This document shows positions 1 through 64,000 of a stretch of DNA of 64,000 nt, piece by piece. This DNA comes from Spironucleus salmonicida. Its lineage: Eukaryota. Where the stretch lies: the NCBI RefSeq assembly GCF_000497125.1, contig NC_090596.1, positions 1,178,001 through 1,242,000 of the forward strand. The letters are read 5' to 3'. Both the position numbers and the translations under genes were made by a program. The notes beneath the pieces are model-generated. The model had not been told where the DNA came from, ran no database searches, and worked only from the letters and a program-made list of their open reading frames with translations. Every line of letters starts with the position of its first letter. Position 1 is the first letter of the stretch.

Positions 1-1
1 A

Positions 2-1150
2 ACGAGCATGCAATAGTAGATACCTTCACAAATTTCCTAACCACCTATGTAAGTACCTACTCCACCCATGTAATAATAGGATCCAGCACCTGCAATTGTC
101 TCAAAACCAGTTGATCTTCTCGATGACGTAATGGGCGGTCCTCCTCCTAAACAGGCTCAGTAGAAAGTAGATCTAGTTGATGATATCTTTGGATTTGATA
201 GCCCAACAGTTTCTGCACCTGCTACTGCTTCCGCAGTTGCACCTGTTTTTAATGCTCCTAATGCATAGTAGTAAGTTTAGTAAGCTGCTCCAGTATAATA
301 GTAGTCATCTGAGCACCCAAATACGTAAACTCCCTAAGGAAATTACATGTTTGCTAACTGCCCAGTTCGTCCCAAAGATTAATCCTATCCTTTAAAATTA
401 GTAGTTGGTTTCACTAGAATTAACGATTCCCCAGTTATGTTAGTTTAAATTAAAAATACTGCTTAGACTCCTATTATGAAACCTACTTTCGTATTTTAGT
501 CTAATGCTTTTGGTATATAAGCATAAGAGTTAAATATCCCAGTTATCCCTGCATTAAACATGTTCAACTAAGGTAAACCAGTATAAATTAACTTTGTAGC
601 AGAATCTCCATCTAATACTCTTGCTAATAAATTTAACATGCCTGACCTCAAGTTATAGTCTCAGCTTAACGTTCTCACCTTCTAAGTCAATACTTCTTAG
701 GGAACATCTTACTTCTATTAGGTTAAGCTTCCAATTTCTATAGTATTCAACTCTTCTGGCTTTTGGCATAAATCTCGTCTTCTTACTGATTTCAATGGTG
801 CTCAAAACGTTCTTTCTTAATCAAACTAATGGCCTGAATTTATCGAAATTCAAAACGTTTTCTTTGGCTAACTTCAAGCCACAGATTTTTCAACTTCTAT
901 CAGCTCAGCTCTTATGAAACTTTAGGAAGCTAACTTCTTGCTTATTTAAACTACGAACGAGTCTGCTGATTTAGTTATCAACTCGACTATTCTTGGGTAA
1001 CAGGTCATTGCGGTCACTAATGTTTCTTGGTAACTGAGCCATAACCTCTAAAGTGTCGATTTCAGAGTTGTTTCTAAGGTTTAGGCTAGCCAGTCTCTTG
1101 TTGGTTAATTTGTTGTCAATGCTGCTGCTTAAGTTGTCTCTGGTAAGTGA
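2..1150 (+). CDS. Beta-adaptin (AP-1/AP-2 beta subunit), hinge plus appendage domain; 5' end outside window
   Basis: Open with TAA/TAG=Gln to TGA 1148-1150. Pro/Gln-rich hinge with DLLDD and DLVDDIFG, then LKLVVGFTRINDSPVMLVQIKNTAQTPIMKPTFVFQSNAFGI...YFYQVKLPISIVF, resembling the beta-adaptin ear. Confidence 0.75.
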
Positions 1151-1972
1151 TACTTTTTCTATTTTCTTATTCGTTATTATTTCGTGCATAAACTATATAT
1201 TCAGTAAATAGAATATCGAATATAATGCGAATATGCATCAGATCAATAATAGCAGTAATATCATTGATTAGATATTTATTTTTGAGTGAAAAGGTATTCT
1301 AATAATGAAATTTCTATAAAAATAATCTGATCAAACTATTAATCTGTACTTTGCAGAATTGGAGATTTTACTAAGACAAGTTCGGCATTCGCATTTTACA
1401 TATAGTATATAGAGTTAGTACAGTCACTAATGATCCTAAAATCTCTAAATAATCATCGCTTTCTTAGGACAGTAAGGTATTTAGCTTCACATATTCTAAA
1501 TATCCGATGCTAATTAAATAAAGTTTGGTTCATTATGGAATTTCTAAGCCACTATGTGAATTCTCTTCATACTACTGCTAGTAAAACGCCTATCATAGAG
1601 AAAATCACTATATTCAGATTTTCGTAATAATAAATAAAGACTTTCCAGCTACAAAATAATATTTTTCAGCGGAATTTTCAAAAAAAAGTAAAACAGTGAT
1701 TTGGTCAAAAATATTATTATAATTTAATGATACACTATATTTTCTCTATCCAGCAGGCCTGATTATGACCATTCAGCGTCAACATTCATCTCTTCATTCC
1801 ATTTGTTAAATAATAATATTATATAATATCATATAATAATGTCATATTTTATTTTAATAAATTAATCTAATTATTCCAATTTTGACAGTCTAAACGCGCA
1901 TAACAAACGTCTATCTACAACGCTATTTCCCTTATTAAACCGTCCCCTACAGGCAACAAAACGAAGAACAGA

Positions 1973-4900
1973 TCACTTCTTTGCATGTACCCCACCCTCA
2001 ACAGTGGCAGCTGCACCGTCGCCTTCGGCAACGACTTCCTCCTCGTGTTTCTCCTCCTCCTCGCCCTCGAAATCTTCTTCTCCCAACATATCGACTTCCG
2101 CGAGGTCATTCTCTTCACCGAACGCGTTTTCGAGCTTCAGTCTCGCGGCCTCGGCGGCCTCACGCGCCACTGCGCGCTTTTCCTGGACTTCGTGCATTTG
2201 CTTCACGGCGTTCAAATCCTCCCAGGCGTCGTCGATTCCGTCCTTAAACGGCTGGTCCGGGTACTTTCTTTTTTCGGTGTCTAACGAGATCTGTTTGAGC
2301 TTTCTGAAGTTCTCTTTTCCAGTTGATTTTGCTAGCTCGAAAAGCGTGCCGCCGGCGCGCATAAGGTTGGACGGAGTGTCAAATTCCACAATTTGGCCCG
2401 CGTCCATAACAATGATCTTGTCGAAGGCTATGACGGTATCCAGACGATGGGCAATCGAAAAGATAATACGATCGTCAAGCTGCTCTCTGATGATGTCCTA
2501 AACGAGCTGATCGGTGGCCTTGTCGACTTGAGAAGTGGCCTCGTCCATGACTACTGTGAAAGCCTTTGCAATTAAGGTTGAAGCGAAGATAATAAGCTGT
2601 TTCTAGCCGGAAGAAAGATTTGATGCGTTGTCGAAGATTTTGGAGTCTAAACCGCCTGGCTGCTTTCTGAAATAAGCGCCTAGATTAACACGATCTAGCG
2701 TTTCCCATAAATAAGCATCTGGCATTTTTTCATATTCGTCAGACGTGAGGCCTTCAATTTCGAGCTCTGAAGCTTTATCCAGAGCGGTACGAAGAGTACC
2801 GGAAAAGATATAAGGATCCTATGGAACAATAGCTAATCCTTTTCTAGAAGCATGAAGACCTACGTCATCAAGAATATTAACACCATCAAAGATAATTTTA
2901 CTGCCTTCGTCAGGAATATTGACTCTGAAAAGAGCCATTGTAAGGGTTGATTTAGCACACCCAGTTCTTCCTACGATACCTACGTGTTCAAATGGAGCGA
3001 CAGAAAAGTTTAAACCTTTTAACACTTGTGGGAGTTCTGGTCTATATCTGAAGAATAAATTCTTTATTTCAATAGAACCACCTTTCTTAGGCCATTCAGG
3101 AACTATTTCTCTTGAAGATTTGTATTTTCCTTCTCTAGGAAGACCTACGTATTCTAAAACTCTCTCAATAGAAACGCCTTCAGCTTCGACCTAAACGAAT
3201 GATAAAATAAGAGATAGAAGTGGTGACATGATACCAAAGGACTAAGATACAGAAACTGGGGCGAAAAGATCTAAATAAGGGAATTTAATAATACCCACTG
3301 ATAGAATGGAGGCTAAGCAAACGCCTGAACTGACAAAGCAGCCGAGCAAATTCATTCTATAAGTCAGCCATCTAACACAGCACTAGGAAGGCCACATAGC
3401 TTGAACATTTGTGTCGTTTTTCTCTCTGAATACTTTACAGAAAACATCTTCATATTAAATGGATCTAATTACAGCTAAGCTGCGCATAGTCTCATTTGAT
3501 TAAGAAATAATAGGACCTTTGAACGTCATGTCAATTTTCTTCAATGCTGGGGATACAATTCTAAATGCTTAGAAGAAATAGAAATACGCAATAAAAACTG
3601 GAATAATAACAACGGCAGAAGGCCAATTTATTGCTAACAGCATAATAAGAGTGATAAACCCAATAATGTTTACAAAAACTAAAACTAACTCTTTCATAAT
3701 GTTAACATCAACAGATTCGGTGTCTTTTGTAAATTTACTAATAATTGTTCCATTAGGTGTAACATCAAAGAATGATAATTTTGTACGAACAACTGAGCGA
3801 GTTAACTCAGCGTACATCTTTTTAGCTGAATTAATACCAACAATCATGAATAGGAAGAGTGAGAAGAAACTCATAAATAATGTGCCTCCTGATACACCGA
3901 CATAAATATACATTGCTAAATCACCAGTAAGAATTGGCACTTAACCTGAAGTCCATATAGCAATGAATATAATTAAAAAGATTTTTGCAATAAAAGACAG
4001 AAGGAGCAAAATCAAGAACGAAATACTACCACAAGCCCCACCATATTTGAAATATTTCTTATAACTATCAAATTTAGCCCTTTGAGCAGGCGCTAACATG
4101 AATAACATCATTTGATTGGGCTTAGGTGGTGCAGATTTAATTTCGAATGTTGTAAAATCGTTAATATTAAAGTTTTCTAAAGGTTATTTCCTCTTTTAAA
4201 TAACAAGACTATTCTTGTCATCTGGTGCGTTCTAAACCGTTCCACCAATTTCAGACCACTCTTGGCCAACATTAGCTGTATTACCAGTAAAATTCTATAA
4301 TTATTCAACAGAACCATCAAAAAGAACTATACCACTTTCAAGATACAAAACTCTATCACAATCTCCAAAGAATTAAGTCTAATGAGTTGAGATCATAACT
4401 GTAATTCCTTTGTATCTACAATAACCACAAATCATGTTTTACCATAATTATTTAGCAACAAAAGCATCAACAGCAGCCAAAGGATCGTCTAAGAATAAAA
4501 GATCAGGTTCAAAATATAATGCTCTAGCTAAGGCAACTCTTGCCTTTTGCCCCCCAGATAAACCGACACCATCAAAACCAACAGTGAATTGGTCGCCATC
4601 TTCCCATTCATCCAAATCAGTAAGTAAAGCACAAAGAGCACAAATTGATTTGTATTTAATTTCATCAAATTCTTAGAAGAAAATGATGTTATGCTTAATT
4701 GTACCAGCAAAAATGATAGGTTACTAAGAATAGTACGCTATTCTTTTTGCATTCATTATAATTTTAGGAGCAGGAATTTCTTCCTCGCATTCCTCTTATA
4801 TCGATGTAGATGATGAATCATCATCTTTTTTCTTAACTGTCGTATCAATTTTGAAGTTCTTATCTTCGAGTTTCACTAACGTAGAAAGATCAAAATTAGG

Positions 4901-7177
4901 ATCGACAAAATCATAAGTTTCCTTATCATAATATCTAATAATTTAATCATGTTACTTAAGACCTTTACGCTGAATACGCTCAAGTCTAAGCTCACCTAAT
5001 AATGCTTAAAATAATGTGGATTTTCCAGAACCAACAGAACCACAAATACCAATGAGTTCTCCCTTACGGACTTCTAACTCTAAATCACGAATGGAGCATT
5101 GCAAATCATCAAGGGACTAAATAATTTTAAGTTTGAATCTTTAATAATACGGGGTAACAATTCTTAAATTTATATACATTCTTCTCAAAAAGTCTAAATC
5201 TGAATCAAACTCAAAACGTCTAGTCATTTTTTATTCATCATAAAGCGATAAGTTTTCTATTTTACTAATAGGTAAAGTATCAATTTCCATACACCAATTA
5301 TCTAACAAAGTCGAAATAAGTTCATGAGAAATTCTTTTATGCTTGGTACGTTCTAATTCACCTCTCTTTCTTCTTTATAAAAAAGTAAGATGATCGCCTC
5401 TAATAATTTTGAATCCATTATTATCAATATTTCTAAAATAATCAAAACTTGGTCCTCTTTTCAAAACTTCCACATCAGCACGAATAGCTTAAAATGTTTC
5501 AGATTTTTAATCAGCATTAAAGATATCTAAGAATGTTTCATACGCACTGTTATACATATCAATGTATGACTCATAATTTCTAATAATTCTTTAAATTTTA
5601 TCTCTATGAAGAGCAAAATCTGTATCTAAAACTGGAGGAATTACTAAATCGTCTGAAATAGCATAAGTAAATGATGGTACATTCTCAATGTGAATCATTA
5701 ATTCTGAAGCAGGATCCATATTATTTTGATCTACAGGCCCATCAATATTATCATTTTTAGACTGAGCAAATATTGCTTCGGATTAAATAATTTCAGTCTA
5801 TGAGTCTGGCGAGTCCCCATCATCATCAGAACGTTTATTACCACGGCAAGTCCAAGTAATACAACCAATATCAGTTTCTGGCATTGATAAAAATGCTCTT
5901 AAACGTTGACCACAAACATTTGATTCTAAATAAGTAGAAAACATTAATGGTAATAATAATAGAATATTATTCAGGAAATCATAAAGATACATAACTGTGA
6001 ACACATTAGATGCAATAAAAGGAATGCTAGGAGATGTTGTAGTACCAAATTTATAAATGATAGAGAAAGTAACAGCATTCATAATAATTGATGCAGCAGA
6101 TTACATAACATTCATGCTAATAATAATGAGACCATACTTTTTAAGTACTTTTAATTCTTTCTTACGAATATTAGTAAGCTTTTATTCAGTAACAAGCTCA
6201 GTTCTAAAATATTTAATCATCTTCATGCCTTATAAAACTTCTTGAACTTTGCCAACACGAGCATCTCTATAACCCATCAAAACACGTTAGACAGTAACAT
6301 TTTGATTACTAATGATAATAACAACTGGGAAAATGATACAAACAATACCTATACCAATTAAAGAGAATATTCTGATTAATACTACTAAATAGACAATAAC
6401 AAATATTGCCTAAAATAAGTATAAGATGATGAGTGGTAAAAACTACAAAGTTGATTAAATCCTAAAACTATCAGTGAAAAGCAGATTAGTAACATCTCTA
6501 ATCTAAGTATTATTAGCTTTAATTCGCATCATTTTAAGATAAAGAACATCTTATAAGGCTTAAAACCCTTGGGTTGATATTTTGAATGCAAAAGTAGAAA
6601 CTATTGTATCTAAAATACAATAAATTACTTAGACTACAAATAATATACCACAAAGAATATATCCAAAAGCAGCACTATCTGTAAAAGATGCACTTACAGG
6701 TGGTGTTGCCCCACTTGATGATGTTTCGATAATTTTGACCAAGAATTAAATCATAATAGGAGCGACAACAGAAGTTGCTAAATAAAATGGGAAAATAATA
6801 AATAGAAGAACTGCATTCTTCATAAAAGCTTTGAAAATTACATTTAAAACCACTGGTAATTCATCTTTCTTTTTGGACATAAAATCCCATCTTTTTCTAT
6901 TCCATTCTAAAGCAAAGGCACGACCACAGTTAGCAGATTACATATCAGGATGGGGTGGATAAAGTTCATTAGGTGTAATATTTCTGCTTTTGACAGCTTT
7001 TTTGATAATTGGATTCATCCATCCGAATGTATAACGATCTACTCGATTGGATAAATCTTCTAAAGGTACTGTAGGCTTTTCTGTAACAACTGGAGGAGGA
7101 GGAGTTTGAGGGGCATCCTACTACGTCAGAGACGTCAGTAAAGTTAGATCTTTAGTTTTTTTGTCCTTGCGGGCCAT
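1973..7177 (-). CDS. ABCC/MRP-type full ABC transporter (TMD-NBD-TMD-NBD), ~1734 aa
   Basis: ATG 7177 and TGA 1973 are in frame. NBD1 [38 protein letters not shown]2 [20 protein letters not shown]2 [38 protein letters not shown]; acidic C-terminal tail. Confidence 0.92.
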
Positions 7178-7384
7178 TTTAAAATTTAACTAATCGTAAA
7201 CTAATAATATATAATATTAAATATATAAGGTTTATTTACCATTGTGGTTTACGATTATAATCTTATCCCATATTATATTTAATAAATATGTAAAAATTTA
7301 AAGTCAGGATAAACCATTAGTTATAATATTATATCAAAATATTGGTTAATATGAATATAGTGTATACTAAAATACATAATAATA

Positions 7385-8995
7385 GATGGTTAATGTGTGT
7401 ACTCTAGCGTTCAGTTTTACAATTCGTTCCTGTTCTTTGCCCCGTACTCCTTCTTCATCCTTTCTTTGTTCTAAGTTGTGAATGTGGCCAAGCTGAAGGA
7501 GAAGCGGAGATACGAGTATCTAATTTGCCTCGGTTTGCACAAGCAAAATTTTTGGCTCGGTGTGGCCTCGATAACGGCTGCTGAAACTCTGCTAGTCAGC
7601 CTGATGATGGGATTCCTGGTGTTCTTTTTACAGTAAGTCAAGATTGCGCCCGCAGTATCCTTCTTTGCATTTGTGATGTCGGTATTCCCAGCGCTGGCAT
7701 TTTCTGTGGGGTTCTCGATGTTCATCCTGAGCATCGGGTCTAAGCAGTCTCAGATACTGGTCATATTTGTAATTACGGGCGTCATAGGCCAGTTTGGCTA
7801 CATGGTCATCCAGCTAGTGTTCTCTACCGATTACCAAATAATAGCCCAGTTCCTTTGCATGTTTTTCTTCCCTTCCTCTGCCGCCGTTGTCTACTACAAC
7901 AAAATATCGTACCTCTACCTCCAGCAGCAGAGCTTCTCCTTCATCGAGTTCTTCAGTAACTACGACACGCAGCACGGATCTCTGCTCTACATATGCCTGA
8001 TATCGCTCGTATCCATGATACTGTATTTCGCTGCGGGGATATATATCGACCGATCCGTGCGCGTGGGAGAGAATCCCGTCCAGAGTTCGATCAGAAATCA
8101 CCCGCCCGACCCTGCATCTATCAGCAGCCTGCGCATCGATAATCTAACAGTGTCGTATAAAATAAAACGGAACCAGAAGGTGGCACTCGACGACGTGAGC
8201 CTCGACATCCCGTTGTAGGGGCAGATAATAGGGCTCGTGGCCGAGAACGGGGCCGGGAAGACAACGCTGTTCAAGGCCATCCAGGGGTCCGTAACGCCTT
8301 CCGTCGGGAATATTTCCTGCTGCGGGCGCCAGAAGGCCACCCAGAACCACGAGTACTACGAAAGGCTCAGCATCATGTTTTAGGAAAATATCACCTTCCA
8401 GAACCTCACGGTCCAGCAGCATGTCAGCCTCTGCAACTCCATCGTGGGCCAGAGTCAGGCCAGGGTATCGCAGGTATTGGGCCTTCTGGAGCTAACGGAG
8501 CGGGGCAAGCAGGTGGAGAAGCTGTCCGGGGGGTACCAGCGCCGGCTGAACCTGGCGATCGCGCTGCTGAAGGACGCTGCGCTGTACTTACTGGACGAGC
8601 CGACATGCGGCATCGACCTCAACAGCCAGAGAATCATATCTGCCGCCCTGCGCCAGCTGAGTGGGACGGTGCTCATGTCGACGCACCAGATATCGGAAAT
8701 CAACTCCCTCTGCAGCGAGGTGGTCGTGCTGCAGCACGGGCGGGTCCTCGTCTCCGGGAACGTGCGCCAGCTGCAGCGGCAGGTGGGGTTCGGGTGGCGA
8801 GTATACCCGCGCCACGACCGCGCTCGAAGCGAGTGGGCGGCGGAGGGATTCGACCAGGAGCAGCGAGTGCAGCAGGTGGGGCGGGAGATCAGGGTCCCCT
8901 TCGCGATGGAGGCGGCCATGCCCGCGGTGCTGTCGTTCGCGGGGGCGGGGTGCCGGGTCGCCGAGGACGGGATCGAGTCCGTATTCTACCAGTGA
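7385..8995 (+). pseudogene. 5'-truncated copy of the ABCA-like half transporter (full copy 30200-32281)
   Basis: Frame open to TGA 8995 (AENGAGKTT, LSGGYQRRL, LLDEPTCGID), but similarity to the other copy stops near 7385, there is an in-frame TGA at 7352 and the first in-frame ATG is near 7604, so about 160 or more N-terminal residues are missing. Confidence 0.7.
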
Positions 8996-9113
8996 GAGAT
9001 TGCAGAATTCTACCGATTCACAAGAAAGTGTTCCCGCAACACTTTCCGCGGAAACCCGATATTACTACGGATATGCAGTCACTTTTCCGTTCCACTAACT
9101 AACGCCACACAGA

Positions 9114-9539
9114 ATGACGAGCAGGACCTGGACCGAGAACGAGACCTCCCTCCTGCGTGGCGCGGTGCGGGGGACTACCCCGGGCCGGTGCATCCGCTGG
9201 GAGGCGATCGCCGCGGTAGTGACCACCAAGAGCGCCCGCCAGTGCTACGTCCGGTACCACAACATCGAGAAGTTCAGCGTGGGCGGCGGCCAGCCCCACA
9301 CGAAGTCAGTCTGGACGTCGGAGATGGACAGCGCGGTAATCCGCGAGGCCGCGGCCACCGGGCGCAAGTGGGTGCTGGTGGCGGAGCGCATCGGCCTGTC
9401 GGTGTCGGTGTGCAAGAACCGCTTCTACGTGCTGCGGCGCGGGGGCGAACGTGGCGTCTTGAGCAAGCTGCCGGTCATGCCGGAGGATCTTTGGGAGGAG
9501 CAGAGCGGTGCCCTCCAGGAGCTGAGCTGGCTGTGGTGA
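9114..9539 (+). CDS. Small two-repeat Myb/SANT DNA-binding protein, 141 aa
   Basis: WTENE...IRWEAIAAVVTTKSARQCYVRY and WTSEMD...KWVLVAERIG...CKNRFY. Confidence 0.9.
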   Translation: MTSRTWTENETSLLRGAVRGTTPGRCIRWEAIAAVVTTKSARQCYVRYHNIEKFSVGGGQPHTKSVWTSEMDSAVIREAAATGRKWVLVAERIGLSVSVCKNRFYVLRRGGERGVLSKLPVMPEDLWEEQSGALQELSWLW

Positions 9540-9548
9540 TCGACTTCT

Positions 9549-9902
9549 TCACTCTAGAACCAGCACGGGCTGGTCGCGCCTTGCCATGCGCCGCAGGACG
9601 TAGTAGCGGTTCTTGGCCACGCTGACCCCCACGCCCAGCTGGCCGGCGACAGCCGCCCACGCGTTCCCGTTCGCCATGGCAATGTGCAGCAGCAGGTGGT
9701 CCTGCAGGGGCGACCACTGCATCCTGCCGTTGGGGCGGTCCCCGAACTTCTCGATGTTGTGGAAGCGCACGGAGCACTGCTTCGCGGTCTTGGAGCCCAC
9801 CGCGCCTGCCACCCCCTCCCAGCTCACGCCGCCCAGGGAGGTCTCGGCGAGCACGGCGCCGCGCAGCGTCTCTACCTCAGCGGGGCTCCAGTAGCGGGTC
9901 AT
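9549..9902 (-). CDS. Small two-repeat Myb protein, 117 aa, paralogue of 9114-9539
   Basis: ATG 9902; WSPAE...VSWEGVAGAVGSKTAKQCSVRFHNIEKF, WSPLQD...WAAVA...AKNRYY. Confidence 0.9.
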   Translation of the reverse strand: MTRYWSPAEVETLRGAVLAETSLGGVSWEGVAGAVGSKTAKQCSVRFHNIEKFGDRPNGRMQWSPLQDHLLLHIAMANGNAWAAVAGQLGVGVSVAKNRYYVLRRMARRDQPVLVLE

Positions 9903-10110
9903 GGGAGCGGGAACACTTTCGGACACGGGACAATTGCCGGAGCTGGCTAAGTGTTGCAGGACAGTTTAAGAATGCGGAACACTTTTGGGTATATTAGTAT
10001 ATTGGCACCAAATCGGCAAGAGTGCTCTGAATAACTGACATTTGGAGATCCTCACGATAATCAATATCATACCAAGTCCACTAGAGTTCCAATCACCCGA
10101 AGTTTATAAA

Positions 10111-11550
10111 ATGGCCGATGTAGATTACGACGGCACCGTCACTCAGGAGGTGGTCGAGCGCGACCCGAACCTCGACTGGCCCACCTGGAAGATCCTGATG
10201 ATCAACCTCACCATGTGCGGCGTGGGCTTCTGCTTCTCCGTATACGTCGTCATCAACCAGCCATACCTCGAGGAGCTGAACCTGGGCCCCTCCACCTCGT
10301 CCATCGTGCAGGTGCTCGGGCCCGTGTGCGGCTTCTTCGTCCAACCCGTGGTGGGCTACCTCACCGATCGCTCCCGGAGCAAGTTCGGTGCCCGGAAGCT
10401 CTACGTCACCATCGGCTGCGTGCTCACCGCCCTCTCTCAGCTCTGGTGCGGCTTCGCACAGAAGGCCGCTGCGACCATGTACACCGAGGACCTCACCGCT
10501 GGCTCCAAGTACCTCGGCTTCGTCCAGGGCTGGGCCATCGTGGGCATCGTGTTCTTCAACATCGCGGTCAACGTGGAGCTGGGCAGTTTCCACTCCCTAA
10601 TAGCGGTCAACGTGCCCAAGGAGTCCCAGGGCAAGGGCGCCTCCGGACAGGCCCTCATGGGCGGCATCTCGAACACAATCTCCAACGTGATCATGCTCGT
10701 CCTCTACCTGACCTCCCCGATAGACACGAAGCCCGGAGCACCTACTAACAGCCACGTGATGTCCTGGGTCAAGCTGTACCCCGTCATGGCCCCGATCGCC
10801 TGCGTGGTGACGCTCGTCTCCTTCATCCCCGCCTTCATCCTGGTCAAGGAGACGCAGATCGTCGAGGCGAAGGCCTCCAGCAACGTGTTCAAGGAGCTCT
10901 ACATCGAGTTCCGCGGCATGAACAAGATCTTCTACTTCGCCATGATCGTCCTCTTCGTGGACTGGCTCACCTTCACGCCCAACCAGCAGTTCCTCGGCAA
11001 GATCTTCTCCGTCGACGTCACCAACATGTGCGCCATCGCCCAGAACGTCGTCGTCATGATATTCTCCCCCTTCCTCCCAGGCCTCGTCAAAAAATTCGGC
11101 GAGCGCAACATGCAGTTTTTCGCGGCGGGGACCAACGTCCTCGCGATGTGCATCCTCTTCGCGGGCGCCTTCCCGGGCGGCGCAGCTGTCAACCACGTGG
11201 CCGTGCAGATCTTCTGCCAGGCCATCATCGGCTTCCTGAACGCGTGCATGAACTCGATCCACCTCATCATCGTGGGCGTGCTGGCGCCCCAGAAGTCCAA
11301 GGGTCTCTACGCGGGTATCTTCAACTGCACGATCGTGGTGGCCCAGGCCGTGGACTCCGCGATCATCTCGGGCGTGTCCGCCTTAGTGGGCAACTCGGCC
11401 TCGCTGTACGTGTCCTTCGTGACCTCGATCCTGCTGGTGCTCGTGAGCCCCCTCATCGTGAAGCGCACGGACCGCGAGGTGAGCATGGACGATAGAGTGG
11501 CCGCCCAGAAGGAAGAACCCGAGATCAGGACCTCCAACCCCCTCGACTGA
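10111..11550 (+). CDS. MFS transporter, sucrose/SLC45-like (GPH) type, 479 aa
   Basis: ATG after TATAAA; ~12 hydrophobic segments; GPVCGFFVQPVVGYLTDRSRSKFGARK matches the SUT/SLC45 loop motif; GLYAGIFNCTIVVAQ. Confidence 0.88.
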   Translation: MADVDYDGTVTQEVVERDPNLDWPTWKILMINLTMCGVGFCFSVYVVINQPYLEELNLGPSTSSIVQVLGPVCGFFVQPVVGYLTDRSRSKFGARKLYVTIGCVLTALSQLWCGFAQKAAATMYTEDLTAGSKYLGFVQGWAIVGIVFFNIAVNVELGSFHSLIAVNVPKESQGKGASGQALMGGISNTISNVIMLVLYLTSPIDTKPGAPTNSHVMSWVKLYPVMAPIACVVTLVSFIPAFILVKETQIVEAKASSNVFKELYIEFRGMNKIFYFAMIVLFVDWLTFTPNQQFLGKIFSVDVTNMCAIAQNVVVMIFSPFLPGLVKKFGERNMQFFAAGTNVLAMCILFAGAFPGGAAVNHVAVQIFCQAIIGFLNACMNSIHLIIVGVLAPQKSKGLYAGIFNCTIVVAQAVDSAIISGVSALVGNSASLYVSFVTSILLVLVSPLIVKRTDREVSMDDRVAAQKEEPEIRTSNPLD

Positions 11551-11575
11551 TTTGTTTTCTCACTGCCCCTCCGAA

Positions 11576-12850
11576 ATGGAGCCCACGGTCCCCCCGCCGT
11601 CCTGGCCGGCTTGGCGCATCCTCGCGGCCACGCTGCCCCTCTTCGGCATCAGCTTCTGCTTCGAGCTCTACGCCGTGCTCAACCAGCCCTACCTCGCCGA
11701 GCTGCACCTCAGCCCGCAGGCGTCCGCGCTCTGCCAGGGCCTCGGCCAGGCGTGCGCCTTCGTCACGCAGCCGCTCGCCGGCTACTGCATGGACCGCTCC
11801 CCCAGCCGGCACGGGCCCCGGCGCGTCTGCCTGGCCGTGGGCGCCGCCCTGACCGCGGTGTCGCAGCTGTGGTGCGGGTTCGCGAGTCGGGTGGCGGACG
11901 CCTTCTTCGCCCCTGGGAGCGCGCCACATGCGACCTTCGTGCTGGCATGGGCCGTGCTGGGGGTCGCGCTCTTCAACATCGCCGTGAACGTGGAGTTCGT
12001 GGCCCTGCGCGCGCTGGTGCTGGCCAACCTCCCGGAGCACCTGCAGGCGGCGGGGGCGGCGGCGCAGGTCCTGATGCTGGGCCTGGCGAACGCGGCGTGC
12101 GGCCTCATCATGCTGGGGCTGGACCTCCACGCGCAGACCGGGCGCTGGGCCGAGCTGTACCCCGTGGTGGCCCCCATCGCCTGCATGGCGACCGTGCTCA
12201 GCGCGCACCCGGCGCTCGTGTTCGTGGAGGACCCGCCCGCCGCGGCCCCGGAGCCCCCGAGGAACGCCGCAAGCCACCTCTGGGCCGAGCTGCGGGCGAT
12301 GGAGCGGCGGCTCTGGTGGGCTATGCTGGCGCTCTTCCTCGGCTGGCTGGCCTTCACGCCGTCGCAGCAGTTCGCCGGCACGGTGCACTCCATCCGGGTC
12401 ACCACCGAGGGCACGCTGGTGATGAGCGCTGCAACCGTCCTGTCCGCCCCGCTCATCCCGGCGCTCCTCCGCAAGGTCGGCGGGAGCTGGACGCAGGTCG
12501 GCTGCGCCGTGATCGCCTTGCTCGCGCAGGCTCTGCTGCTGGGCGGCGTGTTCGCCCCGGCGCTGCGCTCCCAGACAGCGGTGGTGCTCTGCCTGGGGCT
12601 GCTAGGCCCTCTGAACGCCGCCCTGAACTCCGTGCACCTGGTCGCGATCGGCACGCTGGCGCCGCGCGGCTCCCGCGGGCTCTACGCGGGGTTCTTCAAC
12701 TGCGCGGTCGTGGCGGCCCAGGCGGTGGACGCGGGCCTCATCGCCGCCCTCCGCGCCTGGTGCGGCCCCCCGGCGTCGGTCTACGTGGGCTTCGCGTTCG
12801 CGCTGCTGCTGGTCCCGGCCGCGCTCCTGGCGGCGCGGAAGAGTGAGTGA
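11576..12850 (+). CDS. Second SUT/SLC45-like MFS transporter, tandem paralogue, 424 aa
   Basis: QPLAGYCMDRSPSRHGPRR, SQLWCGFA and GLYAGFFNCAVVAAQAVD are colinear with the upstream MFS. Confidence 0.85.
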   Translation: MEPTVPPPSWPAWRILAATLPLFGISFCFELYAVLNQPYLAELHLSPQASALCQGLGQACAFVTQPLAGYCMDRSPSRHGPRRVCLAVGAALTAVSQLWCGFASRVADAFFAPGSAPHATFVLAWAVLGVALFNIAVNVEFVALRALVLANLPEHLQAAGAAAQVLMLGLANAACGLIMLGLDLHAQTGRWAELYPVVAPIACMATVLSAHPALVFVEDPPAAAPEPPRNAASHLWAELRAMERRLWWAMLALFLGWLAFTPSQQFAGTVHSIRVTTEGTLVMSAATVLSAPLIPALLRKVGGSWTQVGCAVIALLAQALLLGGVFAPALRSQTAVVLCLGLLGPLNAALNSVHLVAIGTLAPRGSRGLYAGFFNCAVVAAQAVDAGLIAALRAWCGPPASVYVGFAFALLLVPAALLAARKSE

Positions 12851-12855
12851 AAACG

Positions 12856-13125
12856 TCACTGGCGCGCTCCCCGCATCTGCCGCGCGATCTCGGGCTCCGG
12901 GCCCCTCGCGCTCCCAACAGGCGCGTAGCGCAGCCCCATCCGGTTCCACAGCGGCCAGTCGGGCACCACGAGCCCCGCCACCAGCAGCACCCCGAGCCCG
13001 TGCGTGTAGAGCACCACCTGGACGCTCTGCAGCAGCAGCGCCGCCAGAACCGACACCGCTGCGACCACCGCCAGGCCCCCGTACAGCACGAAGTAGATCT
13101 GCAGCTGCCCCCGCATGTCTACCAT
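12856..13125 (-). CDS. SPCS1: Signal peptidase complex subunit SPC12/SPCS1-like, 89 aa
   Basis: MVDMRGQ, two TM helices, then VVPDWPLWNRMGLRY, the family pattern D.xGQ...PxWPxxxRxxLxW. Confidence 0.8.
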   Translation of the reverse strand: MVDMRGQLQIYFVLYGGLAVVAAVSVLAALLLQSVQVVLYTHGLGVLLVAGLVVPDWPLWNRMGLRYAPVGSARGPEPEIARQMRGARQ

Positions 13126-13153
13126 TTTGGAGTGGAAAACGCCGGTCCTCACA

Positions 13154-13660
13154 TCAGGCCCCCTCGGCCTCCAGGCGCTCCTCCGCCACCTCCGTGAAGG
13201 GCTCCGAAATCGCTCCGAACTGGTCAGTCTGCTAGCGCTGCGCGGCGCCCTGGCCGCTGGCGGCCCTCTGCGCCTCGTCCTTCCGCTTGCGCGCGTTGAT
13301 GATGTTCTGGATCTGGGTCAGTTTGAAGTCGAGCGCCGAGTTCTCGTGCCCTTTGACACGCAGCGCCTCGGCGGCGTTTCTGGCGTTTTCGAGCTCGGTT
13401 TTGAGCGCCGAATTCTCCCGTTCCAGCTGCTCGATTTCCCCAGCATTTAGCTGGATCTGATCCACCTTCTGCGCGCAGCTCGGGCAGGTCTGCAGTTTCA
13501 GGTAGTTCTTGAGGTCGTTAAGCTCCTTATCGCTGAACTCCACCTGGGCCCTCATCTGCTACATTTTGGCCTTCGCCTCATTCAAAGTCTCCTGGAGGCT
13601 GAAAACGTCGAGGTTTGGCGGCATGACGCTCGATATGTTCATATCTGAATAATCTGCCAT
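13154..13660 (-). CDS. Coiled-coil protein with CxxC, 168 aa; paralogue of the C-terminal third of the ankyrin protein at 24467
   Basis: ATG 13660 to TGA 13154 in frame with TAG=Gln; LQETLNEAKAKM...CPSC...LDFKLTQIQNII; last ~36 codons lie in the repeat arm. Confidence 0.75.
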
Positions 13661-13819
13661 TAGTAAAAATTGATATTGCGGTAATATTAATGTATAATAA
13701 TTGCCTAATAGAATTTGGGTTTCTGAATTTTAGTTTTAGGATTTAAGATTTTTTATTTGTGTAATAATATACTATGAAACTAATGTTAAAAATAACTAAA
13801 TTTAAAATAAAGTATTCAT

Positions 13820-14227
13820 TCAATTTTCGAAATACACAAATTCAGGGCTTTCAAACACTACCAGGCTCAGGTTATCTGTATCGTAAATCTTTTTACATAC
13901 CTAGCTCTATATGTGGCTAATCTTGTTTTTGATTTGGCTGATGCTTAGGTAATAAAATCTGCTCTAAATCGTGGACCAATCGCCTTGATTTGCTAGCCTC
14001 AATAACTCTTACTTCTCTTCATCTGACCATTTGTGTCTGTTGTTCAAAACACAGTTTTCTTTTACTCTAGTAGTGTAAAAATCAAAGCATTATCGTTGGG
14101 TTTTAGTTTTTATTTGATCGGAAATTAGAGACCAGCATACTTTTTTTGAGTGCTAAGTATGTTATTCTAGCAGTAACAGCAGCTTCTGTTATTCTTCATA
14201 GCTCCACTTTTGGTACTATCTCTTCAT
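13820..14227 (-). CDS. Two-repeat Myb protein, 135 aa (absent from ORF track)
   Basis: MKRQYQKWSYEEQQKLL...VCWSLISDQIKTKTQRQCFDFY...HKWSDEEKQELL...DWSTIQ...QIKNKI, ending TGA. Confidence 0.88.
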
Positions 14228-16212
14228 TAAGGAGAGAGGTGAAAATAATTAAAAATTTATAATTATAATTATAAATAGAATTGTATACATATTTATTAAA
14301 TATGTTAGGGAAAATAATGTGAATACTTTGTATATAGTATAAGGAATATAATTATTTCAAATAATTTGAGTATTTTATTAATCTAGATTTTATGGTATAC
14401 ATTAATATATACAAGGTATCGTAATTTATAATTTTTAGTGATTATTTTGTATGTGCTGAATTTTACATAAATATGGTAATACCAATAATAATTATTAATA
14501 TTATTAATAATTATTAGAGAAAGAAACTACTAATTGATAGATACTGATAAAATTCATATCCCTAGCTTCTATATAATTAAATCTGATAGTAGTAAATATA
14601 AGAACTAAAATAATATACTTTCAGTAAATAATATAACCTAGTTTACGAAAAAGAATCATATTATTGATATTTAAATATAAATATATTATATTTATTTTAT
14701 AATACAGCTTATAATATAATGTTAACGATACATACCTCATTATTTTAGCTTTATTCCTACACAAAATATTTCCTTAAATATTCATTTAGGTAATGGTCTA
14801 TATACATCTAATATTCTAACATCTAGTTTATAGAGCTAATAAACATAGCATTGATCCTAATTTTATTTCAATATATTAATCAGATTACTGGTTCTTGATA
14901 TCGTTAATCAATTATTTTAGATCATCTAAATAAAATTTTGTTAAATCAGATAATAGGATATGAGCATATTTTTATTTGTTCAAATAATATACCTAGTGAA
15001 ATTTTTATTATAGATTACCTTTAAATCCTTACTAAACTTGTTATTAAAGTCAAATTAAATTTCACTAATAACTGTATAAGCATTTACAGATTTTCTTGCA
15101 AAAAATTTACATCGGTTTTCATTCTAGTTAAATATTAAACATTGCTTTCTTTAATGCAATATAATCAAATTTAAATTCTCATAATTTAATAGAACCCTTG
15201 AACAAAATACATTTCTTTAATTGAATTTTTTATTATTTTACAATTAATTATAATTTGATATGAACAGTAATATACCCAGTAGCATGATATTTATATCCTA
15301 CGTATTACAAATAATTATTTGCTGTCACTTCTATTGTGTTCTCTCATACAATAAATTTCTAAATTATACCATATACGTAATAAAATTCTAAAACATATCA
15401 TCCTATGTTTAATATTAGTGTTTTATAGAGAAAATACAATACACCCATGATGTCCTTGACAATTAATTAAACTCAACAGATAATATACCCGATAATTAAT
15501 GTTAAAACACCTATTTTCACGCCACATTGACTATTCCAAGCCATTATACGTTATTTTTGTAATACCCACAAAGTCTCTTAACGCAAACCTTAAATTTTAT
15601 CCATTCCTAACGATATACCCTCGCTTAAACACCTCCTATGCCATACAATTTCCTATCAACTAACACATTTACCCTACCTACTCTTTAAGTCGTAACCAAC
15701 ATCCCCGTTTACCGCTAAAATGCTATTCCCAGCGTTTATATATTTGACCCTCTGCCTCCCCAAGAATCGTCAAATAGCGACCGCCTGAAGTGCCAAAATT
15801 GAGCCCCGCAGACCATAAAATTTCACGCAACGCGGTAGAGGGCGGAGAGCTCTGCTAAAGAGTCTGGCTGTCTAAATTTGGGGAAAATTTGGCACAAATT
15901 TGTGCCAAAACGCGAATTTCTCCAAATTAAAACAGGAAATCTGACCGCCATGGGGCCCTGCATTTCATTCTGCCGAAGTGCAAAATGCGCGAAAAGTAGA
16001 CGGGTTCGGTCACGATTCGTGCCGTAAAAGCACTGGAAATCGACTTTGCGGCGCGCTAGTCGAAAGCTGGAGAGGGTAGTTTTTGCGCTAAGCAGAGACC
16101 TGGAAAATTCCGATTTATTTATTGTGGTTATTATATAATAATATATAAATATAAAATTATATAATATATAATATATAATATATACATAATTTATGAATAA
16201 TGATATATAATA

Positions 16213-18400
16213 ATGTACAATTAGGAATTGTAAAAATATATATAGTCAATTCTGGGCGGAATAAACCAATTGGGATTTATAGAAAAATAACAATAACAAA
16301 TAGATAAAATAATACCGTAAAACGCGTGCAGAATATAGCAGAATTAAGATATTAAAATAACAGTTAACGGTGCTGCCCTTTCTTAAAATAACAGCAAATC
16401 AAAGTTTAAGTTTTCTAAGGAACAAAGGATTGTTGAAATAAAGTAAAATGAAGGCATTAATGACCAATCTAAAATTCTCTATACCTAGAAAGTTTCTAAC
16501 CAGAATTAGAAAATTGATATCTACAAAATAAAATGCTTAAATATGCAATATTAACTAATCAATATATGTTACTATAAAAAAACGTATTTGCTTCATGACT
16601 AATAAATTTATCCTACAATTGAGATCTACAAAAATTAAGATTCTGTTTCTCTATCGGAGTAGGCTATTATATCAGAACTAGACAACATATAATAAATCGA
16701 TATTTCTTAGGCTAATTAACTTAAAACTTTACTTATAAACGTTGTTACTATTTTATTTAATTAAAATTATAGTATAGATGATGGGAAAATATTTGAATAG
16801 TATCCAATATAAGATATTAAAATTACGTTATCATACTAACAACTAAATATTCTACCAAAATTATTTTTTATCGTATTGTTAAACTATCAATTGCTTTGAT
16901 ATTGATATATTAAATTGCAAAGGGCTATTAGAAACAGGGGAATATACATAATCGTTTTTGCTTAATAAAATAGATATGGGAATATTTTGTAAAAAACTAT
17001 AACCACGCTATTTTAACTTTATAAGATAATAGAACTGCGATTATAATAAATACTTTTGTCGTAATAATAATTTTTTCTATGAAGAACAAGATTAAAATTC
17101 ATTTATTTTTATAACTATTGAATAACTAAAACTATGTAGTTATAAGACTCTAGTTTCAATCAAATGTATAAATTTCTTATAGAAAAACTTACCATTTTAA
17201 TTACAGAATATTCTTAACAGTAATAACTTTATAATATTAAGATAAATAGTAATAATATAGGTAAAGAAGCTATTGATACATTGTATTTCCCTAAAATTAT
17301 TTGTCATGATGTCTATTCATAAATAAACAAAATAAAAAATTTAAGAAAACTTAATTTATTTTAACAATAATAAAAAGAAAACATTGATAATTAACATTAT
17401 ACTGTTTATTTTTAATACGGCAATACTGATAATAATATGAAAAGAATACAACAATTAATATTAGGTGATAATACAGAATATCTTGAAGAATTATCAATCA
17501 TAAATTATAGTATAGAAGATTTATAGATTTTCTGTGTGATAAAGAAATATATAGTGATATCGTCAGTAATAGTAAAATTTCATTTTAAATATCCTGATAG
17601 TTTTTAGTTATTGTATTTGAATTAATTAAATATTACTGATTCTGTGACAACATTACCGCATTATTAATTTATAATTAGTTGCATACCAAAATGCATGAAT
17701 TTACATTCTCTTGTTTTTAAAAAATACCATAATAACCAGCAAAGTAGAATAGGCTATGTTTAATTTATTTGTAGGTTAAAAATTCTATTAAATAGAAATT
17801 TATAAAGTAAACATGTTGAAAATACCATTATTTATTTATGAAGACTAGCAATATTCCTTCATAGATATAAATAATTTGAAAATAGTAGATTCCAACCTAA
17901 GTTTTATTAAATAATTTTGTGAAAATACTACTATTAGTACTAATTTCAATGCTTGTTTAGTTTATTTAAAAAATGTTATAGGTAAAATAAATTATACAGT
18001 TAAACTATTAACATAAGTATATATAATTCAGAATTAGCCGATTTAAGTTATTTAAAATCTGAACCTTTAAATGTACGAGTATTAATCATTATCAATACAA
18101 CTATCAGTATTAAATTGGCTTCAAATGTATTTTAATTATTATACAAATCAAATTACTTAAAGGAATTAAATATTTCTTAAAAAGGATGTTAGTCTACACG
18201 TATTAAGCTTTTTATATCTTCTTCTATTTAAATTCTGCATTTAGAAAATATAATTATTGGAAAATTATAAAAATAAGACAGATTACAAATTAAAAAATTA
18301 AGTGCATATAACTTGAGTATTGATAATTAATATGTTCATATTTTTTAACAATTAGTGCAGACTAAAACAATTTTATCAATTTATTTAAATCGAATTTGAA
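16213..18400 (+). pseudogene. Very AT-rich degenerate coding region, possibly leucine-rich-repeat like
   Basis: ATG 16213 open to TGA 16899, then further open stretches across frame changes with LRR-like words (IKNLRKLNLF, YLEELSIINYSIEDL, YLKELNISQ). 3' boundary approximate. Confidence 0.35.
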
Positions 18401-20038
18401 TTGACAAAGAATTTCATTATTTAAAATAATCATGTATTGTAACATTACAGTATGATATTTTACGATAAAAATAAAAATTTAATATGAAAATAAATATTGA
18501 TAGACTTTATATATAGAAAAATGGTAGTGTATATTTTTTGGGAGCATAAGATGTAAATTAAGAAATTAATTAAAATTAACATCTAATAAATATGAATTAT
18601 GTTTAGTTACCAGATAAATTATAAACACTTATTTACCACTAAAAACCTTTATATTAATTAATAAATACAGATAAGCTTTGTTAGTAACTATATAAGTGAT
18701 TATTATTATCATTATATAATTATGTGTGAATTATTATATATTATCAGAGAGTTTATACTTTTCCATGTGAAGTAATAAATTGTAACTGCTATTAAATTAA
18801 AATTTAACAAATAGATATTATCATCAGAACATATAATTGTAACATATTAAAGTTGATATAAATAATTCATCGATTAAAAAAATGTATTCTTTTTTAGAAA
18901 AAACTACTAATGAAATAAATATATTGCTTAATTGATATTATCATTTATTTGTAATAATGTCTATAAGTATCAAATCTAACTTAAGTCTCGATATGTTATT
19001 AATATCAATAGATTTATTATTAATTTATCAGTTATTGTTGATTATTATAGTAATTAGTTGTTTTTAATTTTTAACCTATCAATAATAATGAATAGATAAT
19101 GGTTACTAATAATACATTACTAAACGTTTAATTTATGATAAAAATAAATAAATTATTATAATAGTATATTTAATTATCTAATACTATGACTATTAAACAT
19201 ATTTTTGCAATTTGTAATCTTAACATTAAATAAATATTTTGACTTAAAACTAATTTCCCTATTCATGAATTAATTTTACATTTACTATTCACAGAATTTT
19301 GACACATACACTAAATGTTAATACTGTAACATAAAAATAATACTAATTACAATAATAATTATTATTTTAAATATCATAATAATATATAGTAACTATTATA
19401 ATTTATCTGGGTTCAACAAATTATCAAAATTTACCCTATCATTAGTCATAGTTGCAAATTAGTTGATATATTAAATTTGTCGAATATCTATATTGTTCAA
19501 TATTAAGTTTAATCTTATTTTTATTGTTAATACAAATTCATTATGATAGCTTTTATACAATTAGACTCTATTAATAAAATAGAATAATATTAATATTATT
19601 GTAACAAATTATTCTCATTGTCGAATAATCATTCACTTCATATTGGTAGTCAAATAAATGTACTCTTACAATAGCTTGAAAACAATTACTACTATATGCA
19701 AACAGTCAATTACTATAATTTATTCATAAAAAGTTAAAATTACTGCTTGTAGAAAAAATAGCTATATGGACTTTATTTATATAATATAAATACGATATAA
19801 TGTTAATGGTAGAAACAAAAGTAAAGTTCATTTTATTTATAAATAATAACTTGTTTAATAAAAATTAAACAATTTTATGTATATAGTATAATAACTTAAA
19901 TATAAATGGATAGATTTTTCGGAGAATCAATTGAATGTTAAGTACAATTATTATTTTTTTTAGTATCTGTAAAATAGATATTAATTTATTTCAGGTTTAT
20001 ATTGATGATTGGCATTGTATTAAGTTAATTTATTTATA

Positions 20039-20800
20039 ATGAAAGGTTACTCGAATATTGTTATAAATGTAAAGTAGGATCGTATTGTCTATTAAACCCA
20101 CTAAAAAATTTAGTAGAATGCATGCGATGTCATCCAGATATTCCTATAGGGGCTTCTTGATAGTATCTACGCTCATCTACATTGACTGTCAATTGTGATG
20201 TCTGCGAGCCTCGCCTGAGTACCATATGTAAAAATGTATACATTCTTATTTTATGAGAGATAAAAATACCATAAATATCGAGAGAACTGCAAGACCTGCA
20301 CAGGTAAATACGATTGTTCAGCACGCTTGCAGTTATTTATTTTAAAGTAAGTACTTATAAATAATGTATAAAAATTGTCTTGGATATTTTATTGATTGAA
20401 AATGTATATCATGCAAAGTTCAACATATATAACGAATTCTAATAAATATGAATCTTGTTCTAAAAATTTTGCTACATGTAAAGGCAGCATTACATCTTGA
20501 GAATACCAGCCAGGATATTTAAGGACTTCAAAAACCTATGAACTGCATGCTCTGATAATTGTCTGCTATTCCACATTCACTAAAAATCAAAAAATTATAA
20601 GATAATATATTCCTTAAACAGCAAAACTGAATACTAATAATGCTTTTTAGGCTATAATTAACATGTAGATGAACATCATTTTACAAATACAAGAAATTTT
20701 TTCTCTTGCCACAAATGGTGAGTATAAACCGTGTACTCAATGCAAAGCTTATGAGAACTAACCTTGATACCTAAAAGTGTAAATCAAGACATATTTGAAG
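20039..20800 (+). pseudogene. Decayed cysteine-rich membrane protein (CRMP) gene fragment
   Basis: CKVGSYCLLNPLKNLVECMRCHPDIPIGAS*QY...NCDVCEP aligns with the intact CRMP N-terminus (CVQNFYCPLNPGKDQITCQKCNEDMPVGTSCQC...DCAVCEG); later ACSDNCL; in-frame TGA at 20158 and frameshifts. Confidence 0.75.
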
Positions 20801-21602
20801 TGCTATTAAGATCCAGCGTTATATTCATCCTTCATCAGCCGCGCAACGCTGTGCAACGGCAAATGCGACCGCACCGAACTCCAAAAAGCTAGCGCCGGGA
20901 AATTAAGCGAAATCCTACCACGCAACCTCCCACAATACATTCTTGAATATCAGGTAAATTAAATCACGCTCAGGGCACCCGAGTCGACCGCATACCCCGC
21001 GCTCGCTATTTTCCAAATTTTAACTGCAGGCTTTGCGCCAAAAATTAGTCCTTTTGCATCATCTCCCCTGGAAAGCACAATATGGTGTTGGAACGCTTGC
21101 GGAACTGTCACCGAAACGCTCAGCGCCGTGGACGGCATTTGCGAAAACTGCATTTTAACGACAACGCGTAAAGTGCGCGCAAGGCGCAATTGTGAAGTTT
21201 TTAGCTCGAAAATGGGCACATCGCCGCGTCGGTTGGCTGTTTGAGGCTCTAAAACGTGCAGTTTCTGCGCTGGAAACGTGTGATTTTGCGGGATATAGAC
21301 CTGGAAAATGCGCATATGTGGGACCAGGCGACGCCTGCGCCAATGGCACATTTTGAGTTATATGAGGTCGTCTGAATGGCAGCATTTTTGGCGTTATGAA
21401 TTTGGCGTTTGATGCTGAATTTACATTTTAAGGTAATCCTTTGACGCTAGGGAATAGCAGGTAAAAGGTTCATTATGGAGCTATAAATTTCACTACTGAT
21501 TTTTCTGGTGAATTACACTAGTTTAGTTTGCAAAAAACTAAATACAGATGTGCTTATGTCCATTAAATTACTGCATGACAAATAATGATAAACCCAGAAA
21601 TA

Positions 21603-23633
21603 TCACTTTCCGAATAATTTTTACTTCAATTTGTTGTAAATAAGTGCAATTCTTTTTCTTAGCGTTTAGAACATTGTAGTTCTTTCTTCGATAATGTTAC
21701 TTTTTGGCTTCTAAATGAGTGCACTAATATGATAAGATACAGTAGACTCTGATTAGCAATGACTAAGAGATTATTCATTTGCCTCTCTAATTATACTTTA
21801 TTGATCTTTTTCACTAGTCAATTCTTCTTTGTTACTATATTATATAAGCTCAGTATTATTATCAAGTGGTTACTGCACAATATCATGATTAATGTTACAT
21901 AACTTTCTTAGAAATCTTTCTTAGCTATAAACAGTATTTTTAGTCAATTCTTCTGTAAAGGTAGATCTCAAACTTTATATGTCTGATGTGCTGCTAATTT
22001 CTTCATCATATGTTTACAAGCTAATATATTACTATTCATAACTGATAGTATGGTTAGGATATTGTAGGTAATATGGTATTCTAGGTGTATAAATGTGAAT
22101 AATTGAAGGTATTTCCATTAATGCAAATTATTTATAAATCTTATTTTATTTATAAGGTATCGTAAACTTAAAACATCTAAATTTGAGCGTGAAGTCGTCA
22201 GGTGACTTATTTCTTTTTACTTTTCTTGCTTTAAACTTTTTAATTGATAATATTAGGTATTTAAATTTTGTTTTTGACTATGTAACATATATAATATATG
22301 ATAAAAGAACATATTTAGTAGCAAACTTATAGTATGATAATGTAATTTTTTATAATTACTCTCTATTTAGCTCAAGTTCCAATATTTTAGCTTATGGAAA
22401 TTTATGTCTTATTAACAGTTGGGTATATGTTGAATTATCATAGACCAGATACTTATCAGCACTTTAAGCCAAAATTCTTGGAAATGGAAAAGTTTCAGCG
22501 AAAGTCTTAATGTCACAGTCCGTATTCTCAACTTATAATGCATTGAAATTTCTTGGGTTGTATGCCTCAAACTCTGGGATTATCTGGAATATAGCACTAA
22601 TATTATCATATCCCGAAGAACGGTATGAAATAGCTATAAGTGTGTTTACTATTTTTTTACTGATTGAACCATCTTATGATACAATTTATTGCCCAGGATA
22701 TTCATCCTCAAAAACAGTCTTAAAATAGGGGACATACATTTCCCCATTGAATACTTCAATTGTCAAATTTTCTAGATCTGAGTTAGTTTTCATAACTTTA
22801 TGTGGCTTATGACTGAGACAGTTTATTATGGTAACTATCTACACCGTCGTAACTTAGTCTATTACTCCGTCAGTTGCAACAAGTATCCATTTAACTTCTT
22901 CTTATAGTATTTACTGGAAATCTGGTGTTGCAATATTATCTCTTGACTAACATTTAGTACGATGATGTCCAATAGATCTAGACATAGCAAGTTAAGACAA
23001 CAGTCGATATGGTGTTTAATAAGGCATTAAACTGCTCTTATTCTAAACGCATATACGATACCTCTCACAATATAAATTAGGTTTATGGTCAATTGATTCT
23101 ACTATGTGACCATCCTTAAGCCCTATAATAACTCTAGAATCACCAATATGATGCATTATAACTTTACCATTACGAATAACAACACCTGCTAATGTTGTTC
23201 CGGAAAATTTCTCGTGTTCATTTAAATCAGCTTCAATTTTAGATAGTGCATTAATGATTGCATTCTTGGTCTTGATCTTTGATGTTACTTTAAATTCATT
23301 AGACAAAGTTACTATATAGTGATCCTTTACATACTAGCTAGCTTATTCGCCAATATGACCATCCATGACACAAAGAAGCTAGAAATCTTATTAGCTGTAA
23401 ATAATCGTCCTATCTTCATCATATTCTCTTCAACCACAAATTTTATTAGCCTCTGCAGGATTGAATGTTGGCATAGGCTATTCTTCCGAATAATCAGATA
23501 GTTAACTATTATAAATATTGTATTATTTATTATAGTCTGGATTAAAATCATCTTATCCAATATAATCTCCACTAGATGAAAATGAAGAAAACATACTATA
23601 CATTGAATGAGAGGTAAATAAAATAACATACAT
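21603..23633 (-). CDS. PP2C/PPM phosphatase with long C-terminal extension; one internal in-frame TGA at 23430-23432
   Basis: One frame: ICG*REYDEDR, VMDGHIG, SGTTL, IGDSR, DHKP, LAMSRSIG, ILVATDGV, YDNISA; no other TGA until AAG-TGA at 21603. Confidence 0.8.
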
Positions 23634-24466
23634 TATAATATATAATTATACCCGTAAATTATATGTATACGGAGTTAAATCAGTTAAATAAGGTCTGGAT
23701 GATTTAATATATAATAATATAATTTATCAAAATTTATTTTTTAGTTACTTGCTAATGATAAAATATAAATAAATTATTAATCTTATTTTTTAACCTTGTT
23801 TATAAATTTTTATATATTTATTACTCTATGATAACTTATTAGTATATTTTTAAGTTTCTTTTTAATTACAATTTAAAAGAATTTATATCATTCGATTCTG
23901 ACATTGTTGTAGAAGTAATTTTAATACACATCCACTAACCAAAATTTTAGCTTATAAATATTAAGAATATTTAGAAGCCTGTTTAACAAATGTTGTTATT
24001 ATATATTTTATGACTTAATTTTGATATTATAAGCTTTTTTAAAATGTATGTTATTGCAGAACAATATATAGCAGATAATTTTATTTTATTAAATAATATA
24101 TTCGCTAGATATAAAAATAGCTAACCTTATTTTACCATATTAATATAGAATCAGTTAGATCAGATATATTTATTACAATAAACTAATTTTTAGGATTTAA
24201 GATATAATACAATTAATTATTACAGAAAATTTCTTTTCTATTCCCTCATTATATGATAACATTTGATTTACCTATCTAATTTTACTTCAATTGTTTATAC
24301 AACACAACAATTTTCCTATTATTATACATAATTTACTACTTAATATCTCCGCAACTTTTTAATTATGTCTTATATTCTACATATATAGATAAAACTTATA
24401 CACATTTTCATATTATTAAATTATAATATAAAATAAATGGCTTATTCGTTTTCCCCAATTTTCAAA

Positions 24467-26041
24467 ATGTCCGAATCTACGTGGTTCAACGCAGCGCGCA
24501 CCGGCGACTGCAGATTTCTGCTCCAACACAAGAGTTCTCTCGCCAAATCGACGGAAATCGCGTTCCCCAACAACACTGCGCTCATGATCGCCGCGCAGAC
24601 GAACCAGGCCGCCGCAGCTAAGCTGCTGATTCAGCTGGAACGTGGCATGACGAATAAGCAAGGCTTCAGCGCGCTTCACTTTGCAGCGATGGCGGACAAC
24701 GCCCAGCTAGCGAAGTTCCTAGCGCCGTTCGAGGGTGCCCTGCGCACCAAAGCGCACTACAAGAACATTCCCCCCAACGCATCCGTCTCGTAGGTTGCAG
24801 CGCTGTGCGGCAGCTCTGATGTGCTCAAAGTCATGGCCTCGGCGGACTTCGTATTCCTGCAGCACCCCTGGGACCACAACGTGCCGTGCAGCCAGGATGA
24901 GCTAGGCTGCACGAGGCTGCACTACTTCGCTGTAAAGGGCGATTTTTCGACGTTTTCGGACCCCGAATGCGCCTTTCTGACCAAACTGGACAACCAGAAC
25001 TAGACAGCGCTCATGATAGCTGCAATGGCCGGCAATGTTGGCGCCGTGCGCGCCCTAGCAGCCTCAGAAGGCGGAATTTAAGGGGGGAAACTCCAAAACT
25101 CGGCCCTGATGCTAGCGGTCGAAGAGCAGAAAATAGAGGCCGCCGCACTACTGAAGGACAGGGAGGCGACGCTGCAGAACGCCATGGGGCTCACCGCGCT
25201 CATGCTGGCAGCAAAGGGCGGCAGCACCGAAATAGTGAATTTGTTGCGCGATTCAGAGGCCAAAATGCAGACGACGAAGCAGTTTTCGAATTTCGCGCCA
25301 GGCACGACAGCGCTCATGTTCGCGTTTTACTACAACAATTAAACATGCATAGAGGCGCTTCTGGAGGCCGAGAAGGACATCAAAAACGACAACGGGCAGA
25401 GATTCGACCAAATTGGCAGGCTCGGGAACGCCGTCGTAATGCACAGAATGACCCAGCGGCAGAGCTACCAGGAGGGCGAATTTTCGTTCAAAACGACCGC
25501 ACAGGGCGCACAAAATTCTTTTAACCCAGAAACTTTTCAGCAGGAAATCGAACACGAAATTCCTGCCAACATGCTCGTTTTGGAGCAGGATTCGGGCAAC
25601 CTCACGCAGCTCTTCCAGCTGCAGGAGACGCTCAACGACGCAAAGACGCAGATGGCCGTTTTGAAGGCGCAGTCCTCGCACAATGACGCGGAAATCGTTG
25701 AATTGCAGGAGTTCCTGAAAATGCGCCAATGCGCATTTTGCGAGGACAAGAACGAGGTTCTTAAGGGCCAGATGGACCAAATTCGCGAGATGAAGAAGGA
25801 GCATACGGCGCTTTAGCGCGAGGTGGAGTTCGTCAGGAATGGCAATCTGAACCTGTCGAATTTGAACAGGAATTAGGGCATTTTGGACATCAAAATCAGC
25901 CAGATCCAGGACATACTTTTGGCGCGCAATTCCGCCAGCGGCCAGGGCGCCGCGCAGCGCTAGCCGACGGGCCAGTTCGGAGCGATTTCGGAGCCCTTCA
26001 CGGAGGTGGCGGAGGAGCGCCTGGAGGCCGAGGGGGCCTGA
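24467..26041 (+). CDS. Ankyrin-repeat plus coiled-coil protein (Protein 21.1-like), ~524 aa (alternative ATG 24437)
   Basis: WFNAARTGD start; repeated TALMIAA/SALHFAA/TALMLAA/TALMFA motifs; coiled coil with CAFC; the four track fragments are in one frame joined by TAA/TAG. Confidence 0.9.
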
Positions 26042-26069
26042 TGTGAGGACCGGCGTTTTCCACTCCAAA

Positions 26070-26339
26070 ATGGTAGACATGCGGGGGCAGCTGCAGATCT
26101 ACTTCGTGCTGTACGGGGGCCTGGCGGTGGTCGCAGCGGTGTCGGTTCTGGCGGCGCTGCTGCTGCAGAGCGTCCAGGTGGTGCTCTACACGCACGGGCT
26201 CGGGGTGCTGCTGGTGGCGGGGCTCGTGGTGCCCGACTGGCCGCTGTGGAACCGGATGGGGCTGCGCTACGCGCCTGTTGGGAGCGCGAGGGGCCCGGAG
26301 CCCGAGATCGCGCGGCAGATGCGGGGAGCGCGCCAGTGA
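26070..26339 (+). CDS. SPCS1: SPC12/SPCS1-like, copy 2
   Basis: Same protein as 12856-13125. Confidence 0.8.
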   Translation: MVDMRGQLQIYFVLYGGLAVVAAVSVLAALLLQSVQVVLYTHGLGVLLVAGLVVPDWPLWNRMGLRYAPVGSARGPEPEIARQMRGARQ

Positions 26340-26344
26340 CGTTT

Positions 26345-27619
26345 TCACTCACTCTTCCGCGCCGCCAGGAGCGCGGCCGGGACCAGCAGCAGCGCGAACG
26401 CGAAGCCCACGTAGACCGACGCCGGGGGGCCGCACCAGGCGCGGAGGGCGGCGATGAGGCCCGCGTCCACCGCCTGGGCCGCCACGACCGCGCAGTTGAA
26501 GAACCCCGCGTAGAGCCCGCGGGAGCCGCGCGGCGCCAGCGTGCCGATCGCGACCAGGTGCACGGAGTTCAGGGCGGCGTTCAGAGGGCCTAGCAGCCCC
26601 AGGCAGAGCACCACCGCTGTCTGGGAGCGCAGCGCCGGGGCGAACACGCCGCCCAGCAGCAGGGCCTGCGCGAGCAAGGCGATCACGGCGCAGCCGACCT
26701 GCGTCCAGCTCCCGCCGACCTTGCGGAGGAGCGCCGGGATGAGCGGGGCGGACAGGACGGTTGCCGCGCTCATCGCCAGCGTGCCCTCGGTGGTGACCCG
26801 GATGGAGTGCACCGTGCCGGCGAACTGCTGCGACGGCGTGAAGGCCAGCCAGCCGAGGAAGAGCGCCAGCATAGCCCACCAGAGCCGCCGCTCCATCGCC
26901 CGCAGCTCGGACCAGAGGTGGCTTGCGGCGTTCCTCGGGGGCTCCGGGGCCGCGGTGGGCGGGTCCTCCACGAACACGAGCGCCGGGTGCGCGCTGAGCA
27001 CGGTCGCCATGCAGGCGATGGGGGCCACCACGGGGTACAGCTCGGCCCAGCGCCCGGTCTGCGCGTGGAGGTCCAGCCCCAGCATGATGAGGCCGCACGC
27101 CGCGTTCGCCAGGCCCAGCATCAGGACCTGCGCCGCCGCCCCCGCCGCCTGCAGGTGCTCCGGGAGGTTGGCCAGCACCAGCGCGCGCAGGGCCACGAAC
27201 TCCACGTTCACGGCGATGTTGAAGAGCGCGACCCCCAGCACGGCCCATGCCAGCACGAAGGTCGCATGTGGCGCGCTCCCAGGGGCGAAGAAGGCGCCCG
27301 CCACCCGACTCGCGAACCCGCACCACAGCTGCGACACCGCGGTCAGGGCGGCGCCCACGGCCAGGCAGACGCGCCGGGGCCCGTGCCGGCTGGGGGAGCG
27401 GTCCATGCAGTAGCCGGCGAGCGGCTGCGTGACGAAGGCGCACGCCTGGCCGAGGCCCTGGCAGAGCGCGGACGCCTGCGGGCTGAGGTGCAGCTCGGCG
27501 AGGTAGGGCTGGTTGAGCACGGCGTAGAGCTCGAAGCAGAAGCTGATGCCGAAGAGGGGCAGCGTGGCCGCGAGGATGCGCCAAGCCGGCCAGGACGGCG
27601 GGGGGACCGTGGGCTCCAT
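26345..27619 (-). CDS. SUT/SLC45-like MFS transporter, copy 2 of 11576-12850
   Basis: Near-identical protein (about 4 substitutions). Confidence 0.85.
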   Translation of the reverse strand: MEPTVPPPSWPAWRILAATLPLFGISFCFELYAVLNQPYLAELHLSPQASALCQGLGQACAFVTQPLAGYCMDRSPSRHGPRRVCLAVGAALTAVSQLWCGFASRVAGAFFAPGSAPHATFVLAWAVLGVALFNIAVNVEFVALRALVLANLPEHLQAAGAAAQVLMLGLANAACGLIMLGLDLHAQTGRWAELYPVVAPIACMATVLSAHPALVFVEDPPTAAPEPPRNAASHLWSELRAMERRLWWAMLALFLGWLAFTPSQQFAGTVHSIRVTTEGTLAMSAATVLSAPLIPALLRKVGGSWTQVGCAVIALLAQALLLGGVFAPALRSQTAVVLCLGLLGPLNAALNSVHLVAIGTLAPRGSRGLYAGFFNCAVVAAQAVDAGLIAALRAWCGPPASVYVGFAFALLLVPAALLAARKSE

Positions 27620-27644
27620 TTCGGAGGGGCAGTGAGAAAACAAA

Positions 27645-29084
27645 TCAGTCGAGGGGGTTGGAGGTCCTGATCTCGGGTTCTTCCTTCTGGGCGGCCACTC
27701 TATCGTCCATGCTCACCTCGCGGTCCGTGCGCTTCACGATGAGGGGGCTCACGAGCACCAGCAGGATCGAGGTCACGAAGGACACGTACAGCGAGGCCGA
27801 GTTGCCCACTAAGGCGGACACGCCCGAGATGATCGCGGAGTCCACGGCCTGGGCCACCACGATCGTGCAGTTGAAGATACCCGCGTAGAGACCCTTGGAC
27901 TTCTGGGGCGCCAGCACGCCCACGATGATGAGGTGGATCGAGTTCATGCACGCGTTCAGGAAGCCGATGATGGCCTGGCAGAAGATCTGCACGGCCATGT
28001 GGTTGACAGCTGCGCCGCCCGGGAAGGCGCCCGCGAAGAGGATGCACATCGCGAGGACGTTAGTCCCCGCCGCGAAGAACTGCATGTTGCGCTCGCCGAA
28101 TTTTTTGACGAGGCCTGCGAGGAAGGGGGAGAATATCATGACGACGACGTTCTGGGCGATGGCGCACATGTTGGTGACGTCGACGGAGAAGATCTTGCCG
28201 AGGAACTGCTGGTTGGGCGTGAAGGTGAGCCAGTCCACGAAGAGGACGATCATGGCGAAGTAGAAGATCTTGTTCATGCCGCGGAACTCGATGTAGAGCT
28301 CCTTGAACACGTTGCTGGAGGCCTTCGCCTCGACGAGCTGCGTCTCCTTGACCAGGATGAAGGCGGGGATGAAGGAGACTAGCGTCACCACGCAGGCGAT
28401 CGGGGCCATAATGGGGTATAGCTTGACCCAGGACATCACGTGGGTATTGGGGGGAACACCGGGGGTCGTGTCTATCGGGGAGGTCAGGTAGAGGACGAGC
28501 ATGATCACGTTGGAGATTGTGTTCGAGATGCCGCCCATGAGGGCCTGTCCGGAGGCGCCCTTGCCCTGGGACTCCTTGGGCACGTTGACCGCGATTAGGG
28601 AGTGGAAACTGCCCATCTCCACGTTGACCGCGATATTGAAGAGCACGATGCCCACGATGGCCCAGCCCTGGACGAAGCCGAGGTACTTGGAGCCAGCGGT
28701 GAGGTCCTCGGTGTACATGGTCGCAGCGGCCTTCTGTGCGAAGCCGCACCAGAGCTGAGAGAGGGCGGTGAGCACGCAGCCGATGGTGACGTAGAGCTTC
28801 CGGGCGCCGTACTTGCTCCGGGAGCGATCGGTGAGGTAGCCCACCACGGGTTGGACGAAGAAGCCGAACACGGGCCCGAGCACCTGCACGATGGACGAGG
28901 TGGAGGGGCCCAGGTTCAGCTGCTCGAGGTATGGCTGGTTGATGACACAGTATACGGAGAAGCAGAAGCCCACGCCGCACATGGTGAGGTTGATCATCAG
29001 GATCTTCCAGGTGGGCCAGTCGAGGTTCGGGTCGCGCTCGACCACCTCCTGAGTGACGGTGCCGTCGTAATCTGCATCGGCCAT
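27645..29084 (-). CDS. SUT/SLC45-like MFS transporter, copy 2 of 10111-11550
   Basis: 479 aa, same motifs; about 15 amino-acid differences from copy 1. Confidence 0.88.
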   Translation of the reverse strand: MADADYDGTVTQEVVERDPNLDWPTWKILMINLTMCGVGFCFSVYCVINQPYLEQLNLGPSTSSIVQVLGPVFGFFVQPVVGYLTDRSRSKYGARKLYVTIGCVLTALSQLWCGFAQKAAATMYTEDLTAGSKYLGFVQGWAIVGIVLFNIAVNVEMGSFHSLIAVNVPKESQGKGASGQALMGGISNTISNVIMLVLYLTSPIDTTPGVPPNTHVMSWVKLYPIMAPIACVVTLVSFIPAFILVKETQLVEAKASSNVFKELYIEFRGMNKIFYFAMIVLFVDWLTFTPNQQFLGKIFSVDVTNMCAIAQNVVVMIFSPFLAGLVKKFGERNMQFFAAGTNVLAMCILFAGAFPGGAAVNHMAVQIFCQAIIGFLNACMNSIHLIIVGVLAPQKSKGLYAGIFNCTIVVAQAVDSAIISGVSALVGNSASLYVSFVTSILLVLVSPLIVKRTDREVSMDDRVAAQKEEPEIRTSNPLD

Positions 29085-29292
29085 TTTATAAACTTCGGGT
29101 GTCCGGAACTCTAGTGGATTGGGTATGATATTGATTCTCGCGACGATTCACAAATGTCAGTTATTCCGATCACTCTTGCTGATTTGGTGCCAATATACTA
29201 ATATACCCAAAAGTGTTCCGCATTCTTAAACTGTCCTGTAACACTTAGCCAGCTCCGGCAATTGTCCCGTGGCCGAAAGTGTTCCCGCTCCC

Positions 29293-29646
29293 ATGACCCG
29301 CTACTGGAACCCCGCCGAGGTAGAGACGCTCCGCGGCGCCGTGCTCGCCGAGACCTCCCCGGGCGGCGTGAACTGGGAGGGGGTGGCAGGCGCGGTGGGC
29401 TCCAAGACCGCGAAGCAGTGCTCCGTGCGCTTCCACAACATCGAGAAGTTCGGGGACCGCCCCAACGCCAGGATGCAGTGGTCGCCCCTGCAGGACCACC
29501 TGCTGCTGCACATTGCCATGGCGAACGGGAACGCGTGGGCGGCTGTCGCCGGCCAGCTGGGCGTGGGGGTCAGCGTGGCCAAGAACCGCTACTACGTCCT
29601 GCAGCGCATGGCAAGGCGCGACCAGCCCGTGCTGGTTCTAGAGTGA
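29293..29646 (+). CDS. Two-repeat Myb protein, copy 2 of 9549-9902
   Basis: Inverted copy with a few substitutions. Confidence 0.9.
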   Translation: MTRYWNPAEVETLRGAVLAETSPGGVNWEGVAGAVGSKTAKQCSVRFHNIEKFGDRPNARMQWSPLQDHLLLHIAMANGNAWAAVAGQLGVGVSVAKNRYYVLQRMARRDQPVLVLE

Positions 29647-29655
29647 AGAAGTCGA

Positions 29656-30081
29656 TCACCACAGCCAGCTCAGCTCCTGGAGGGCACCGCTCTGCTCCTC
29701 CCAAAGATCCTCCGGCATGACCGGCAGCTTGCTCAAGACGCCACATTCGCCCCCGCGCCGCAGCACGTAGAAGCGGTTCTTGCACACCGACACCGACAGG
29801 CCGATGCGCTCCGCCACCAGCACCCACTTGCGCCCGGTGGCCGCGGCCTCGCGGATTACCGCGCTGTCCATCTCCGACGTCCAGACTGACTTCGTGTGGG
29901 GCTGGCCGCCGCCCACGCTGAACTTCTCGATGTTGTGGTACCGGACGTAGCACTGGCGGGCGCTCTTGGTGGTCACTACCGCGGCGATCGCCTCCCAGCG
30001 GATGCACCGGCCCGGGGTAGTCCCCCGCACCGCGCCACGCAGGAGGGCGGTCTCGTTCTCGGTCCAGGTCCTGCTCGTCAT
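29656..30081 (-). CDS. Two-repeat Myb protein, copy 2 of 9114-9539
   Basis: Inverted copy, 2 amino-acid differences seen. Confidence 0.9.
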   Translation of the reverse strand: MTSRTWTENETALLRGAVRGTTPGRCIRWEAIAAVVTTKSARQCYVRYHNIEKFSVGGGQPHTKSVWTSEMDSAVIREAAATGRKWVLVAERIGLSVSVCKNRFYVLRRGGECGVLSKLPVMPEDLWEEQSGALQELSWLW

Positions 30082-30199
30082 TCTGTGTGGCGTTAGTTAG
30101 TGGAACGGAAAAGTGACTGCATATCCGTAGTAATATCGGGTTTCCGCGGAAAGTGTTGCGGGAACACTTTCTTGTGAATCGGTAGAATTCTGCAATCTC

Positions 30200-32281
30200 T
30201 CACTGGTAGAATACGGACTCGATCCCGTCCTCGGCGACCCGGCACCCCGCCCCCGCGAACGACAGCACCGCGGGCATGGCCGCCTCCATCGCGAAGGGGA
30301 CCCTGATCTCCCGCCCCACCTGCTGCACTCGCTGCTCCTGGTCGAATCCCTCCGCCGCCCACTCGCTTCGAGCGCGGTCGTGGCGCGGGTATACTCGCCA
30401 CCCGAACCCCACCTGCCGCTGCAGCTGGCGCACGTTCCCGGAGACGAGGACCCGCCCGTGCTGCAGCACGACCACCTCGCTGCAGAGGGAGTTGATTTCC
30501 GATATCTGGTGCGTCGACATGAGCACCGTCCCACTCAGCTGGCGCAGGGCGGCAGATATGATTCTCTGGCTGTTGAGGTCGATGCCGCATGTCGGCTCGT
30601 CCAGTAGGTACAGCGCAGCGTCCTTCAGCAGCGCGATCGCCAGGTTCAGCCGGCGCTGGTACCCCCCGGACAGCTTCTCCACCTGCTTGCCCCGCTCCGT
30701 TAGCTCCAGAAGGCCCAATACCTGCGATACCCTGGCCTGACTCTGGCCCACGATGGAGTTGCAGAGGCTGACATGCTGCTGGACCGTGAGGTTCTGGAAG
30801 GTGATATTTTCCTAAAACATGATGCTGAGCCTTTCGTAGTACTCGTGGTTCTGGGTGGCCTTCTGGCGCCCGCAGCAGGAAATATTCCCGACGGAAGGCG
30901 TTACGGACCCCTGGATGGCCTTGAACAGCGTTGTCTTCCCGGCCCCGTTCTCGGCCACGAGCCCTATTATCTGCCCCTACAACGGGATGTCGAGGCTCAC
31001 GTCGTCGAGTGCCACCTTCTGGTTCCGTTTTATTTTATACGACACTGTTAGGTTATCGATGCGCAGGCTGCTGATAGATGCAGGGTCGGGCGGGTGATTT
31101 CTGATCGAACTCTGGACGGGATTCTCTCCCACGCGCACGGATCGGTCGATATATATCCCCGCAGCGAAATACAGTATCATGGATATGAGCGATATCAGGC
31201 ATATGTAGAGCAGAGATCCGTGCTGCGCGTCGTAGTTACTGAAGAACTCGATGAAGGAGAAGCTCTGCTGCTGGAGGTAGAGGTACGATATTTTGTTGTA
31301 GTAGACAACGGCGGCAGAGGAAGGGAAGAAAAACATGCAAAGGAACTGGGCTATTATTTGGTAATCGGTAGAGAACACTAGCTGGATGACCATGTAGCCA
31401 AACTGGCCTATGACGCCCGTAATTACAAATATGACCAGTATCTGAGACTGTTTAGACCCGATGCTCAGGATGAACATCGAGAACCCCACAGAAAATGCCA
31501 GCGCTGGGAATACCGACATCACAAATGCAAAGAAGGATACTGCGGGCGCAATCTTGACTTACTGTAAAAAGAACACCAGGAATCCCATCATCAGGCTGAC
31601 TAGCAGAGTTTCAGCAGCCGTTATCGAGGCCACACCGATCCAAAAGTTTTGCTTATGCATACCGAGGCAAATTAGATACTCGTATCTCCGCTTCTCCTTC
31701 AGCTTGGCCACATTCACAACTTAGAACAAAGAAAGGATGAAGAAGGAGTACGGGGCAAAGAATAGGAACGAATTGTAAAACTGAACGCTAGAGTATACAA
31801 ATTAATAATTTATTGGTTTATGAAAATTAAGAAAATATTATAACAGATATAGTGATACTGAGTCTACCATATCTTAGTCAGGGATTGGAATTTAATCAAC
31901 TGTATTAATAGATACAACAAAGTTTTGTATAGATATCGAAGCAAGTATGTTATTACTATTCTACGAAATATATAAATTCATATCTTCTAAATTGTTAAAA
32001 TATACAGCTTGAAGATTTAATTAATTTTCTTCATTAAGCGACATCAAAGTATTTTCAATAGCTTCTATTTGCTTTTGTTGAACATTAAATGCTATTTATT
32101 AATTTTTATATTGCTTTAAGATAACTGGCATTTTAAAATTTTTAATTTCTGAATTTATAGGTCTATTATATGAAAATATGGCAGAGATCATTGGTATTGA
32201 TATGCACAAAACTATTGTGAATAAATACATGACCAAACTAGACTTTTTAGAATAAATTTAAAATAATATACCACTCTTCAT
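30200..32281 (-). CDS. ABCA-like half transporter (TMD plus NBD), full length, 693 aa
   Basis: ATG 32281 (MKSGILFQIYSKKSSLVMYLFTIVLCISIPMISAIF) open into the repeat arm; KLKEKRRYEYLICLG..FW ABCA-type motif; Walker A AENGAGKTT, LSGG, LLDEPT. Confidence 0.85.
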
Positions 32282-32362
32282 TTTTATTAAATTAAATATT
32301 ATTCACTGCATATCAATTTAATAATAAAAATTATACTAACAAAGTAAATCCTATTTAATCTC

Positions 32363-34243
32363 TCACTCATATTCTGTTGCACTAATCACGGTTACGTTAT
32401 CCATCATCCAAGCTACCCACTGACTGAGAACTTTTCCACCATCTAAAGTCTAACTATCACCAACGACAATTAGTTACTATTTGGCTCTAGTCATGCTCAC
32501 GTTCAGTCGCTTGTAGTCTTCTAAAAACCCTACTTATTAGTCTTCGTTACTTCGGGTCATGCTCATAACGATGACATCTTTTTCACGTCCTTAAAATCCA
32601 TCAATTGTGTGGATTTCCACCTACGAATCTTCCAATTTTTCACGAAGAAGTGCAACCTATGCAGAATATGGGGCAATTACCCCAATATCCTCAAATCGCG
32701 TTTTTTGAAGCAGCAAGTTGACGATTTTGGCCACTAGCTCGCCTTCTAGCGTGTTCTTGAGAGAGCCGCCCCGGACCCCCTCACCCCTCTCCTCGAAATA
32801 ATCGCACCCCGCGGTGTCAACAAATACGATACTCACGTCGTCGATAACCTGATTCTGCACTGCTTTTTCGCCCCCGCTCCGCAGCTTATTCTCGTAAAAC
32901 TACAAGCTCGGAAACTCGCAAATCAGCGAGCCAAATCGGTATGAAATATCCAGCAAGACGAAGTCAAAGTCCTTCTGGGTCATTTTGCAGAGGCGCCGCA
33001 GCGCCGATACGGCGAAGCGCGTGAGCCGCTTCGCGTTATCGTCGAGGATCGTTGCAGAGAGCTGTCGGGGGTCCCCGCAGAGAACTAGGCCCCCGTGACA
33101 CGCCACAACGGCGGCAGCCAGCCCCGCATCCAGGGCTTGGCCGGCCTCGTCCACAACGACCAAATCGAACGTCTCACGCAGCGTAGCAGCGGTGCTGAGC
33201 GTGCAGGCGACGATCTTCTGGGCGTCGAAAACCTCGTTTTTGAATGACTTCATGGCCTGATTTAGCGTCTTCAGTGCCTGCCGAAGCGCGTTCCGCGAAG
33301 TGATATAATCTGCCCTTTCGCCAGTTTTCGCCTGGCTTTTCTGGGCCTTCTGGAGCTGCTTTTGGCACTCCGCGACGTCCTTTCGCATCTCCTTGAGCTC
33401 GACTTTTTTCGTCGCGAGGATGACGTTTTCGAGCAAAAAATGCTCGGTTTCGGGCGTCGCGCGCGCCACGGACCCGAGGCGCAGCCCCCGCGTGCGCACG
33501 AGCAGGTTGTCCACCGCCGTGTTCGAGGCGGCCGTGATCAAAATGCGGTGGCCTGGATGCAAATTCCGGTACATTTCAATGCCCGCGGCAAGCGTGGTCG
33601 TTTTCCCGGTCCCCGGGGGGCCTTATATCACTAATAACTGCTTATGGCCGATTTGTGCGATTTTAGAGGCCGCTGCCGTTTACGAGGCGTTGAGAGACGG
33701 AAAATCGAGCAGTTTGGTGCTGATTTGCTGGAAAAACGGGTGCAGTGTGAAAATCGAAGCATGTGGGTTTTGGTCGCTTAGCTGCTTCAGCGACGTCATG
33801 TTGCGCTTCGAGGTGACCTCTGAGCCCGCCTTCGTGAGAACGAAGTGCTGGGAGTCGTTAAAATCTGCAAAATCCTGCTCCGGGAGCACTTTTACGGTCA
33901 ATTTGTTTACTGAGAGGATCGTTCCGCGCGTCAGAAGGACGAGTTTTGAGCTAAAAATGAAAACTAAATCGCGGGACCGAAAAGTGCAAACTTAGTTCAA
34001 ATCGAAGGTGACAGCTGACGTTTTTCCTTCAATATCTGGGGATATTTGAGATATGACTAGATTTTTAAGCGCTTTCCCAGAGGACAGTAGTACGTTTAGC
34101 GGATATGTTGGATGTAAATTGATTTATGGATAATTCTGGTTTGGGGATATAAAACCTACAGGAAGAGGTGTTTATAAGATTTCGGCGTTACGCTCTAAAT
34201 CGATACCAAGCTCGTTGTCCTCAAAGAATTCTTTGCTAAGCAT
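32363..34243 (-). CDS. IGHMBP2: Upf1-like SF1 helicase, IGHMBP2/Hcs1 type, 626 aa
   Basis: IDLERNAE N-terminus, IQGPPGTGKTT, ASNTAVDNL, VDEAGQ, GDPRQL, IGVIAPYSAQV, TIDGFQGREKD, RLNVSMTRAK. Confidence 0.88.
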
Positions 34244-34315
34244 TAATTAAAACGAAAAAGTAATTTATAAATTATTATATATGTATATTAATTATTAATT
34301 CATTTCTTATTGCGC

Positions 34316-34708
34316 ATGGAGCAAAATGAGGATACTACACGATTTGAATAAATTTTTAAGCTAATGGACACTGAAAACAAAAATGAAGTGTCAAAAGAGT
34401 CGCTAGAGGTCCTCTGCACTTCAATTGGTCTTGATATTACGCTAGTATAGGACATAACCACCATCGACCTTTAAGGGTTCGCAAATCTTTTTGCAACATT
34501 CTCATTACACCAACCTACATACGACAATGAATTCAAAATTTTAGCAAACGGCGAAGGGAAAATTGACATGAAAAATTTAGTTGAAGCGGTGACCCGGATA
34601 GGGATGGTGCCACGTGAGGAGGTCGTGCAAATGATTGGACACTTGAAAATCGATATGAACCAAGAGATAGAAAGCTAGAAGTTTATCAGGGAAGAACTCA
34701 AAAAGTGA
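34316..34708 (+). CDS. Divergent calmodulin/centrin-like EF-hand protein, 130 aa
   Basis: FEQIFKLMDTENKNEVSKESL and FKILANGEGKIDMKNL resemble EF hands 1 and 3; ends AAG-TGA. Confidence 0.65.
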
Positions 34709-35072
34709 CCTTTTGTTATTTTTGCTTCTCACGTCTTTTGCAAGACAGGTAAGTAGAGATAATCTCATGTTCAAAGTCAGACGACTCCAAAGGCCTTGTA
34801 ACTTTAAATCCATATCTAGACTTTACTGGCCTCTTTTTGTAGAAAAACATGATAGCATCTCGACTTAATTCGTATAAATGAGTGAAATCTGGTACTTCTG
34901 CTAAGTTTACAACATAAAAAATTGCATAATTTCTTAATGGGATTTGTGCTGTTTAAAAATTTTTATAAAGAGAAGACTATTAGTAATCTCTTGTAAATAG
35001 AATAAGAACTAATCGTTATTTTTCATGAATAATTGCAGAATCTGTTGCAAATGCTGAGTTGAGATAATTCAT
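34698..35072 (-). CDS. TXNL4A: Dim1/Dib1 (U5 snRNP 15 kDa thioredoxin-like protein), 124 aa
   Basis: DSAIIHEKQRLVLILF...NYAIFYVVNLAEVPDFTHLYEL...IMFFYKKR matches the Dim1 pattern DQAILSEEDRVVVIRF...NFAVIYLVDITEVPDFNKMYEL...VMFFFRNK. Confidence 0.85.
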
Positions 35073-35154
35073 TAAACCTATTAAATAGAATAATATATAA
35101 TTTATTAAATTCGTGTGTTAAAAGTACAATAATATTATCTAATTATTATATCGA

Positions 35155-35625
35155 ATGGTAACATTTGCGATAATGCGCCGTATACTAAAAGCAAAAAAAC
35201 TGTATGAAATTGACATTATTCCATAGTTTGAAAAGCAGAATAAATAATATCTTTAATATAAATCTTTTAACAATTAGAAAATAAATCATTCTATTCCATC
35301 TTACAAGTTTCATGAAAATGAAGAGGATTTAACTGTTGTTTACCCTAATAACGAAAAAACTGTTCAATATTTTGAAAGTGAGAAGTAGAAACTTTTGAAA
35401 TAATAATCTGAAGATATTTATCGAGAGTAATTACGGAAACTTGATGAATAATTTGTTCATAGGGTATAATACAACTTAAAGCTATCTAAGGAAACTTTTA
35501 GTAGAAATTAAATATTTTATCAGTCATTACGAATAAATAGATTTGTTGAGAAATAAAACCCATTAAAGGGTTGCATTTAGTTTAAAATAATTGAGGATTC
35601 AGTGTAAAAAATGGAAGAATAGTGA
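35155..35625 (+). CDS. Hypothetical protein, 156 aa
   Basis: ATG to TAG-TGA, open under TAA/TAG=Gln, fills the gap between neighbours; no recognisable motif. Confidence 0.55.
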
Positions 35626-35639
35626 ATAATAAATTAAGT

Positions 35640-36629
35640 TCACATAAATGGATCATATGGTGCAGCTGATGCTGTATCTGTATCAGTTTTAATATCTTCA
35701 TTTGAAAATTAAGTAGACACTACAACTTCTTCTGCTTCAACAATATTCTCTTCTGCATCTTCTTAGTTAACTGATTCTTCATATATTACTTCTTACGATT
35801 AAATATTCTCCACTATATCTGCATCTTATATTATCTATTCTTACTCTTAAGCATCCTCAATAATATATTCTTCTTACACTACTTAAACTTTCTCTTCTAT
35901 TTCGTATTCGGTTTCTTCTTGAACTAATTCTTCAAAAGGCTCTTCTAGCTAATTGGCTTCTTCACTTTAAACTTATTCGATGACTTAATCCTCCTAATCT
36001 ATATCGCATGGTTAATCTGCTTCATTCTAATTAGAACTTTCAATTTATTTTTATGAAACTTCTTCATTTTAATTAGACTATTCCTAAACCAATAAAGCTT
36101 GTTACTCATACATCTCATTGCTTCCTAATGCTGGGCTAACAATATTAACAGTTTTATTATCTAAAAACGATGAAATTGCAGATAAAATCTTACTATCATT
36201 CAGAAGTTCTCCTTTGAGTCTTAACTATTGCTCATCAATATTGCTATTTTTCAATATTTCTATTATATCATAAAATATTTCTGTTTTGTCTGCAACTTTA
36301 GCTACGTCATAATTTCCTAGATTTATTTCTTCTCCAGATTCTTCATGAATATCGCTAAAATCATGTCTCAATTAGAGTTCTATATTTTAAAGTTCAGTAA
36401 TTTAAGCCTAAAATTAGTTTATATTCTCATTAGTTAGTGATATCTATCTTTTTAAATCTATAAGATCTTACGATGTTTTTGCAGCGTTACCTTCGGCACT
36501 TTCATAGTTAGATTTTAATGTTTATAGCTGAGATTTGAATTCTGATAGTTATTTCTTTAGTTGGTTGTTAGAATCCATAATATTTTGTGTTTCCTATGAT
36601 ACTTCATCCGATTTACAACAGGCAAACAT
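35640..36629 (-). CDS. Hypothetical coiled-coil protein with acidic C-terminal half and N-terminal Cys-Cys, 329 aa
   Basis: MFACCKSDEV start, heptad-like region, Glu/Gln-rich tail; ATG and TGA in frame. Confidence 0.7.
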
Positions 36630-37356
36630 TATATGTAAATGAAATGGCAAAAATAATAAATTATTATTAAATAAGTAAAATAATTATATATTGTGGTTTG
36701 TCATCCACACATTTCGAATATTCATAATAATTCTGTCTATTGGTTTCTTAGACTTAATTTAAAAATTTATCATTAATTATACATATTAACATATAAAATG
36801 AAATTATTATTAATAGAATAAAAATATTCCAAATCTGATCTTTAGAATTAAAAAATATATCTTCTACTGAATTAAAATTAAAAATTGCTATTTCAACAGA
36901 TTAAATTATTTGACTCCTATTTGACCTAGAATCCATACGATTTGTTGTTATCGCCCATTGAAAAAGATTTTTTCTTCTTAAATCTAAATATTAGCATCGA
37001 AATGCATTTAAATTAACATATTATATTCAATATTGTATTATAATTGAAACGTTCATTTGCTTAAATTTTCACTCATGAATTTTAGTCGGTGTTCCAAAAC
37101 AGTGGATTTTCGCGCAGATCAATTGGCTTGATGATGACTCTCACTTTTCTTCTTTGCGGCTTCATTTTAGGCGAAAAAGCGGGATGGAAATTTTGCTTCC
37201 ATCGAACTGCAAATTCGCGTCAGCGCCAATTCGCTCGAAAACGCATTTAACTATTTTTTAAATTCGCGCTACCCCAATTTTCAATCTTTCAGCGATCGAA
37301 AAATCCAAAACGCGCGAGGTGAACCCCAAAGAGCTTTAAAGTGCAAATTAAATCGT

Positions 37357-38664
37357 TCACATTTTCGTGTCATTTAGTGCCTTTTCTTCGTTTTGCCGCT
37401 CTTGCGCTAGATCTATTTCCTCCATTTTGCCGCTTTCGAGCCACGCTTTCCCTACGACGAGGAAGCGCCGGAACCCGCCCAGCGTGGCCAGCTGCAGCTT
37501 CTCGCGGACGCTCACCTTCTGGCGCGCGTCGTAAACGCCGCTTTCGGGTCTGAAATCCACGCCCTGAACGGCGTAGAAATCGTCGTCCCGGATGCGCTCG
37601 CTGAGCGCCAAAACGTCCAGCAGGTGCACTCTTAGCAGGCCGGCGGAGCAGCTCTGCTTTAGCATCTTGAAATCTCTGCTTATGCGCTTGAATTCGAGTA
37701 TTTCGTCCGTTTTGGTACAACTTCTTTCCACCAAATCGACGTAAATACAGCTTTTGATGTACTTTTTGAAGTCGAAGTTTACGATGTGGACATCAAGTTT
37801 GTTAGCTCCAGTGACGCAATTATTCATAGTTTTGCAGGACAAATCTAAAACAATTTGACTTTAATTTTGATTTTTCATTCCTTTTATGCCAGCGAATCCT
37901 GGTATCAGGTCATGGAATTCGAGTAATTTTTGGGTGGCTAACTGGACTTTTCCGCCTAGAAACTGCTCCAATTTTGCTTAATTTACGTCCAAATCGCCTC
38001 TGATATAAACGAAAACCAGCTTAGACTGGAATTCGAAAAGCACTGCTTTTATAATCAATTTGGGGTCGATTTTTAAGAAAGTTGAGAGCTCGCCGACTGT
38101 GTGACTGTTTGGGGTGTGCACTAGCAGCTCTTCCTCGTAATTTAGTGATCCAACTTCTTCATAAGTTGGGACTTCGTACGTTTGGCTTGATGTTGATAGA
38201 ACGAATCCAAACTAAGTTGTGTTAACAAATGTGTCTTTTAATGAAAAAAGTTGCGCTAAAGAAGTAAACTGAGAGAGTGAAAACTCTGTTTCCTGAGCAA
38301 TTAAAAATTCTAGATAAAAATCAGTTTTAGATGGTAGAATTGGGTTCTTTGCCGTTTCTGACTGCTTAATGCCGAAATTTAAGCTTATTGGGAGGGCTTT
38401 GGTAGTTCTTAAAAATTCAATATGTGGTATACAGTCTGATTCTACTTAATACTAAATAAGTGCTTTTTGTGTATTTTCGAAATGGTTTGAAACTAAAGAT
38501 TCAATTTTTTCAGCAAAGTCAAATACTGATTATGACAGAATTAGCTTGTTGCTTGATCTATCATGACGTAATATACCTGAAGATTAAAGTCTTCGTAGAT
38601 GCTCGTTTTTGATATAGCTAGGCTGATCAAGTTGAGGCTTTAAAATGAGTTTCTCAATATTCAT
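37357..38664 (-). CDS. Bacterial-type prolyl-tRNA synthetase-derived protein: degenerate catalytic core, INS editing domain, anticodon-binding domain, 435 aa
   Basis: VHTPNSHTVGELSTFLKIDPKLIIKAVLF...IRGDLDVNQAKL...PGFAG...IVLD...VTGANKLDVHIVNFDF is the INS pattern; YDARQKVSVREKLQLATLGGFRRFLVVGKAWLESGKME is anticodon-binding-like. Confidence 0.82.
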
Positions 38665-39213
38665 TTGAGGAAAGAATATAATATAAATATTATATAGTTA
38701 TAAATAATTATTTTTTCTAACAGTGAAAAATATATTAAAAAATTATACAAAGCATGACATAGTACTTCTGATTAGTTTTATATAAAATATTTGTCATAGA
38801 GTATATTAGATCATTGAATATGGATCTGTCTTTCTTATTAGTAATTCAATTTAGTTGATGATTTTTGATAACACAAATTGCTAAAAATAGTTGTTATTAC
38901 TAAATATACAAGCAAGCCTGATTTGTTTTAATGAAAAAATTATCATATACTTAGATCTGTTATCTTTCTTAGAGGTTAATTATATGAAAATATTTTTATT
39001 CTATAACAAGTTGAACCTCTTGAAGTTATAATACCATTTGATTAATGCGCGTGGGTGTACATCCACCCTCCCGAGTCTACTGTGATACGTAAATCAAACG
39101 AGTCAAAGCAACTTTCACCATAATATAATTTATATATGCTGTGCATATAATATTTAGTCGAGTGGAATAAGTCCACTATATTATACAGTATACGCACAAA
39201 GTTATCCGGTAAA

Positions 39214-39492
39214 ATGGTGCACAAGTCGCAGCTACTAACCCTGTGCGGGGTCCTGTTCTCGCTGGTCGTTGACGTGCTGGTGCTGGTGATGTTCTCGCTC
39301 CAGTACGATGCCACCAAGTCGCCGTTCAACCTGGCCTTCATCGCGCTCTCGGCGGTGTTCCTGGTGAGCCTCTCGGCGGTGTTCGGGGTCCTCCTCGTGC
39401 GGTACTGGCGCTAGAGCTCTCCCAAGGCGGTGGGCAAGGGGATCCACAGGGGGCTGGTCTCCAGGGAGCAGGAGCAGGTTTACATCGCGTGA
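39214..39492 (+). CDS. Small two-TM membrane protein, 92 aa
   Basis: AAAATG start, two hydrophobic helices, reads through TAG(Gln) to TGA 39490-39492. Confidence 0.7.
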
Positions 39493-39716
39493 GTTATTGT
39501 CTTCAGTGCTGCCGCGTGCCGGAGGGGTGAGGCGGGAACTACTCAGTGCGGGAGCGAATAAGTAGCGCTCCAGCGGCCGCGGCCTGCAGTAAATATATAC
39601 GTTACAGGTGCGCGGCCAAGGGCGGAATCTGGTTATTATACGGCGTTTAGCCCACTCCCCAGAAACCGAACTTTGGGCTTAACTGCGCTATATACTCAGA
39701 TACGCTCAATCTTAAA

Positions 39717-41261
39717 ATGGGACGACTCAAGCTCCACGAGACCTCGGGCGTGCTGGTGGCCGCGGCGACCTCCCCGGCGCAGTTCCTCTACGCGCTCTCG
39801 GCCTCGCACGTGAACAACAACCTGCCCATCCTCTCAAGCTCCCTCGGGATCTCCCTCTCCACCGCCTCCTGGATCATCAACGTCGAGCTCATCGTCGTGG
39901 TCATCACCGCCACCATGACGGGCAAGCTCTGCGACCGCTTCGGCACCTCGCTCGTGATGTCGCTCGGCACCGCGGTCTTCGCGGTCTTCAACCTGCTCTT
40001 CCTCTTCGGCGCGGCCGAGACCTCGCTGCTCGTCGTGCTCATCCTGCGGTTCCTGGCGAGCGCGGGGCTGGGGCTCATGCTGCCCGCGAGCACCCCGCTG
40101 GCCGTGCAGCTGGTGAAGAAGGGCAAGCTGAACGTCGCTATCGCGATCATGTCCATCATGGTGCCCTTCGGCTTCATCCTGAGCAGCCTCGTCGCGGGAT
40201 ACGTGGCCCAGTACGGCAGCTGGCGCTACATGTTCGCCATCGTGGGCGGGCTCTCGCTGCTCTACCTCGGCGGCCAGCTGCTCGTGCTGCCCTACAAGGA
40301 GAGCGCACGGAGGCGGGTCCAGATCGACTTCCTGGGTGTGATCATCCTGTCGGTTGGCCTGACGCTGTTCATCGTCGGGCTGACGTCCTTCGCGCAGCAG
40401 CTGCTGCCCTGGTGGGGGTCAGCGCTCCTGCTGGTCGCCTCGGTAGGGGTGCTGGCATTCTTCGCGTTCTACAACATCAGGCTGTCCCGGGCCAAGGTGT
40501 TCCCGCTCACCGTGTTTAACCGCCCCACGGTGGTCATCGAGGTCATGATCTTCATGATCAACGTCCTGGGCTACAGCGAGCGCTTCCTGATGCCGTACAT
40601 CTTCATGGTGCTGCTGAAGCTCCCTCCCGGCCGCGCCGGCATCCTGATCTCCATCACGGGCTGCTCGACCTTCGCGTTCGCCCCGCTCGCGAGCTTCCTC
40701 TTCGTGCGCGTCACCACGCGCCGCCTGCAGTTCATGCTGCACGCGCTGTACCTGGTGTTCGTCCTCCTCAACATCCTGAACCTGCAGCTGGTGCAATCCG
40801 CCGTGTTCTACACCGTGATCACCTTCGTCACGATCGGGCTCACGACCGCCTCGACGATCATCTCCACCAACTACAACTTCTCCGCGGTGCCGCCCGCATT
40901 CCAGAACACGGTGGGCGTGCTGAACCAGCTCGTCACGAACGCCGGGCACTCGGTGGGCGTCACTCTCGCGGTGCTGGTCAACAACCTCTCGACCGACCCG
41001 GGCCAGGAGCTCACCTTCAACTCCGCCACGATCACGGTAGCCGCCTCCGGGGTCGTCGCGGTGGCGGTGGTGGCCACCTCGCTGCTCCTGAGCCTCTTCC
41101 AGTTCGAGCGCGGCAGGTGGGGCTACTCCGAGCGCCAGTCCGCCCGGACGAAGACCTTCGACGAGAACCTGCTGGGCGACCACGAGGTCCTGGAGGTGGA
41201 GCAGTTCGGCCAGGAGAAGGACTAGGAGCCCGCCTTCACCTACCGCGGGCTGCTGCTGTGA
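39717..41261 (+). CDS. MFS transporter, DHA2/EmrB-QacA (14-TMS) type, 514 aa
   Basis: VNNNLPIL, SWIIN, GKLCDRFG (motif A), LRFLASAG, GSWRYMF, IDFLG; TAG at 41223 is Gln, true stop 41259-41261; tail YRGLLL. Confidence 0.88.
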
Positions 41262-41288
41262 GGTTCTTTTGCGATACATATACCAGTC

Positions 41289-41888
41289 TCACTCAAAGCT
41301 CTCCGCGCTCGCCGACTCCTGCCGCAGCTGGCTCAGGAGCTCCTTCCGCTCGCTCAGCATCTCCAGCTGGTGCGCCATCGCCAGGATCTGCAGGTCGCGG
41401 TGGCCGACCTCGTGCTGCGCGTGCAGGAGGTCCTGGTTCATGGCCGCCTGCACCCGCTGCAGCTCCTCCAGCCGCTGCGCGTAGAACTCGGTCTGGCCGG
41501 CCACCTCCTGCCGCAGCACCGCGTTCTGGGCGTTCAGCAGCGCTATCTGGTGCGCGAGGCTCTGCTGCTGCACCCGGGCGTCCTCGAGGAGCCGCGCCTC
41601 AACGTCCTGCTGCGCCTGCAGGAGCTGCGCCCGGAGGCCCGCCACCGCCGCGTCCCTGTCATGGGCGATGCTCTAGCGGTGCAGCTCGTGCGACTTCGTG
41701 AGCTCGGAGATCCGGTTCCGGAGCTCGCAGTTCTCGTTCCGCGCGGTCTGGAGCTGGAGCGCAGCGGCATCTGTGGCTGCCTGGTGCTGGCGCTCCTGCA
41801 GGTCCTTCTCCAGGTTTTTCCTCAGCAGCCTCTGGTTCTCGGCCCGCAGGCTCGCCAGGATCGACGACTCGATGTGCTCCTCGCTCAT
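41289..41888 (-). CDS. Coiled-coil protein, 199 aa
   Basis: Two track fragments joined by TAG=Gln; Leu/Gln/Glu heptads; ends GAG-TGA. Confidence 0.75.
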
Positions 41889-42280
41889 ATTTTATATTTT
41901 GTAAATTTTATCTCCATATTTTGAACATAATAATTTAGTTTATAATTTACTTCAAAAAAATTTATCATGCGATCATAAGGAATAAAATTTACTTCCACAT
42001 AAAAATTATAATATCAATTATATCAATTAGTACAATTAAATACCATAAATTGTTTAAATGCATTTTACAAAGAAATACACAAAGAAAATTATATTTACTG
42101 ATTTTTTGTACCAATATCAACAGTACTTTTTAACCGCATACCTTAAACCAATCAAACATTATATACCATTATTATCATGTGCCACTGTATTATAATCATT
42201 CATTATTTAAAATCCACTCCACCTTTCATCACCAAATTCATAGTTTCGATTCAAATTCAAATTCCAAGAGCCAAATATTA

Positions 42281-42781
42281 TCACTCCTGAAACCGCATGT
42301 CGCTGAGCTGCCGCGTGAGCTGCTTCACCACCTCCTTCAGACGCGCCACCTCGCCAGACTCCGCCTCGGACGTGCAGATGCGCTGCACGGACTCCGCGTA
42401 CTTGGCCGCCGCGGGCGTGAACATTGCGGAGCTGGAGGGGCGGATTTTCGCCTGCGGCATCGCAGCGTCCGAGAAGGCGGCGAGCTGGGTCTGCAGCCCA
42501 CGGACCTGGTTCGTCAGCCCGAGGAGCGCGAACTGGAGGTTCGTGTAGGCCAGGTTCTGCTGCCGTTGGAGGTCCAGGACCGCGGCACCGACCGCCGTGG
42601 TCTGGGCGAGCTGGCTGCGCAGCGCACCGTTGGCGGCGGTTAGGGCTGCGTTCTGCTCGAGCAGCAGCGCCTTGTCCTGCTGGGATCTAGCGAGGTCGCT
42701 CTTGAGCTGGACGGCCTGCTGCTATGCCAGGAAGTTTTTCTGCAGGTCGGCGCTGGCGGCCTTGTAGGTCTTCTCCGTCAT
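42281..42781 (-). CDS. Coiled-coil protein, 166 aa
   Basis: MTEKTYKAASADLQKNFLAQQQAVQLKSDL...; strong GC3 bias; ends GAG-TGA. Confidence 0.72.
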
Positions 42782-42823
42782 TACCTGGAGCGGGAAACGC
42801 CGGCGGGACATAATAACGACACC

Positions 42824-43648
42824 TCACAAAAAGAGCTTTCCCCACTCGGTGACGTCCTCCAGCGCGCAGTGGAACCGCTGGGGCACCCGGGCGTGGAAGG
42901 CGCAGCGGGTGCCCGCCATTGCGGGGATGGCGAAGCCCCTCTGCTGGCAGAAGTACGGATAGACCTCCTCCACCTGCATTGTGGGCAGGATCTGCTGCTC
43001 CAGCTTCCGCCCCTTCGCGAAGATGATCTTCTGGGCACCGATGAAACTGACCAGTTCCGCCAGCGCAGCCCCCTGCGAGACGTAGGCGATGCTCTTGTGC
43101 TTCTGGCACGGAATGCCGGTGATTACCTTGGAGATGTACCTGGCCGAGGCGTTGGCGGTGTCGGGCGGCGGCGCAACGAAGCGACGGAATGTCTCCATCG
43201 ACGCGCCCGACACCCGCACCGCCCCTATCTCGCTGATGTAGAACGCCGCCTTCGTCTGGTAGTACAGCTCGAAGTCGACGATGACGGTGACTTCCTGCCT
43301 TGGGACTTTCTTGAAGTGCTCCAGGCTCAGCACCGGGATACCGAAGGGGTTCCGGTTCCGGCAGATGCTGGTCTCCCGGTCCAGCGCAGCGGGGAAGTCG
43401 CTCTGCGCCGGGAGCGCCGGGAACGGCTGCTCGTGGATCGGCTTAAGCTGGCCGAACGTTATCCTCTCGTACGTGAAGAGGGCCTCGGCGACGGCGGTCT
43501 TTCGAAAAAGGAAGGACGGGAGGATTTGGTGAGGGACGTTCGCCAGCACCCCCGTCAGCCTGCCTCTGGCCTAGATGTCCAGCGTGCCTATCTCGAACAG
43601 CTGGGCTGGCGCGAACACGCCGGTTGCGAAGAACACCTCCCGGAACAT
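42824..43648 (-). CDS. DEDDh-fold nuclease with Maelstrom-type E-C-H-C zinc motif, 274 aa
   Basis: VIVDFE, YISEIGAV, FRRFVAPP, ITGIP, IFAKGRKLE, RCAFH, FHCALEDV. Confidence 0.8.
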
Positions 43649-43705
43649 TTCTCAGCGCTTCAGCGGACTCCCGATATAATATTACACCCTGGCAAAATTT
43701 CCAGA

Positions 43706-45112
43706 ATGATAAGCCCGCAGATAATCTACTACACGGACGCACCCCCGCACGCCTCGAAGCTGACGCCGAAGCAGTATCTCCTGCCACCGCTGCCGCCGTC
43801 CTTCCAGAACGTCAAGATGCAGCTCCTGCAGGACGTCCCGCTGGCGATCTCGCAGCTCTCCCCCGTGTCGGCCCAGTTGATCTACGCGACCTAGACCGTC
43901 CTGATCGAGCTGCAGGACCTGATGCCGGTGAAGAACTACCGCCAGCAGACCATCACCTCGCGCCGGAGCCCCCCGGTGTCCTTCTCGCAGCATCAGCAGA
44001 CGTGCGACCTGCTCTTCAACGGGCAGCTGTACCAGACCGTCGCGTTCAAGTTCGACTTCGTGCAGGCCGTGTTCCTCAACCAGACCTTCGTCGTCTTCAG
44101 CCAGTCCGCCTCCACGCTCATCCTGCAGGGCTACCTGGAGCAGGAGCTGTTCACCATGCAGTTCGAGGTCCCCGCGCGGGTGCGAAGCGTGGACTTCGAC
44201 GGGACGTTCTTCGCGGGCACGCTGGCGGACAACGCGGTGTTCACCGGGCAGATCCTGAAAAAGCAGGCCTTCCGGGTGTTCAGCCCGCTGCCGCAGGACG
44301 TCGCGCAGTCACCGATCCTGACCTGCTTCATCTCGCACGTCAACTGGGTTGTCGTCACCGCCTTCGCGGCCGGGCTCGTGGTGTTCTCGGACCTGTACGG
44401 CCAGTTCCTGCAGCTGCTGGACCTCAACGCGCTATTGGCGACCAGCAACACGGTGCTGGCGATCGTCGGGACGCGGCAGAGCACCCAGCTGAACCTGGCC
44501 CTGATCATCGAGAAGTCCCCCATCCTGGCGCTCCGCATCGACCTCTCGCAGCACCGGCTGATCACGCGCCAGTTCCTGTCGCGGACGCCGCAGATGCTCC
44601 TCAGCTACCCGCGGGTCCCGGTGCAGACGCTGCTGGCGCTGCTCTCCTTCGTGCAGCCCTTCGCCCCGATGCCCCAGGACGCCCGTCCCCTCTACGTCGA
44701 GAAGCTTCACCAGGCCTACTTCCCCGCCGAGGTCCTGCGCCTCAGCCCCGTGGCGAGCCTGAACGCGCTCCGGCTCGAGGTGCTGGTGCGTGTGGCCGTG
44801 CTCTGCCGGGAGGGCTCCAGCGAGCTCACGGCCTTCCGCGGCATCCTGGCCAGCCTCTGCGCGCAGGCCGGGAAGTGCCAGTTCGCGCGGGCCCTGGGGC
44901 TCAACGTGCAGTCTGGCGAGGCGGACGCCAACCAGGCGCTCTCGCAGGGCCGGGACCTGCGCGTCCAGGGCCAGCACCTGGGCGGGCGGTTCGACGAGGT
45001 GCTGAGCGGGGAGCGGCCGGACCTGCTGAACCTGGAGGGCGACCTGCTCTTCGCGGACTTCGCCCAGCTGCAGGCCCAGGAGGGCCACAAGGTGTTCGGC
45101 TGGCTGGAGTGA
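43706..45112 (+). CDS. Hypothetical protein, 468 aa; beta-rich N-terminal part, helical C-terminal part
   Basis: ATG 43706, one TAG=Gln, strong GC3 bias, ends GAG-TGA. Confidence 0.75.
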
Positions 45113-45138
45113 GCGTTTTCGGGAGTGAGTCGGAACCT

Positions 45139-46257
45139 TCACTGAAGCAGCACCGCCGCGAGGACGAGCGCCGATATCGCCAGCGGCAGCCCTCTCGCGC
45201 CGTCCGCCACGCAGGCGCCGTCCACGAGCGTCTCGTTCTCGCCGCACTCCTCCGGGTCCGGGGTCGGCTCGGGGTCAGGCGTGGGCTCCGGGTCCGGATC
45301 TGGGGTGGGCTCCGGTTCGGGGTCCACGATCAGGTCGTCGAACTCCTCCTTGCCGCGCAGGAAGATCTGCTGCCCCACGAGCTCGCACACGGCGCCCTGC
45401 TGGAGCACGACCGGGAGCTGGGCGTGGTGGGGGAAGTAGGTGTAGTTGTAGTAGGCCTGCTGGCTCGCCTCGACGAAGTAGTGCTGGTCGCCCGCCTGGA
45501 CCACCGAGCAGTTCGCCACCCGCGACACGCCCGCCTCGGGCTTCACGGGCCTGCCGTCGCACAGCACGCCGGCCGCCTCCACGAAGAGGCCCGCCGCGTC
45601 GAGCCGGAGCTCGTGCATGCGGCGCTTCTCGCCCACGACCCGCTCGGACTGGACGAGGCGGAGAGCGCGCTGCACGGTCTTGCCGCTGTGGCAGTTGAAG
45701 ATCTTGTAGGCGATGGGCTCGCTGAAGGAGGCGTTCTGGAAGAACTGCACCTTGCTGGGCTGCTGCACCCCGCACGCGTCCTGGACGGTGCAGCGCCGCC
45801 GCGAGTGCATGAGCGCCGTCTCGACGTCGCAGACGTTCGCGCCCAGCAGGATCTCCATGCGGTTCAGCTGGCGCTGGGCGTAGAGGTTGGTGGAGTAGGT
45901 GATCTCCTGCCGGATCTGCAGGGTGGACACCGCGCCGTTTATCTGGAGGAAGAGCGTCTTCACGTAGGTCTGGTACACCAGCTCTGGCGGCACCTGCTGG
46001 GCGAGGCGCAGCCGGAACAGGTTGCAGCTGTCCAGGACCAGCGTCTTGGGGCCGGCGAAGCAGACCCCCGCCATGTCGTTGAAGCTCGCATTGATGCGGA
46101 TCGCGGCGCTGAAGTCCGCGTACTCGGAGACCAGGATCTGGGCCTCCTGGAAGGGGACGAAGACCAGGATCTCGTCCCGCGTGGCGTACTCGGCGTAGGC
46201 GGACGAGTTCGAGGTGATACGGGGGCAGTTCGTAACGAATGCTAGCACCTGCATCAT
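45139..46257 (-). CDS. Putative surface protein with Pro/Asp/Glu/Thr stalk and C-terminal hydrophobic (GPI-like) anchor, 372 aa
   Basis: DPEPEPTPDPDPEPTPDPEPTPDPE repeat, short Cys pair, then DGARGLPLAISALVLAAVLLQ at the C-terminus. Confidence 0.75.
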   Translation of the reverse strand: MMQVLAFVTNCPRITSNSSAYAEYATRDEILVFVPFQEAQILVSEYADFSAAIRINASFNDMAGVCFAGPKTLVLDSCNLFRLRLAQQVPPELVYQTYVKTLFLQINGAVSTLQIRQEITYSTNLYAQRQLNRMEILLGANVCDVETALMHSRRRCTVQDACGVQQPSKVQFFQNASFSEPIAYKIFNCHSGKTVQRALRLVQSERVVGEKRRMHELRLDAAGLFVEAAGVLCDGRPVKPEAGVSRVANCSVVQAGDQHYFVEASQQAYYNYTYFPHHAQLPVVLQQGAVCELVGQQIFLRGKEEFDDLIVDPEPEPTPDPDPEPTPDPEPTPDPEECGENETLVDGACVADGARGLPLAISALVLAAVLLQ

Positions 46258-46364
46258 TTCCAGCGTTGGTACGAATACTGCGGGTATCTACAGATTTTGG
46301 AGGGTAGTATACTATAGTGTCCTGTTAGCCGGAATCATACTAAATGGAGGGTCACTCGGGAATC

Positions 46365-48107
46365 TCATGACATGTCGTGGGCATGAGGCGTGCCGGTCAT
46401 CCTTTGGACAGGTAGATCAAGCTGGGGAGCTTTTTTCTTATTCCGCATGCTTTTCAGAATTAGCACTACAACCAGGATTGTGATGGCAATCACTGCTAGC
46501 ACACCTACGAAAATACCTGTGATCTATCCTCCGGACATCAGCTGCGTGCACTGCTCCGGGTTGAGCGTGCAGTTGACGCATTCGCCGTTGACCATTTCCG
46601 CGCCCACGGTGCACGCCTCGCACGTTCCCCCGACTCCGCACATTGAGCAGCTCTCGACCAGGAGTGCATCGCATAGGCAGTGCGCGCCCAAGGGAATGGA
46701 TGCGCAGGAGCTGCACTGGCCTTCGCTCAGATAGTTGCCGGGCGTGCACGTCTTGCAGGCGGACCCCGTGCAGCTGGTGCAGCGCTGGATCAGGGTCCCG
46801 GCGCAGTTGCACTGCTCCCCCTCCGTTATCTACTCGCAAGGGCTGCACGCACCGTCCTTCAGGAAACGCCCAGGCTCGCAGGCCTGGCAGTCGGTCGCGT
46901 TTGTGCAGGTGCTGCAGTCTGCAATACAGACGCGGCATACGTGCACGATTAAAGTACTGTCGCAGTATTGACCATCGGCGCACGGGGTGGTCTTCTCGCA
47001 GTTGAAGGGGGCGCACTGCTTGTTCTCCAGGATGTACCCCGGGATGCACTTCCCGCAGCCCTCCAGACCGCATGCGTCGCAGTTCATGTATGGATTGCCG
47101 AGGCAGATGCAGGTCGATCCTACGATGCTATCCGCGCAGTCCTTGCACGAGCCCCCTACCAAAGAGTGCCCGTTGATGCACTACGAGCAGGTATCGCCAT
47201 CGCAGCCGCCGCAGTTCTCAATTTTCTGCGCGCCGCACTGGCAGCTCATCCCAAGCGGCGAGGTTGGCTGGCACGCCTTGCATGACCCTGATGCCAAGTA
47301 ATCTCCAACCTTACATTCTGTGCACGTACGTGAGCCGCCCGAGCACTTTACACAATTAGTATAGCATTCGGTACATACATTACCCTTTGTGGTAAACATT
47401 TCGCAGAACTAATGACTTGTGCAGTCGGTGTCGTTCTTGCATGCGTCCACAAAGCATTATCCGTTGGCTACTTTTCCACTCGGTAGGCAGGTTTGGCAGG
47501 TGCTTTGCTTTGGGTAGCATGCAGTGCAGCCACCTTGCTGTTTGTTCTGGCACTGGCACTTCTGGTCGAACGTCGTCATGCTGCTGCATGCTTGGCAGGT
47601 ATTGGCTTCGGTGATGAAGAAGTCGTTGTTGCACTGCTAGCACTTCAGCTAGATGTCGCACTTGAAGCAGTTTGACGGGCACGGCGTGCAGGTATTGGAT
47701 GCGTTCAGGACGAACCCAGGCGGGCAGGTAATGCAAACTTTTTCTGCCGAGCAGGTGAGGCAGTTGTCAGAGCACTTCTTGCACATATCGTTATCTAAGT
47801 AGTACCCATCCAGGCAGACTTAGCAGGAGGTTTCGCTGGTGCAGGTTTTGCAATTAGCCTGGCAATTAAGGCAGGCGCGGTCCTTGAGAAAGTGGGTATG
47901 GGTGCATTTGACGCACTAGCTGCCTTTACCACCTTCGCAAACTGCACAGTCTTTGCGTATGATGGAGTCACTATGGCACTGGCAGGAGGTTCCGACTGGC
48001 ATGTCTTCGTTGCATTTTTAGCACGTAATTTGGTCCTTGCCTGGATTTAGGGGGCAGTAAAAGTTTTGAACGCACCCGTTCATAGTATCAGAGCAGTTTC
48101 CACCCAT
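46365..48107 (-). CDS. Cysteine-rich membrane protein (CRMP; VSP/HCMP-like), 580 aa
   Basis: Many CxxC motifs, C-terminal TM (GIFVGVLAVIAITILVVVLIL) then basic KSMRNKKK tail; ATG and TGA in frame. Confidence 0.9.
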
Positions 48108-48493
48108 TTTCAAGGGAAAGAAGCGAGTGATATCTAATGTTTAAATCTAGTTATAGTGTGGATTATTTTTAAATTTTAGTCGTATTGCAGTTATACTTAT
48201 TTAGGGGCAATAGCTTTCGATTCTGCGTGGCGAAATATATGCTATATACCTAAAAATATAAGTTAACTTTAGTTTTTCTAACTAATGTATAACCGATATT
48301 ATAGATACAGACTCCATAAATCAAAACGTAGAATTTTATGCTAATATAGGTTCAGCATAAAAATAGTACATTTACTAGGAGGCCGATGTTTCCAATACCG
48401 CGTATTACCCAAACCCGCGCCATCGTTTACTACCGAAACCAAAAACTCTTTCGTATTACCTCCATAGTACTGTATAATAGCGGCAGTACCTGA

Positions 48494-49044
48494 ATGGACG
48501 CAGCCGCCTGGTTCCACGACCCGCGCTACGCAGCACCCCCGATCGGGTCGGAGCTCATAACCCCGGAGCTGGCCGCACACTTCCCCCTGGCTCCCTGCTG
48601 CTCCTCCCCAACAGGGCGGCGCACCGCGACTACCCCGGAGTTCCCCCGGCCCAGTTCGCCCTGCGCCCGGAGCGGCCCAAGATCGGAGTATCGGCCTGCC
48701 TGACGGGCGAACGCTGCCGGTACGACGGGGGGCACGCCGCCCAGGACCTGGAGCGCTACGCCGGCCACGCGCTCGTCCGCTTCTGCCCCGAGCAGCTGGG
48801 CGGGCTCCCCACGCCGCGCGAGCCGGCGGACCTCTGCGGGGAGGAGGTGCTGACCCGGTCCGGGACGAGGGTGACCCTGGAGTTCCGGCGGGGCGCGGAG
48901 GCGGCGCTGCAGGGGCTGCTGGCCGAGAACGTGGTGCTGTGCGTGCTCAAGCGCAAGAGCCCCAGCTGCGGGGTGGAGCGGGGCGGCGTCACGGCGAGGC
49001 TGCTGGAGCGCCACGGCTTCGCGTGCGTGGACAGCGAGCGCTGA
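48494..49044 (+). pseudogene. DUF523/TudS-like gene, frameshifted copy
   Basis: C5 run at 48583-48587 versus C6 in the intact copy; otherwise colinear. May be a sequencing error. Confidence 0.65.
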
Positions 49045-49123
49045 GGGAGTGATACTTGCAATCTGCTTCGGGCCGACCCGCCGCTCCCAAAATATATCCC
49101 GCCGTTTCTTTCCGCCTCGCAAA

Positions 49124-51031
49124 ATGCAGGAAGTGCGCGATTCCCAAGGCGAGGAGTACGCCTCCAAGATCGCCCAGAACCCCTTCTCCCTCACCTCGGA
49201 GTTCGACGTCTACCGCGCGCGGGCGGCGGCGAAGCAGGAGAAGATGACGCAGATCCAGTTCCAGAAGGCGACGCCCATCCAGAACCGCCTCAACTTCGCG
49301 GCCCGCAACGCCATGCTCTCGCTGAGCTCGGACCGGCCCCCGAAGCCGCTCAGCAACGCGATCCTGACGGGCGCCGACCCCGATATCCAGCAGCTGGCGC
49401 GGACGGTGCGGCAGCAGAAGCTGGACCTGCACGCGCCGAGCTTCACGGGCAAGTACGCCCACCTCACCGGCCAGGACAAGCTCTTCCTCGAGGGGCTGGT
49501 GCGTACCAACGGCGCGGGCGACAAGCTGGACAAGTTCCTGGAGAAGCAGAAGGACATCTTCCTGGTGGAGCTGAGCCTGCAGACCAAGCAGCAGGAGATC
49601 GACTCCCTGGACGGGGACGTGAAGCGGCGCGAGATGGGGCTGCAGCAGCGGTCGGACGTGCTGGACAGGGAGATCCAGCAGTTCGACAAGGACGTGCGCC
49701 AGAGCGACCAGCAGACCATCTCGTCCGTGCTGCAGCAGGAGCAGGCCATGCGGGCGAAGACGCAGAAGCAGGAGCAGATCCGCCAGCTGTCCACGCAGCT
49801 GATCCAGATGAAGAGCGAGATCAACAAGCAGGAGCTGGTGCTGCTCCGCTTCTGCAAGTACCGCCAGTTCGTGCAGGAGCTGCTCCCGGCCGCCGAGCGC
49901 AACCAGGTGCAGCGGGACCAGGAGCGCTACGCCGACCAGCGCAAGTGCATCGCCCTGTGCTGCGAGCGCTTCAGCACCTGCGACGGGCTGTGCCTGGAGT
50001 GCTTCGAGTTCACGCCCACCGGCTACGACTTCTCCCCGCAGCTGCAGGCGGACCCGGCGCCCGCCTGCCCGCACGCGAACTTCGTGAACTACGCGAAGAT
50101 CAACGCCCTGGACCAGGAGTTCCTGGCGCAGAGCAACGAGGCCCTCAGCCAGCTGGACGAGAACAGCAAGAAGATCGCCCTCCGGGGCATCGCGGACCCC
50201 GCGGCGTACACGGAGTACTACAACTTCCCCACGAAGGACCCCGGCATCCCGGACTACACGGCGGTGTGCATGAACGGCTTCGTGCGGGAGCCGATGACGG
50301 TGCAGTTCAACAACTCCTTCGAGTTCATGAACACGATGCGGCTGATCGAGGCCAACAACTTCTACCTGGTGGAGAACCTCCAGGAGACCGACAACTCGAT
50401 CGACCACCAGAAGCAGCTCTCGCAGGCGCAGTTCAAGAAGGCGGACCAGGAGGTGACCTCGCTCGCCAGCCAGCTCGAGCGCCTCAACTTCCTCAACCTG
50501 GACACGATCTCGAAGCAGCAGAAGCAGACCGGCATGACCGACGAGCAGTACAACCGGCAGATCGAGGAGATCGCGAAGATCGACAACCTGGTCAAGTCCT
50601 CGTACTCCACCGTCGTGAGCGCCATCTCGGAGTAGCTGCGCAAGGACCCCTCCTGCGAGAAGTTCTCGTCCTACTCCCAGATCGCGGACCTGCAGTCCAT
50701 CGGCTCGCTGTCCATGCTGTCCTGGATGGAGGGGCAGCTCGAGCGGCTGGCCCAGCGCGTCTTCCTCATCAAGGCGCCCGACTTCCGCTTCCGCTTCGAG
50801 CGCCAGATGGAGCGCAACCGCCGGAAGAAGGTCGCCCAGACCAAGTTCGCCGCGAAGGAGGAGGCCCGCAAGCTCAAGATCGCGCGCACGCAGGAGCGCA
50901 GCCAGGAGCCGATCCGGCGCTGCGACGTGCGCGACGTGAAGTTCATGAGCTTCGGGAAGCAGAAGCGCAAGATCGGCGGCGAGCGCAAGGTGGAGGAGGA
51001 GGGCCACGTTGAGGCGGGCTTCTACGAGTGA
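49124..51031 (+). CDS. CFAP100: CFAP100/CCDC37-like (DUF4200) flagellar coiled-coil protein, 635 aa
   Basis: FLEKQKDIFLVELSLQTKQQEI...FDKDVRQSD...KYRQFVQELLP and IEANNFYLVENLQET; TAG at 50633 is Gln. Confidence 0.8.
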
Positions 51032-51076
51032 GCGCGTGTCCGACCGCTATATGGCAGCCGCCCTTCCGCTCCGTAA

Positions 51077-51517
51077 ATGTCGCAGCGGCTCATGAAGGAC
51101 ATCAGGGAGCTCCACGCAGCGGTGGAGGACGGCGAGCTGGACGAGGTCGAGATCACGCAGGACGGCGACCAGTGGGAGCTCGCCATCCCGGGCCAGGGCG
51201 CGTACGCCGCGGGGGTGTTCCGCGTGGGCTTCGCGGCCCAGGGCTTCCCGAGCGAGGCGCCGGTGCTCAACTTCCGCACCAGGATCTACCACCCCCAGGT
51301 CAACGCCGACGGCACCTACTGCTCGAAGCTGCTCAACCCCGCCAACTGGAACAAGTTCACCACCCTGCGCCAGCTCGTGGAGGAGATCATGGACCTCTTC
51401 ACGCAGAGCGACTTCCCCAACCCCAGCAACGCCGAGGTGGGCGCGGCCTTCAAGGCGGACCGGCAGAAGTACCTCGCCACCTGCAAGGAGTGGGTGCAGC
51501 TCTACGCCAAGAAGTGA
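51077..51517 (+). CDS. Ubiquitin-conjugating enzyme E2 (UBE2L3-like), 146 aa
   Basis: RLMKDI, YAAGVF, FPSEAP, FRTRIYHPQVNADGTYC (catalytic Cys), ANW, PSNAE. Confidence 0.92.
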   Translation: MSQRLMKDIRELHAAVEDGELDEVEITQDGDQWELAIPGQGAYAAGVFRVGFAAQGFPSEAPVLNFRTRIYHPQVNADGTYCSKLLNPANWNKFTTLRQLVEEIMDLFTQSDFPNPSNAEVGAAFKADRQKYLATCKEWVQLYAKK

Positions 51518-51801
51518 TGCTAATCGTAATTTGTTATTCGTACTTAACTATGCATTTAATCTGGTTAACTATATACTTGATCACAGAACTTCATACATAT
51601 TACAGTGTATATTAGGAATAATCATTTGGTTCACACGCGTGATGTTGCGCCCGGCCACCCGAGTCTACTGTGATACGTAAATCAAACGAGTCAAAGCAAC
51701 TTTCACCATAATATAATTTATATATGCTGTGCATATAATATTTAGTCGAGTGGAATAAGTCCACTATATTATACAGTATACACACAACGTTATCCTGCAA
51801 A

Positions 51802-52080
51802 ATGGTGCACAAGTCGCAGCTACTAACCCTGTGCGGGGTCCTGTTCTCGCTGGTCGTTGACGTGCTGGTGCTGGTGATGTTCTCGCTCCAGTACGATGCC
51901 ACCAAGTCGCCGTTCAACCTGGCCTTCATCGCGCTCTCGGCGGTGTTCCTGGTGAGCCTCTCGGCGGTGTTCGGGGTCCTCCTCGTGCGGTACTGGCGCT
52001 AGAGCTCTCCCAAGGCGGTGGGCAAGGGGATCCACAGGGGGCTGGTCTCCAGGGAGCAGGAGCAGGTTTACATCGCGTGA
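51802..52080 (+). CDS. Small two-TM protein, copy 2
   Basis: Same as 39214-39492. Confidence 0.7.
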
Positions 52081-52304
52081 GTTATTGTCTTCAGTGCTGC
52101 CGCGTGCCGGAGGGGTGAGGCGGGAACTACTCAGTGCGGGAGCGAATAAGTAGCGCTCCAGCGGCCGCGGCCTGCAGTAAATATATACGTTACAGGTGCG
52201 CGGCCAAGGGCGGAATCTGGTTATTATACGGCGTTTAGCCCACTCCCCAGAAACCGAACTTTGGGCTTAACTGCGCTATATACTCAGATACGCTCAATCT
52301 TAAA

Positions 52305-53849
52305 ATGGGACGACTCAAGCTCCACGAGACCTCGGGCGTGCTGGTGGCCGCGGCGACCTCCCCGGCGCAGTTCCTCTACGCGCTCTCGGCCTCGCACGTG
52401 AACAACAACCTGCCCATCCTCTCCAACTCCCTCGGGATCTCCCTCTCCACCGCCTCCTGGATCATCAACGTCGAGCTCATCGTCGTGGTCATCACCGCCA
52501 CCATGACGGGCAAGCTCTGCGACCGCTTCGGCACCTCGCTCGTGATGTCGCTCGGCACCGCGGTCTTCGCGGTCTTCAACCTGCTCTTCCTCTTCGGCGC
52601 GGCCGAGACCTCGCTGCTCGTCGTGCTCATCCTGCGGTTCCTGGCGAGCGCGGGGCTGGGGCTCATGCTGCCCGCGAGCACCCCGCTGGCCGTGCAGCTG
52701 GTGAAGAAGGGCAAGCTGAACGTCGCTATCGCGATCATGTCCATCATGGTGCCCTTCGGCTTCATCCTGAGCAGCCTCATCGCGGGATACGTGGCCCAGT
52801 ACGGCAGCTGGCGCTACATGTTCGCCATCGTGGGCGGGCTCTCGCTGCTCTACCTCGGCGGCCAGCTGCTCGTGCTGCCCTACAAGGAGAGCGCACGGAG
52901 GCGGGTCCAGATCGACTTCCTGGGTGTGATCATCCTGTCGGTTGGCCTGACGCTGTTCATCGTCGGGCTGACGTCCTTCGCGCAGCAGCTGCTGCCCTGG
53001 TGGGGGTCAGCGCTCCTGCTGGTCGCCTCGGTCGGGGTGCTGGCCTTCTTCGCGTTCTACAACATCAGGCTGTCCCGGGCCAAGGTGTTCCCGCTCGCCG
53101 TGTTCAACCGCTCCACGGTGGTCATCGAGGTCATGATCTTCATGATCAACGTCCTGGGCTACAGCGAGCGCTTCCTGATGCCGTACATCTTCATGGTGCT
53201 GCTGAAGCTCCCTCCCGGCCGCGCCGGCATCCTGATCTCCATCACGGGCTGCTCAACCTTCGCGTTCGCCCCGCTCGCGAGCTTCCTCTTCGTGCGCGTC
53301 ACCACGCGCCGCCTGCAGTTCATGCTGCACGCGCTGTACCTGGTGTTCGTCCTCCTCAACATCCTGAACCTGCAGCTGGTGCAATCCGCCGTGTTCTACA
53401 CCGTGATCACCTTCGTCACGATCGGGCTCACGACCGCCTCGACGATCATCTCCACCAACTACAACTTCTCCGCGGTGCCGCCCGCATTCCAGAACACGGT
53501 GGGCGTGCTGAACCAGCTCGTCACGAACGCCGGGCACTCGGTGGGCGTCACTCTCGCGGTGCTGGTCAACAACCTCTCGACCGACCCGGGCCAGGAGCTC
53601 ACCTTCAACTCCGCCACGATCACGGTAGCCGCCTCCGGGGTCGTCGCGGTGGCGGTGGTGGCCACCTCGCTGCTCCTGAGCCTCTTCCAGTTCGAGCGCG
53701 GCAGGTGGGGCTACTCCGAGCGCCAGTCCGCCCGGACGAAGACCTTCGACGAGAACCTGCTGGGCGACCACGAGGTCCTGGAGGTGGAGCAGTTCGGCCA
53801 GGAGAAGGACTAGGAGCCCGCCTTCACCTACCGCGGGCTGCTGCTGTGA
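52305..53849 (+). CDS. DHA2-type MFS transporter, copy 2
   Basis: About 4 substitutions versus 39717-41261. Confidence 0.88.
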
Positions 53850-53876
53850 GGTTCTTTTGCGATACATATACCAGTC

Positions 53877-54476
53877 TCACTCAAAGCTCTCCGCGCTCGC
53901 CGACTCCTGCCGCAGCTGGCTCAGGAGCTCCTTCCGCTCGCTCAGCATCTCCAGCTGGTGCGCCATCGCCAGGATCTGCAGGTCGCGGTGGCCGACCTCG
54001 TGCTGCGCGTGCAGGAGGTCCTGGTTCATGGCCGCCTGCACCCGCTGCAGCTCCTCCAGCCGCTGCGCGTAGAACTCGGTCTGGCCGGCCACCTCCTGCC
54101 GCAGCACCGCGTTCTGGGCGTTCAGCAGCGCTATCTGGTGCGCGAGGCTCTGCTGCTGCACCCGGGCGTCCTCGAGGAGCCGCGCCTCAACGTCCTGCTG
54201 CGCCTGCAGGAGCTGCGCCCGGAGGCCCGCCACCGCCGCGTCCCTGTCATGGGCGATGCTCTAGCGGTGCAGCTCGTGCGACTTCGTGAGCTCAGAGATC
54301 CGGTTCCGGAGCTCGCAGTTCTCGTTCCGCGCGGTCTGGAGCTGGAGCGCAGCGGCCTCTGTGGCTGCCTGGTGCTGGCGCTCCTGCAGGTCCTTCTCCA
54401 GGTTTTGCCTCAGCAGCCTCTGGTTCTCGGCCCGCAGGCTCGCCAGGATCGACGACTCGATGTGCTCCTTGCTCAT
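53877..54476 (-). CDS. Coiled-coil protein, copy 2
   Basis: Near-identical to 41289-41888. Confidence 0.75.
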
Positions 54477-54603
54477 ATTTTATATTTTATAAATAAATAA
54501 ATAATAATATAATAATAATATAGTTAATACGAGTAATATCATATATAATATAGTATAATATTTGCTTTTATTTCAAAATCCTACTTTCCATTCCCACTTC
54601 ACA

Positions 54604-57600
54604 ATGTCAGACGATTTTCCCGAAATACCAGAAGATCGTTATCGCATTTTCTAGCATATTGGCAAAGGAGCATTCTCTCGCGTTTTCTTAGCGTATACTC
54701 CTGAGTACTAGAGAAGAGCAGTTAAAAGAATTCGTTTAACAGCCAAGCCACATATGCTCTTAAAAGAGGTTGAGTTTCTTCGTAGGTTAGAAGGTAAATC
54801 TAATATTGTATAGCTGAAAGAAATATTATTCTCGGAGAGAAATTTTTAAACAACAGTTGTTACAAATTATCTAGACTCCGACGATTTTAAGTCAATAATC
54901 TTAGAATTTACACCTCTTGATATTTAGCGTTATATGCGCTCACTTCTTCAGGCTTTAAGTCATCTTGAAAATGCAGCTGAACCTAGTGGAGAAATACGAG
55001 GTATCCTTCACCGTGATGTAAAACCTGGTAATTTCTTATTCGAAAGATCATCAGGAAAAGGTCTTCTAATTGATTTTGGCCTTGCATAGTCACTGCGCGA
55101 AGCTAGAGAATTTCCATTGCTCCGTCTTTAACGCCGTACACCATATACATTTGCTAAGCCTTATTCTCGTTAGTTCCCTATTTCATAACCTGTATCAAGA
55201 GAGTCATCTTCCCGCTCACTTCCTACCCAACCACATTCTGGTACTCACGGTTATCGTGCCCCGGAAATTTTAGTTCCTGTACTCAATTAAACACCAAAAA
55301 TTGATACCTGGTCTGCGGGTGTAATTTTACTTTAAATATTAACAGGTAAGACATCAATATTTAGAGGAAATCCTAATACAGATATTTATGAATTGTTAGC
55401 AATTAGATCTGTTTTAGGATCTGATCGTTTTATTTAATAAATGTCATCGCTTGAAGCAGACTTTTCATTTGCCCCAATTTCAATGCCTTAAAATATTTCA
55501 TTTTAAGAATTAGCAGAATATTATAATCCAGATCTTTTAGCTGTTCTTCCAGCATCCTGCTTTGATCTTTGTGATCGCTTGTTAGCGTTCGACCCTAAGC
55601 AACGTTTATCTGCTTCAGAATCTCTTCGCCATCCATTCCTTTAAGCGTAAGACTTACCACACTTTAGATTTTAAGATGGGGTTTGGAGCAAGAATCCCCT
55701 GGCCCTAATTGAAGGTTAAGATGAAAACCAAGCACTTAAACGACGATCTTAAGCAATTAGTGAAGCCCTTGGATTATGTAAATCTACTTCTGAGACCCTA
55801 GCCGATGAATATAGTAAGATGATCCTGTCCTAAATGATCCCACTCCCTAAAGACGTCCGTAAACAAATAGAGCGTGCAGTTTAATCATTTGGTGCTGACT
55901 AAAGCTAAAATGTAAACGGATTTATAATTCAGAGGCAGCGTCCAGCTGATTACCAGTTTCCAGGGAGCTAGTCGGTGTAAGATCTCTCAGCTTGTGCTCC
56001 AGTAACATTAAACCGCCCTCGTTTAGCTGCAGGTTTTGGATGGTAAACAAGATTTGAACTCTGCTAGCGAATTTATGACACATAAATCGAACTAAAATTG
56101 ACTGAACTTAAAAGTGACGATGAATATAAGCTAATGAGCCGTGAATAACAAGAAAAGAAAGAACGAAAATTGCGTGAATCACTTAAAGTTTCCGTTTTCC
56201 AGCAATAATTCGCACTTGCAAATGGCGAAAAAGAAGAATATGAACGTGCAGTACGTCAAACTGCTATGCGCCGCCGTGTAGATCCGTGGATCCAGCCATT
56301 GAAAGCTTTAGATAAGGAACTGCGTTTAGTTTAGCGTTAAGTACGTAAATAAGCCGAAGAGTATCGTCGTTGTGTCATCGAAAAAGGTGTTTTGCTCCTA
56401 GATGATGACATGCAATAATCATCAAAAGAGACCTAATAATCATAAATCCCTCAAACTCATGTGCGTAAATATGATATTGTAACGGAAAATAACATAAGTT
56501 CGGTTTCGTTAAAATCTCAAGTTCGCTAAATATTTAACTAGAGATATCCTCGTTCTTACACAGTTAATTCTGCGAATTAGAACAGAATTTGTGCGTTCTT
56601 CCTAGGAGGCCGCGTACAGGACAAGAATTCACGTGCTCAGGAACTCATTTCGTAGGCTTGGTTAGATGCTGAGCGTCGTCAAGTCGAGCACACGTCAACA
56701 AATACATCCATCACTAAAATTCAGGAACTTAACAAAAGAGCTGCTCATTTAGCGGCTTTCTCGCACAGAATCGCGTTAAACGGTCCTGGAGAGTGGAATT
56801 GTTAGGGTTATATTTTCTATTGTAGTGTAGCAATGCCAAGTGACATTGATTAATAGCAATATTATCGTGATATAGCAGCACGTGTCTATCAATTTTAGCG
56901 CAGTTTACTACTTTTCTAATAATAAATCAAGGAAAACGACCAGTTCATTTCTGATATTTAATTAAAGCTTAAAAGCAAGACTGTAGAGCTTGAAAAATAC
57001 AAAACTGATGTTTCTGTTTATCAAAAGAATTTGTAGTAGCCTGGCTACAATAAAACATAAGTTTAAGCTGAATTGACCTAGACTTAAGATATGGTATCTT
57101 AATGCTAGCTTTTAATCAGTCAATTTAATCAGCAAATTACCTAATTAACAACAGACAAAGAGACCATTTAGGCGTAAATCAACTCTGAAGCTAAAGATCG
57201 CAAGGAGTACTTTGAAACCTACTAAAACAACCTTCCAGCCAACCAAACCGAAGCACAACCTGACAATTCTTGTTTTGAAAACGAATCGAATCTTTGGAGC
57301 GAAACCCTATCAATAAGCGACGAATTCTCAGAAGCAAAGCCAAACGCCGATATTAACGCCGACAAGCTTGCTGAGCCTTACTTTGTGAACTTTGAAGAGA
57401 TCAAAAAAATCTTCTAAATCAAGAATACCGAGACACAGTCCAGGAAGACGCGCCGCGAGAATATGCGCAAATTTGAGCGCGTTTATGCCAAGTTTTACGA
57501 CCCATCGGTAACCGAACTCCAGGAAATTCAGAAGGAGCTTTACCAGGAAAAACAGAAACTGCGCGAGCTCAACGACGTGCAATTCGAGCACGCGCATCAA

Positions 57601-58650
57601 GAGCTTTTGCCCAGGGACCAGCGCATCGGCCTTCTCGCCAAAACGGCCGCCTTGCAGGCCACGACGCCAGCGCTGCAGCAGCCGCAGCTTCCGGCCCCCG
57701 CGACAGCGAATCCGCAGTCGCTTACTGAGCGAAATTTGCAGCTCCAAATCAACTCCAAACTGGAAATCGAAAAGAAGCAAAACGCCGTTTTCCAGCTCTT
57801 TTCGTCGCCTTTAGGCCGCTTTTACATCGCTTTTTACCGGCTTATTGGCGGAAAAGCTGACGATCTCACTAACCGCGGCCTCCTGTTATCGCTTTGTAAA
57901 AAGGCTGATATTCCGATCTCGAAGCGTCTCCAGGAGCTCTAATTTACGCTTTAAAAGCTATCCGCTCAGTACGCAAAATCTGTTACCGGAAAGTCGGATT
58001 TGCTGCTATCGGCAGCGTCCGTGCAGTCGGAACTCGATTTGCGCGCCGATTTGGCGAATGCCGAATTAGCGAATTTGGGGCTTTCGAAGCGCCCTCCAAA
58101 CCTCGAATATCTACTCCAAATCGACAAGAAACTGTCGCCAATTACGAGAAAATTGAACAATATGCAGAGGTCCACTTCGGCGATAACGGGTCTCACTAAA
58201 TCTGCTACTCACAGAAGCTTAGCAGATCCAGGAAGGACGCAAAGCCGCTACCCGCAAACCGCGAAATACATCTAAACAATGCTAGAGCAGACCATGAGGC
58301 GTTATATCACTATGGATGGTGTACTTGAAAACTACGAAAAAGAAATGGAAAGTGGAATTCAGGCGATAAAGGCTAGAATTATGGAAGTTCAGGTTTAGAA
58401 GCTCCGCAACGAATGTTAGGGCAAGGACAGAGTCGAAATTGGTCGTATTTAAGACAGCATTAAAGAGCTGGGCGCTGCAGCAACTTTCGAAATAATGAGG
58501 GGCAAAGCGTTCCCGAAAAGCGTATTGCGTGAGTAAAGTTCTGGATTCGATGGCAGCGTAATTGGCGATTTTGAGAGAAGAAAACTGCTTTTAGATGATA
58601 GATTCTCGGGTAAGAAGCATAGAAGAATGGTGGAAATGTACAGGAAATGA
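54604..58650 (+). CDS. CDC7: CDC7-like Ser/Thr kinase with ~1000 aa C-terminal extension, 1348 aa
   Basis: IGKGAFSRVF, AVKRI, ILHRDVKPGNFLF, LIDFGLAQ plus insert, GTHGYRAPEIL, QTPKIDTWSAGVILL; no TGA in frame until 58648. Confidence 0.82.
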
Positions 58651-59000
58651 GTGCTATACATTGAATTGATTTTATTAATATAATATTGAACATAAGTAAC
58701 TAAATTCGTTAGTGCGGGGGAAAATCATAATAATACTATATAACAATTATATTTATTGTAAAATTAGAAACTGGATTTTTAAACGGGTTTTGATTTATCT
58801 ATATATTATAATAGACTCAGTAAAGTATCTTTATCTTAGAGATGTTCGAACATTAAATGACCAGTGTAGTAGATCTCAACAAGCAACATCATCTTATGCT
58901 ACATTTTGGTTGAACTAGTGATAAGCCTTCACATATGTTCTAAAAATAATGATATGATAATAAATACTTAACGGATATCAATAACAAATTAAGCTTAGCA

Positions 59001-59441
59001 TCACTTCTTGGCGTAGAGCTGCACCCACTCCTTGCAGGTGGCGAGGTACTTCTGCCGGTCCGCCTTGAAGGCCGCGCCCACCTCGGCGTTGCTGGGGTTG
59101 GGGAAGTCGCTCTGCGTGAAGAGGTCCATGATCTCCTCCACGAGCTGGCGCAGGGTGGTGAACTTGTTCCAGTTGGCGGGGTTGAGCAGCTTCGAGCAGT
59201 AGGTGCCGTCGGCGTTGACCTGGGGGTGGTAGATCCTGGTGCGGAAGTTGAGCACCGGCGCCTCGCTCGGGAAGCCCTGGGCCGCGAAGCCCACGCGGAA
59301 CACCCCCGCGGCGTACGCGCCCTGGCCCGGGATGGCGAGCTCCCACTGGTCGCCGTCCTGCGTGATCTCGACCTCGTCCAGCTCGCCGTCCTCCACCGCT
59401 GCGTGGAGCTCCCTGATGTCCTTCATGAGCCGCTGCGACAT
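59001..59441 (-). CDS. E2 ubiquitin-conjugating enzyme, copy 2
   Basis: Same protein as 51077-51517. Confidence 0.92.
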   Translation of the reverse strand: MSQRLMKDIRELHAAVEDGELDEVEITQDGDQWELAIPGQGAYAAGVFRVGFAAQGFPSEAPVLNFRTRIYHPQVNADGTYCSKLLNPANWNKFTTLRQLVEEIMDLFTQSDFPNPSNAEVGAAFKADRQKYLATCKEWVQLYAKK

Positions 59442-59486
59442 TTACGGAGCGGAAGGGCGGCTGCCATATAGCGGTCGGACACGCGC

Positions 59487-61394
59487 TCACTCGTAGAAGC
59501 CCGCCTCAACGTGGCCCTCCTCCTCCACCTTGCGCTCGCCGCCGATCTTGCGCTTCTGCTTCCCGAAGCTCATGAACTTCACGTCGCGCACGTCGCAGCG
59601 CCGGATCGGCTCCTGGCTGCGCTCCTGCGTGCGCGCGATCTTGAGCTTGCGGGCCTCCTCCTTCGCGGCGAACTTGGTCTGGGCGACCTTCTTCCGGCGG
59701 TTGCGCTCCATCTGGCGCTCGAAGCGGAAGCGGAAGTCGGGCGCCTTGATGAGGAAGACGCGCTGGGCCAGCCGCTCGAGCTGCCCCTCCATCCAGGACA
59801 GCATGGACAGCGAGCCGATGGACTGCAGGTCCGCGATCTGGGAGTAGGACGAGAACTTCTCGCAGGAGGGGTCCTTGCGCAGCTACTCCGAGATGGCGCT
59901 CACGACGGTGGAGTACGAGGACTTGACCAGGTTGTCGATCTTCGCGATCTCCTCGATCTGCCGGTTGTACTGCTCGTCGGTCATGCCGGTCTGCTTCTGC
60001 TGCTTCGAGATCGTGTCCAGGTTGAGGAAGTTGAGGCGCTCGAGCTGGCTGGCGAGCGAGGTCACCTCCTGGTCCGCCTTCTTGAACTGCGCCTGCGAGA
60101 GCTGCTTCTGGTGGTCGATCGAGTTGTCGGTCTCCTGGAGGTTCTCCACCAGGTAGAAGTTGTTGGCCTCGATCAGCCGCATCGTGTTCATGAACTCGAA
60201 GGAGTTGTTGAACTGCACCGTCATCGGCTCCCGCACGAAGCCGTTCATGCACACCGCCGTGTAGTCCGGGATGCCGGGGTCCTTCGTGGGGAAGTTGTAG
60301 TACTCCGTGTACGCCGCGGGGTCCGCGATGCCCCGGAGGGCGATCTTCTTGCTGTTCTCGTCCAGCTGGCTGAGGGCCTCGTTGCTCTGCGCCAGGAACT
60401 CCTGGTCCAGGGCGTTGATCTTCGCGTAGTTCACGAAGTTCGCGTGCGGGCAGGCGGGCGCCGGGTCCGCCTGCAGCTGCGGGGAGAAGTCGTAGCCGGT
60501 GGGCGTGAACTCGAAGCACTCCAGGCACAGCCCGTCGCAGGTGCTGAAGCGCTCGCAGCACAGGGCGATGCACTTGCGCTGGTCGGCGTAGCGCTCCTGG
60601 TCCCGCTGCACCTGGTTGCGCTCGGCGGCCGGGAGCAGCTCCTGCACGAACTGGCGGTACTTGCAGAAGCGGAGCAGCACCAGCTCCTGCTTGTTGATCT
60701 CGCTCTTCATCTGGATCAGCTGCGTGGACAGCTGGCGGATCTGCTCCTGCTTCTGCGTCTTCGCCCGCATGGCCTGCTCCTGCTGCAGCACGGACGAGAT
60801 GGTCTGCTGGTCGCTCTGGCGCACGTCCTTGTCGAACTGCTGGATCTCCCTGTCCAGCACGTCCGACCGCTGCTGCAGCCCCATCTCGCGCCGCTTCACG
60901 TCCCCGTCCAGGGAGTCGATCTCCTGCTGCTTGGTCTGCAGGCTCAGCTCCACCAGGAAGATGTCCTTCTGCTTCTCCAGGAACTTGTCCAGCTTGTCGC
61001 CCGCGCCGTTGGTACGCACCAGCCCCTCGAGGAAGAGCTTGTCCTGGCCGGTGAGGTGGGCGTACTTGCCCGTGAAGCTCGGCGCGTGCAGGTCCAGCTT
61101 CTGCTGCCGCACCGTCCGCGCCAGCTGCTGGATCTCGGGGTCGGCGCCCGTCAGGATCGCGTTGCTGAGCGGCTTCGGGGGCCGGTCCGAGCTCAGCGAG
61201 AGCATGGCGTTGCGGGCCGCGAAGTTGAGGCGGTTCTGGATGGGCGTCGCCTTCTGGAACTGGATCTGCGTCATCTTCTCCTGCTTCGCCGCCGCCCGCG
61301 CGCGGTAGACGTCGAACTCCGAGGTGAGGGAGAAGGGGTTCTGGGCGATCTTGGAGGCGTACTCCTCGCCTTGGGAATCGCGCACTTCCTGCAT
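59487..61394 (-). CDS. CFAP100: CFAP100-like protein, copy 2
   Basis: Inverted copy, one D/E difference seen. Confidence 0.8.
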
Positions 61395-61473
61395 TTTGCG
61401 AGGCGGAAAGAAACGGCGGGATATATTTTGGGAGCGGCGGGTCGGCCCGAAGCAGATTGCAAGTATCACTCCC

Positions 61474-62025
61474 TCAGCGCTCGCTGTCCACGCACGCGAA
61501 GCCGTGGCGCTCCAGCAGCCTCGCCGTGACGCCGCCCCGCTCCACCCCGCAGCTGGGGCTCTTGCGCTTGAGCACGCACAGCACCACGTTCTCGGCCAGC
61601 AGCCCCTGCAGCGCCGCCTCCGCGCCCCGCCGGAACTCCAGGGTCACCCTCGTCCCGGACCGGGTCAGCACCTCCTCCCCGCAGAGGTCCGCCGGCTCGC
61701 GCGGCGTGGGGAGCCCGCCCAGCTGCTCGGGGCAGAAGCGGACGAGCGCGTGGCCGGCGTAGCGCTCCAGGTCCTGGGCGGCGTGCCCCCCGTCGTACCG
61801 GCAGCGTTCGCCCGTCAGGCAGGCCGATACTCCGATCTTGGGCCGCTCCGGGCGCAGGGCGAACTGGGCCGGGGGAACTCCGGGGTAGTCGCGGTGCGCC
61901 GCCCTGTTGGGGAGGAGCAGCAGGGAGCCAGGGGGGAAGTGTGCGGCCAGCTCCGGGGTTATGAGCTCCGACGCGTTCGGGGGTGCTGCGTAGCGCGGGT
62001 CGTGGAACCAGGCGGCTGCGTCCAT
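61474..62025 (-). CDS. DUF523 / TudS-like (thiouracil desulfidase family) Fe-S protein, intact, 183 aa
   Basis: IGVSACLTGERCRYDG, FCPEQLGGLPTPREP, LKRKSPSCG, GVTARLL: the prokaryotic DUF523 signature. Confidence 0.88.
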   Translation of the reverse strand: MDAAAWFHDPRYAAPPNASELITPELAAHFPPGSLLLLPNRAAHRDYPGVPPAQFALRPERPKIGVSACLTGERCRYDGGHAAQDLERYAGHALVRFCPEQLGGLPTPREPADLCGEEVLTRSGTRVTLEFRRGAEAALQGLLAENVVLCVLKRKSPSCGVERGGVTARLLERHGFACVDSER

Positions 62026-62411
62026 TCAGGTACTGCCGCTATTATACAGTACTATGGAGGTAATACGAAAGAGTTTTTGGTTTCGGTAGTAAACGATGGC
62101 GCGGGTTTGGGTAATACGCGGTATTGGAAACATCGGCCTCCTAGTAAATGTACTATTTTTATGCTGAACCTATATTAGCATAAAATTCTACGTTTTGATT
62201 TATGGAGTCTGTATCTATAATATCGGTTATACATTAGTTAGAAAAACTAAAGTTAACTTATATTTTTAGGTATATAGCATATATTTCGCCACGCAGAATC
62301 GAAAGCTATTGCCCCTAAATAAGTATAACTGCAATACGACTAAAATTTAAAAATAATCCACACTATAACTAGATTTAAACATTAGATATCACTCGCTTCT
62401 TTCCCTTGAAA

Positions 62412-64000
62412 ATGGGTGGAAACTGCTCTGATACTATGAACGGGTGCGTTCAAAACTTTTACTGCCCCCTAAATCCAGGCAAGGACCAAATTACGTGCTA
62501 AAAATGCAACGAAGACATGCCAGTCGGAACCTCCTGCCAGTGCCATAGTGACTCCATCATACGCAAAGACTGTGCAGTTTGCGAAGGTGGTAAAGGCAGC
62601 TAGTGCGTCAAATGCACCCATACCCACTTTCTCAAGGGCCGCGCCTGCCTTAATTGCCAGGCTAATTGCAAAACCTGCACCAGCGAAACCTCCTGCTAAG
62701 TCTGCCTGGATGGGTACTACTTAGATAACGATATGTGCAAGAAGTGCTCTGACAACTGCCTCACCTGCTCGGCAGAAAAAGTTTGCATTACCTGCCCGCC
62801 TGGGTTCGTCCTGAACGCATCCAATACCTGCACGCCGTGCCCGTCAAACTGCTTCAAGTGCGACATCTAGCTGAAGTGCTAGCAGTGCAACAACGACTTC
62901 TTCATCACCGAAGCCAATACCTGCCAAGCATGCAGCAGCATGACGACGTTCGACCAGAAGTGCCAGTGCCAGAACAAACAGCAAGGTGGCTGCACTGCAT
63001 GCTACCCAAAGCAAAGCACCTGCCAAACCTGCCTACCGAGTGGAAAAGTAGCCAACGGATAATGCTTTGTGGACGCATGCAAGAACGACAGCGACTGCAA
63101 AACTCATTAGTTCTGCGACATATTTACCACAAAGGGTAATGTATGTACCGAATGCTATACTAATTGTGTAAAGTGCTCGGGCGGCTCACGTACGTGCACA
63201 GAATGTAAGGCTGGAGATTACTTGGCATCAGGGTCATGCAAGGCGTGCCAGCCAACCTCGCCGCTTGGGATGAGCTGCCAGTGCGGCGCGCAGAAAATTG
63301 AGAACTGCGGCGGCTGCGATGGCGATACCTGCTCGTAGTGCATCAACGGGCACTCTTTGGTAGGGGGCTCGTGCAAGGACTGTGCGGATAGCATCGTAGG
63401 ATCGACCTGCATCTGCCTCGGCAATCCATACATGAACTGCGACGCATGCGGTCTGGAGGGCTGCGGGAAGTGCATCCCGGGGTACATCCTGGAGAACAAG
63501 CAGTGCGCCCCCTTCAACTGCGAGAAGACCACCCCGTGCGCCGATGGTCAATACTGCGACAGTACTTTAATCGTGCACGTATGCCGCGTCTGTATTGCAG
63601 ACTGCAGCACCTGCACAAACGCGACCGACTGCCAGGCCTGCGAGCCTGGGCGTTTCCTGAAGGACGGTGCGTGCAGCCCTTGCGAGTAGATAACGGAGGG
63701 GGAGCAGTGCAACTGCGCCGGGACCCTGATCCAGCGCTGCACCAGCTGCACGGGGTCCGCCTGCAAGACGTGCACGCCCGGCAACTATCTGAGCGAAGGC
63801 CAGTGCAGCTCCTGCGCATCCATTCCCTTGGGCGCGCACTGCCTATGCGATGCACTCCTGGTCGAGAGCTGCTCAATGTGCGGAGTCGGGGGAACGTGCG
63901 AGGCGTGCACCGTGGGCGCGGAAATGGTCAACGGCGAATGCGTCAACTGCACGCTCAACCCGGAGCAGTGCACGCAGCTGATGTCCGGAGGATAGATCAC
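62412..64000 (+). CDS. CRMP, copy 2, 3' end outside window
   Basis: Inverted copy of 46365-48107 with a few substitutions. Confidence 0.9.

What the first reader, a model, noticed from the sequence alone, without database searches (positions are those of the whole stretch)
37357..38664. Bacterial-type ProRS relic that keeps editing and anticodon-binding domains: candidate tRNA-Pro trans-editing factor
Seen: a 435 aa ORF, mostly invisible in the standard-code track, in ProRS domain order. The N-terminus is weakly ProRS-like (HLRRLQSSGILR...EKIESLV). A well-kept INS domain follows (TPN..TV.EL, IIKAV, RGD.DVN..KL, PGFAG, GAN...H), then an anticodon-binding-like end. I find no class II motif 2 (FRxE..PR) or motif 3 (GIG..R). 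Known: INS occurs in bacterial-type ProRS and hydrolyses Ala-tRNA(Pro), using a conserved Lys; archaeal/eukaryotic-type ProRS lack it, and free-standing editors such as YbaK/ProXp are single domains. Inference: a laterally acquired synthetase lost charging but was kept as a proofreading enzyme with its own tRNA-recognition module. I do not know this architecture from a eukaryote.
Basis: partly seen in the sequence, partly recalled or inferred. Interest (0 to 1): 0.88.

Follow-up and report, generated by a model that had tools for sequence, protein, structure and literature searches.

The report
Dead ProRS kept as tRNA proofreader
This protist gene encodes a prolyl-tRNA synthetase look-alike that has lost its charging site but kept its proofreading domain, so it probably removes wrongly attached alanine from proline tRNA, and relatives of it occur in other anaerobic protists and in many prokaryotes.

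Summary
Window 37357-38664 (-) is an intact 435-codon ORF under code 6, with 7 in-frame TAA/TAG and a TGA stop. Contigs from four public runs match it at 100%.

The protein is collinear with bacterial-type ProRS from end to end (hhalign E 1.1e-39; VIA-align Z 20.9 to 2j3l, model 10-414 on chain 11-553). Of the positions at least 90% conserved in 70 canonical ProRS, it keeps 15 of 19 in the INS editing domain, including K206 and GAN..H293. It keeps only 7 of 69 in the two catalytic halves. Motif 2 and motif 3 residues are gone and the THEE segment is deleted. The anticodon-binding end is weak by sequence but is supported by fold.

It is not unique. It belongs to a family found in Trichomonas, Histomonas, Trepomonas and Hexamita, where it carries only automatic names. 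ProRS-like proteins with the same losses are also common in prokaryotes, including Heimdallarchaeota MAGs, so charging may have been lost before the gene reached eukaryotes.

Best reading: a dimeric Ala-tRNAPro trans-editing factor guided by its own anticodon-binding domain (about 0.55). I found no paper describing it. It is a new variant of a known kind, and the closest analogue is archaeal ThrRS-ed.

The parts
37357..38664 (-). Whole CDS: 435 codons plus the TGA stop at 37357-37359. Read with code 6, it has 7 in-frame TAA/TAG = Gln.
   Evidence: 100% identical contigs in four runs; the identical 435-aa protein is in the public collection
38140..38664 (-). Residues 1-175: first half of the degenerate class II catalytic core. 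The ProRS-like N-terminus is kept. Motif 1 prolines, the THEE segment and the motif 2 FRxE/Arg residues are lost. This is the predicted dimer interface.
   Evidence: hhalign 1-72 to ProRS 1-73, E 4e-5; 3 of 49 conserved positions kept; motif table; homodimer model interface at residues 1-116
37726..38139 (-). Residues 176-313: INS (YbaK-fold) aminoacyl-tRNA editing domain.
   Evidence: PF04073 E 3.9e-15; 2j3l residues 250-384; hhalign E 3.7e-39 for the family; VIA-align Z 17.5, rmsd 3.0, 136 aligned to 1wdv; 15 of 19 conserved positions kept
38047..38049 (-). Codon of Lys206 (IIKAV), in the column of the invariant INS lysine (K277 of P0002).
   Evidence: K in 70 of 70 canonical, 58 of 58 prokaryotic degenerate and 6 of 6 metamonad sequences; codon read
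37786..37788 (-). Codon of His293 (GANKLDVH), in the column of the conserved INS histidine (H362 of P0002).
   Evidence: codon read
37579..37725 (-). Residues 314-362: shortened second half of the catalytic core. The motif 3 region has lost the Gly-rich loop and the Arg.
   Evidence: 4 of 20 conserved positions kept; motif 3 columns read AGLLRVHLLDVLA
37360..37578 (-). Residues 363-435: reduced class IIa anticodon-binding-like domain with a D-x-R motif (YDARQK). The first helix is deleted. The DNA here is GC-rich.
   Evidence: hhalign E 0.033 to ProRS 497-539; family alignment; VIA-align of the whole model reaches chain residue 553 of 2j3l; Foldseek rows for the C-terminal model are all class IIa synthetases, best E 1.1e-3; 7 of 13 conserved positions kept; GC3 0.86 in codons 351-400

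Best explanation
The gene encodes a pseudo-synthetase: a bacterial-type ProRS paralogue that can no longer activate proline or charge tRNA but has kept three things. These are a hydrolytically competent INS domain, the class II core as a dimeric scaffold, and a reduced anticodon-binding domain. It most likely works in trans on tRNAPro mischarged with alanine by the cell's own INS-less synthetase. That the organism's ProRS is of the archaeal/eukaryotic type is assumed, not checked here. In this model the C-terminal domain holds tRNAPro by anticodon bases G35/G36, which every tRNAPro shares. The scaffold places the CCA end in the INS pocket, and Lys206 and the GAN..His293 pocket hydrolyse the Ala ester.

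Shown: the ORF, the domain order, loss of the catalytic motifs, conservation of the INS residues across the family, and the fold.

Inferred: deacylase activity, the Ala-tRNAPro substrate, anticodon-based recognition, dimerisation and expression.
For: 1. Descent from ProRS over the whole length. The family profile aligns to a profile of 20 bacterial ProRS at E 1.1e-39 over 439 columns, 26-479 to 2-543. The AF2 model (pLDDT 67.8, pTM 0.50) superposes on E. faecalis ProRS 2j3l_A with Z 20.9, rmsd 8.7 and 386 residues aligned, model 10-414 on chain 11-553. It also superposes on the INS-less ProRS 2i4l_A with Z 12.0, rmsd 5.4 and 268 aligned, so the core and C-terminal folds are there without INS.

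2. Selective conservation. I took positions at least 90% conserved in 70 canonical ProRS. This protein keeps 3 of 49 in the N-terminal core, 15 of 19 in INS, 4 of 20 in the C-terminal core and 7 of 13 in the anticodon-binding domain. The five other full-length family members keep 15-18 of the 19 INS positions. K206, R222-G-D, G256, D274, G-A-N 286-288 and H293 are identical in all 6 members.

3. The family is old and monophyletic. Seven metamonad rows form one clade with 100/100 support, split into a Trepomonas-type pair and a parabasalid group. That argues for long retention under selection.

4. NCBIfam finds only ProRS models, at 75 bits against a cut-off of 558, and no YbaK model at E up to 1. 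The domain is therefore INS proper, whose published activity is Ala-tRNAPro deacylation that depends on the anticodon-binding domain reading G35/G36 and not on the acceptor stem (PMC11295145, passages).

5. The same selective pattern recurs in 58 prokaryotic ProRS-like proteins. They keep on average 0.92 of the INS positions and 0.89 of the anticodon-binding positions, but only 0.36 and 0.46 of the two core halves. INS plus the anticodon-binding domain on a dead core looks like a recurrent working unit.

6. Homodimer model: ipSAE 0.70 (median of three runs) against 0.00 for the best of 3 controls. The runs agree in at least 92% of contacts, and partner pLDDT is at least 78. In the tool's calibration the mark was reached by 20 of 30 proteins solved as pairs of one chain and by 1 of 23 solved as single chains. 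On eukaryotes it was reached by 17 of 29 such pairs, but by only 1 of the 7 with no older solved relative. The interface lies in residues 1-116, the motif 1 region. ProRS dimers are solved, so this pass may reflect likeness only.

7. The sequence, including its in-frame TAA/TAG codons, is reproduced without differences in contigs of four runs.
Against: - No enzymatic, binding or expression data exist for this protein or any family member that I could find.
- The proline of the conserved G-x-x-x-P loop of INS (P332 of P0002, 91% in canonical ProRS and 90% in the prokaryotic degenerate set) is I, F or L in all 6 metamonad members. The pocket is therefore altered, and specificity or activity could differ.
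- The anticodon-binding domain is the weakest part: E 0.033 on its own, no PF03129 hit in any of 10 members, its first helix deleted in this protein, pLDDT 59-70 there, and no Foldseek match at E 0.001 or better for the isolated domain.
- I could not check whether the genome has an INS-less ProRS or lacks ProXp-ala, because no genome is held.
- The terminal branch of this protein is long, 1.5-1.9 changes per column. That is also what relaxed constraint would give.
Confidence: 0.55

Rival explanations
1. It is an aminoacyl-tRNA deacylase with a different substrate from classical INS. Candidates are Cys-, Ser- or Abu-tRNA, or a tRNA other than tRNAPro, as seen among the free-standing INS-superfamily members.
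For: The G-x-x-x-P proline is replaced by I, F or L in all 6 family members. The anticodon-binding domain is strongly diverged, keeping 3-7 of 13 conserved positions across the family. INS-superfamily members have varied specificities (PMC11295145, passages).
Against: By sequence the domain is ProRS INS and not YbaK or ProXp: only ProRS models match in NCBIfam, and the best PDB sequence hits are ProRS. The Lys, GAN and His positions that define the INS pocket are unchanged.
Confidence: 0.2
2. It is a non-catalytic tRNA- or protein-binding paralogue. It could be a tRNAPro chaperone or sequestering factor, a regulator, or a scaffold partner of other synthetases, with the INS fold kept for binding only.
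For: Several synthetase paralogues have left translation for other roles (review PMC9437257, passages). The predicted dimer interface is retained. The INS loop is altered.
Against: The residues kept across the family are the catalytic-pocket residues of INS (Lys, RGD, GAN..H), not just a hydrophobic core. The same residues are kept at 88-100% in 58 independent prokaryotic degenerate forms.
Confidence: 0.13
3. It is a decaying relic or pseudogene with no function, and the open frame is only apparent because TAA and TAG are read through.
For: The terminal branch is long (1.5-1.9). There are extra deletions relative to the relatives. No RNA holder is on record.
Against: There are 435 codons with no TGA and no frameshift. 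The start matches that of the relatives. 15 of 19 INS positions are kept against 7 of 69 core positions, a non-random pattern. Homologues are retained in parabasalids and diplomonads, and the Trepomonas entry bears an accession of a type that I recall marks transcriptome-derived proteins.
Confidence: 0.06
4. It is still an active prolyl-tRNA synthetase with an unorthodox active site, as the database names 'proline--tRNA ligase' and 'Prolyl-tRNA synthetase' on the Histomonas and Hexamita entries imply.
For: Database names only. The overall ProRS fold is present.
Against: Motif 2 Arg and Glu, the second motif 2 Arg, the motif 3 Gly loop and Arg, and the THEE segment are all missing or deleted. 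The NCBIfam ProRS score is 75 against a cut-off of 558. PF00587 was not found in any of 10 members. The protein is about 135 residues shorter than canonical ProRS.
Confidence: 0.02

Closest known systems
Bacterial-type prolyl-tRNA synthetase with INS domain (e.g. E. faecalis ProRS, PDB 2j3l; NCBIfam PRK09194 / TIGR00409)
   Same: Same domain order and folds from end to end: class II core, INS inserted in it, then a C-terminal class IIa anticodon-binding domain. The INS pocket residues are kept.
   Different: About 135 residues shorter. Motifs 1, 2 and 3 and the THEE segment are lost. The zinc-type Cys pairs flanking INS are lost in the family. The score is far below the family cut-offs. It cannot be filed as a ligase.
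ThrRS-ed of Crenarchaeota, a free-standing ThrRS paralogue that edits in trans
   Same: Same logic: a synthetase paralogue that carries the editing domain together with an anticodon-binding domain and works apart from the charging enzyme. A legend in PMC11295145 describes the ThrRS-ed model as a hydrolytic domain plus an anticodon-binding domain. Further details are recalled, not from a call.
   Different: Different synthetase family and an unrelated editing fold. It is archaeal, not eukaryotic, and no homology is implied. It works like this protein but is not a member of the same family.
Free-standing INS-superfamily trans-editing factors (ProXp-ala, YbaK, ProXp-x, ProXp-ST1/2)
   Same: Same YbaK/INS fold: Z 15-17.5, rmsd 2.8-3.4, about 136 residues aligned to 1wdv, 2cx5, 2z0k, 2dxa and 1dbx. 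The proposed role, clearing mischarged tRNAPro in trans, is that of ProXp-ala.
   Different: Those are single-domain proteins that read the acceptor stem (PMC11295145, passages). This one is 435 aa, has its own core and anticodon-binding-like domain, and its INS is of the cis (ProRS) type by sequence.
ProXp-ala fused to the N-terminus of eukaryotic-type ProRS (Plasmodium, trypanosomatids)
   Same: A protist solution to Ala-tRNAPro editing that uses an INS-superfamily domain (PMC11295145; PMC3532385 table).
   Different: There the editing domain is fused to an active archaeal/eukaryotic-type ProRS. Here it sits inside a dead bacterial-type ProRS encoded separately.
Prokaryotic degenerate ProRS-like proteins found here (e.g. 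WP_053955619.1 of Inediibacterium massiliense, named 'YbaK/EbsC family protein', 499 aa; Heimdallarchaeota MAG proteins of 509 and 539 aa)
   Same: Same pattern: ProRS order, motifs 2 and 3 lost, INS Lys and GAN..H kept at 100%.
   Different: They keep a canonical anticodon-binding motif (DDR..GVKF.DADL.G.P.R) and mostly the Cys pairs, and are 490-560 aa. They arise at many places in the tree: the degenerate label needs 18 changes on the 104-row tree. Their relation to the metamonad clade is unresolved. They are themselves uncharacterised as far as my searches show.

Membership tests
Proline--tRNA ligase, bacterial type (NCBIfam NF006625 / TIGR00409) | Whole-protein score above the curated cut-off | tested here: not met
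   75 bits against a cut-off of 558 (NF006625) and 32.2 against 306.7 (TIGR00409). Only residues 175-313 match.
Proline--tRNA ligase, bacterial type | Class II motif 2 (fRxE ... R) that binds ATP | tested here: not met
   The columns of R140, E142, R151 and R153 of P0002 hold K, S, P and K in this protein. None of the 6 family members has R at the R140 column.
Proline--tRNA ligase, bacterial type | Class II motif 3 (G.G.G..R) | tested here: not met
   The columns of G438, G440 and R443 hold R, H and D. This depends on the alignment: a conserved Arg lies 3-5 residues upstream in the family.
Proline--tRNA ligase, bacterial type | tRNA-synt_2b catalytic domain (PF00587) detectable | tested here: not met
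   No PF00587 hit at E up to 1 in any of 10 family members. The fold is still class II-like.
Proline--tRNA ligase, bacterial type | INS inserted between motifs 2 and 3, followed by a C-terminal anticodon-binding domain | tested here: met
   Collinear profile alignment 26-479 to 2-543. VIA-align maps model 10-414 on 2j3l residues 11-553.
INS / YbaK superfamily (Pfam PF04073 tRNA_edit) | Score above the Pfam gathering threshold | tested here: met
   56.4 bits against 25.5, E 3.9e-15, residues 184-295. 9 of 10 family members match.
INS / YbaK superfamily | Invariant active-site lysine | tested here: met
   K206 lies in the column where K is found in 70 of 70 canonical ProRS. Its catalytic role in E. 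coli ProRS is recalled from the literature, not taken from a call.
INS / YbaK superfamily | G-x-x-x-P loop | tested here: not met
   G256 is kept, but the Pro column (P332 of P0002) holds I260 here and I, F or L in all 6 members.
INS / YbaK superfamily | GAN....H pocket motif and YbaK fold | tested here: met
   G286-A-N and H293 are kept. Z 17.5, rmsd 3.0, 136 aligned to 1wdv_A, and Z 15.2 to YbaK 1dbx_A.
Free-standing single-domain trans-editing factors (YbaK, ProXp-ala and kin) | Single-domain protein of about 150-170 aa without a synthetase core or anticodon-binding domain | tested here: not met
   435 aa with ProRS-like regions on both sides of INS. No YbaK-type NCBIfam model matches at E up to 1.
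Class IIa anticodon-binding domain (Pfam PF03129 HGTP_anticodon) | Sequence match to the family model | tested here: inconclusive
   No hit at E up to 1 in 0 of 10 members. hhalign gives E 0.033 at the collinear place. 7 of 13 conserved positions are kept, including D379 and R381.
Ala-tRNAPro deacylase (function of INS) | Hydrolysis of Ala-tRNAPro, sparing Pro-tRNAPro and Ala-tRNAAla | not testable with these tools
   Needs a biochemical assay.

The most novel reading that the evidence does not exclude
Dead-core ProRS proteins that keep INS and the anticodon-binding domain form a widespread, undescribed class of tRNAPro proofreaders, a 'ProRS-ed' class. They arise wherever the charging ProRS lacks INS. 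On this reading the metamonad family shares ancestry with the version found in Heimdallarchaeota, either inherited from the archaeal ancestor of eukaryotes and lost elsewhere, or passed from an Asgard-like archaeon to an early metamonad. The module would be portable across domains of life because it reads the universal G35/G36 of tRNAPro rather than the acceptor stem.
Probability: 0.2. Interest if true: 0.8.

Novelty: new variant of a known kind. Interest (0 to 1): 0.66.

Why it matters
- It would be the first eukaryotic case, and the first for ProRS, of a whole synthetase scaffold kept only to proofread in trans. A 2024 review states that INS-superfamily members other than INS itself are single-domain proteins (PMC11295145, passages).
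- It offers a direct test of the idea that INS gets its tRNA specificity from the anticodon-binding domain. Here nature has already removed the charging site.
- It suggests how metamonads, which include Trichomonas and Histomonas and diplomonad relatives of Giardia, may guard proline codons without ProXp-ala. That absence is not yet checked.
- It flags misleading database names: 'proline--tRNA ligase' and 'Prolyl-tRNA synthetase' on the Histomonas and Hexamita entries.
- The same analysis exposed a large uncharacterised prokaryotic class with the same design, including in Asgard archaea. That class is testable by co-occurrence with INS-less ProRS.

Tried and rejected
1. Own genome: not held. 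I could not look for the canonical ProRS, ProXp-ala, YbaK or paralogues. tblastn of the window found only this one copy, and no tRNA gene lies in the window.

Supplements are closed and were not asked for. Lists of lateral-transfer candidates in supplements of diplomonad genome papers (seen only as search listings) may mention this gene.

3. Expression. The look-up of sequencing runs was busy four times and then answered. No RNA holder is listed. The four holders, all from one study, are of a kind that is not on record. Their contigs end near the ORF ends and leave 36619-37356 and about 38656-38807 uncovered.

4. Word-index search with the family profile: no new family members among 24 hits at E 1e-10 or better. 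Only 8000 candidates were scored.

5. Genome-contig scan with an alignment of five clostridial-type degenerate proteins. The 80 loci kept were at 26-40% identity. My regex screen found 51 canonical-looking ORFs out of 51 parsed. A looser pass flagged 10 loci, none clearly degenerate. The planned test of co-occurrence with INS-less ProRS could therefore not be run.

6. Origin.
- The quick 104-row tree put the metamonad clade beside a clostridial/Patescibacteria-type group (smallest starred set of 21 rows, nearest row with support 14).
- Holding the metamonad and Heimdall-type rows together gave a tree 84 log-likelihood units better than that free tree (p-AU 0.984). This shows mainly that the quick search was poor.
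- The careful 59-row tree gives the split of metamonad plus six Heimdall-type rows 98/87 support.
- The careful 35-row tree leaves a polytomy.
- An AU test of metamonads with the clostridial-type group did not finish and was dropped.
- I saw no shared indel that would mark a metamonad-Heimdall clade. Long-branch attraction is not excluded.
- For the trees I left out 31 of the 70 canonical rows as more than 60% identical in INS, near-identical cluster members, the 1401-aa P0135, and all hits under 430 aa except P0059.

7. Isolated C-terminal model: no Foldseek match at E 0.001 or better.

8. Literature. Full-text searches found no description of this family or of a dead ProRS paralogue. The 2022 review PMC9437257 (passages) lists only ProRSx as a ProRS paralogue. 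Subscription-only papers are outside the library.

9. Active ProRS and pseudogene readings were considered and rated low (see rivals).
Full report
THE SEQUENCE

On the minus strand, window 38664 down to 37357 reads under NCBI table 6 as 435 sense codons and a TGA stop. TAA falls in frame at codons 27, 45, 73, 229 and 268, and TAG at codons 71 and 151.

The choice of code is supported by the neighbours. The ORF at 32363-34303(-) has 18 in-frame TAA/TAG and matches the SF1 helicase domains AAA_11 and AAA_12 at E 2.1e-36 and 3.3e-50. An ABC transporter at 30200-32281(-) has 13. A Cys-rich membrane protein (46365-48317) and the code fit a diplomonad-like organism; this is an inference.

The identical 435-aa protein is already in the public protein collection, on a contig of 1,924,143 bases. 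Whole contigs of 1222-1282 nt from four runs of one study lie on the ORF with no differences, gaps or joints. The in-frame stops are therefore real sequence.

DOMAIN ANATOMY

INS is unambiguous.
- Pfam PF04073 matches at E 3.9e-15, 56.4 bits against a cut-off of 25.5, residues 184-295.
- NCBIfam finds only the two bacterial ProRS models, matching model positions 245-383, at 75 and 32 bits. That is far below the cut-offs of 558 and 307.
- The best PDB sequence match is the INS of E. faecalis ProRS 2j3l, residues 250-384.
- hhalign against 20 bacterial ProRS gives E 5.2e-26 with 38% identity.

The flanks became readable once relatives were found. A search of 1.84 billion representatives gave 656 hits at E 0.001 or better. 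The top ones match from residue 1: P0052 at 2.4e-35, P0053 at 1.6e-33, P0054 at 1.2e-31 and P0055 at 4.0e-28.

An alignment of ten family sequences aligns to the ProRS profile collinearly over 439 columns at E 1.1e-39. Taken alone, the three parts score as follows:
- N-terminal 72 residues: align to ProRS 1-73 at E 4e-5.
- INS: E 3.7e-39.
- C-terminal part: reaches only E 0.033, but at the collinear place, 373-415 to 497-539.

Pfam sees no PF00587 and no PF03129 in any of the ten members.

An AlphaFold2 model made without templates (pLDDT 67.8, pTM 0.50) matches bacterial ProRS by Foldseek at E 2.7e-22. VIA-align results:

| Target | Z | rmsd | Aligned | Model range on chain range |
|---|---|---|---|---|
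| 2j3l_A (E. faecalis ProRS) | 20.9 | 8.7 | 386 | 10-414 on 11-553 |
| 2i4l_A (R. palustris ProRS, no INS) | 12.0 | 5.4 | 268 | 7-424 on 7-426 |

The second match shows that a class II core plus a class IIa C-terminal domain are present apart from INS. A separate model of the last 123 residues (pLDDT 70.0) found no match at E 0.001 or better. Every row listed was HisRS, ProRS or ThrRS, with best E 1.1e-3. I therefore call the C-terminus anticodon-binding-like: supported by fold and collinearity, weak by sequence.

WHAT IS KEPT AND WHAT IS LOST

I aligned 134 proteins of at least 430 aa and took the positions at least 90% conserved in the 70 with intact motifs.

| Region | Conserved positions | Kept in this protein | Mean fraction kept in 58 prokaryotic degenerate forms |
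|---|---|---|---|
| N-terminal core | 49 | 3 | 0.36 |
| INS | 19 | 15 | 0.92 |
| C-terminal core | 20 | 4 | 0.46 |
| Anticodon-binding domain | 13 | 7 | 0.89 |

- Motif 2 is gone: R140 becomes K, E142 becomes S, R151 becomes P.
- The segment holding THEE is deleted.
- The motif 3 columns read R, H and D where canonical enzymes have G, G and R.
- In INS, the following are identical in all six full-length family members: T184-P185, K206, R222-G-D, K231, G256, D274, G286-A-N and H293.
- The one systematic change is the proline of the G-x-x-x-P loop, which is I, F or L in all six.
- The anticodon-binding domain keeps D379-x-R381 but lacks about 22 residues, its first helix. The fragment P0096 shares this deletion.

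THE FAMILY

Cluster look-ups name the relatives:
- Trichomonas vaginalis XP_001324349.1: 477 aa, 'YbaK / prolyl-tRNA synthetases associated domain containing protein'.
- Histomonas meleagridis: 476 aa, 'proline--tRNA ligase'.
- Trepomonas sp. PC1: 447 aa, 'Aminoacyl-tRNA editing domain-containing protein'.
- Hexamita inflata: a 244 aa piece, 'Prolyl-tRNA synthetase'.
- Several unnamed metagenomic sequences.

In all three trees the seven metamonad rows are one clade with full support. They split into a Trepomonas-type pair (98-100) and a parabasalid group (99-100). The window's protein sits on a long branch of 1.5-1.9. The gene is therefore old within Metamonada and has been retained in both parasitic and free-living lineages.

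AN UNEXPECTED WIDER CLASS

Of the 128 non-metamonad proteins in the table, 58 also lack motif 2 and/or motif 3 residues. They keep the INS lysine, G328, D343 and H362 at 100%, and the motif DDR..GVKF.DADL.G.P.R at 83-97%. This classification is my own crude rule: R and E of motif 2 plus R of motif 3 in a MAFFT alignment.

Named examples are two Candidatus Heimdallarchaeota MAG proteins, a CSSED10-310 bacterium, Inediibacterium massiliense and a Clostridium sp. (both named 'YbaK/EbsC family protein'), a Patescibacteria MAG and a Peptoniphilus entry. On the 104-row tree the degenerate label needs 18 changes, so the loss happened many times.

Where the metamonad clade attaches is not settled:
- Beside a clostridial/Patescibacteria-type group in the quick 104-row tree.
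- With six Heimdall-type rows at 98/87 in the careful 59-row tree.
- In a polytomy in the careful 35-row tree.
- Forcing metamonads and the Heimdall-type rows together in the 104-row set gave a better likelihood than the quick free tree, by +84 (p-AU 0.984).

No shared indel marks such a clade, and all these branches are long. The safe statement is a prokaryotic, bacterial-type ProRS origin with the donor unresolved. Loss of charging possibly came before the gene reached eukaryotes.

MECHANISM

A 2024 review (PMC11295145, passages read) makes three relevant points:
- INS deacylates Ala-tRNAPro. It avoids Ala-tRNAAla only through the ProRS anticodon-binding domain, which reads G35/G36, while acceptor-stem changes do not matter.
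- The acceptor-stem identity of tRNAPro differs between bacteria (G72/A73) and eukaryotes (C72/C73).
- INS-superfamily members other than INS are single-domain proteins.

This explains the anatomy seen here. An INS working in trans needs an anticodon-binding domain, and a scaffold that holds the two at the right distance. An anticodon-based reader is also the one kind of tRNAPro recognition that transfers between domains of life unchanged.

The degenerate core may also serve as the dimer interface. A homodimer model scored ipSAE 0.70 against 0.00 for the best of three controls, with the interface in residues 1-116. The runs agreed in at least 92% of contacts and partner pLDDT was at least 78. 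In the tool's calibration the mark was reached by 20 of 30 proteins solved as one-chain pairs and by 1 of 23 solved as single chains. ProRS dimers are solved, so the pass may reflect likeness only.

I put the Ala-tRNAPro trans-editing reading at about 0.55. The sub-claims 'not a synthetase' (about 0.95) and 'a gene under selection' (about 0.85) are much firmer.

WHAT IS KNOWN

The closest functional analogue is archaeal ThrRS-ed, a ThrRS paralogue with an editing domain and an anticodon-binding domain that edits in trans (legend in PMC11295145; further details recalled). The closest homologue is bacterial ProRS, but membership as a ligase fails on every catalytic criterion tested.

Full-text searches found no paper on this family or on a dead ProRS paralogue. 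A 2022 review of synthetase duplications lists only ProRSx for ProRS (PMC9437257, passages). Subscription journals and supplements were not searchable.

LIMITS

- No genome was held, so the type of the organism's charging ProRS and the absence of ProXp-ala remain assumptions.
- Expression is not shown.
- The test of co-occurrence with INS-less ProRS in prokaryotes failed for technical reasons.

VERDICT

This is a real, conserved and apparently undescribed variant of a known kind of system, with a testable mechanism and an open evolutionary question.

Noticed in passing
window 1-64000; ORF 37357-38664: GC content is an extreme mosaic, 17% to 75% per kb. Inside the ProRS-like ORF, GC3 rises from 0.22 (codons 51-150) to 0.86 (codons 351-400), so one gene spans a composition boundary. 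The cause is unknown; biased gene conversion near repeated GC-rich genes is one guess.
   Followed up: partly
window 7381-13274 and 25921-31814; 46519-51538 and 58980-64000: There are large inverted repeats. One pair is 5894 nt at 99%. Two adjoining pairs of 2956 and 2069 nt at 100% run to the window's end. They carry GC-rich ORFs and a Cys-rich membrane protein gene.
   Followed up: no
window 39035-41261 and 51623-53849: A direct duplication about 12.6 kb apart includes a GC-rich MFS transporter gene: 514 aa, PF07690 at E 8.6e-31, with ORFs of equal length at 39717-41261 and 52305-53849.
   Followed up: partly
proteins P0022, P0027, P0040, P0057, P0066, P0068, P0074, P0079, P0084, P0085, P0115, P0182 and others (not in the window): A large, diverse set of prokaryotic ProRS-like proteins of about 490-560 aa has lost motifs 2 and 3 but keeps INS and a canonical anticodon-binding motif. 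They are named 'YbaK/EbsC family protein', 'hypothetical' or 'proline--tRNA ligase' in databases, and two come from Heimdallarchaeota MAGs.
   Followed up: partly
database entries of relatives: The Histomonas meleagridis entries ('proline--tRNA ligase', 370 and 476 aa) and the Hexamita inflata entry ('Prolyl-tRNA synthetase', 244 aa) carry names that the missing catalytic motifs make unlikely to be right.
   Followed up: partly
window 35640-37019 (-): The downstream neighbour is an acidic coiled-coil-like ORF, very rich in Gln and Glu, with 48 in-frame TAA/TAG and no convincing Pfam family (DUF3450 at E 3.7e-4, below the cut-off).
   Followed up: no

Follow-up and report, generated by a model that had tools for sequence, protein, structure and literature searches.

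A putative DEDDh exonuclease with a Maelstrom-type E/C/H/C residue pattern encoded by a diplomonad

Results

The C-terminal domain of P0001, a 274-aa protein encoded in the window (the whole 64-kb stretch of DNA that was analysed), is, judging by its residues and modelled fold, a DEDDh (DnaQ-like) exonuclease domain with a Maelstrom/arenavirus-type E/C/H/C residue pattern. The earlier note had described such a nuclease, of DEDDh type and with no catalytic residue missing, in what is a code-6 (hexamitine) diplomonad, and at the level of sequence this description holds. The features are the following, with residue numbers referring to P0001:

42824..43648, minus strand: whole ORF of P0001, 274 aa plus TGA (code 6; GC3 0.88; orthologs P0004 and P0003)
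43334..43648, minus strand: N-terminal ~105 residues, without a recognisable domain (Pfam at E ≤ 10; weak alignment to the N-terminus of P0004)
42827..43297, minus strand: predicted DEDDh (DnaQ-like) exonuclease domain, residues ~118–274 (2p1j profile matches; Foldseek and VIA; sub-cut-off Pfam RNase_T and Maelstrom)
43268..43276, minus strand: ExoI, D125-F-E127 (aligned to DFE of 2p1j)
43229..43231, minus strand: E140 in YISEIG, strand beta2 (position of the MAEL Glu zinc ligand)
42998..43000, minus strand: E217, ExoII acidic residue, Glu for the usual Asp (aligned to the Asp of NANFD in 2p1j)
42893..42904, minus strand: C249-A-F-H252, CxxH pair of the putative zinc site (within the Pfam Maelstrom match, 245–273)
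42854..42871, minus strand: H260-C261-A-L-E-D265, ExoIII H-x4-D and last putative zinc Cys (the catalytic His adjoins the Cys)

The gene is a single, small ORF without introns, running from ATG to TGA under NCBI table 6, and tblastn finds it as a single copy within the window. Its only in-frame TAG, at codon 26, is read as Gln (Q26); under table 11, the same locus gives a shorter ORF of 241 aa with a GTG start. Code 6 is justified because the Pfam-verified ABC transporter, protein kinase, SF1 helicase and PP2C genes of the window contain 18–76 in-frame TAA/TAG codons. That P0001 might not be a real gene was discarded in view of its GC3 of 0.88, its conserved ortholog and its complete domain. 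No sequencing run listed for the stretch is marked as RNA. Contigs from four runs that belong to a single study, and are guessed to be RNA, span from 42179/42281 to 44594–44706 at an identity of at least 99%, with zero differences within the ORF; they establish the existence of the P0001 sequence in those runs but do not show transcription. In the same four runs, contig cover is missing at about 41552–42103 and 44864–45231.

P0001 belongs to a tiny family: an exhaustive search returned six proteins at E ≤ 0.001, and three real relatives were left among 1.84 billion representatives. P0004, a hypothetical protein of Spironucleus salmonicida (SS50377_22638), is its ortholog (29–31% identity) and the only one with a name attached; P0003 is an ortholog fragment (40–41% identity to P0001); and P0005 is a repeat-bearing relative (phmmer E 9e-6 for one repeat). 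Word-index searches gave P0001 and P0004 only. Two further matches were set aside as spurious on inspection of their sequences and of the hmmsearch alignments: P0002, a repeat protein, and P0006, which consists of zinc-finger repeats. P0005 enters A2 and A4 as one 166-aa repeat; the alignment of the whole protein, a chimeric row, was left unused. No relative was confirmed in viral contigs, scanned with A1 and with P0005, or in the metagenome, scanned with A1.

All motifs named in the earlier note (DFE, the YISEIG Glu, KG..LE, CxxH and HCALED) are present in P0001. The predicted catalytic set is complete (D125, E127, E217, H260 and D265) and stands beside a putative ECHC set (E140, C249, H252 and C261). 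In two profile alignments, the ExoI DFE pairs with DFE of the Thermotoga PolC-type exonuclease 2p1j, and E217, in the context A-K-G-R-K-L-E217, pairs with its ExoII Asp. The pattern C..H.{5,12}HC...D turned up in 0 of 200,000 shuffles of P0001.

Conservation follows the same residues. P0004 keeps every catalytic residue of P0001 at its low overall identity, and from the 5 Cys and 6 His of P0001 it keeps only C249, H252, H260, C261 and H111. Across the four-row alignment, D125 and E140 occur in 4/4 rows and E127 in 3/4, while E217 is retained in P0004 and P0003 and is Lys in the P0005 repeat. The C249-x2-H252 pair is retained in both P0004 and the P0005 repeat; at ExoIII, P0004 keeps H260, C261 and D265 and the repeat only C261 (Y-C-...-S). 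C249, H252 and C261 are the only Cys or non-catalytic His common to P0001, P0004 and the repeat, which has lost E127, E217, H260 and D265 and yet retains these three. Animal MAEL has been described in the same terms, with putative zinc residues of this kind retained and catalytic ones lost.

The local spacing in P0001, i.e., +2 and +15 for D125/E127/E140 and +3, +9 and +4 for C249/H252/C261/D265, equals that of D122/N124/E137 and C290/H293/C302/R306 in Bombyx Mael, as numbered in a passage of PMC4408791. E140 is not diagnostic for MAEL, since the ordinary DnaQ-type 2p1j has an identical Glu in that column. The six-residue EHHCHC signature (excerpted from PMC2628886) is incomplete in P0001, because the lone His between E140 and C249 is the unconserved H184 and two His cannot precede the Cys. 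As Chen et al. show in a section of PMC4408791, it is only ECHC among the EHHCHC residues that binds the zinc.

Maelstrom (PF13017) is the top Pfam family for P0001 (E 0.0052 and 16.9 bits for the full length; E 0.0019 and 18.3 bits for the domain only), below the gathering cut-off of 22 bits. The match covers 29 residues, 245–273, over the C249–D265 stretch, and profile positions 163–191 of 215. RNase_T (PF00929) follows at E 0.012–0.054 (14.5 bits full length, 16.6 bits domain only) and misses its cut-off of 24. Neither Arena_ncap_C (PF17290) nor an HMG box has any match in P0001 at E ≤ 10. The same scans gave no match at all for P0004 and no Maelstrom match for the P0005 repeat. In profile searches of the PDB, 2p1j was best (E 9.5e-4 and 4.1e-5), with 8h18 at E 0.94; the 2p1j match spans ExoI to ExoII only (profile positions 7–108 of 164) and ends short of CxxH...HC. 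No MAEL or arenavirus chain appeared at E ≤ 10 in PDB sequence searches with P0001, A1, A2 or P0005, and P0001 or P0005 as a single query sequence returned 0 matches at that threshold.

The AF2 model of residues 80–274, built on the four-row alignment, has a mean pLDDT of 59.9 and a pTM of 0.63, with core blocks at 70–89 (single-sequence AF2 gave a pLDDT of 29). Confidence is low (pLDDT < 50) over residues 80–109 and in the zinc-loop region, i.e., model residues 154–169 and 174–180. As modelled, the domain adopts the RNase H-like core fold beta1-beta2-beta3-alphaA-beta4-alphaB-beta5-alphaC. In VIA, 235 of 998 re-aligned chains had a Z of at least 8, and DEDDh matches lay at Z 9.4–11.0 over 126–169 residues. 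The top was DnaQ-type (8h18, 2gui and 8zef, all Z 11.0; 135–137 residues aligned at rmsd 3.1 for 8h18 and 2gui). Lassa NP matched at Z 9.4–10.0 (rmsd 3.4–3.8, 138–140 residues, model 40–195), with Z 10.0 for 3mwt, 3mx5 and 4g9z over chain residues 383–542, and Maelstrom at Z 9.7–9.9 with the longest aligned lengths, 164–169 residues. In this model-based comparison, Lassa NP and Maelstrom appear tied, about one Z unit behind DnaQ, which would be a tie with DnaQ at best. The VIA end points (model 195 on Bombyx 315, 9nhc_F) would, provided that no gap falls in the last helix, pair C261 with C302 and D265 with R306. Foldseek reached E 1e-4, and its five matches at E ≤ 0.001 are all DnaQ/PolC, led by 8h18 and 2p1j; Maelstrom ranks 20th to 23rd. 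In the ESM Atlas, a single source for both comparisons, the feature comparison gave 0.89 for a Maelstrom cluster vs. 0.84 for Arena NP and 0.81 for RNase_T, and the Atlas' own model matched a Maelstrom cluster at TM 0.77 over 163 residues, with nine RNase_T-type or related clusters at 0.64–0.68.

Discussion

We favour, with some reservation, the view that P0001 is an exonuclease of the MAEL/arenavirus-NP branch, with RNA as its most likely substrate. Its membership in the Maelstrom clade we also regard as likely, yet short of proof, since the searches of solved structures rank DnaQ/PolC first and place Lassa NP and Maelstrom behind. The MAEL identity put forward in the earlier note therefore stands in part: the residue pattern and the top Pfam family speak for it, whereas the Pfam score is below the cut-off and the best solved structures are DnaQ/PolC. 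Of the refuting outcome named in the earlier note, the half that concerns the best matches applies: ordinary DnaQ/PolC domains come first by sequence (2p1j) and by fold (8h18, 2gui and 2p1j), with MAEL lower in Foldseek and VIA and Lassa NP lower in VIA. In architecture, P0001 is not an ortholog of animal Maelstrom, because the HMG box is missing and the catalytic residues are present.

We hypothesize that P0001 is a Mg2+/Mn2+-dependent 3′-to-5′ exonuclease of the DEDDh superfamily, in which D125, E127, E217 and D265 would hold two metal ions and H260 would act as the general base. The loop residues C249 and H252, together with E140 in beta2 and C261 ahead of the last helix, may bind a structural zinc ion, which would fasten this loop to the sheet, the arrangement known from silkworm Maelstrom and Lassa NP. 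In the cell, P0001 probably trims or degrades RNA 3′ ends, single- or double-stranded, in an Argonaute-free manner, given that Dicer, Argonaute and RdRP are reported as missing from the species of the sole named ortholog.

Alternatively, P0001 could be a DEDDh exonuclease of the ordinary DnaQ/PolC/RNase T-like kind, with DNA or RNA as its substrate, in which the Cys and His near ExoIII would be lineage-specific and form no MAEL-type zinc site. The best solved structures are indeed DnaQ-type (2p1j at E 4.1e-5; 8h18, 2gui and 8zef at Z 11.0; 8h18 and 2p1j in Foldseek), HCALED fits the generic ExoIII H-x-A-x-x-D with a Cys at a variable position, and the Pfam Maelstrom match is sub-threshold in P0001 and missing in P0004. 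However, C249, H252 and C261 persist even in the P0005 repeat, where catalytic residues are lost, and their spacing is the same as in the excerpted Bombyx Mael numbering. Maelstrom also stands above RNase_T by Pfam E-value and in both ESM Atlas rankings, and a passage of PMC7968707 describes cellular DnaQ-like exonucleases as being without zinc fingers. We therefore see an ordinary DnaQ-type enzyme as rather unlikely. A catalytically dead, MAEL-like RNA-binding module, with nuclease residues kept by descent and catalysis blocked by the ExoII Glu or other changes, is a quite improbable outcome in our judgement. Metazoan MAEL domains are described, in part of PMC4408791, as binding ssRNA without exonuclease activity, and P0005, a relative, clearly looks inactive. 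In P0001, though, all five catalytic positions hold competent residues, which P0004 shares although the two proteins are only 29–31% identical, and activity is known for protist MAELs that have the full set (EhMael and TbRIF4). The Glu in place of Asp at ExoII might argue for inactivity, but Glu is tolerated there in an active family, as an excerpt of PMC7968707 gives ‘Exo II (D/E)’ for nidovirus ExoN.

The earlier note had gone on to see in this gene a hint of a small-RNA or dsRNA-processing route, with long inverted duplications as a possible source of dsRNA. Long inverted duplications are present in the window, but no link between them and the P0001 gene was seen. The small-RNA inference itself finds no support, because S. 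salmonicida, the species with the only named ortholog, is reported in a passage of its genome paper to lack Dicer, Argonaute and RdRP (PMC3916229). Dicer and Argonaute are also given as missing from new hexamitine transcriptomes of newly sequenced diplomonads, in part of PMC11437800, and neither name occurs in the genome paper of H. inflata. These reports bear directly on a variant of the note's idea, in which P0001 would be a TbRIF4-like RNAi factor that rids small-RNA duplexes of their passenger strand on behalf of an Argonaute missed by the hexamitine surveys. TbRIF4, a MAEL-type DEDDh protein, does remove passenger strands and occurs in RNAi-positive trypanosomatids only (PMC3359990), RNAi components regulate surface proteins in Giardia (as stated in a passage of PMC3916229), and the duplications could be counted in its favour; set against the reported losses and the unseen tie between gene and duplications, we give this variant next to no weight. 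The trypanosome relative RIF4 does, however, act in RNAi.

Returning to the preferred reading of P0001 as an Argonaute-free exoribonuclease, one may speculate further, on a doubtful footing, that hexamitines, whose Dicer, Argonaute and RdRP are reportedly lost, keep an active MAEL-type exoribonuclease and that the ancestral job of the MAEL/arenavirus-NP branch was Argonaute-independent RNA destruction or trimming, its recruitment to piRNA in animals and siRNA in trypanosomes being secondary. If true, an example of such a job would be clearing dsRNA from convergent or antisense transcription, inverted duplications or RNA viruses. Protist MAELs with both residue sets are viewed as the ancestral state of the piRNA factor Maelstrom, and the exonuclease that serves arenaviruses in immune evasion likely derives from a cellular protein of this kind. 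Such MAELs are documented so far in Amoebozoa and kinetoplastids, and a metamonad member would extend their range toward the eukaryote root. As the RNAi core is reported missing from the species of the named ortholog, this ortholog is a natural test of whether a MAEL-type nuclease needs Argonaute at all. The question is directly testable, because a small gene without introns can easily be expressed and genetic tools exist for S. salmonicida. The combination of catalytic and Maelstrom zinc-site residues is known from amoebae, trypanosomes and Lassa virus and is unreported for diplomonads: in the CC-licensed PMC and bioRxiv literature, no paper among the matches listed, judged in part by titles and abstract openings, joins MAEL with Giardia, Spironucleus or diplomonads for such a protein, and one of these matches deals with the OST-HTH domain. 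We regard P0001 as adding incrementally to a known family, and the evidence for it as moderate.

Comparison with known systems

The ExoII residue of arenavirus NP, which we take to be Asp, differs from the Glu of P0001. PolC/DnaQ epsilon-like proofreading domains (2P1J, 8H18 and 2GUI) share with P0001 the ExoI motif, the beta2 Glu and the ExoII/ExoIII layout; they act on DNA and, according to a section of PMC7968707, have no zinc site. Animal MAEL (Bombyx 5AF0 and 9NHC; Drosophila 4YBG; PF13017), in the portion of its description compared here, has identical local residue spacing; unlike P0001, it has lost DEDD, has no exonuclease activity and possesses an HMG box at its N-terminus, and it functions in the piRNA pathway. 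The middle of the P0001 domain is, moreover, ~44 residues shorter than in Bombyx Mael (E-to-C distance 109 vs. 153). The C-terminal domain of Lassa NP (3MWT, 4G9Z and 4FVU) has the same residue pattern as P0001, being described in excerpts of PMC4408791 and PMC7968707 as an active DEDDh 3′–5′ exoribonuclease with an ECHC zinc site. It differs in being a viral domain that forms part of an RNA-binding nucleoprotein, owes its specificity for dsRNA to a basic arm and serves in immune evasion (a passage of PMC7968707).

Among cellular proteins, T. brucei RIF4 (Tb927.10.8880) resembles P0001 in its C-terminal DEDDh domain, MAEL-related per Zhang et al., with an ExoIII of the H-x4-D type (H472 and D477); it is a 3′–5′ exonuclease that depends on the DEDDh residues and prefers dsRNA (PMC3359990). 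Unlike P0001, RIF4 has 490 aa, an Argonaute 1 partner, an ExoII Asp (D392) and a distribution restricted to RNAi-positive trypanosomatids (PMC3359990), whereas the ortholog group of P0001 takes in a species reported without Argonaute or Dicer. The published background cited in the earlier note is in print as claimed, at least in passages of the two papers: protist MAELs retain DEDD (PMC2628886), and EhMael is an active Mg/Mn-dependent exoribonuclease and Lassa NP carries both motifs (PMC4408791). EhMael of Entamoeba histolytica (EHI_192630) differs from P0001 in that the latter has Glu at ExoII, and it was not retrieved at E ≤ 0.001 in the exhaustive search with P0001, so that the two are likened by description. 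By that partial description, EhMael has DEDD and ECHC together and requires no HMG box, as in P0001, and is its best functional analogue.

The nuclease gene and its host

The coordinates that an earlier note had given for a Maelstrom-like nuclease proved exact: 42824–43648 (minus strand) is a single ORF under NCBI table 6, with an ATG, 274 codons and a TGA, and its product, P0001, sets the residue numbering used here. Codon 26 is its sole in-frame TAG, read as Gln; the bacterial code shortens the ORF to 241 aa with a GTG start. Table 6 is right for the window, since genes with strong Pfam matches (ABC transporter, protein kinase, SF1 helicase and PP2C phosphatase) carry 18–76 in-frame TAA/TAG codons. 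TAA and TAG encode Gln in all known Hexamitinae (PMC11437800). Diplomonad-type Cys-rich CxxC membrane proteins are also encoded in the window, and the sole named ortholog of P0001 is from Spironucleus salmonicida; together with the code, this bears out the "diplomonad" of the earlier note and narrows it to a hexamitine. The ORF (GC 0.63, GC3 0.88) is single-copy within the window. In four runs of a single study (the kind of run is a guess), contigs span it entirely without differences, which is not evidence of transcription.

Catalytic and Cys/His residues

Every residue named in the earlier note is present, and the local spacings are identical to those of silkworm Mael.

Table. Motifs of P0001 and the silkworm (Bombyx) Mael residues given in PMC4408791.
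Motif; P0001; silkworm Mael; spacing
ExoI pair; D125-F-E127; D122, N124; offset +2
beta2 Glu; E140 in YISEIG; E137; +15 from first Asp
ExoII; E217 in AKGRKLE
CxxH; C249-x2-H252; C290, H293; offset +3
Last Cys; C261 in H260-C261-A-L-E-D265; C302; +9 from His
ExoIII position; D265 in the same stretch; R306; +4 from Cys

P0001 is in all likelihood a DEDDh 3′–5′ exonuclease with a complete catalytic set. In PDB profile searches with two alignments of P0001 and its relatives (A1 and A2, the latter including one 166-aa repeat of P0005), residues ~119–224 align to the Thermotoga PolC-type exonuclease 2p1j (E 9.5e-4 and 4.1e-5, respectively). In both alignments E217 falls on the ExoII Asp of the 2p1j NANFD motif, so the predicted set is D-E-E-D-h, the ExoII position being Glu. 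For active nidovirus enzymes, ExoII is given as "D/E" in a legend of PMC7968707. The composite CxxH...HCxxxD pattern appeared in 0 of 200,000 shuffles of P0001; 2p1j shares the "EIG"-strand Glu, and therefore only the C/H/C part is diagnostic.

Placement among DEDDh nucleases

We lean towards placing P0001 in the Maelstrom/arenavirus-NP branch, E140, C249, H252 and C261 probably holding a structural zinc. Pfam Maelstrom (PF13017) matches below its 22-bit cut-off (E 0.0052, 16.9 bits full length; E 0.0019, 18.3 bits for the domain alone), over residues 245–273, exactly the CxxH...HCxxxD stretch. RNase_T (cut-off 24 bits) is also sub-threshold (E 0.054 and 0.012, residues 122–213). The relatives P0003, P0004 and the P0005 repeat have no Pfam Maelstrom match. 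The ESM Atlas, a single source of leads only, ranks two unnamed, mostly arthropod clusters highest by feature similarity to the P0001 domain (0.94 and 0.90), followed by a Maelstrom cluster (0.89), DEDDh_C (0.85), arenavirus nucleoprotein (0.84) and RNase_T (0.81). On its own model, the Maelstrom cluster reaches TM 0.77 over 163 residues, and the other nine clusters listed, RNase_T-type or related, reach 0.64–0.68 over 140–146.

AF2 gave pLDDT 29 from the single sequence; with a four-row alignment, residues 80–274 reached pLDDT 59.9 and pTM 0.63 (sheet and main helices 70–89, C249/H252 loop below 50). The predicted fold is certainly DEDDh. DnaQ/PolC domains make up all five Foldseek matches to the PDB at E ≤ 0.001 (8h18, 8h2f, 2p1j, 9qpc, 9qrn), with Maelstrom chains at ranks 20–23 (E 5e-3, TMq 0.36–0.47). 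Among 998 chains re-ranked with VIA-align, 8h18, 2gui and 8zef come top (Z 11.0, 135–140 aligned), Lassa nucleoprotein scores Z 10.0 (138–140 aligned, chain 383–542) and Maelstrom gives Z 9.7–9.9 with the longest alignments (164–169 residues, model 18/20–195); by the program's own rule these scores are close to ties, and the AF2 model does not separate the branches. Judging from the end points of the Bombyx alignment (model 195 on residue 315), an ungapped last helix would put C261 on C302 and D265 on R306.

Selective conservation also bears on the placement. P0001 has five Cys and six His, of which P0004 retains only C249, H252, H260, C261 and H111. In the one P0005 repeat examined, D125, E140, C249, H252 and C261 are kept, with E127 replaced by Ser, E217 by Lys, H260 by Tyr and D265 by Ser. 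Since the Cys/His set is retained despite catalytic loss, it has a role separate from catalysis. The repeat follows the pattern published for animal Maelstrom, in which the DEDD residues are gone and the ECHC zinc tetrad is kept (PMC4408791).

Relatives

When 1.84 billion representatives were searched exhaustively with phmmer, six proteins came out at E ≤ 0.001. Real relatives are P0004 (302 aa, S. salmonicida hypothetical protein SS50377_22638, 29–31% identity), P0003 (a 141-aa fragment, 40–41% identity, stopping short of ExoIII) and P0005 (a 1521-aa tandem array with eight hmmsearch matches to the A1 profile). P0002 and P0006 were dropped as bias matches, being repeat or zinc-finger proteins judging from their sequences. 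Word-index searches, viral-contig scans and a metagenome scan yielded no further relatives; as far as sequence searches reach, the family is very small.

The tandem domains of P0005 are Maelstrom-like, and it has no PDB sequence match. In the structure comparison of P0001, the viral library (BFVD) is headed by unnamed proteins, two ORFs of ichnoviruses and a protein of a Drosophila-associated adintovirus, which fits the arthropod and viral clusters of the Atlas. The Atlas clusters (mostly arthropod, some viral) and these BFVD matches are hints of a MAEL-like family, as yet without a name, that arthropods would share with their DNA viruses.

Genomic setting

The long inverted duplications reported in the earlier note are real. 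Features around the nuclease are as follows:

7390–13263 / 25932–31805, inverted duplication, 5.9-kb arms, 98.7% identity, ~12.6 kb apart
39067–41906 / 51655–54494, direct duplication, 2.84 kb, 99.3% identity, 12,588 bp start to start
42281–42811, minus, 176-aa Gln/Ala/Leu-rich ORF, coiled-coil-looking, no Pfam match, beginning 12 nt past the nuclease stop codon on the same strand
43706–45112, plus, divergent 468-aa ORF beginning 57 nt upstream of the nuclease ATG
46365–48317, minus, and 62202–63998, plus, two copies of a 600–650-aa CxxC-rich repeat protein with a C-terminal membrane anchor and short basic tail, no Pfam match
46519–51538 / 58980–64000, inverted duplication, 5.0-kb arms, 99.7% identity, ~7.4 kb apart

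Gene spacing around the nuclease is very tight. Whole genes are doubled within the duplications, including an MFS transporter and the Cys-rich membrane proteins; the CxxC-repeat protein resembles the cysteine-rich membrane proteins or variant surface proteins of diplomonads. The nuclease gene itself occupies unique sequence with repeats on either side; no tie to the duplications was seen in the window. Contigs of two sequencing runs (X3 and X4) match the window from 42281 upward and carry at least 255 letters of differing sequence below it; this break, a few hundred bases past the direct-duplication end at 41906, suggests that the sequenced material holds a further junction, allele or copy. 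Across the whole window composition is strikingly two-state, GC 0.57–0.71 blocks alternating with GC 0.18–0.35 blocks; in-frame TAA/TAG number 0–1 in GC-rich genes (nuclease, MFS transporter) and dozens in AT-rich ones (ABC transporter 50, kinase ORF 76).

Function and comparison with known nucleases

The small-RNA or dsRNA route proposed in the earlier note is disfavoured by the literature on relatives. RIF4 shows that RNAi can employ a protist nuclease of MAEL type (PMC3359990), but the S. salmonicida genome paper reports finding no Dicer, Argonaute or RdRP (PMC3916229), a 2024 survey detected neither Dicer nor Argonaute in newly sequenced diplomonads (PMC11437800), and neither word occurs in the paper on the Hexamita inflata genome (0 occurrences). 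Because S. salmonicida carries the ortholog and yet is reported to lack all three, a conserved Argonaute-independent function is more likely, as far as this literature goes.

Among CC-licensed PMC and bioRxiv papers, none was found that describes a Maelstrom/MAEL protein in Giardia, Spironucleus, diplomonads, Metamonada or Trichomonas. The two founding MAEL papers list only Entamoeba and trypanosomatids (Giardia, 0 occurrences in either; "diplomonad", 0 in PMC2628886). The interest of P0001 lies in the presence of a nuclease of probable, already known MAEL type within a lineage reported to be without RNAi.

Three characterised proteins stand closest as precedents. Entamoeba EhMael is a Mg/Mn-dependent exoribonuclease (PMC4408791). 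Trypanosoma brucei RIF4, for whose DEDDh domain the authors give credit to Zhang et al. and their Maelstrom survey, is a dsRNA-preferring 3′–5′ exonuclease that renders siRNA duplexes single-stranded (PMC3359990), and Lassa NP has both motifs (PMC4408791, note added in proof; PMC7968707). From these three precedents we infer that RNA would be the substrate of P0001.
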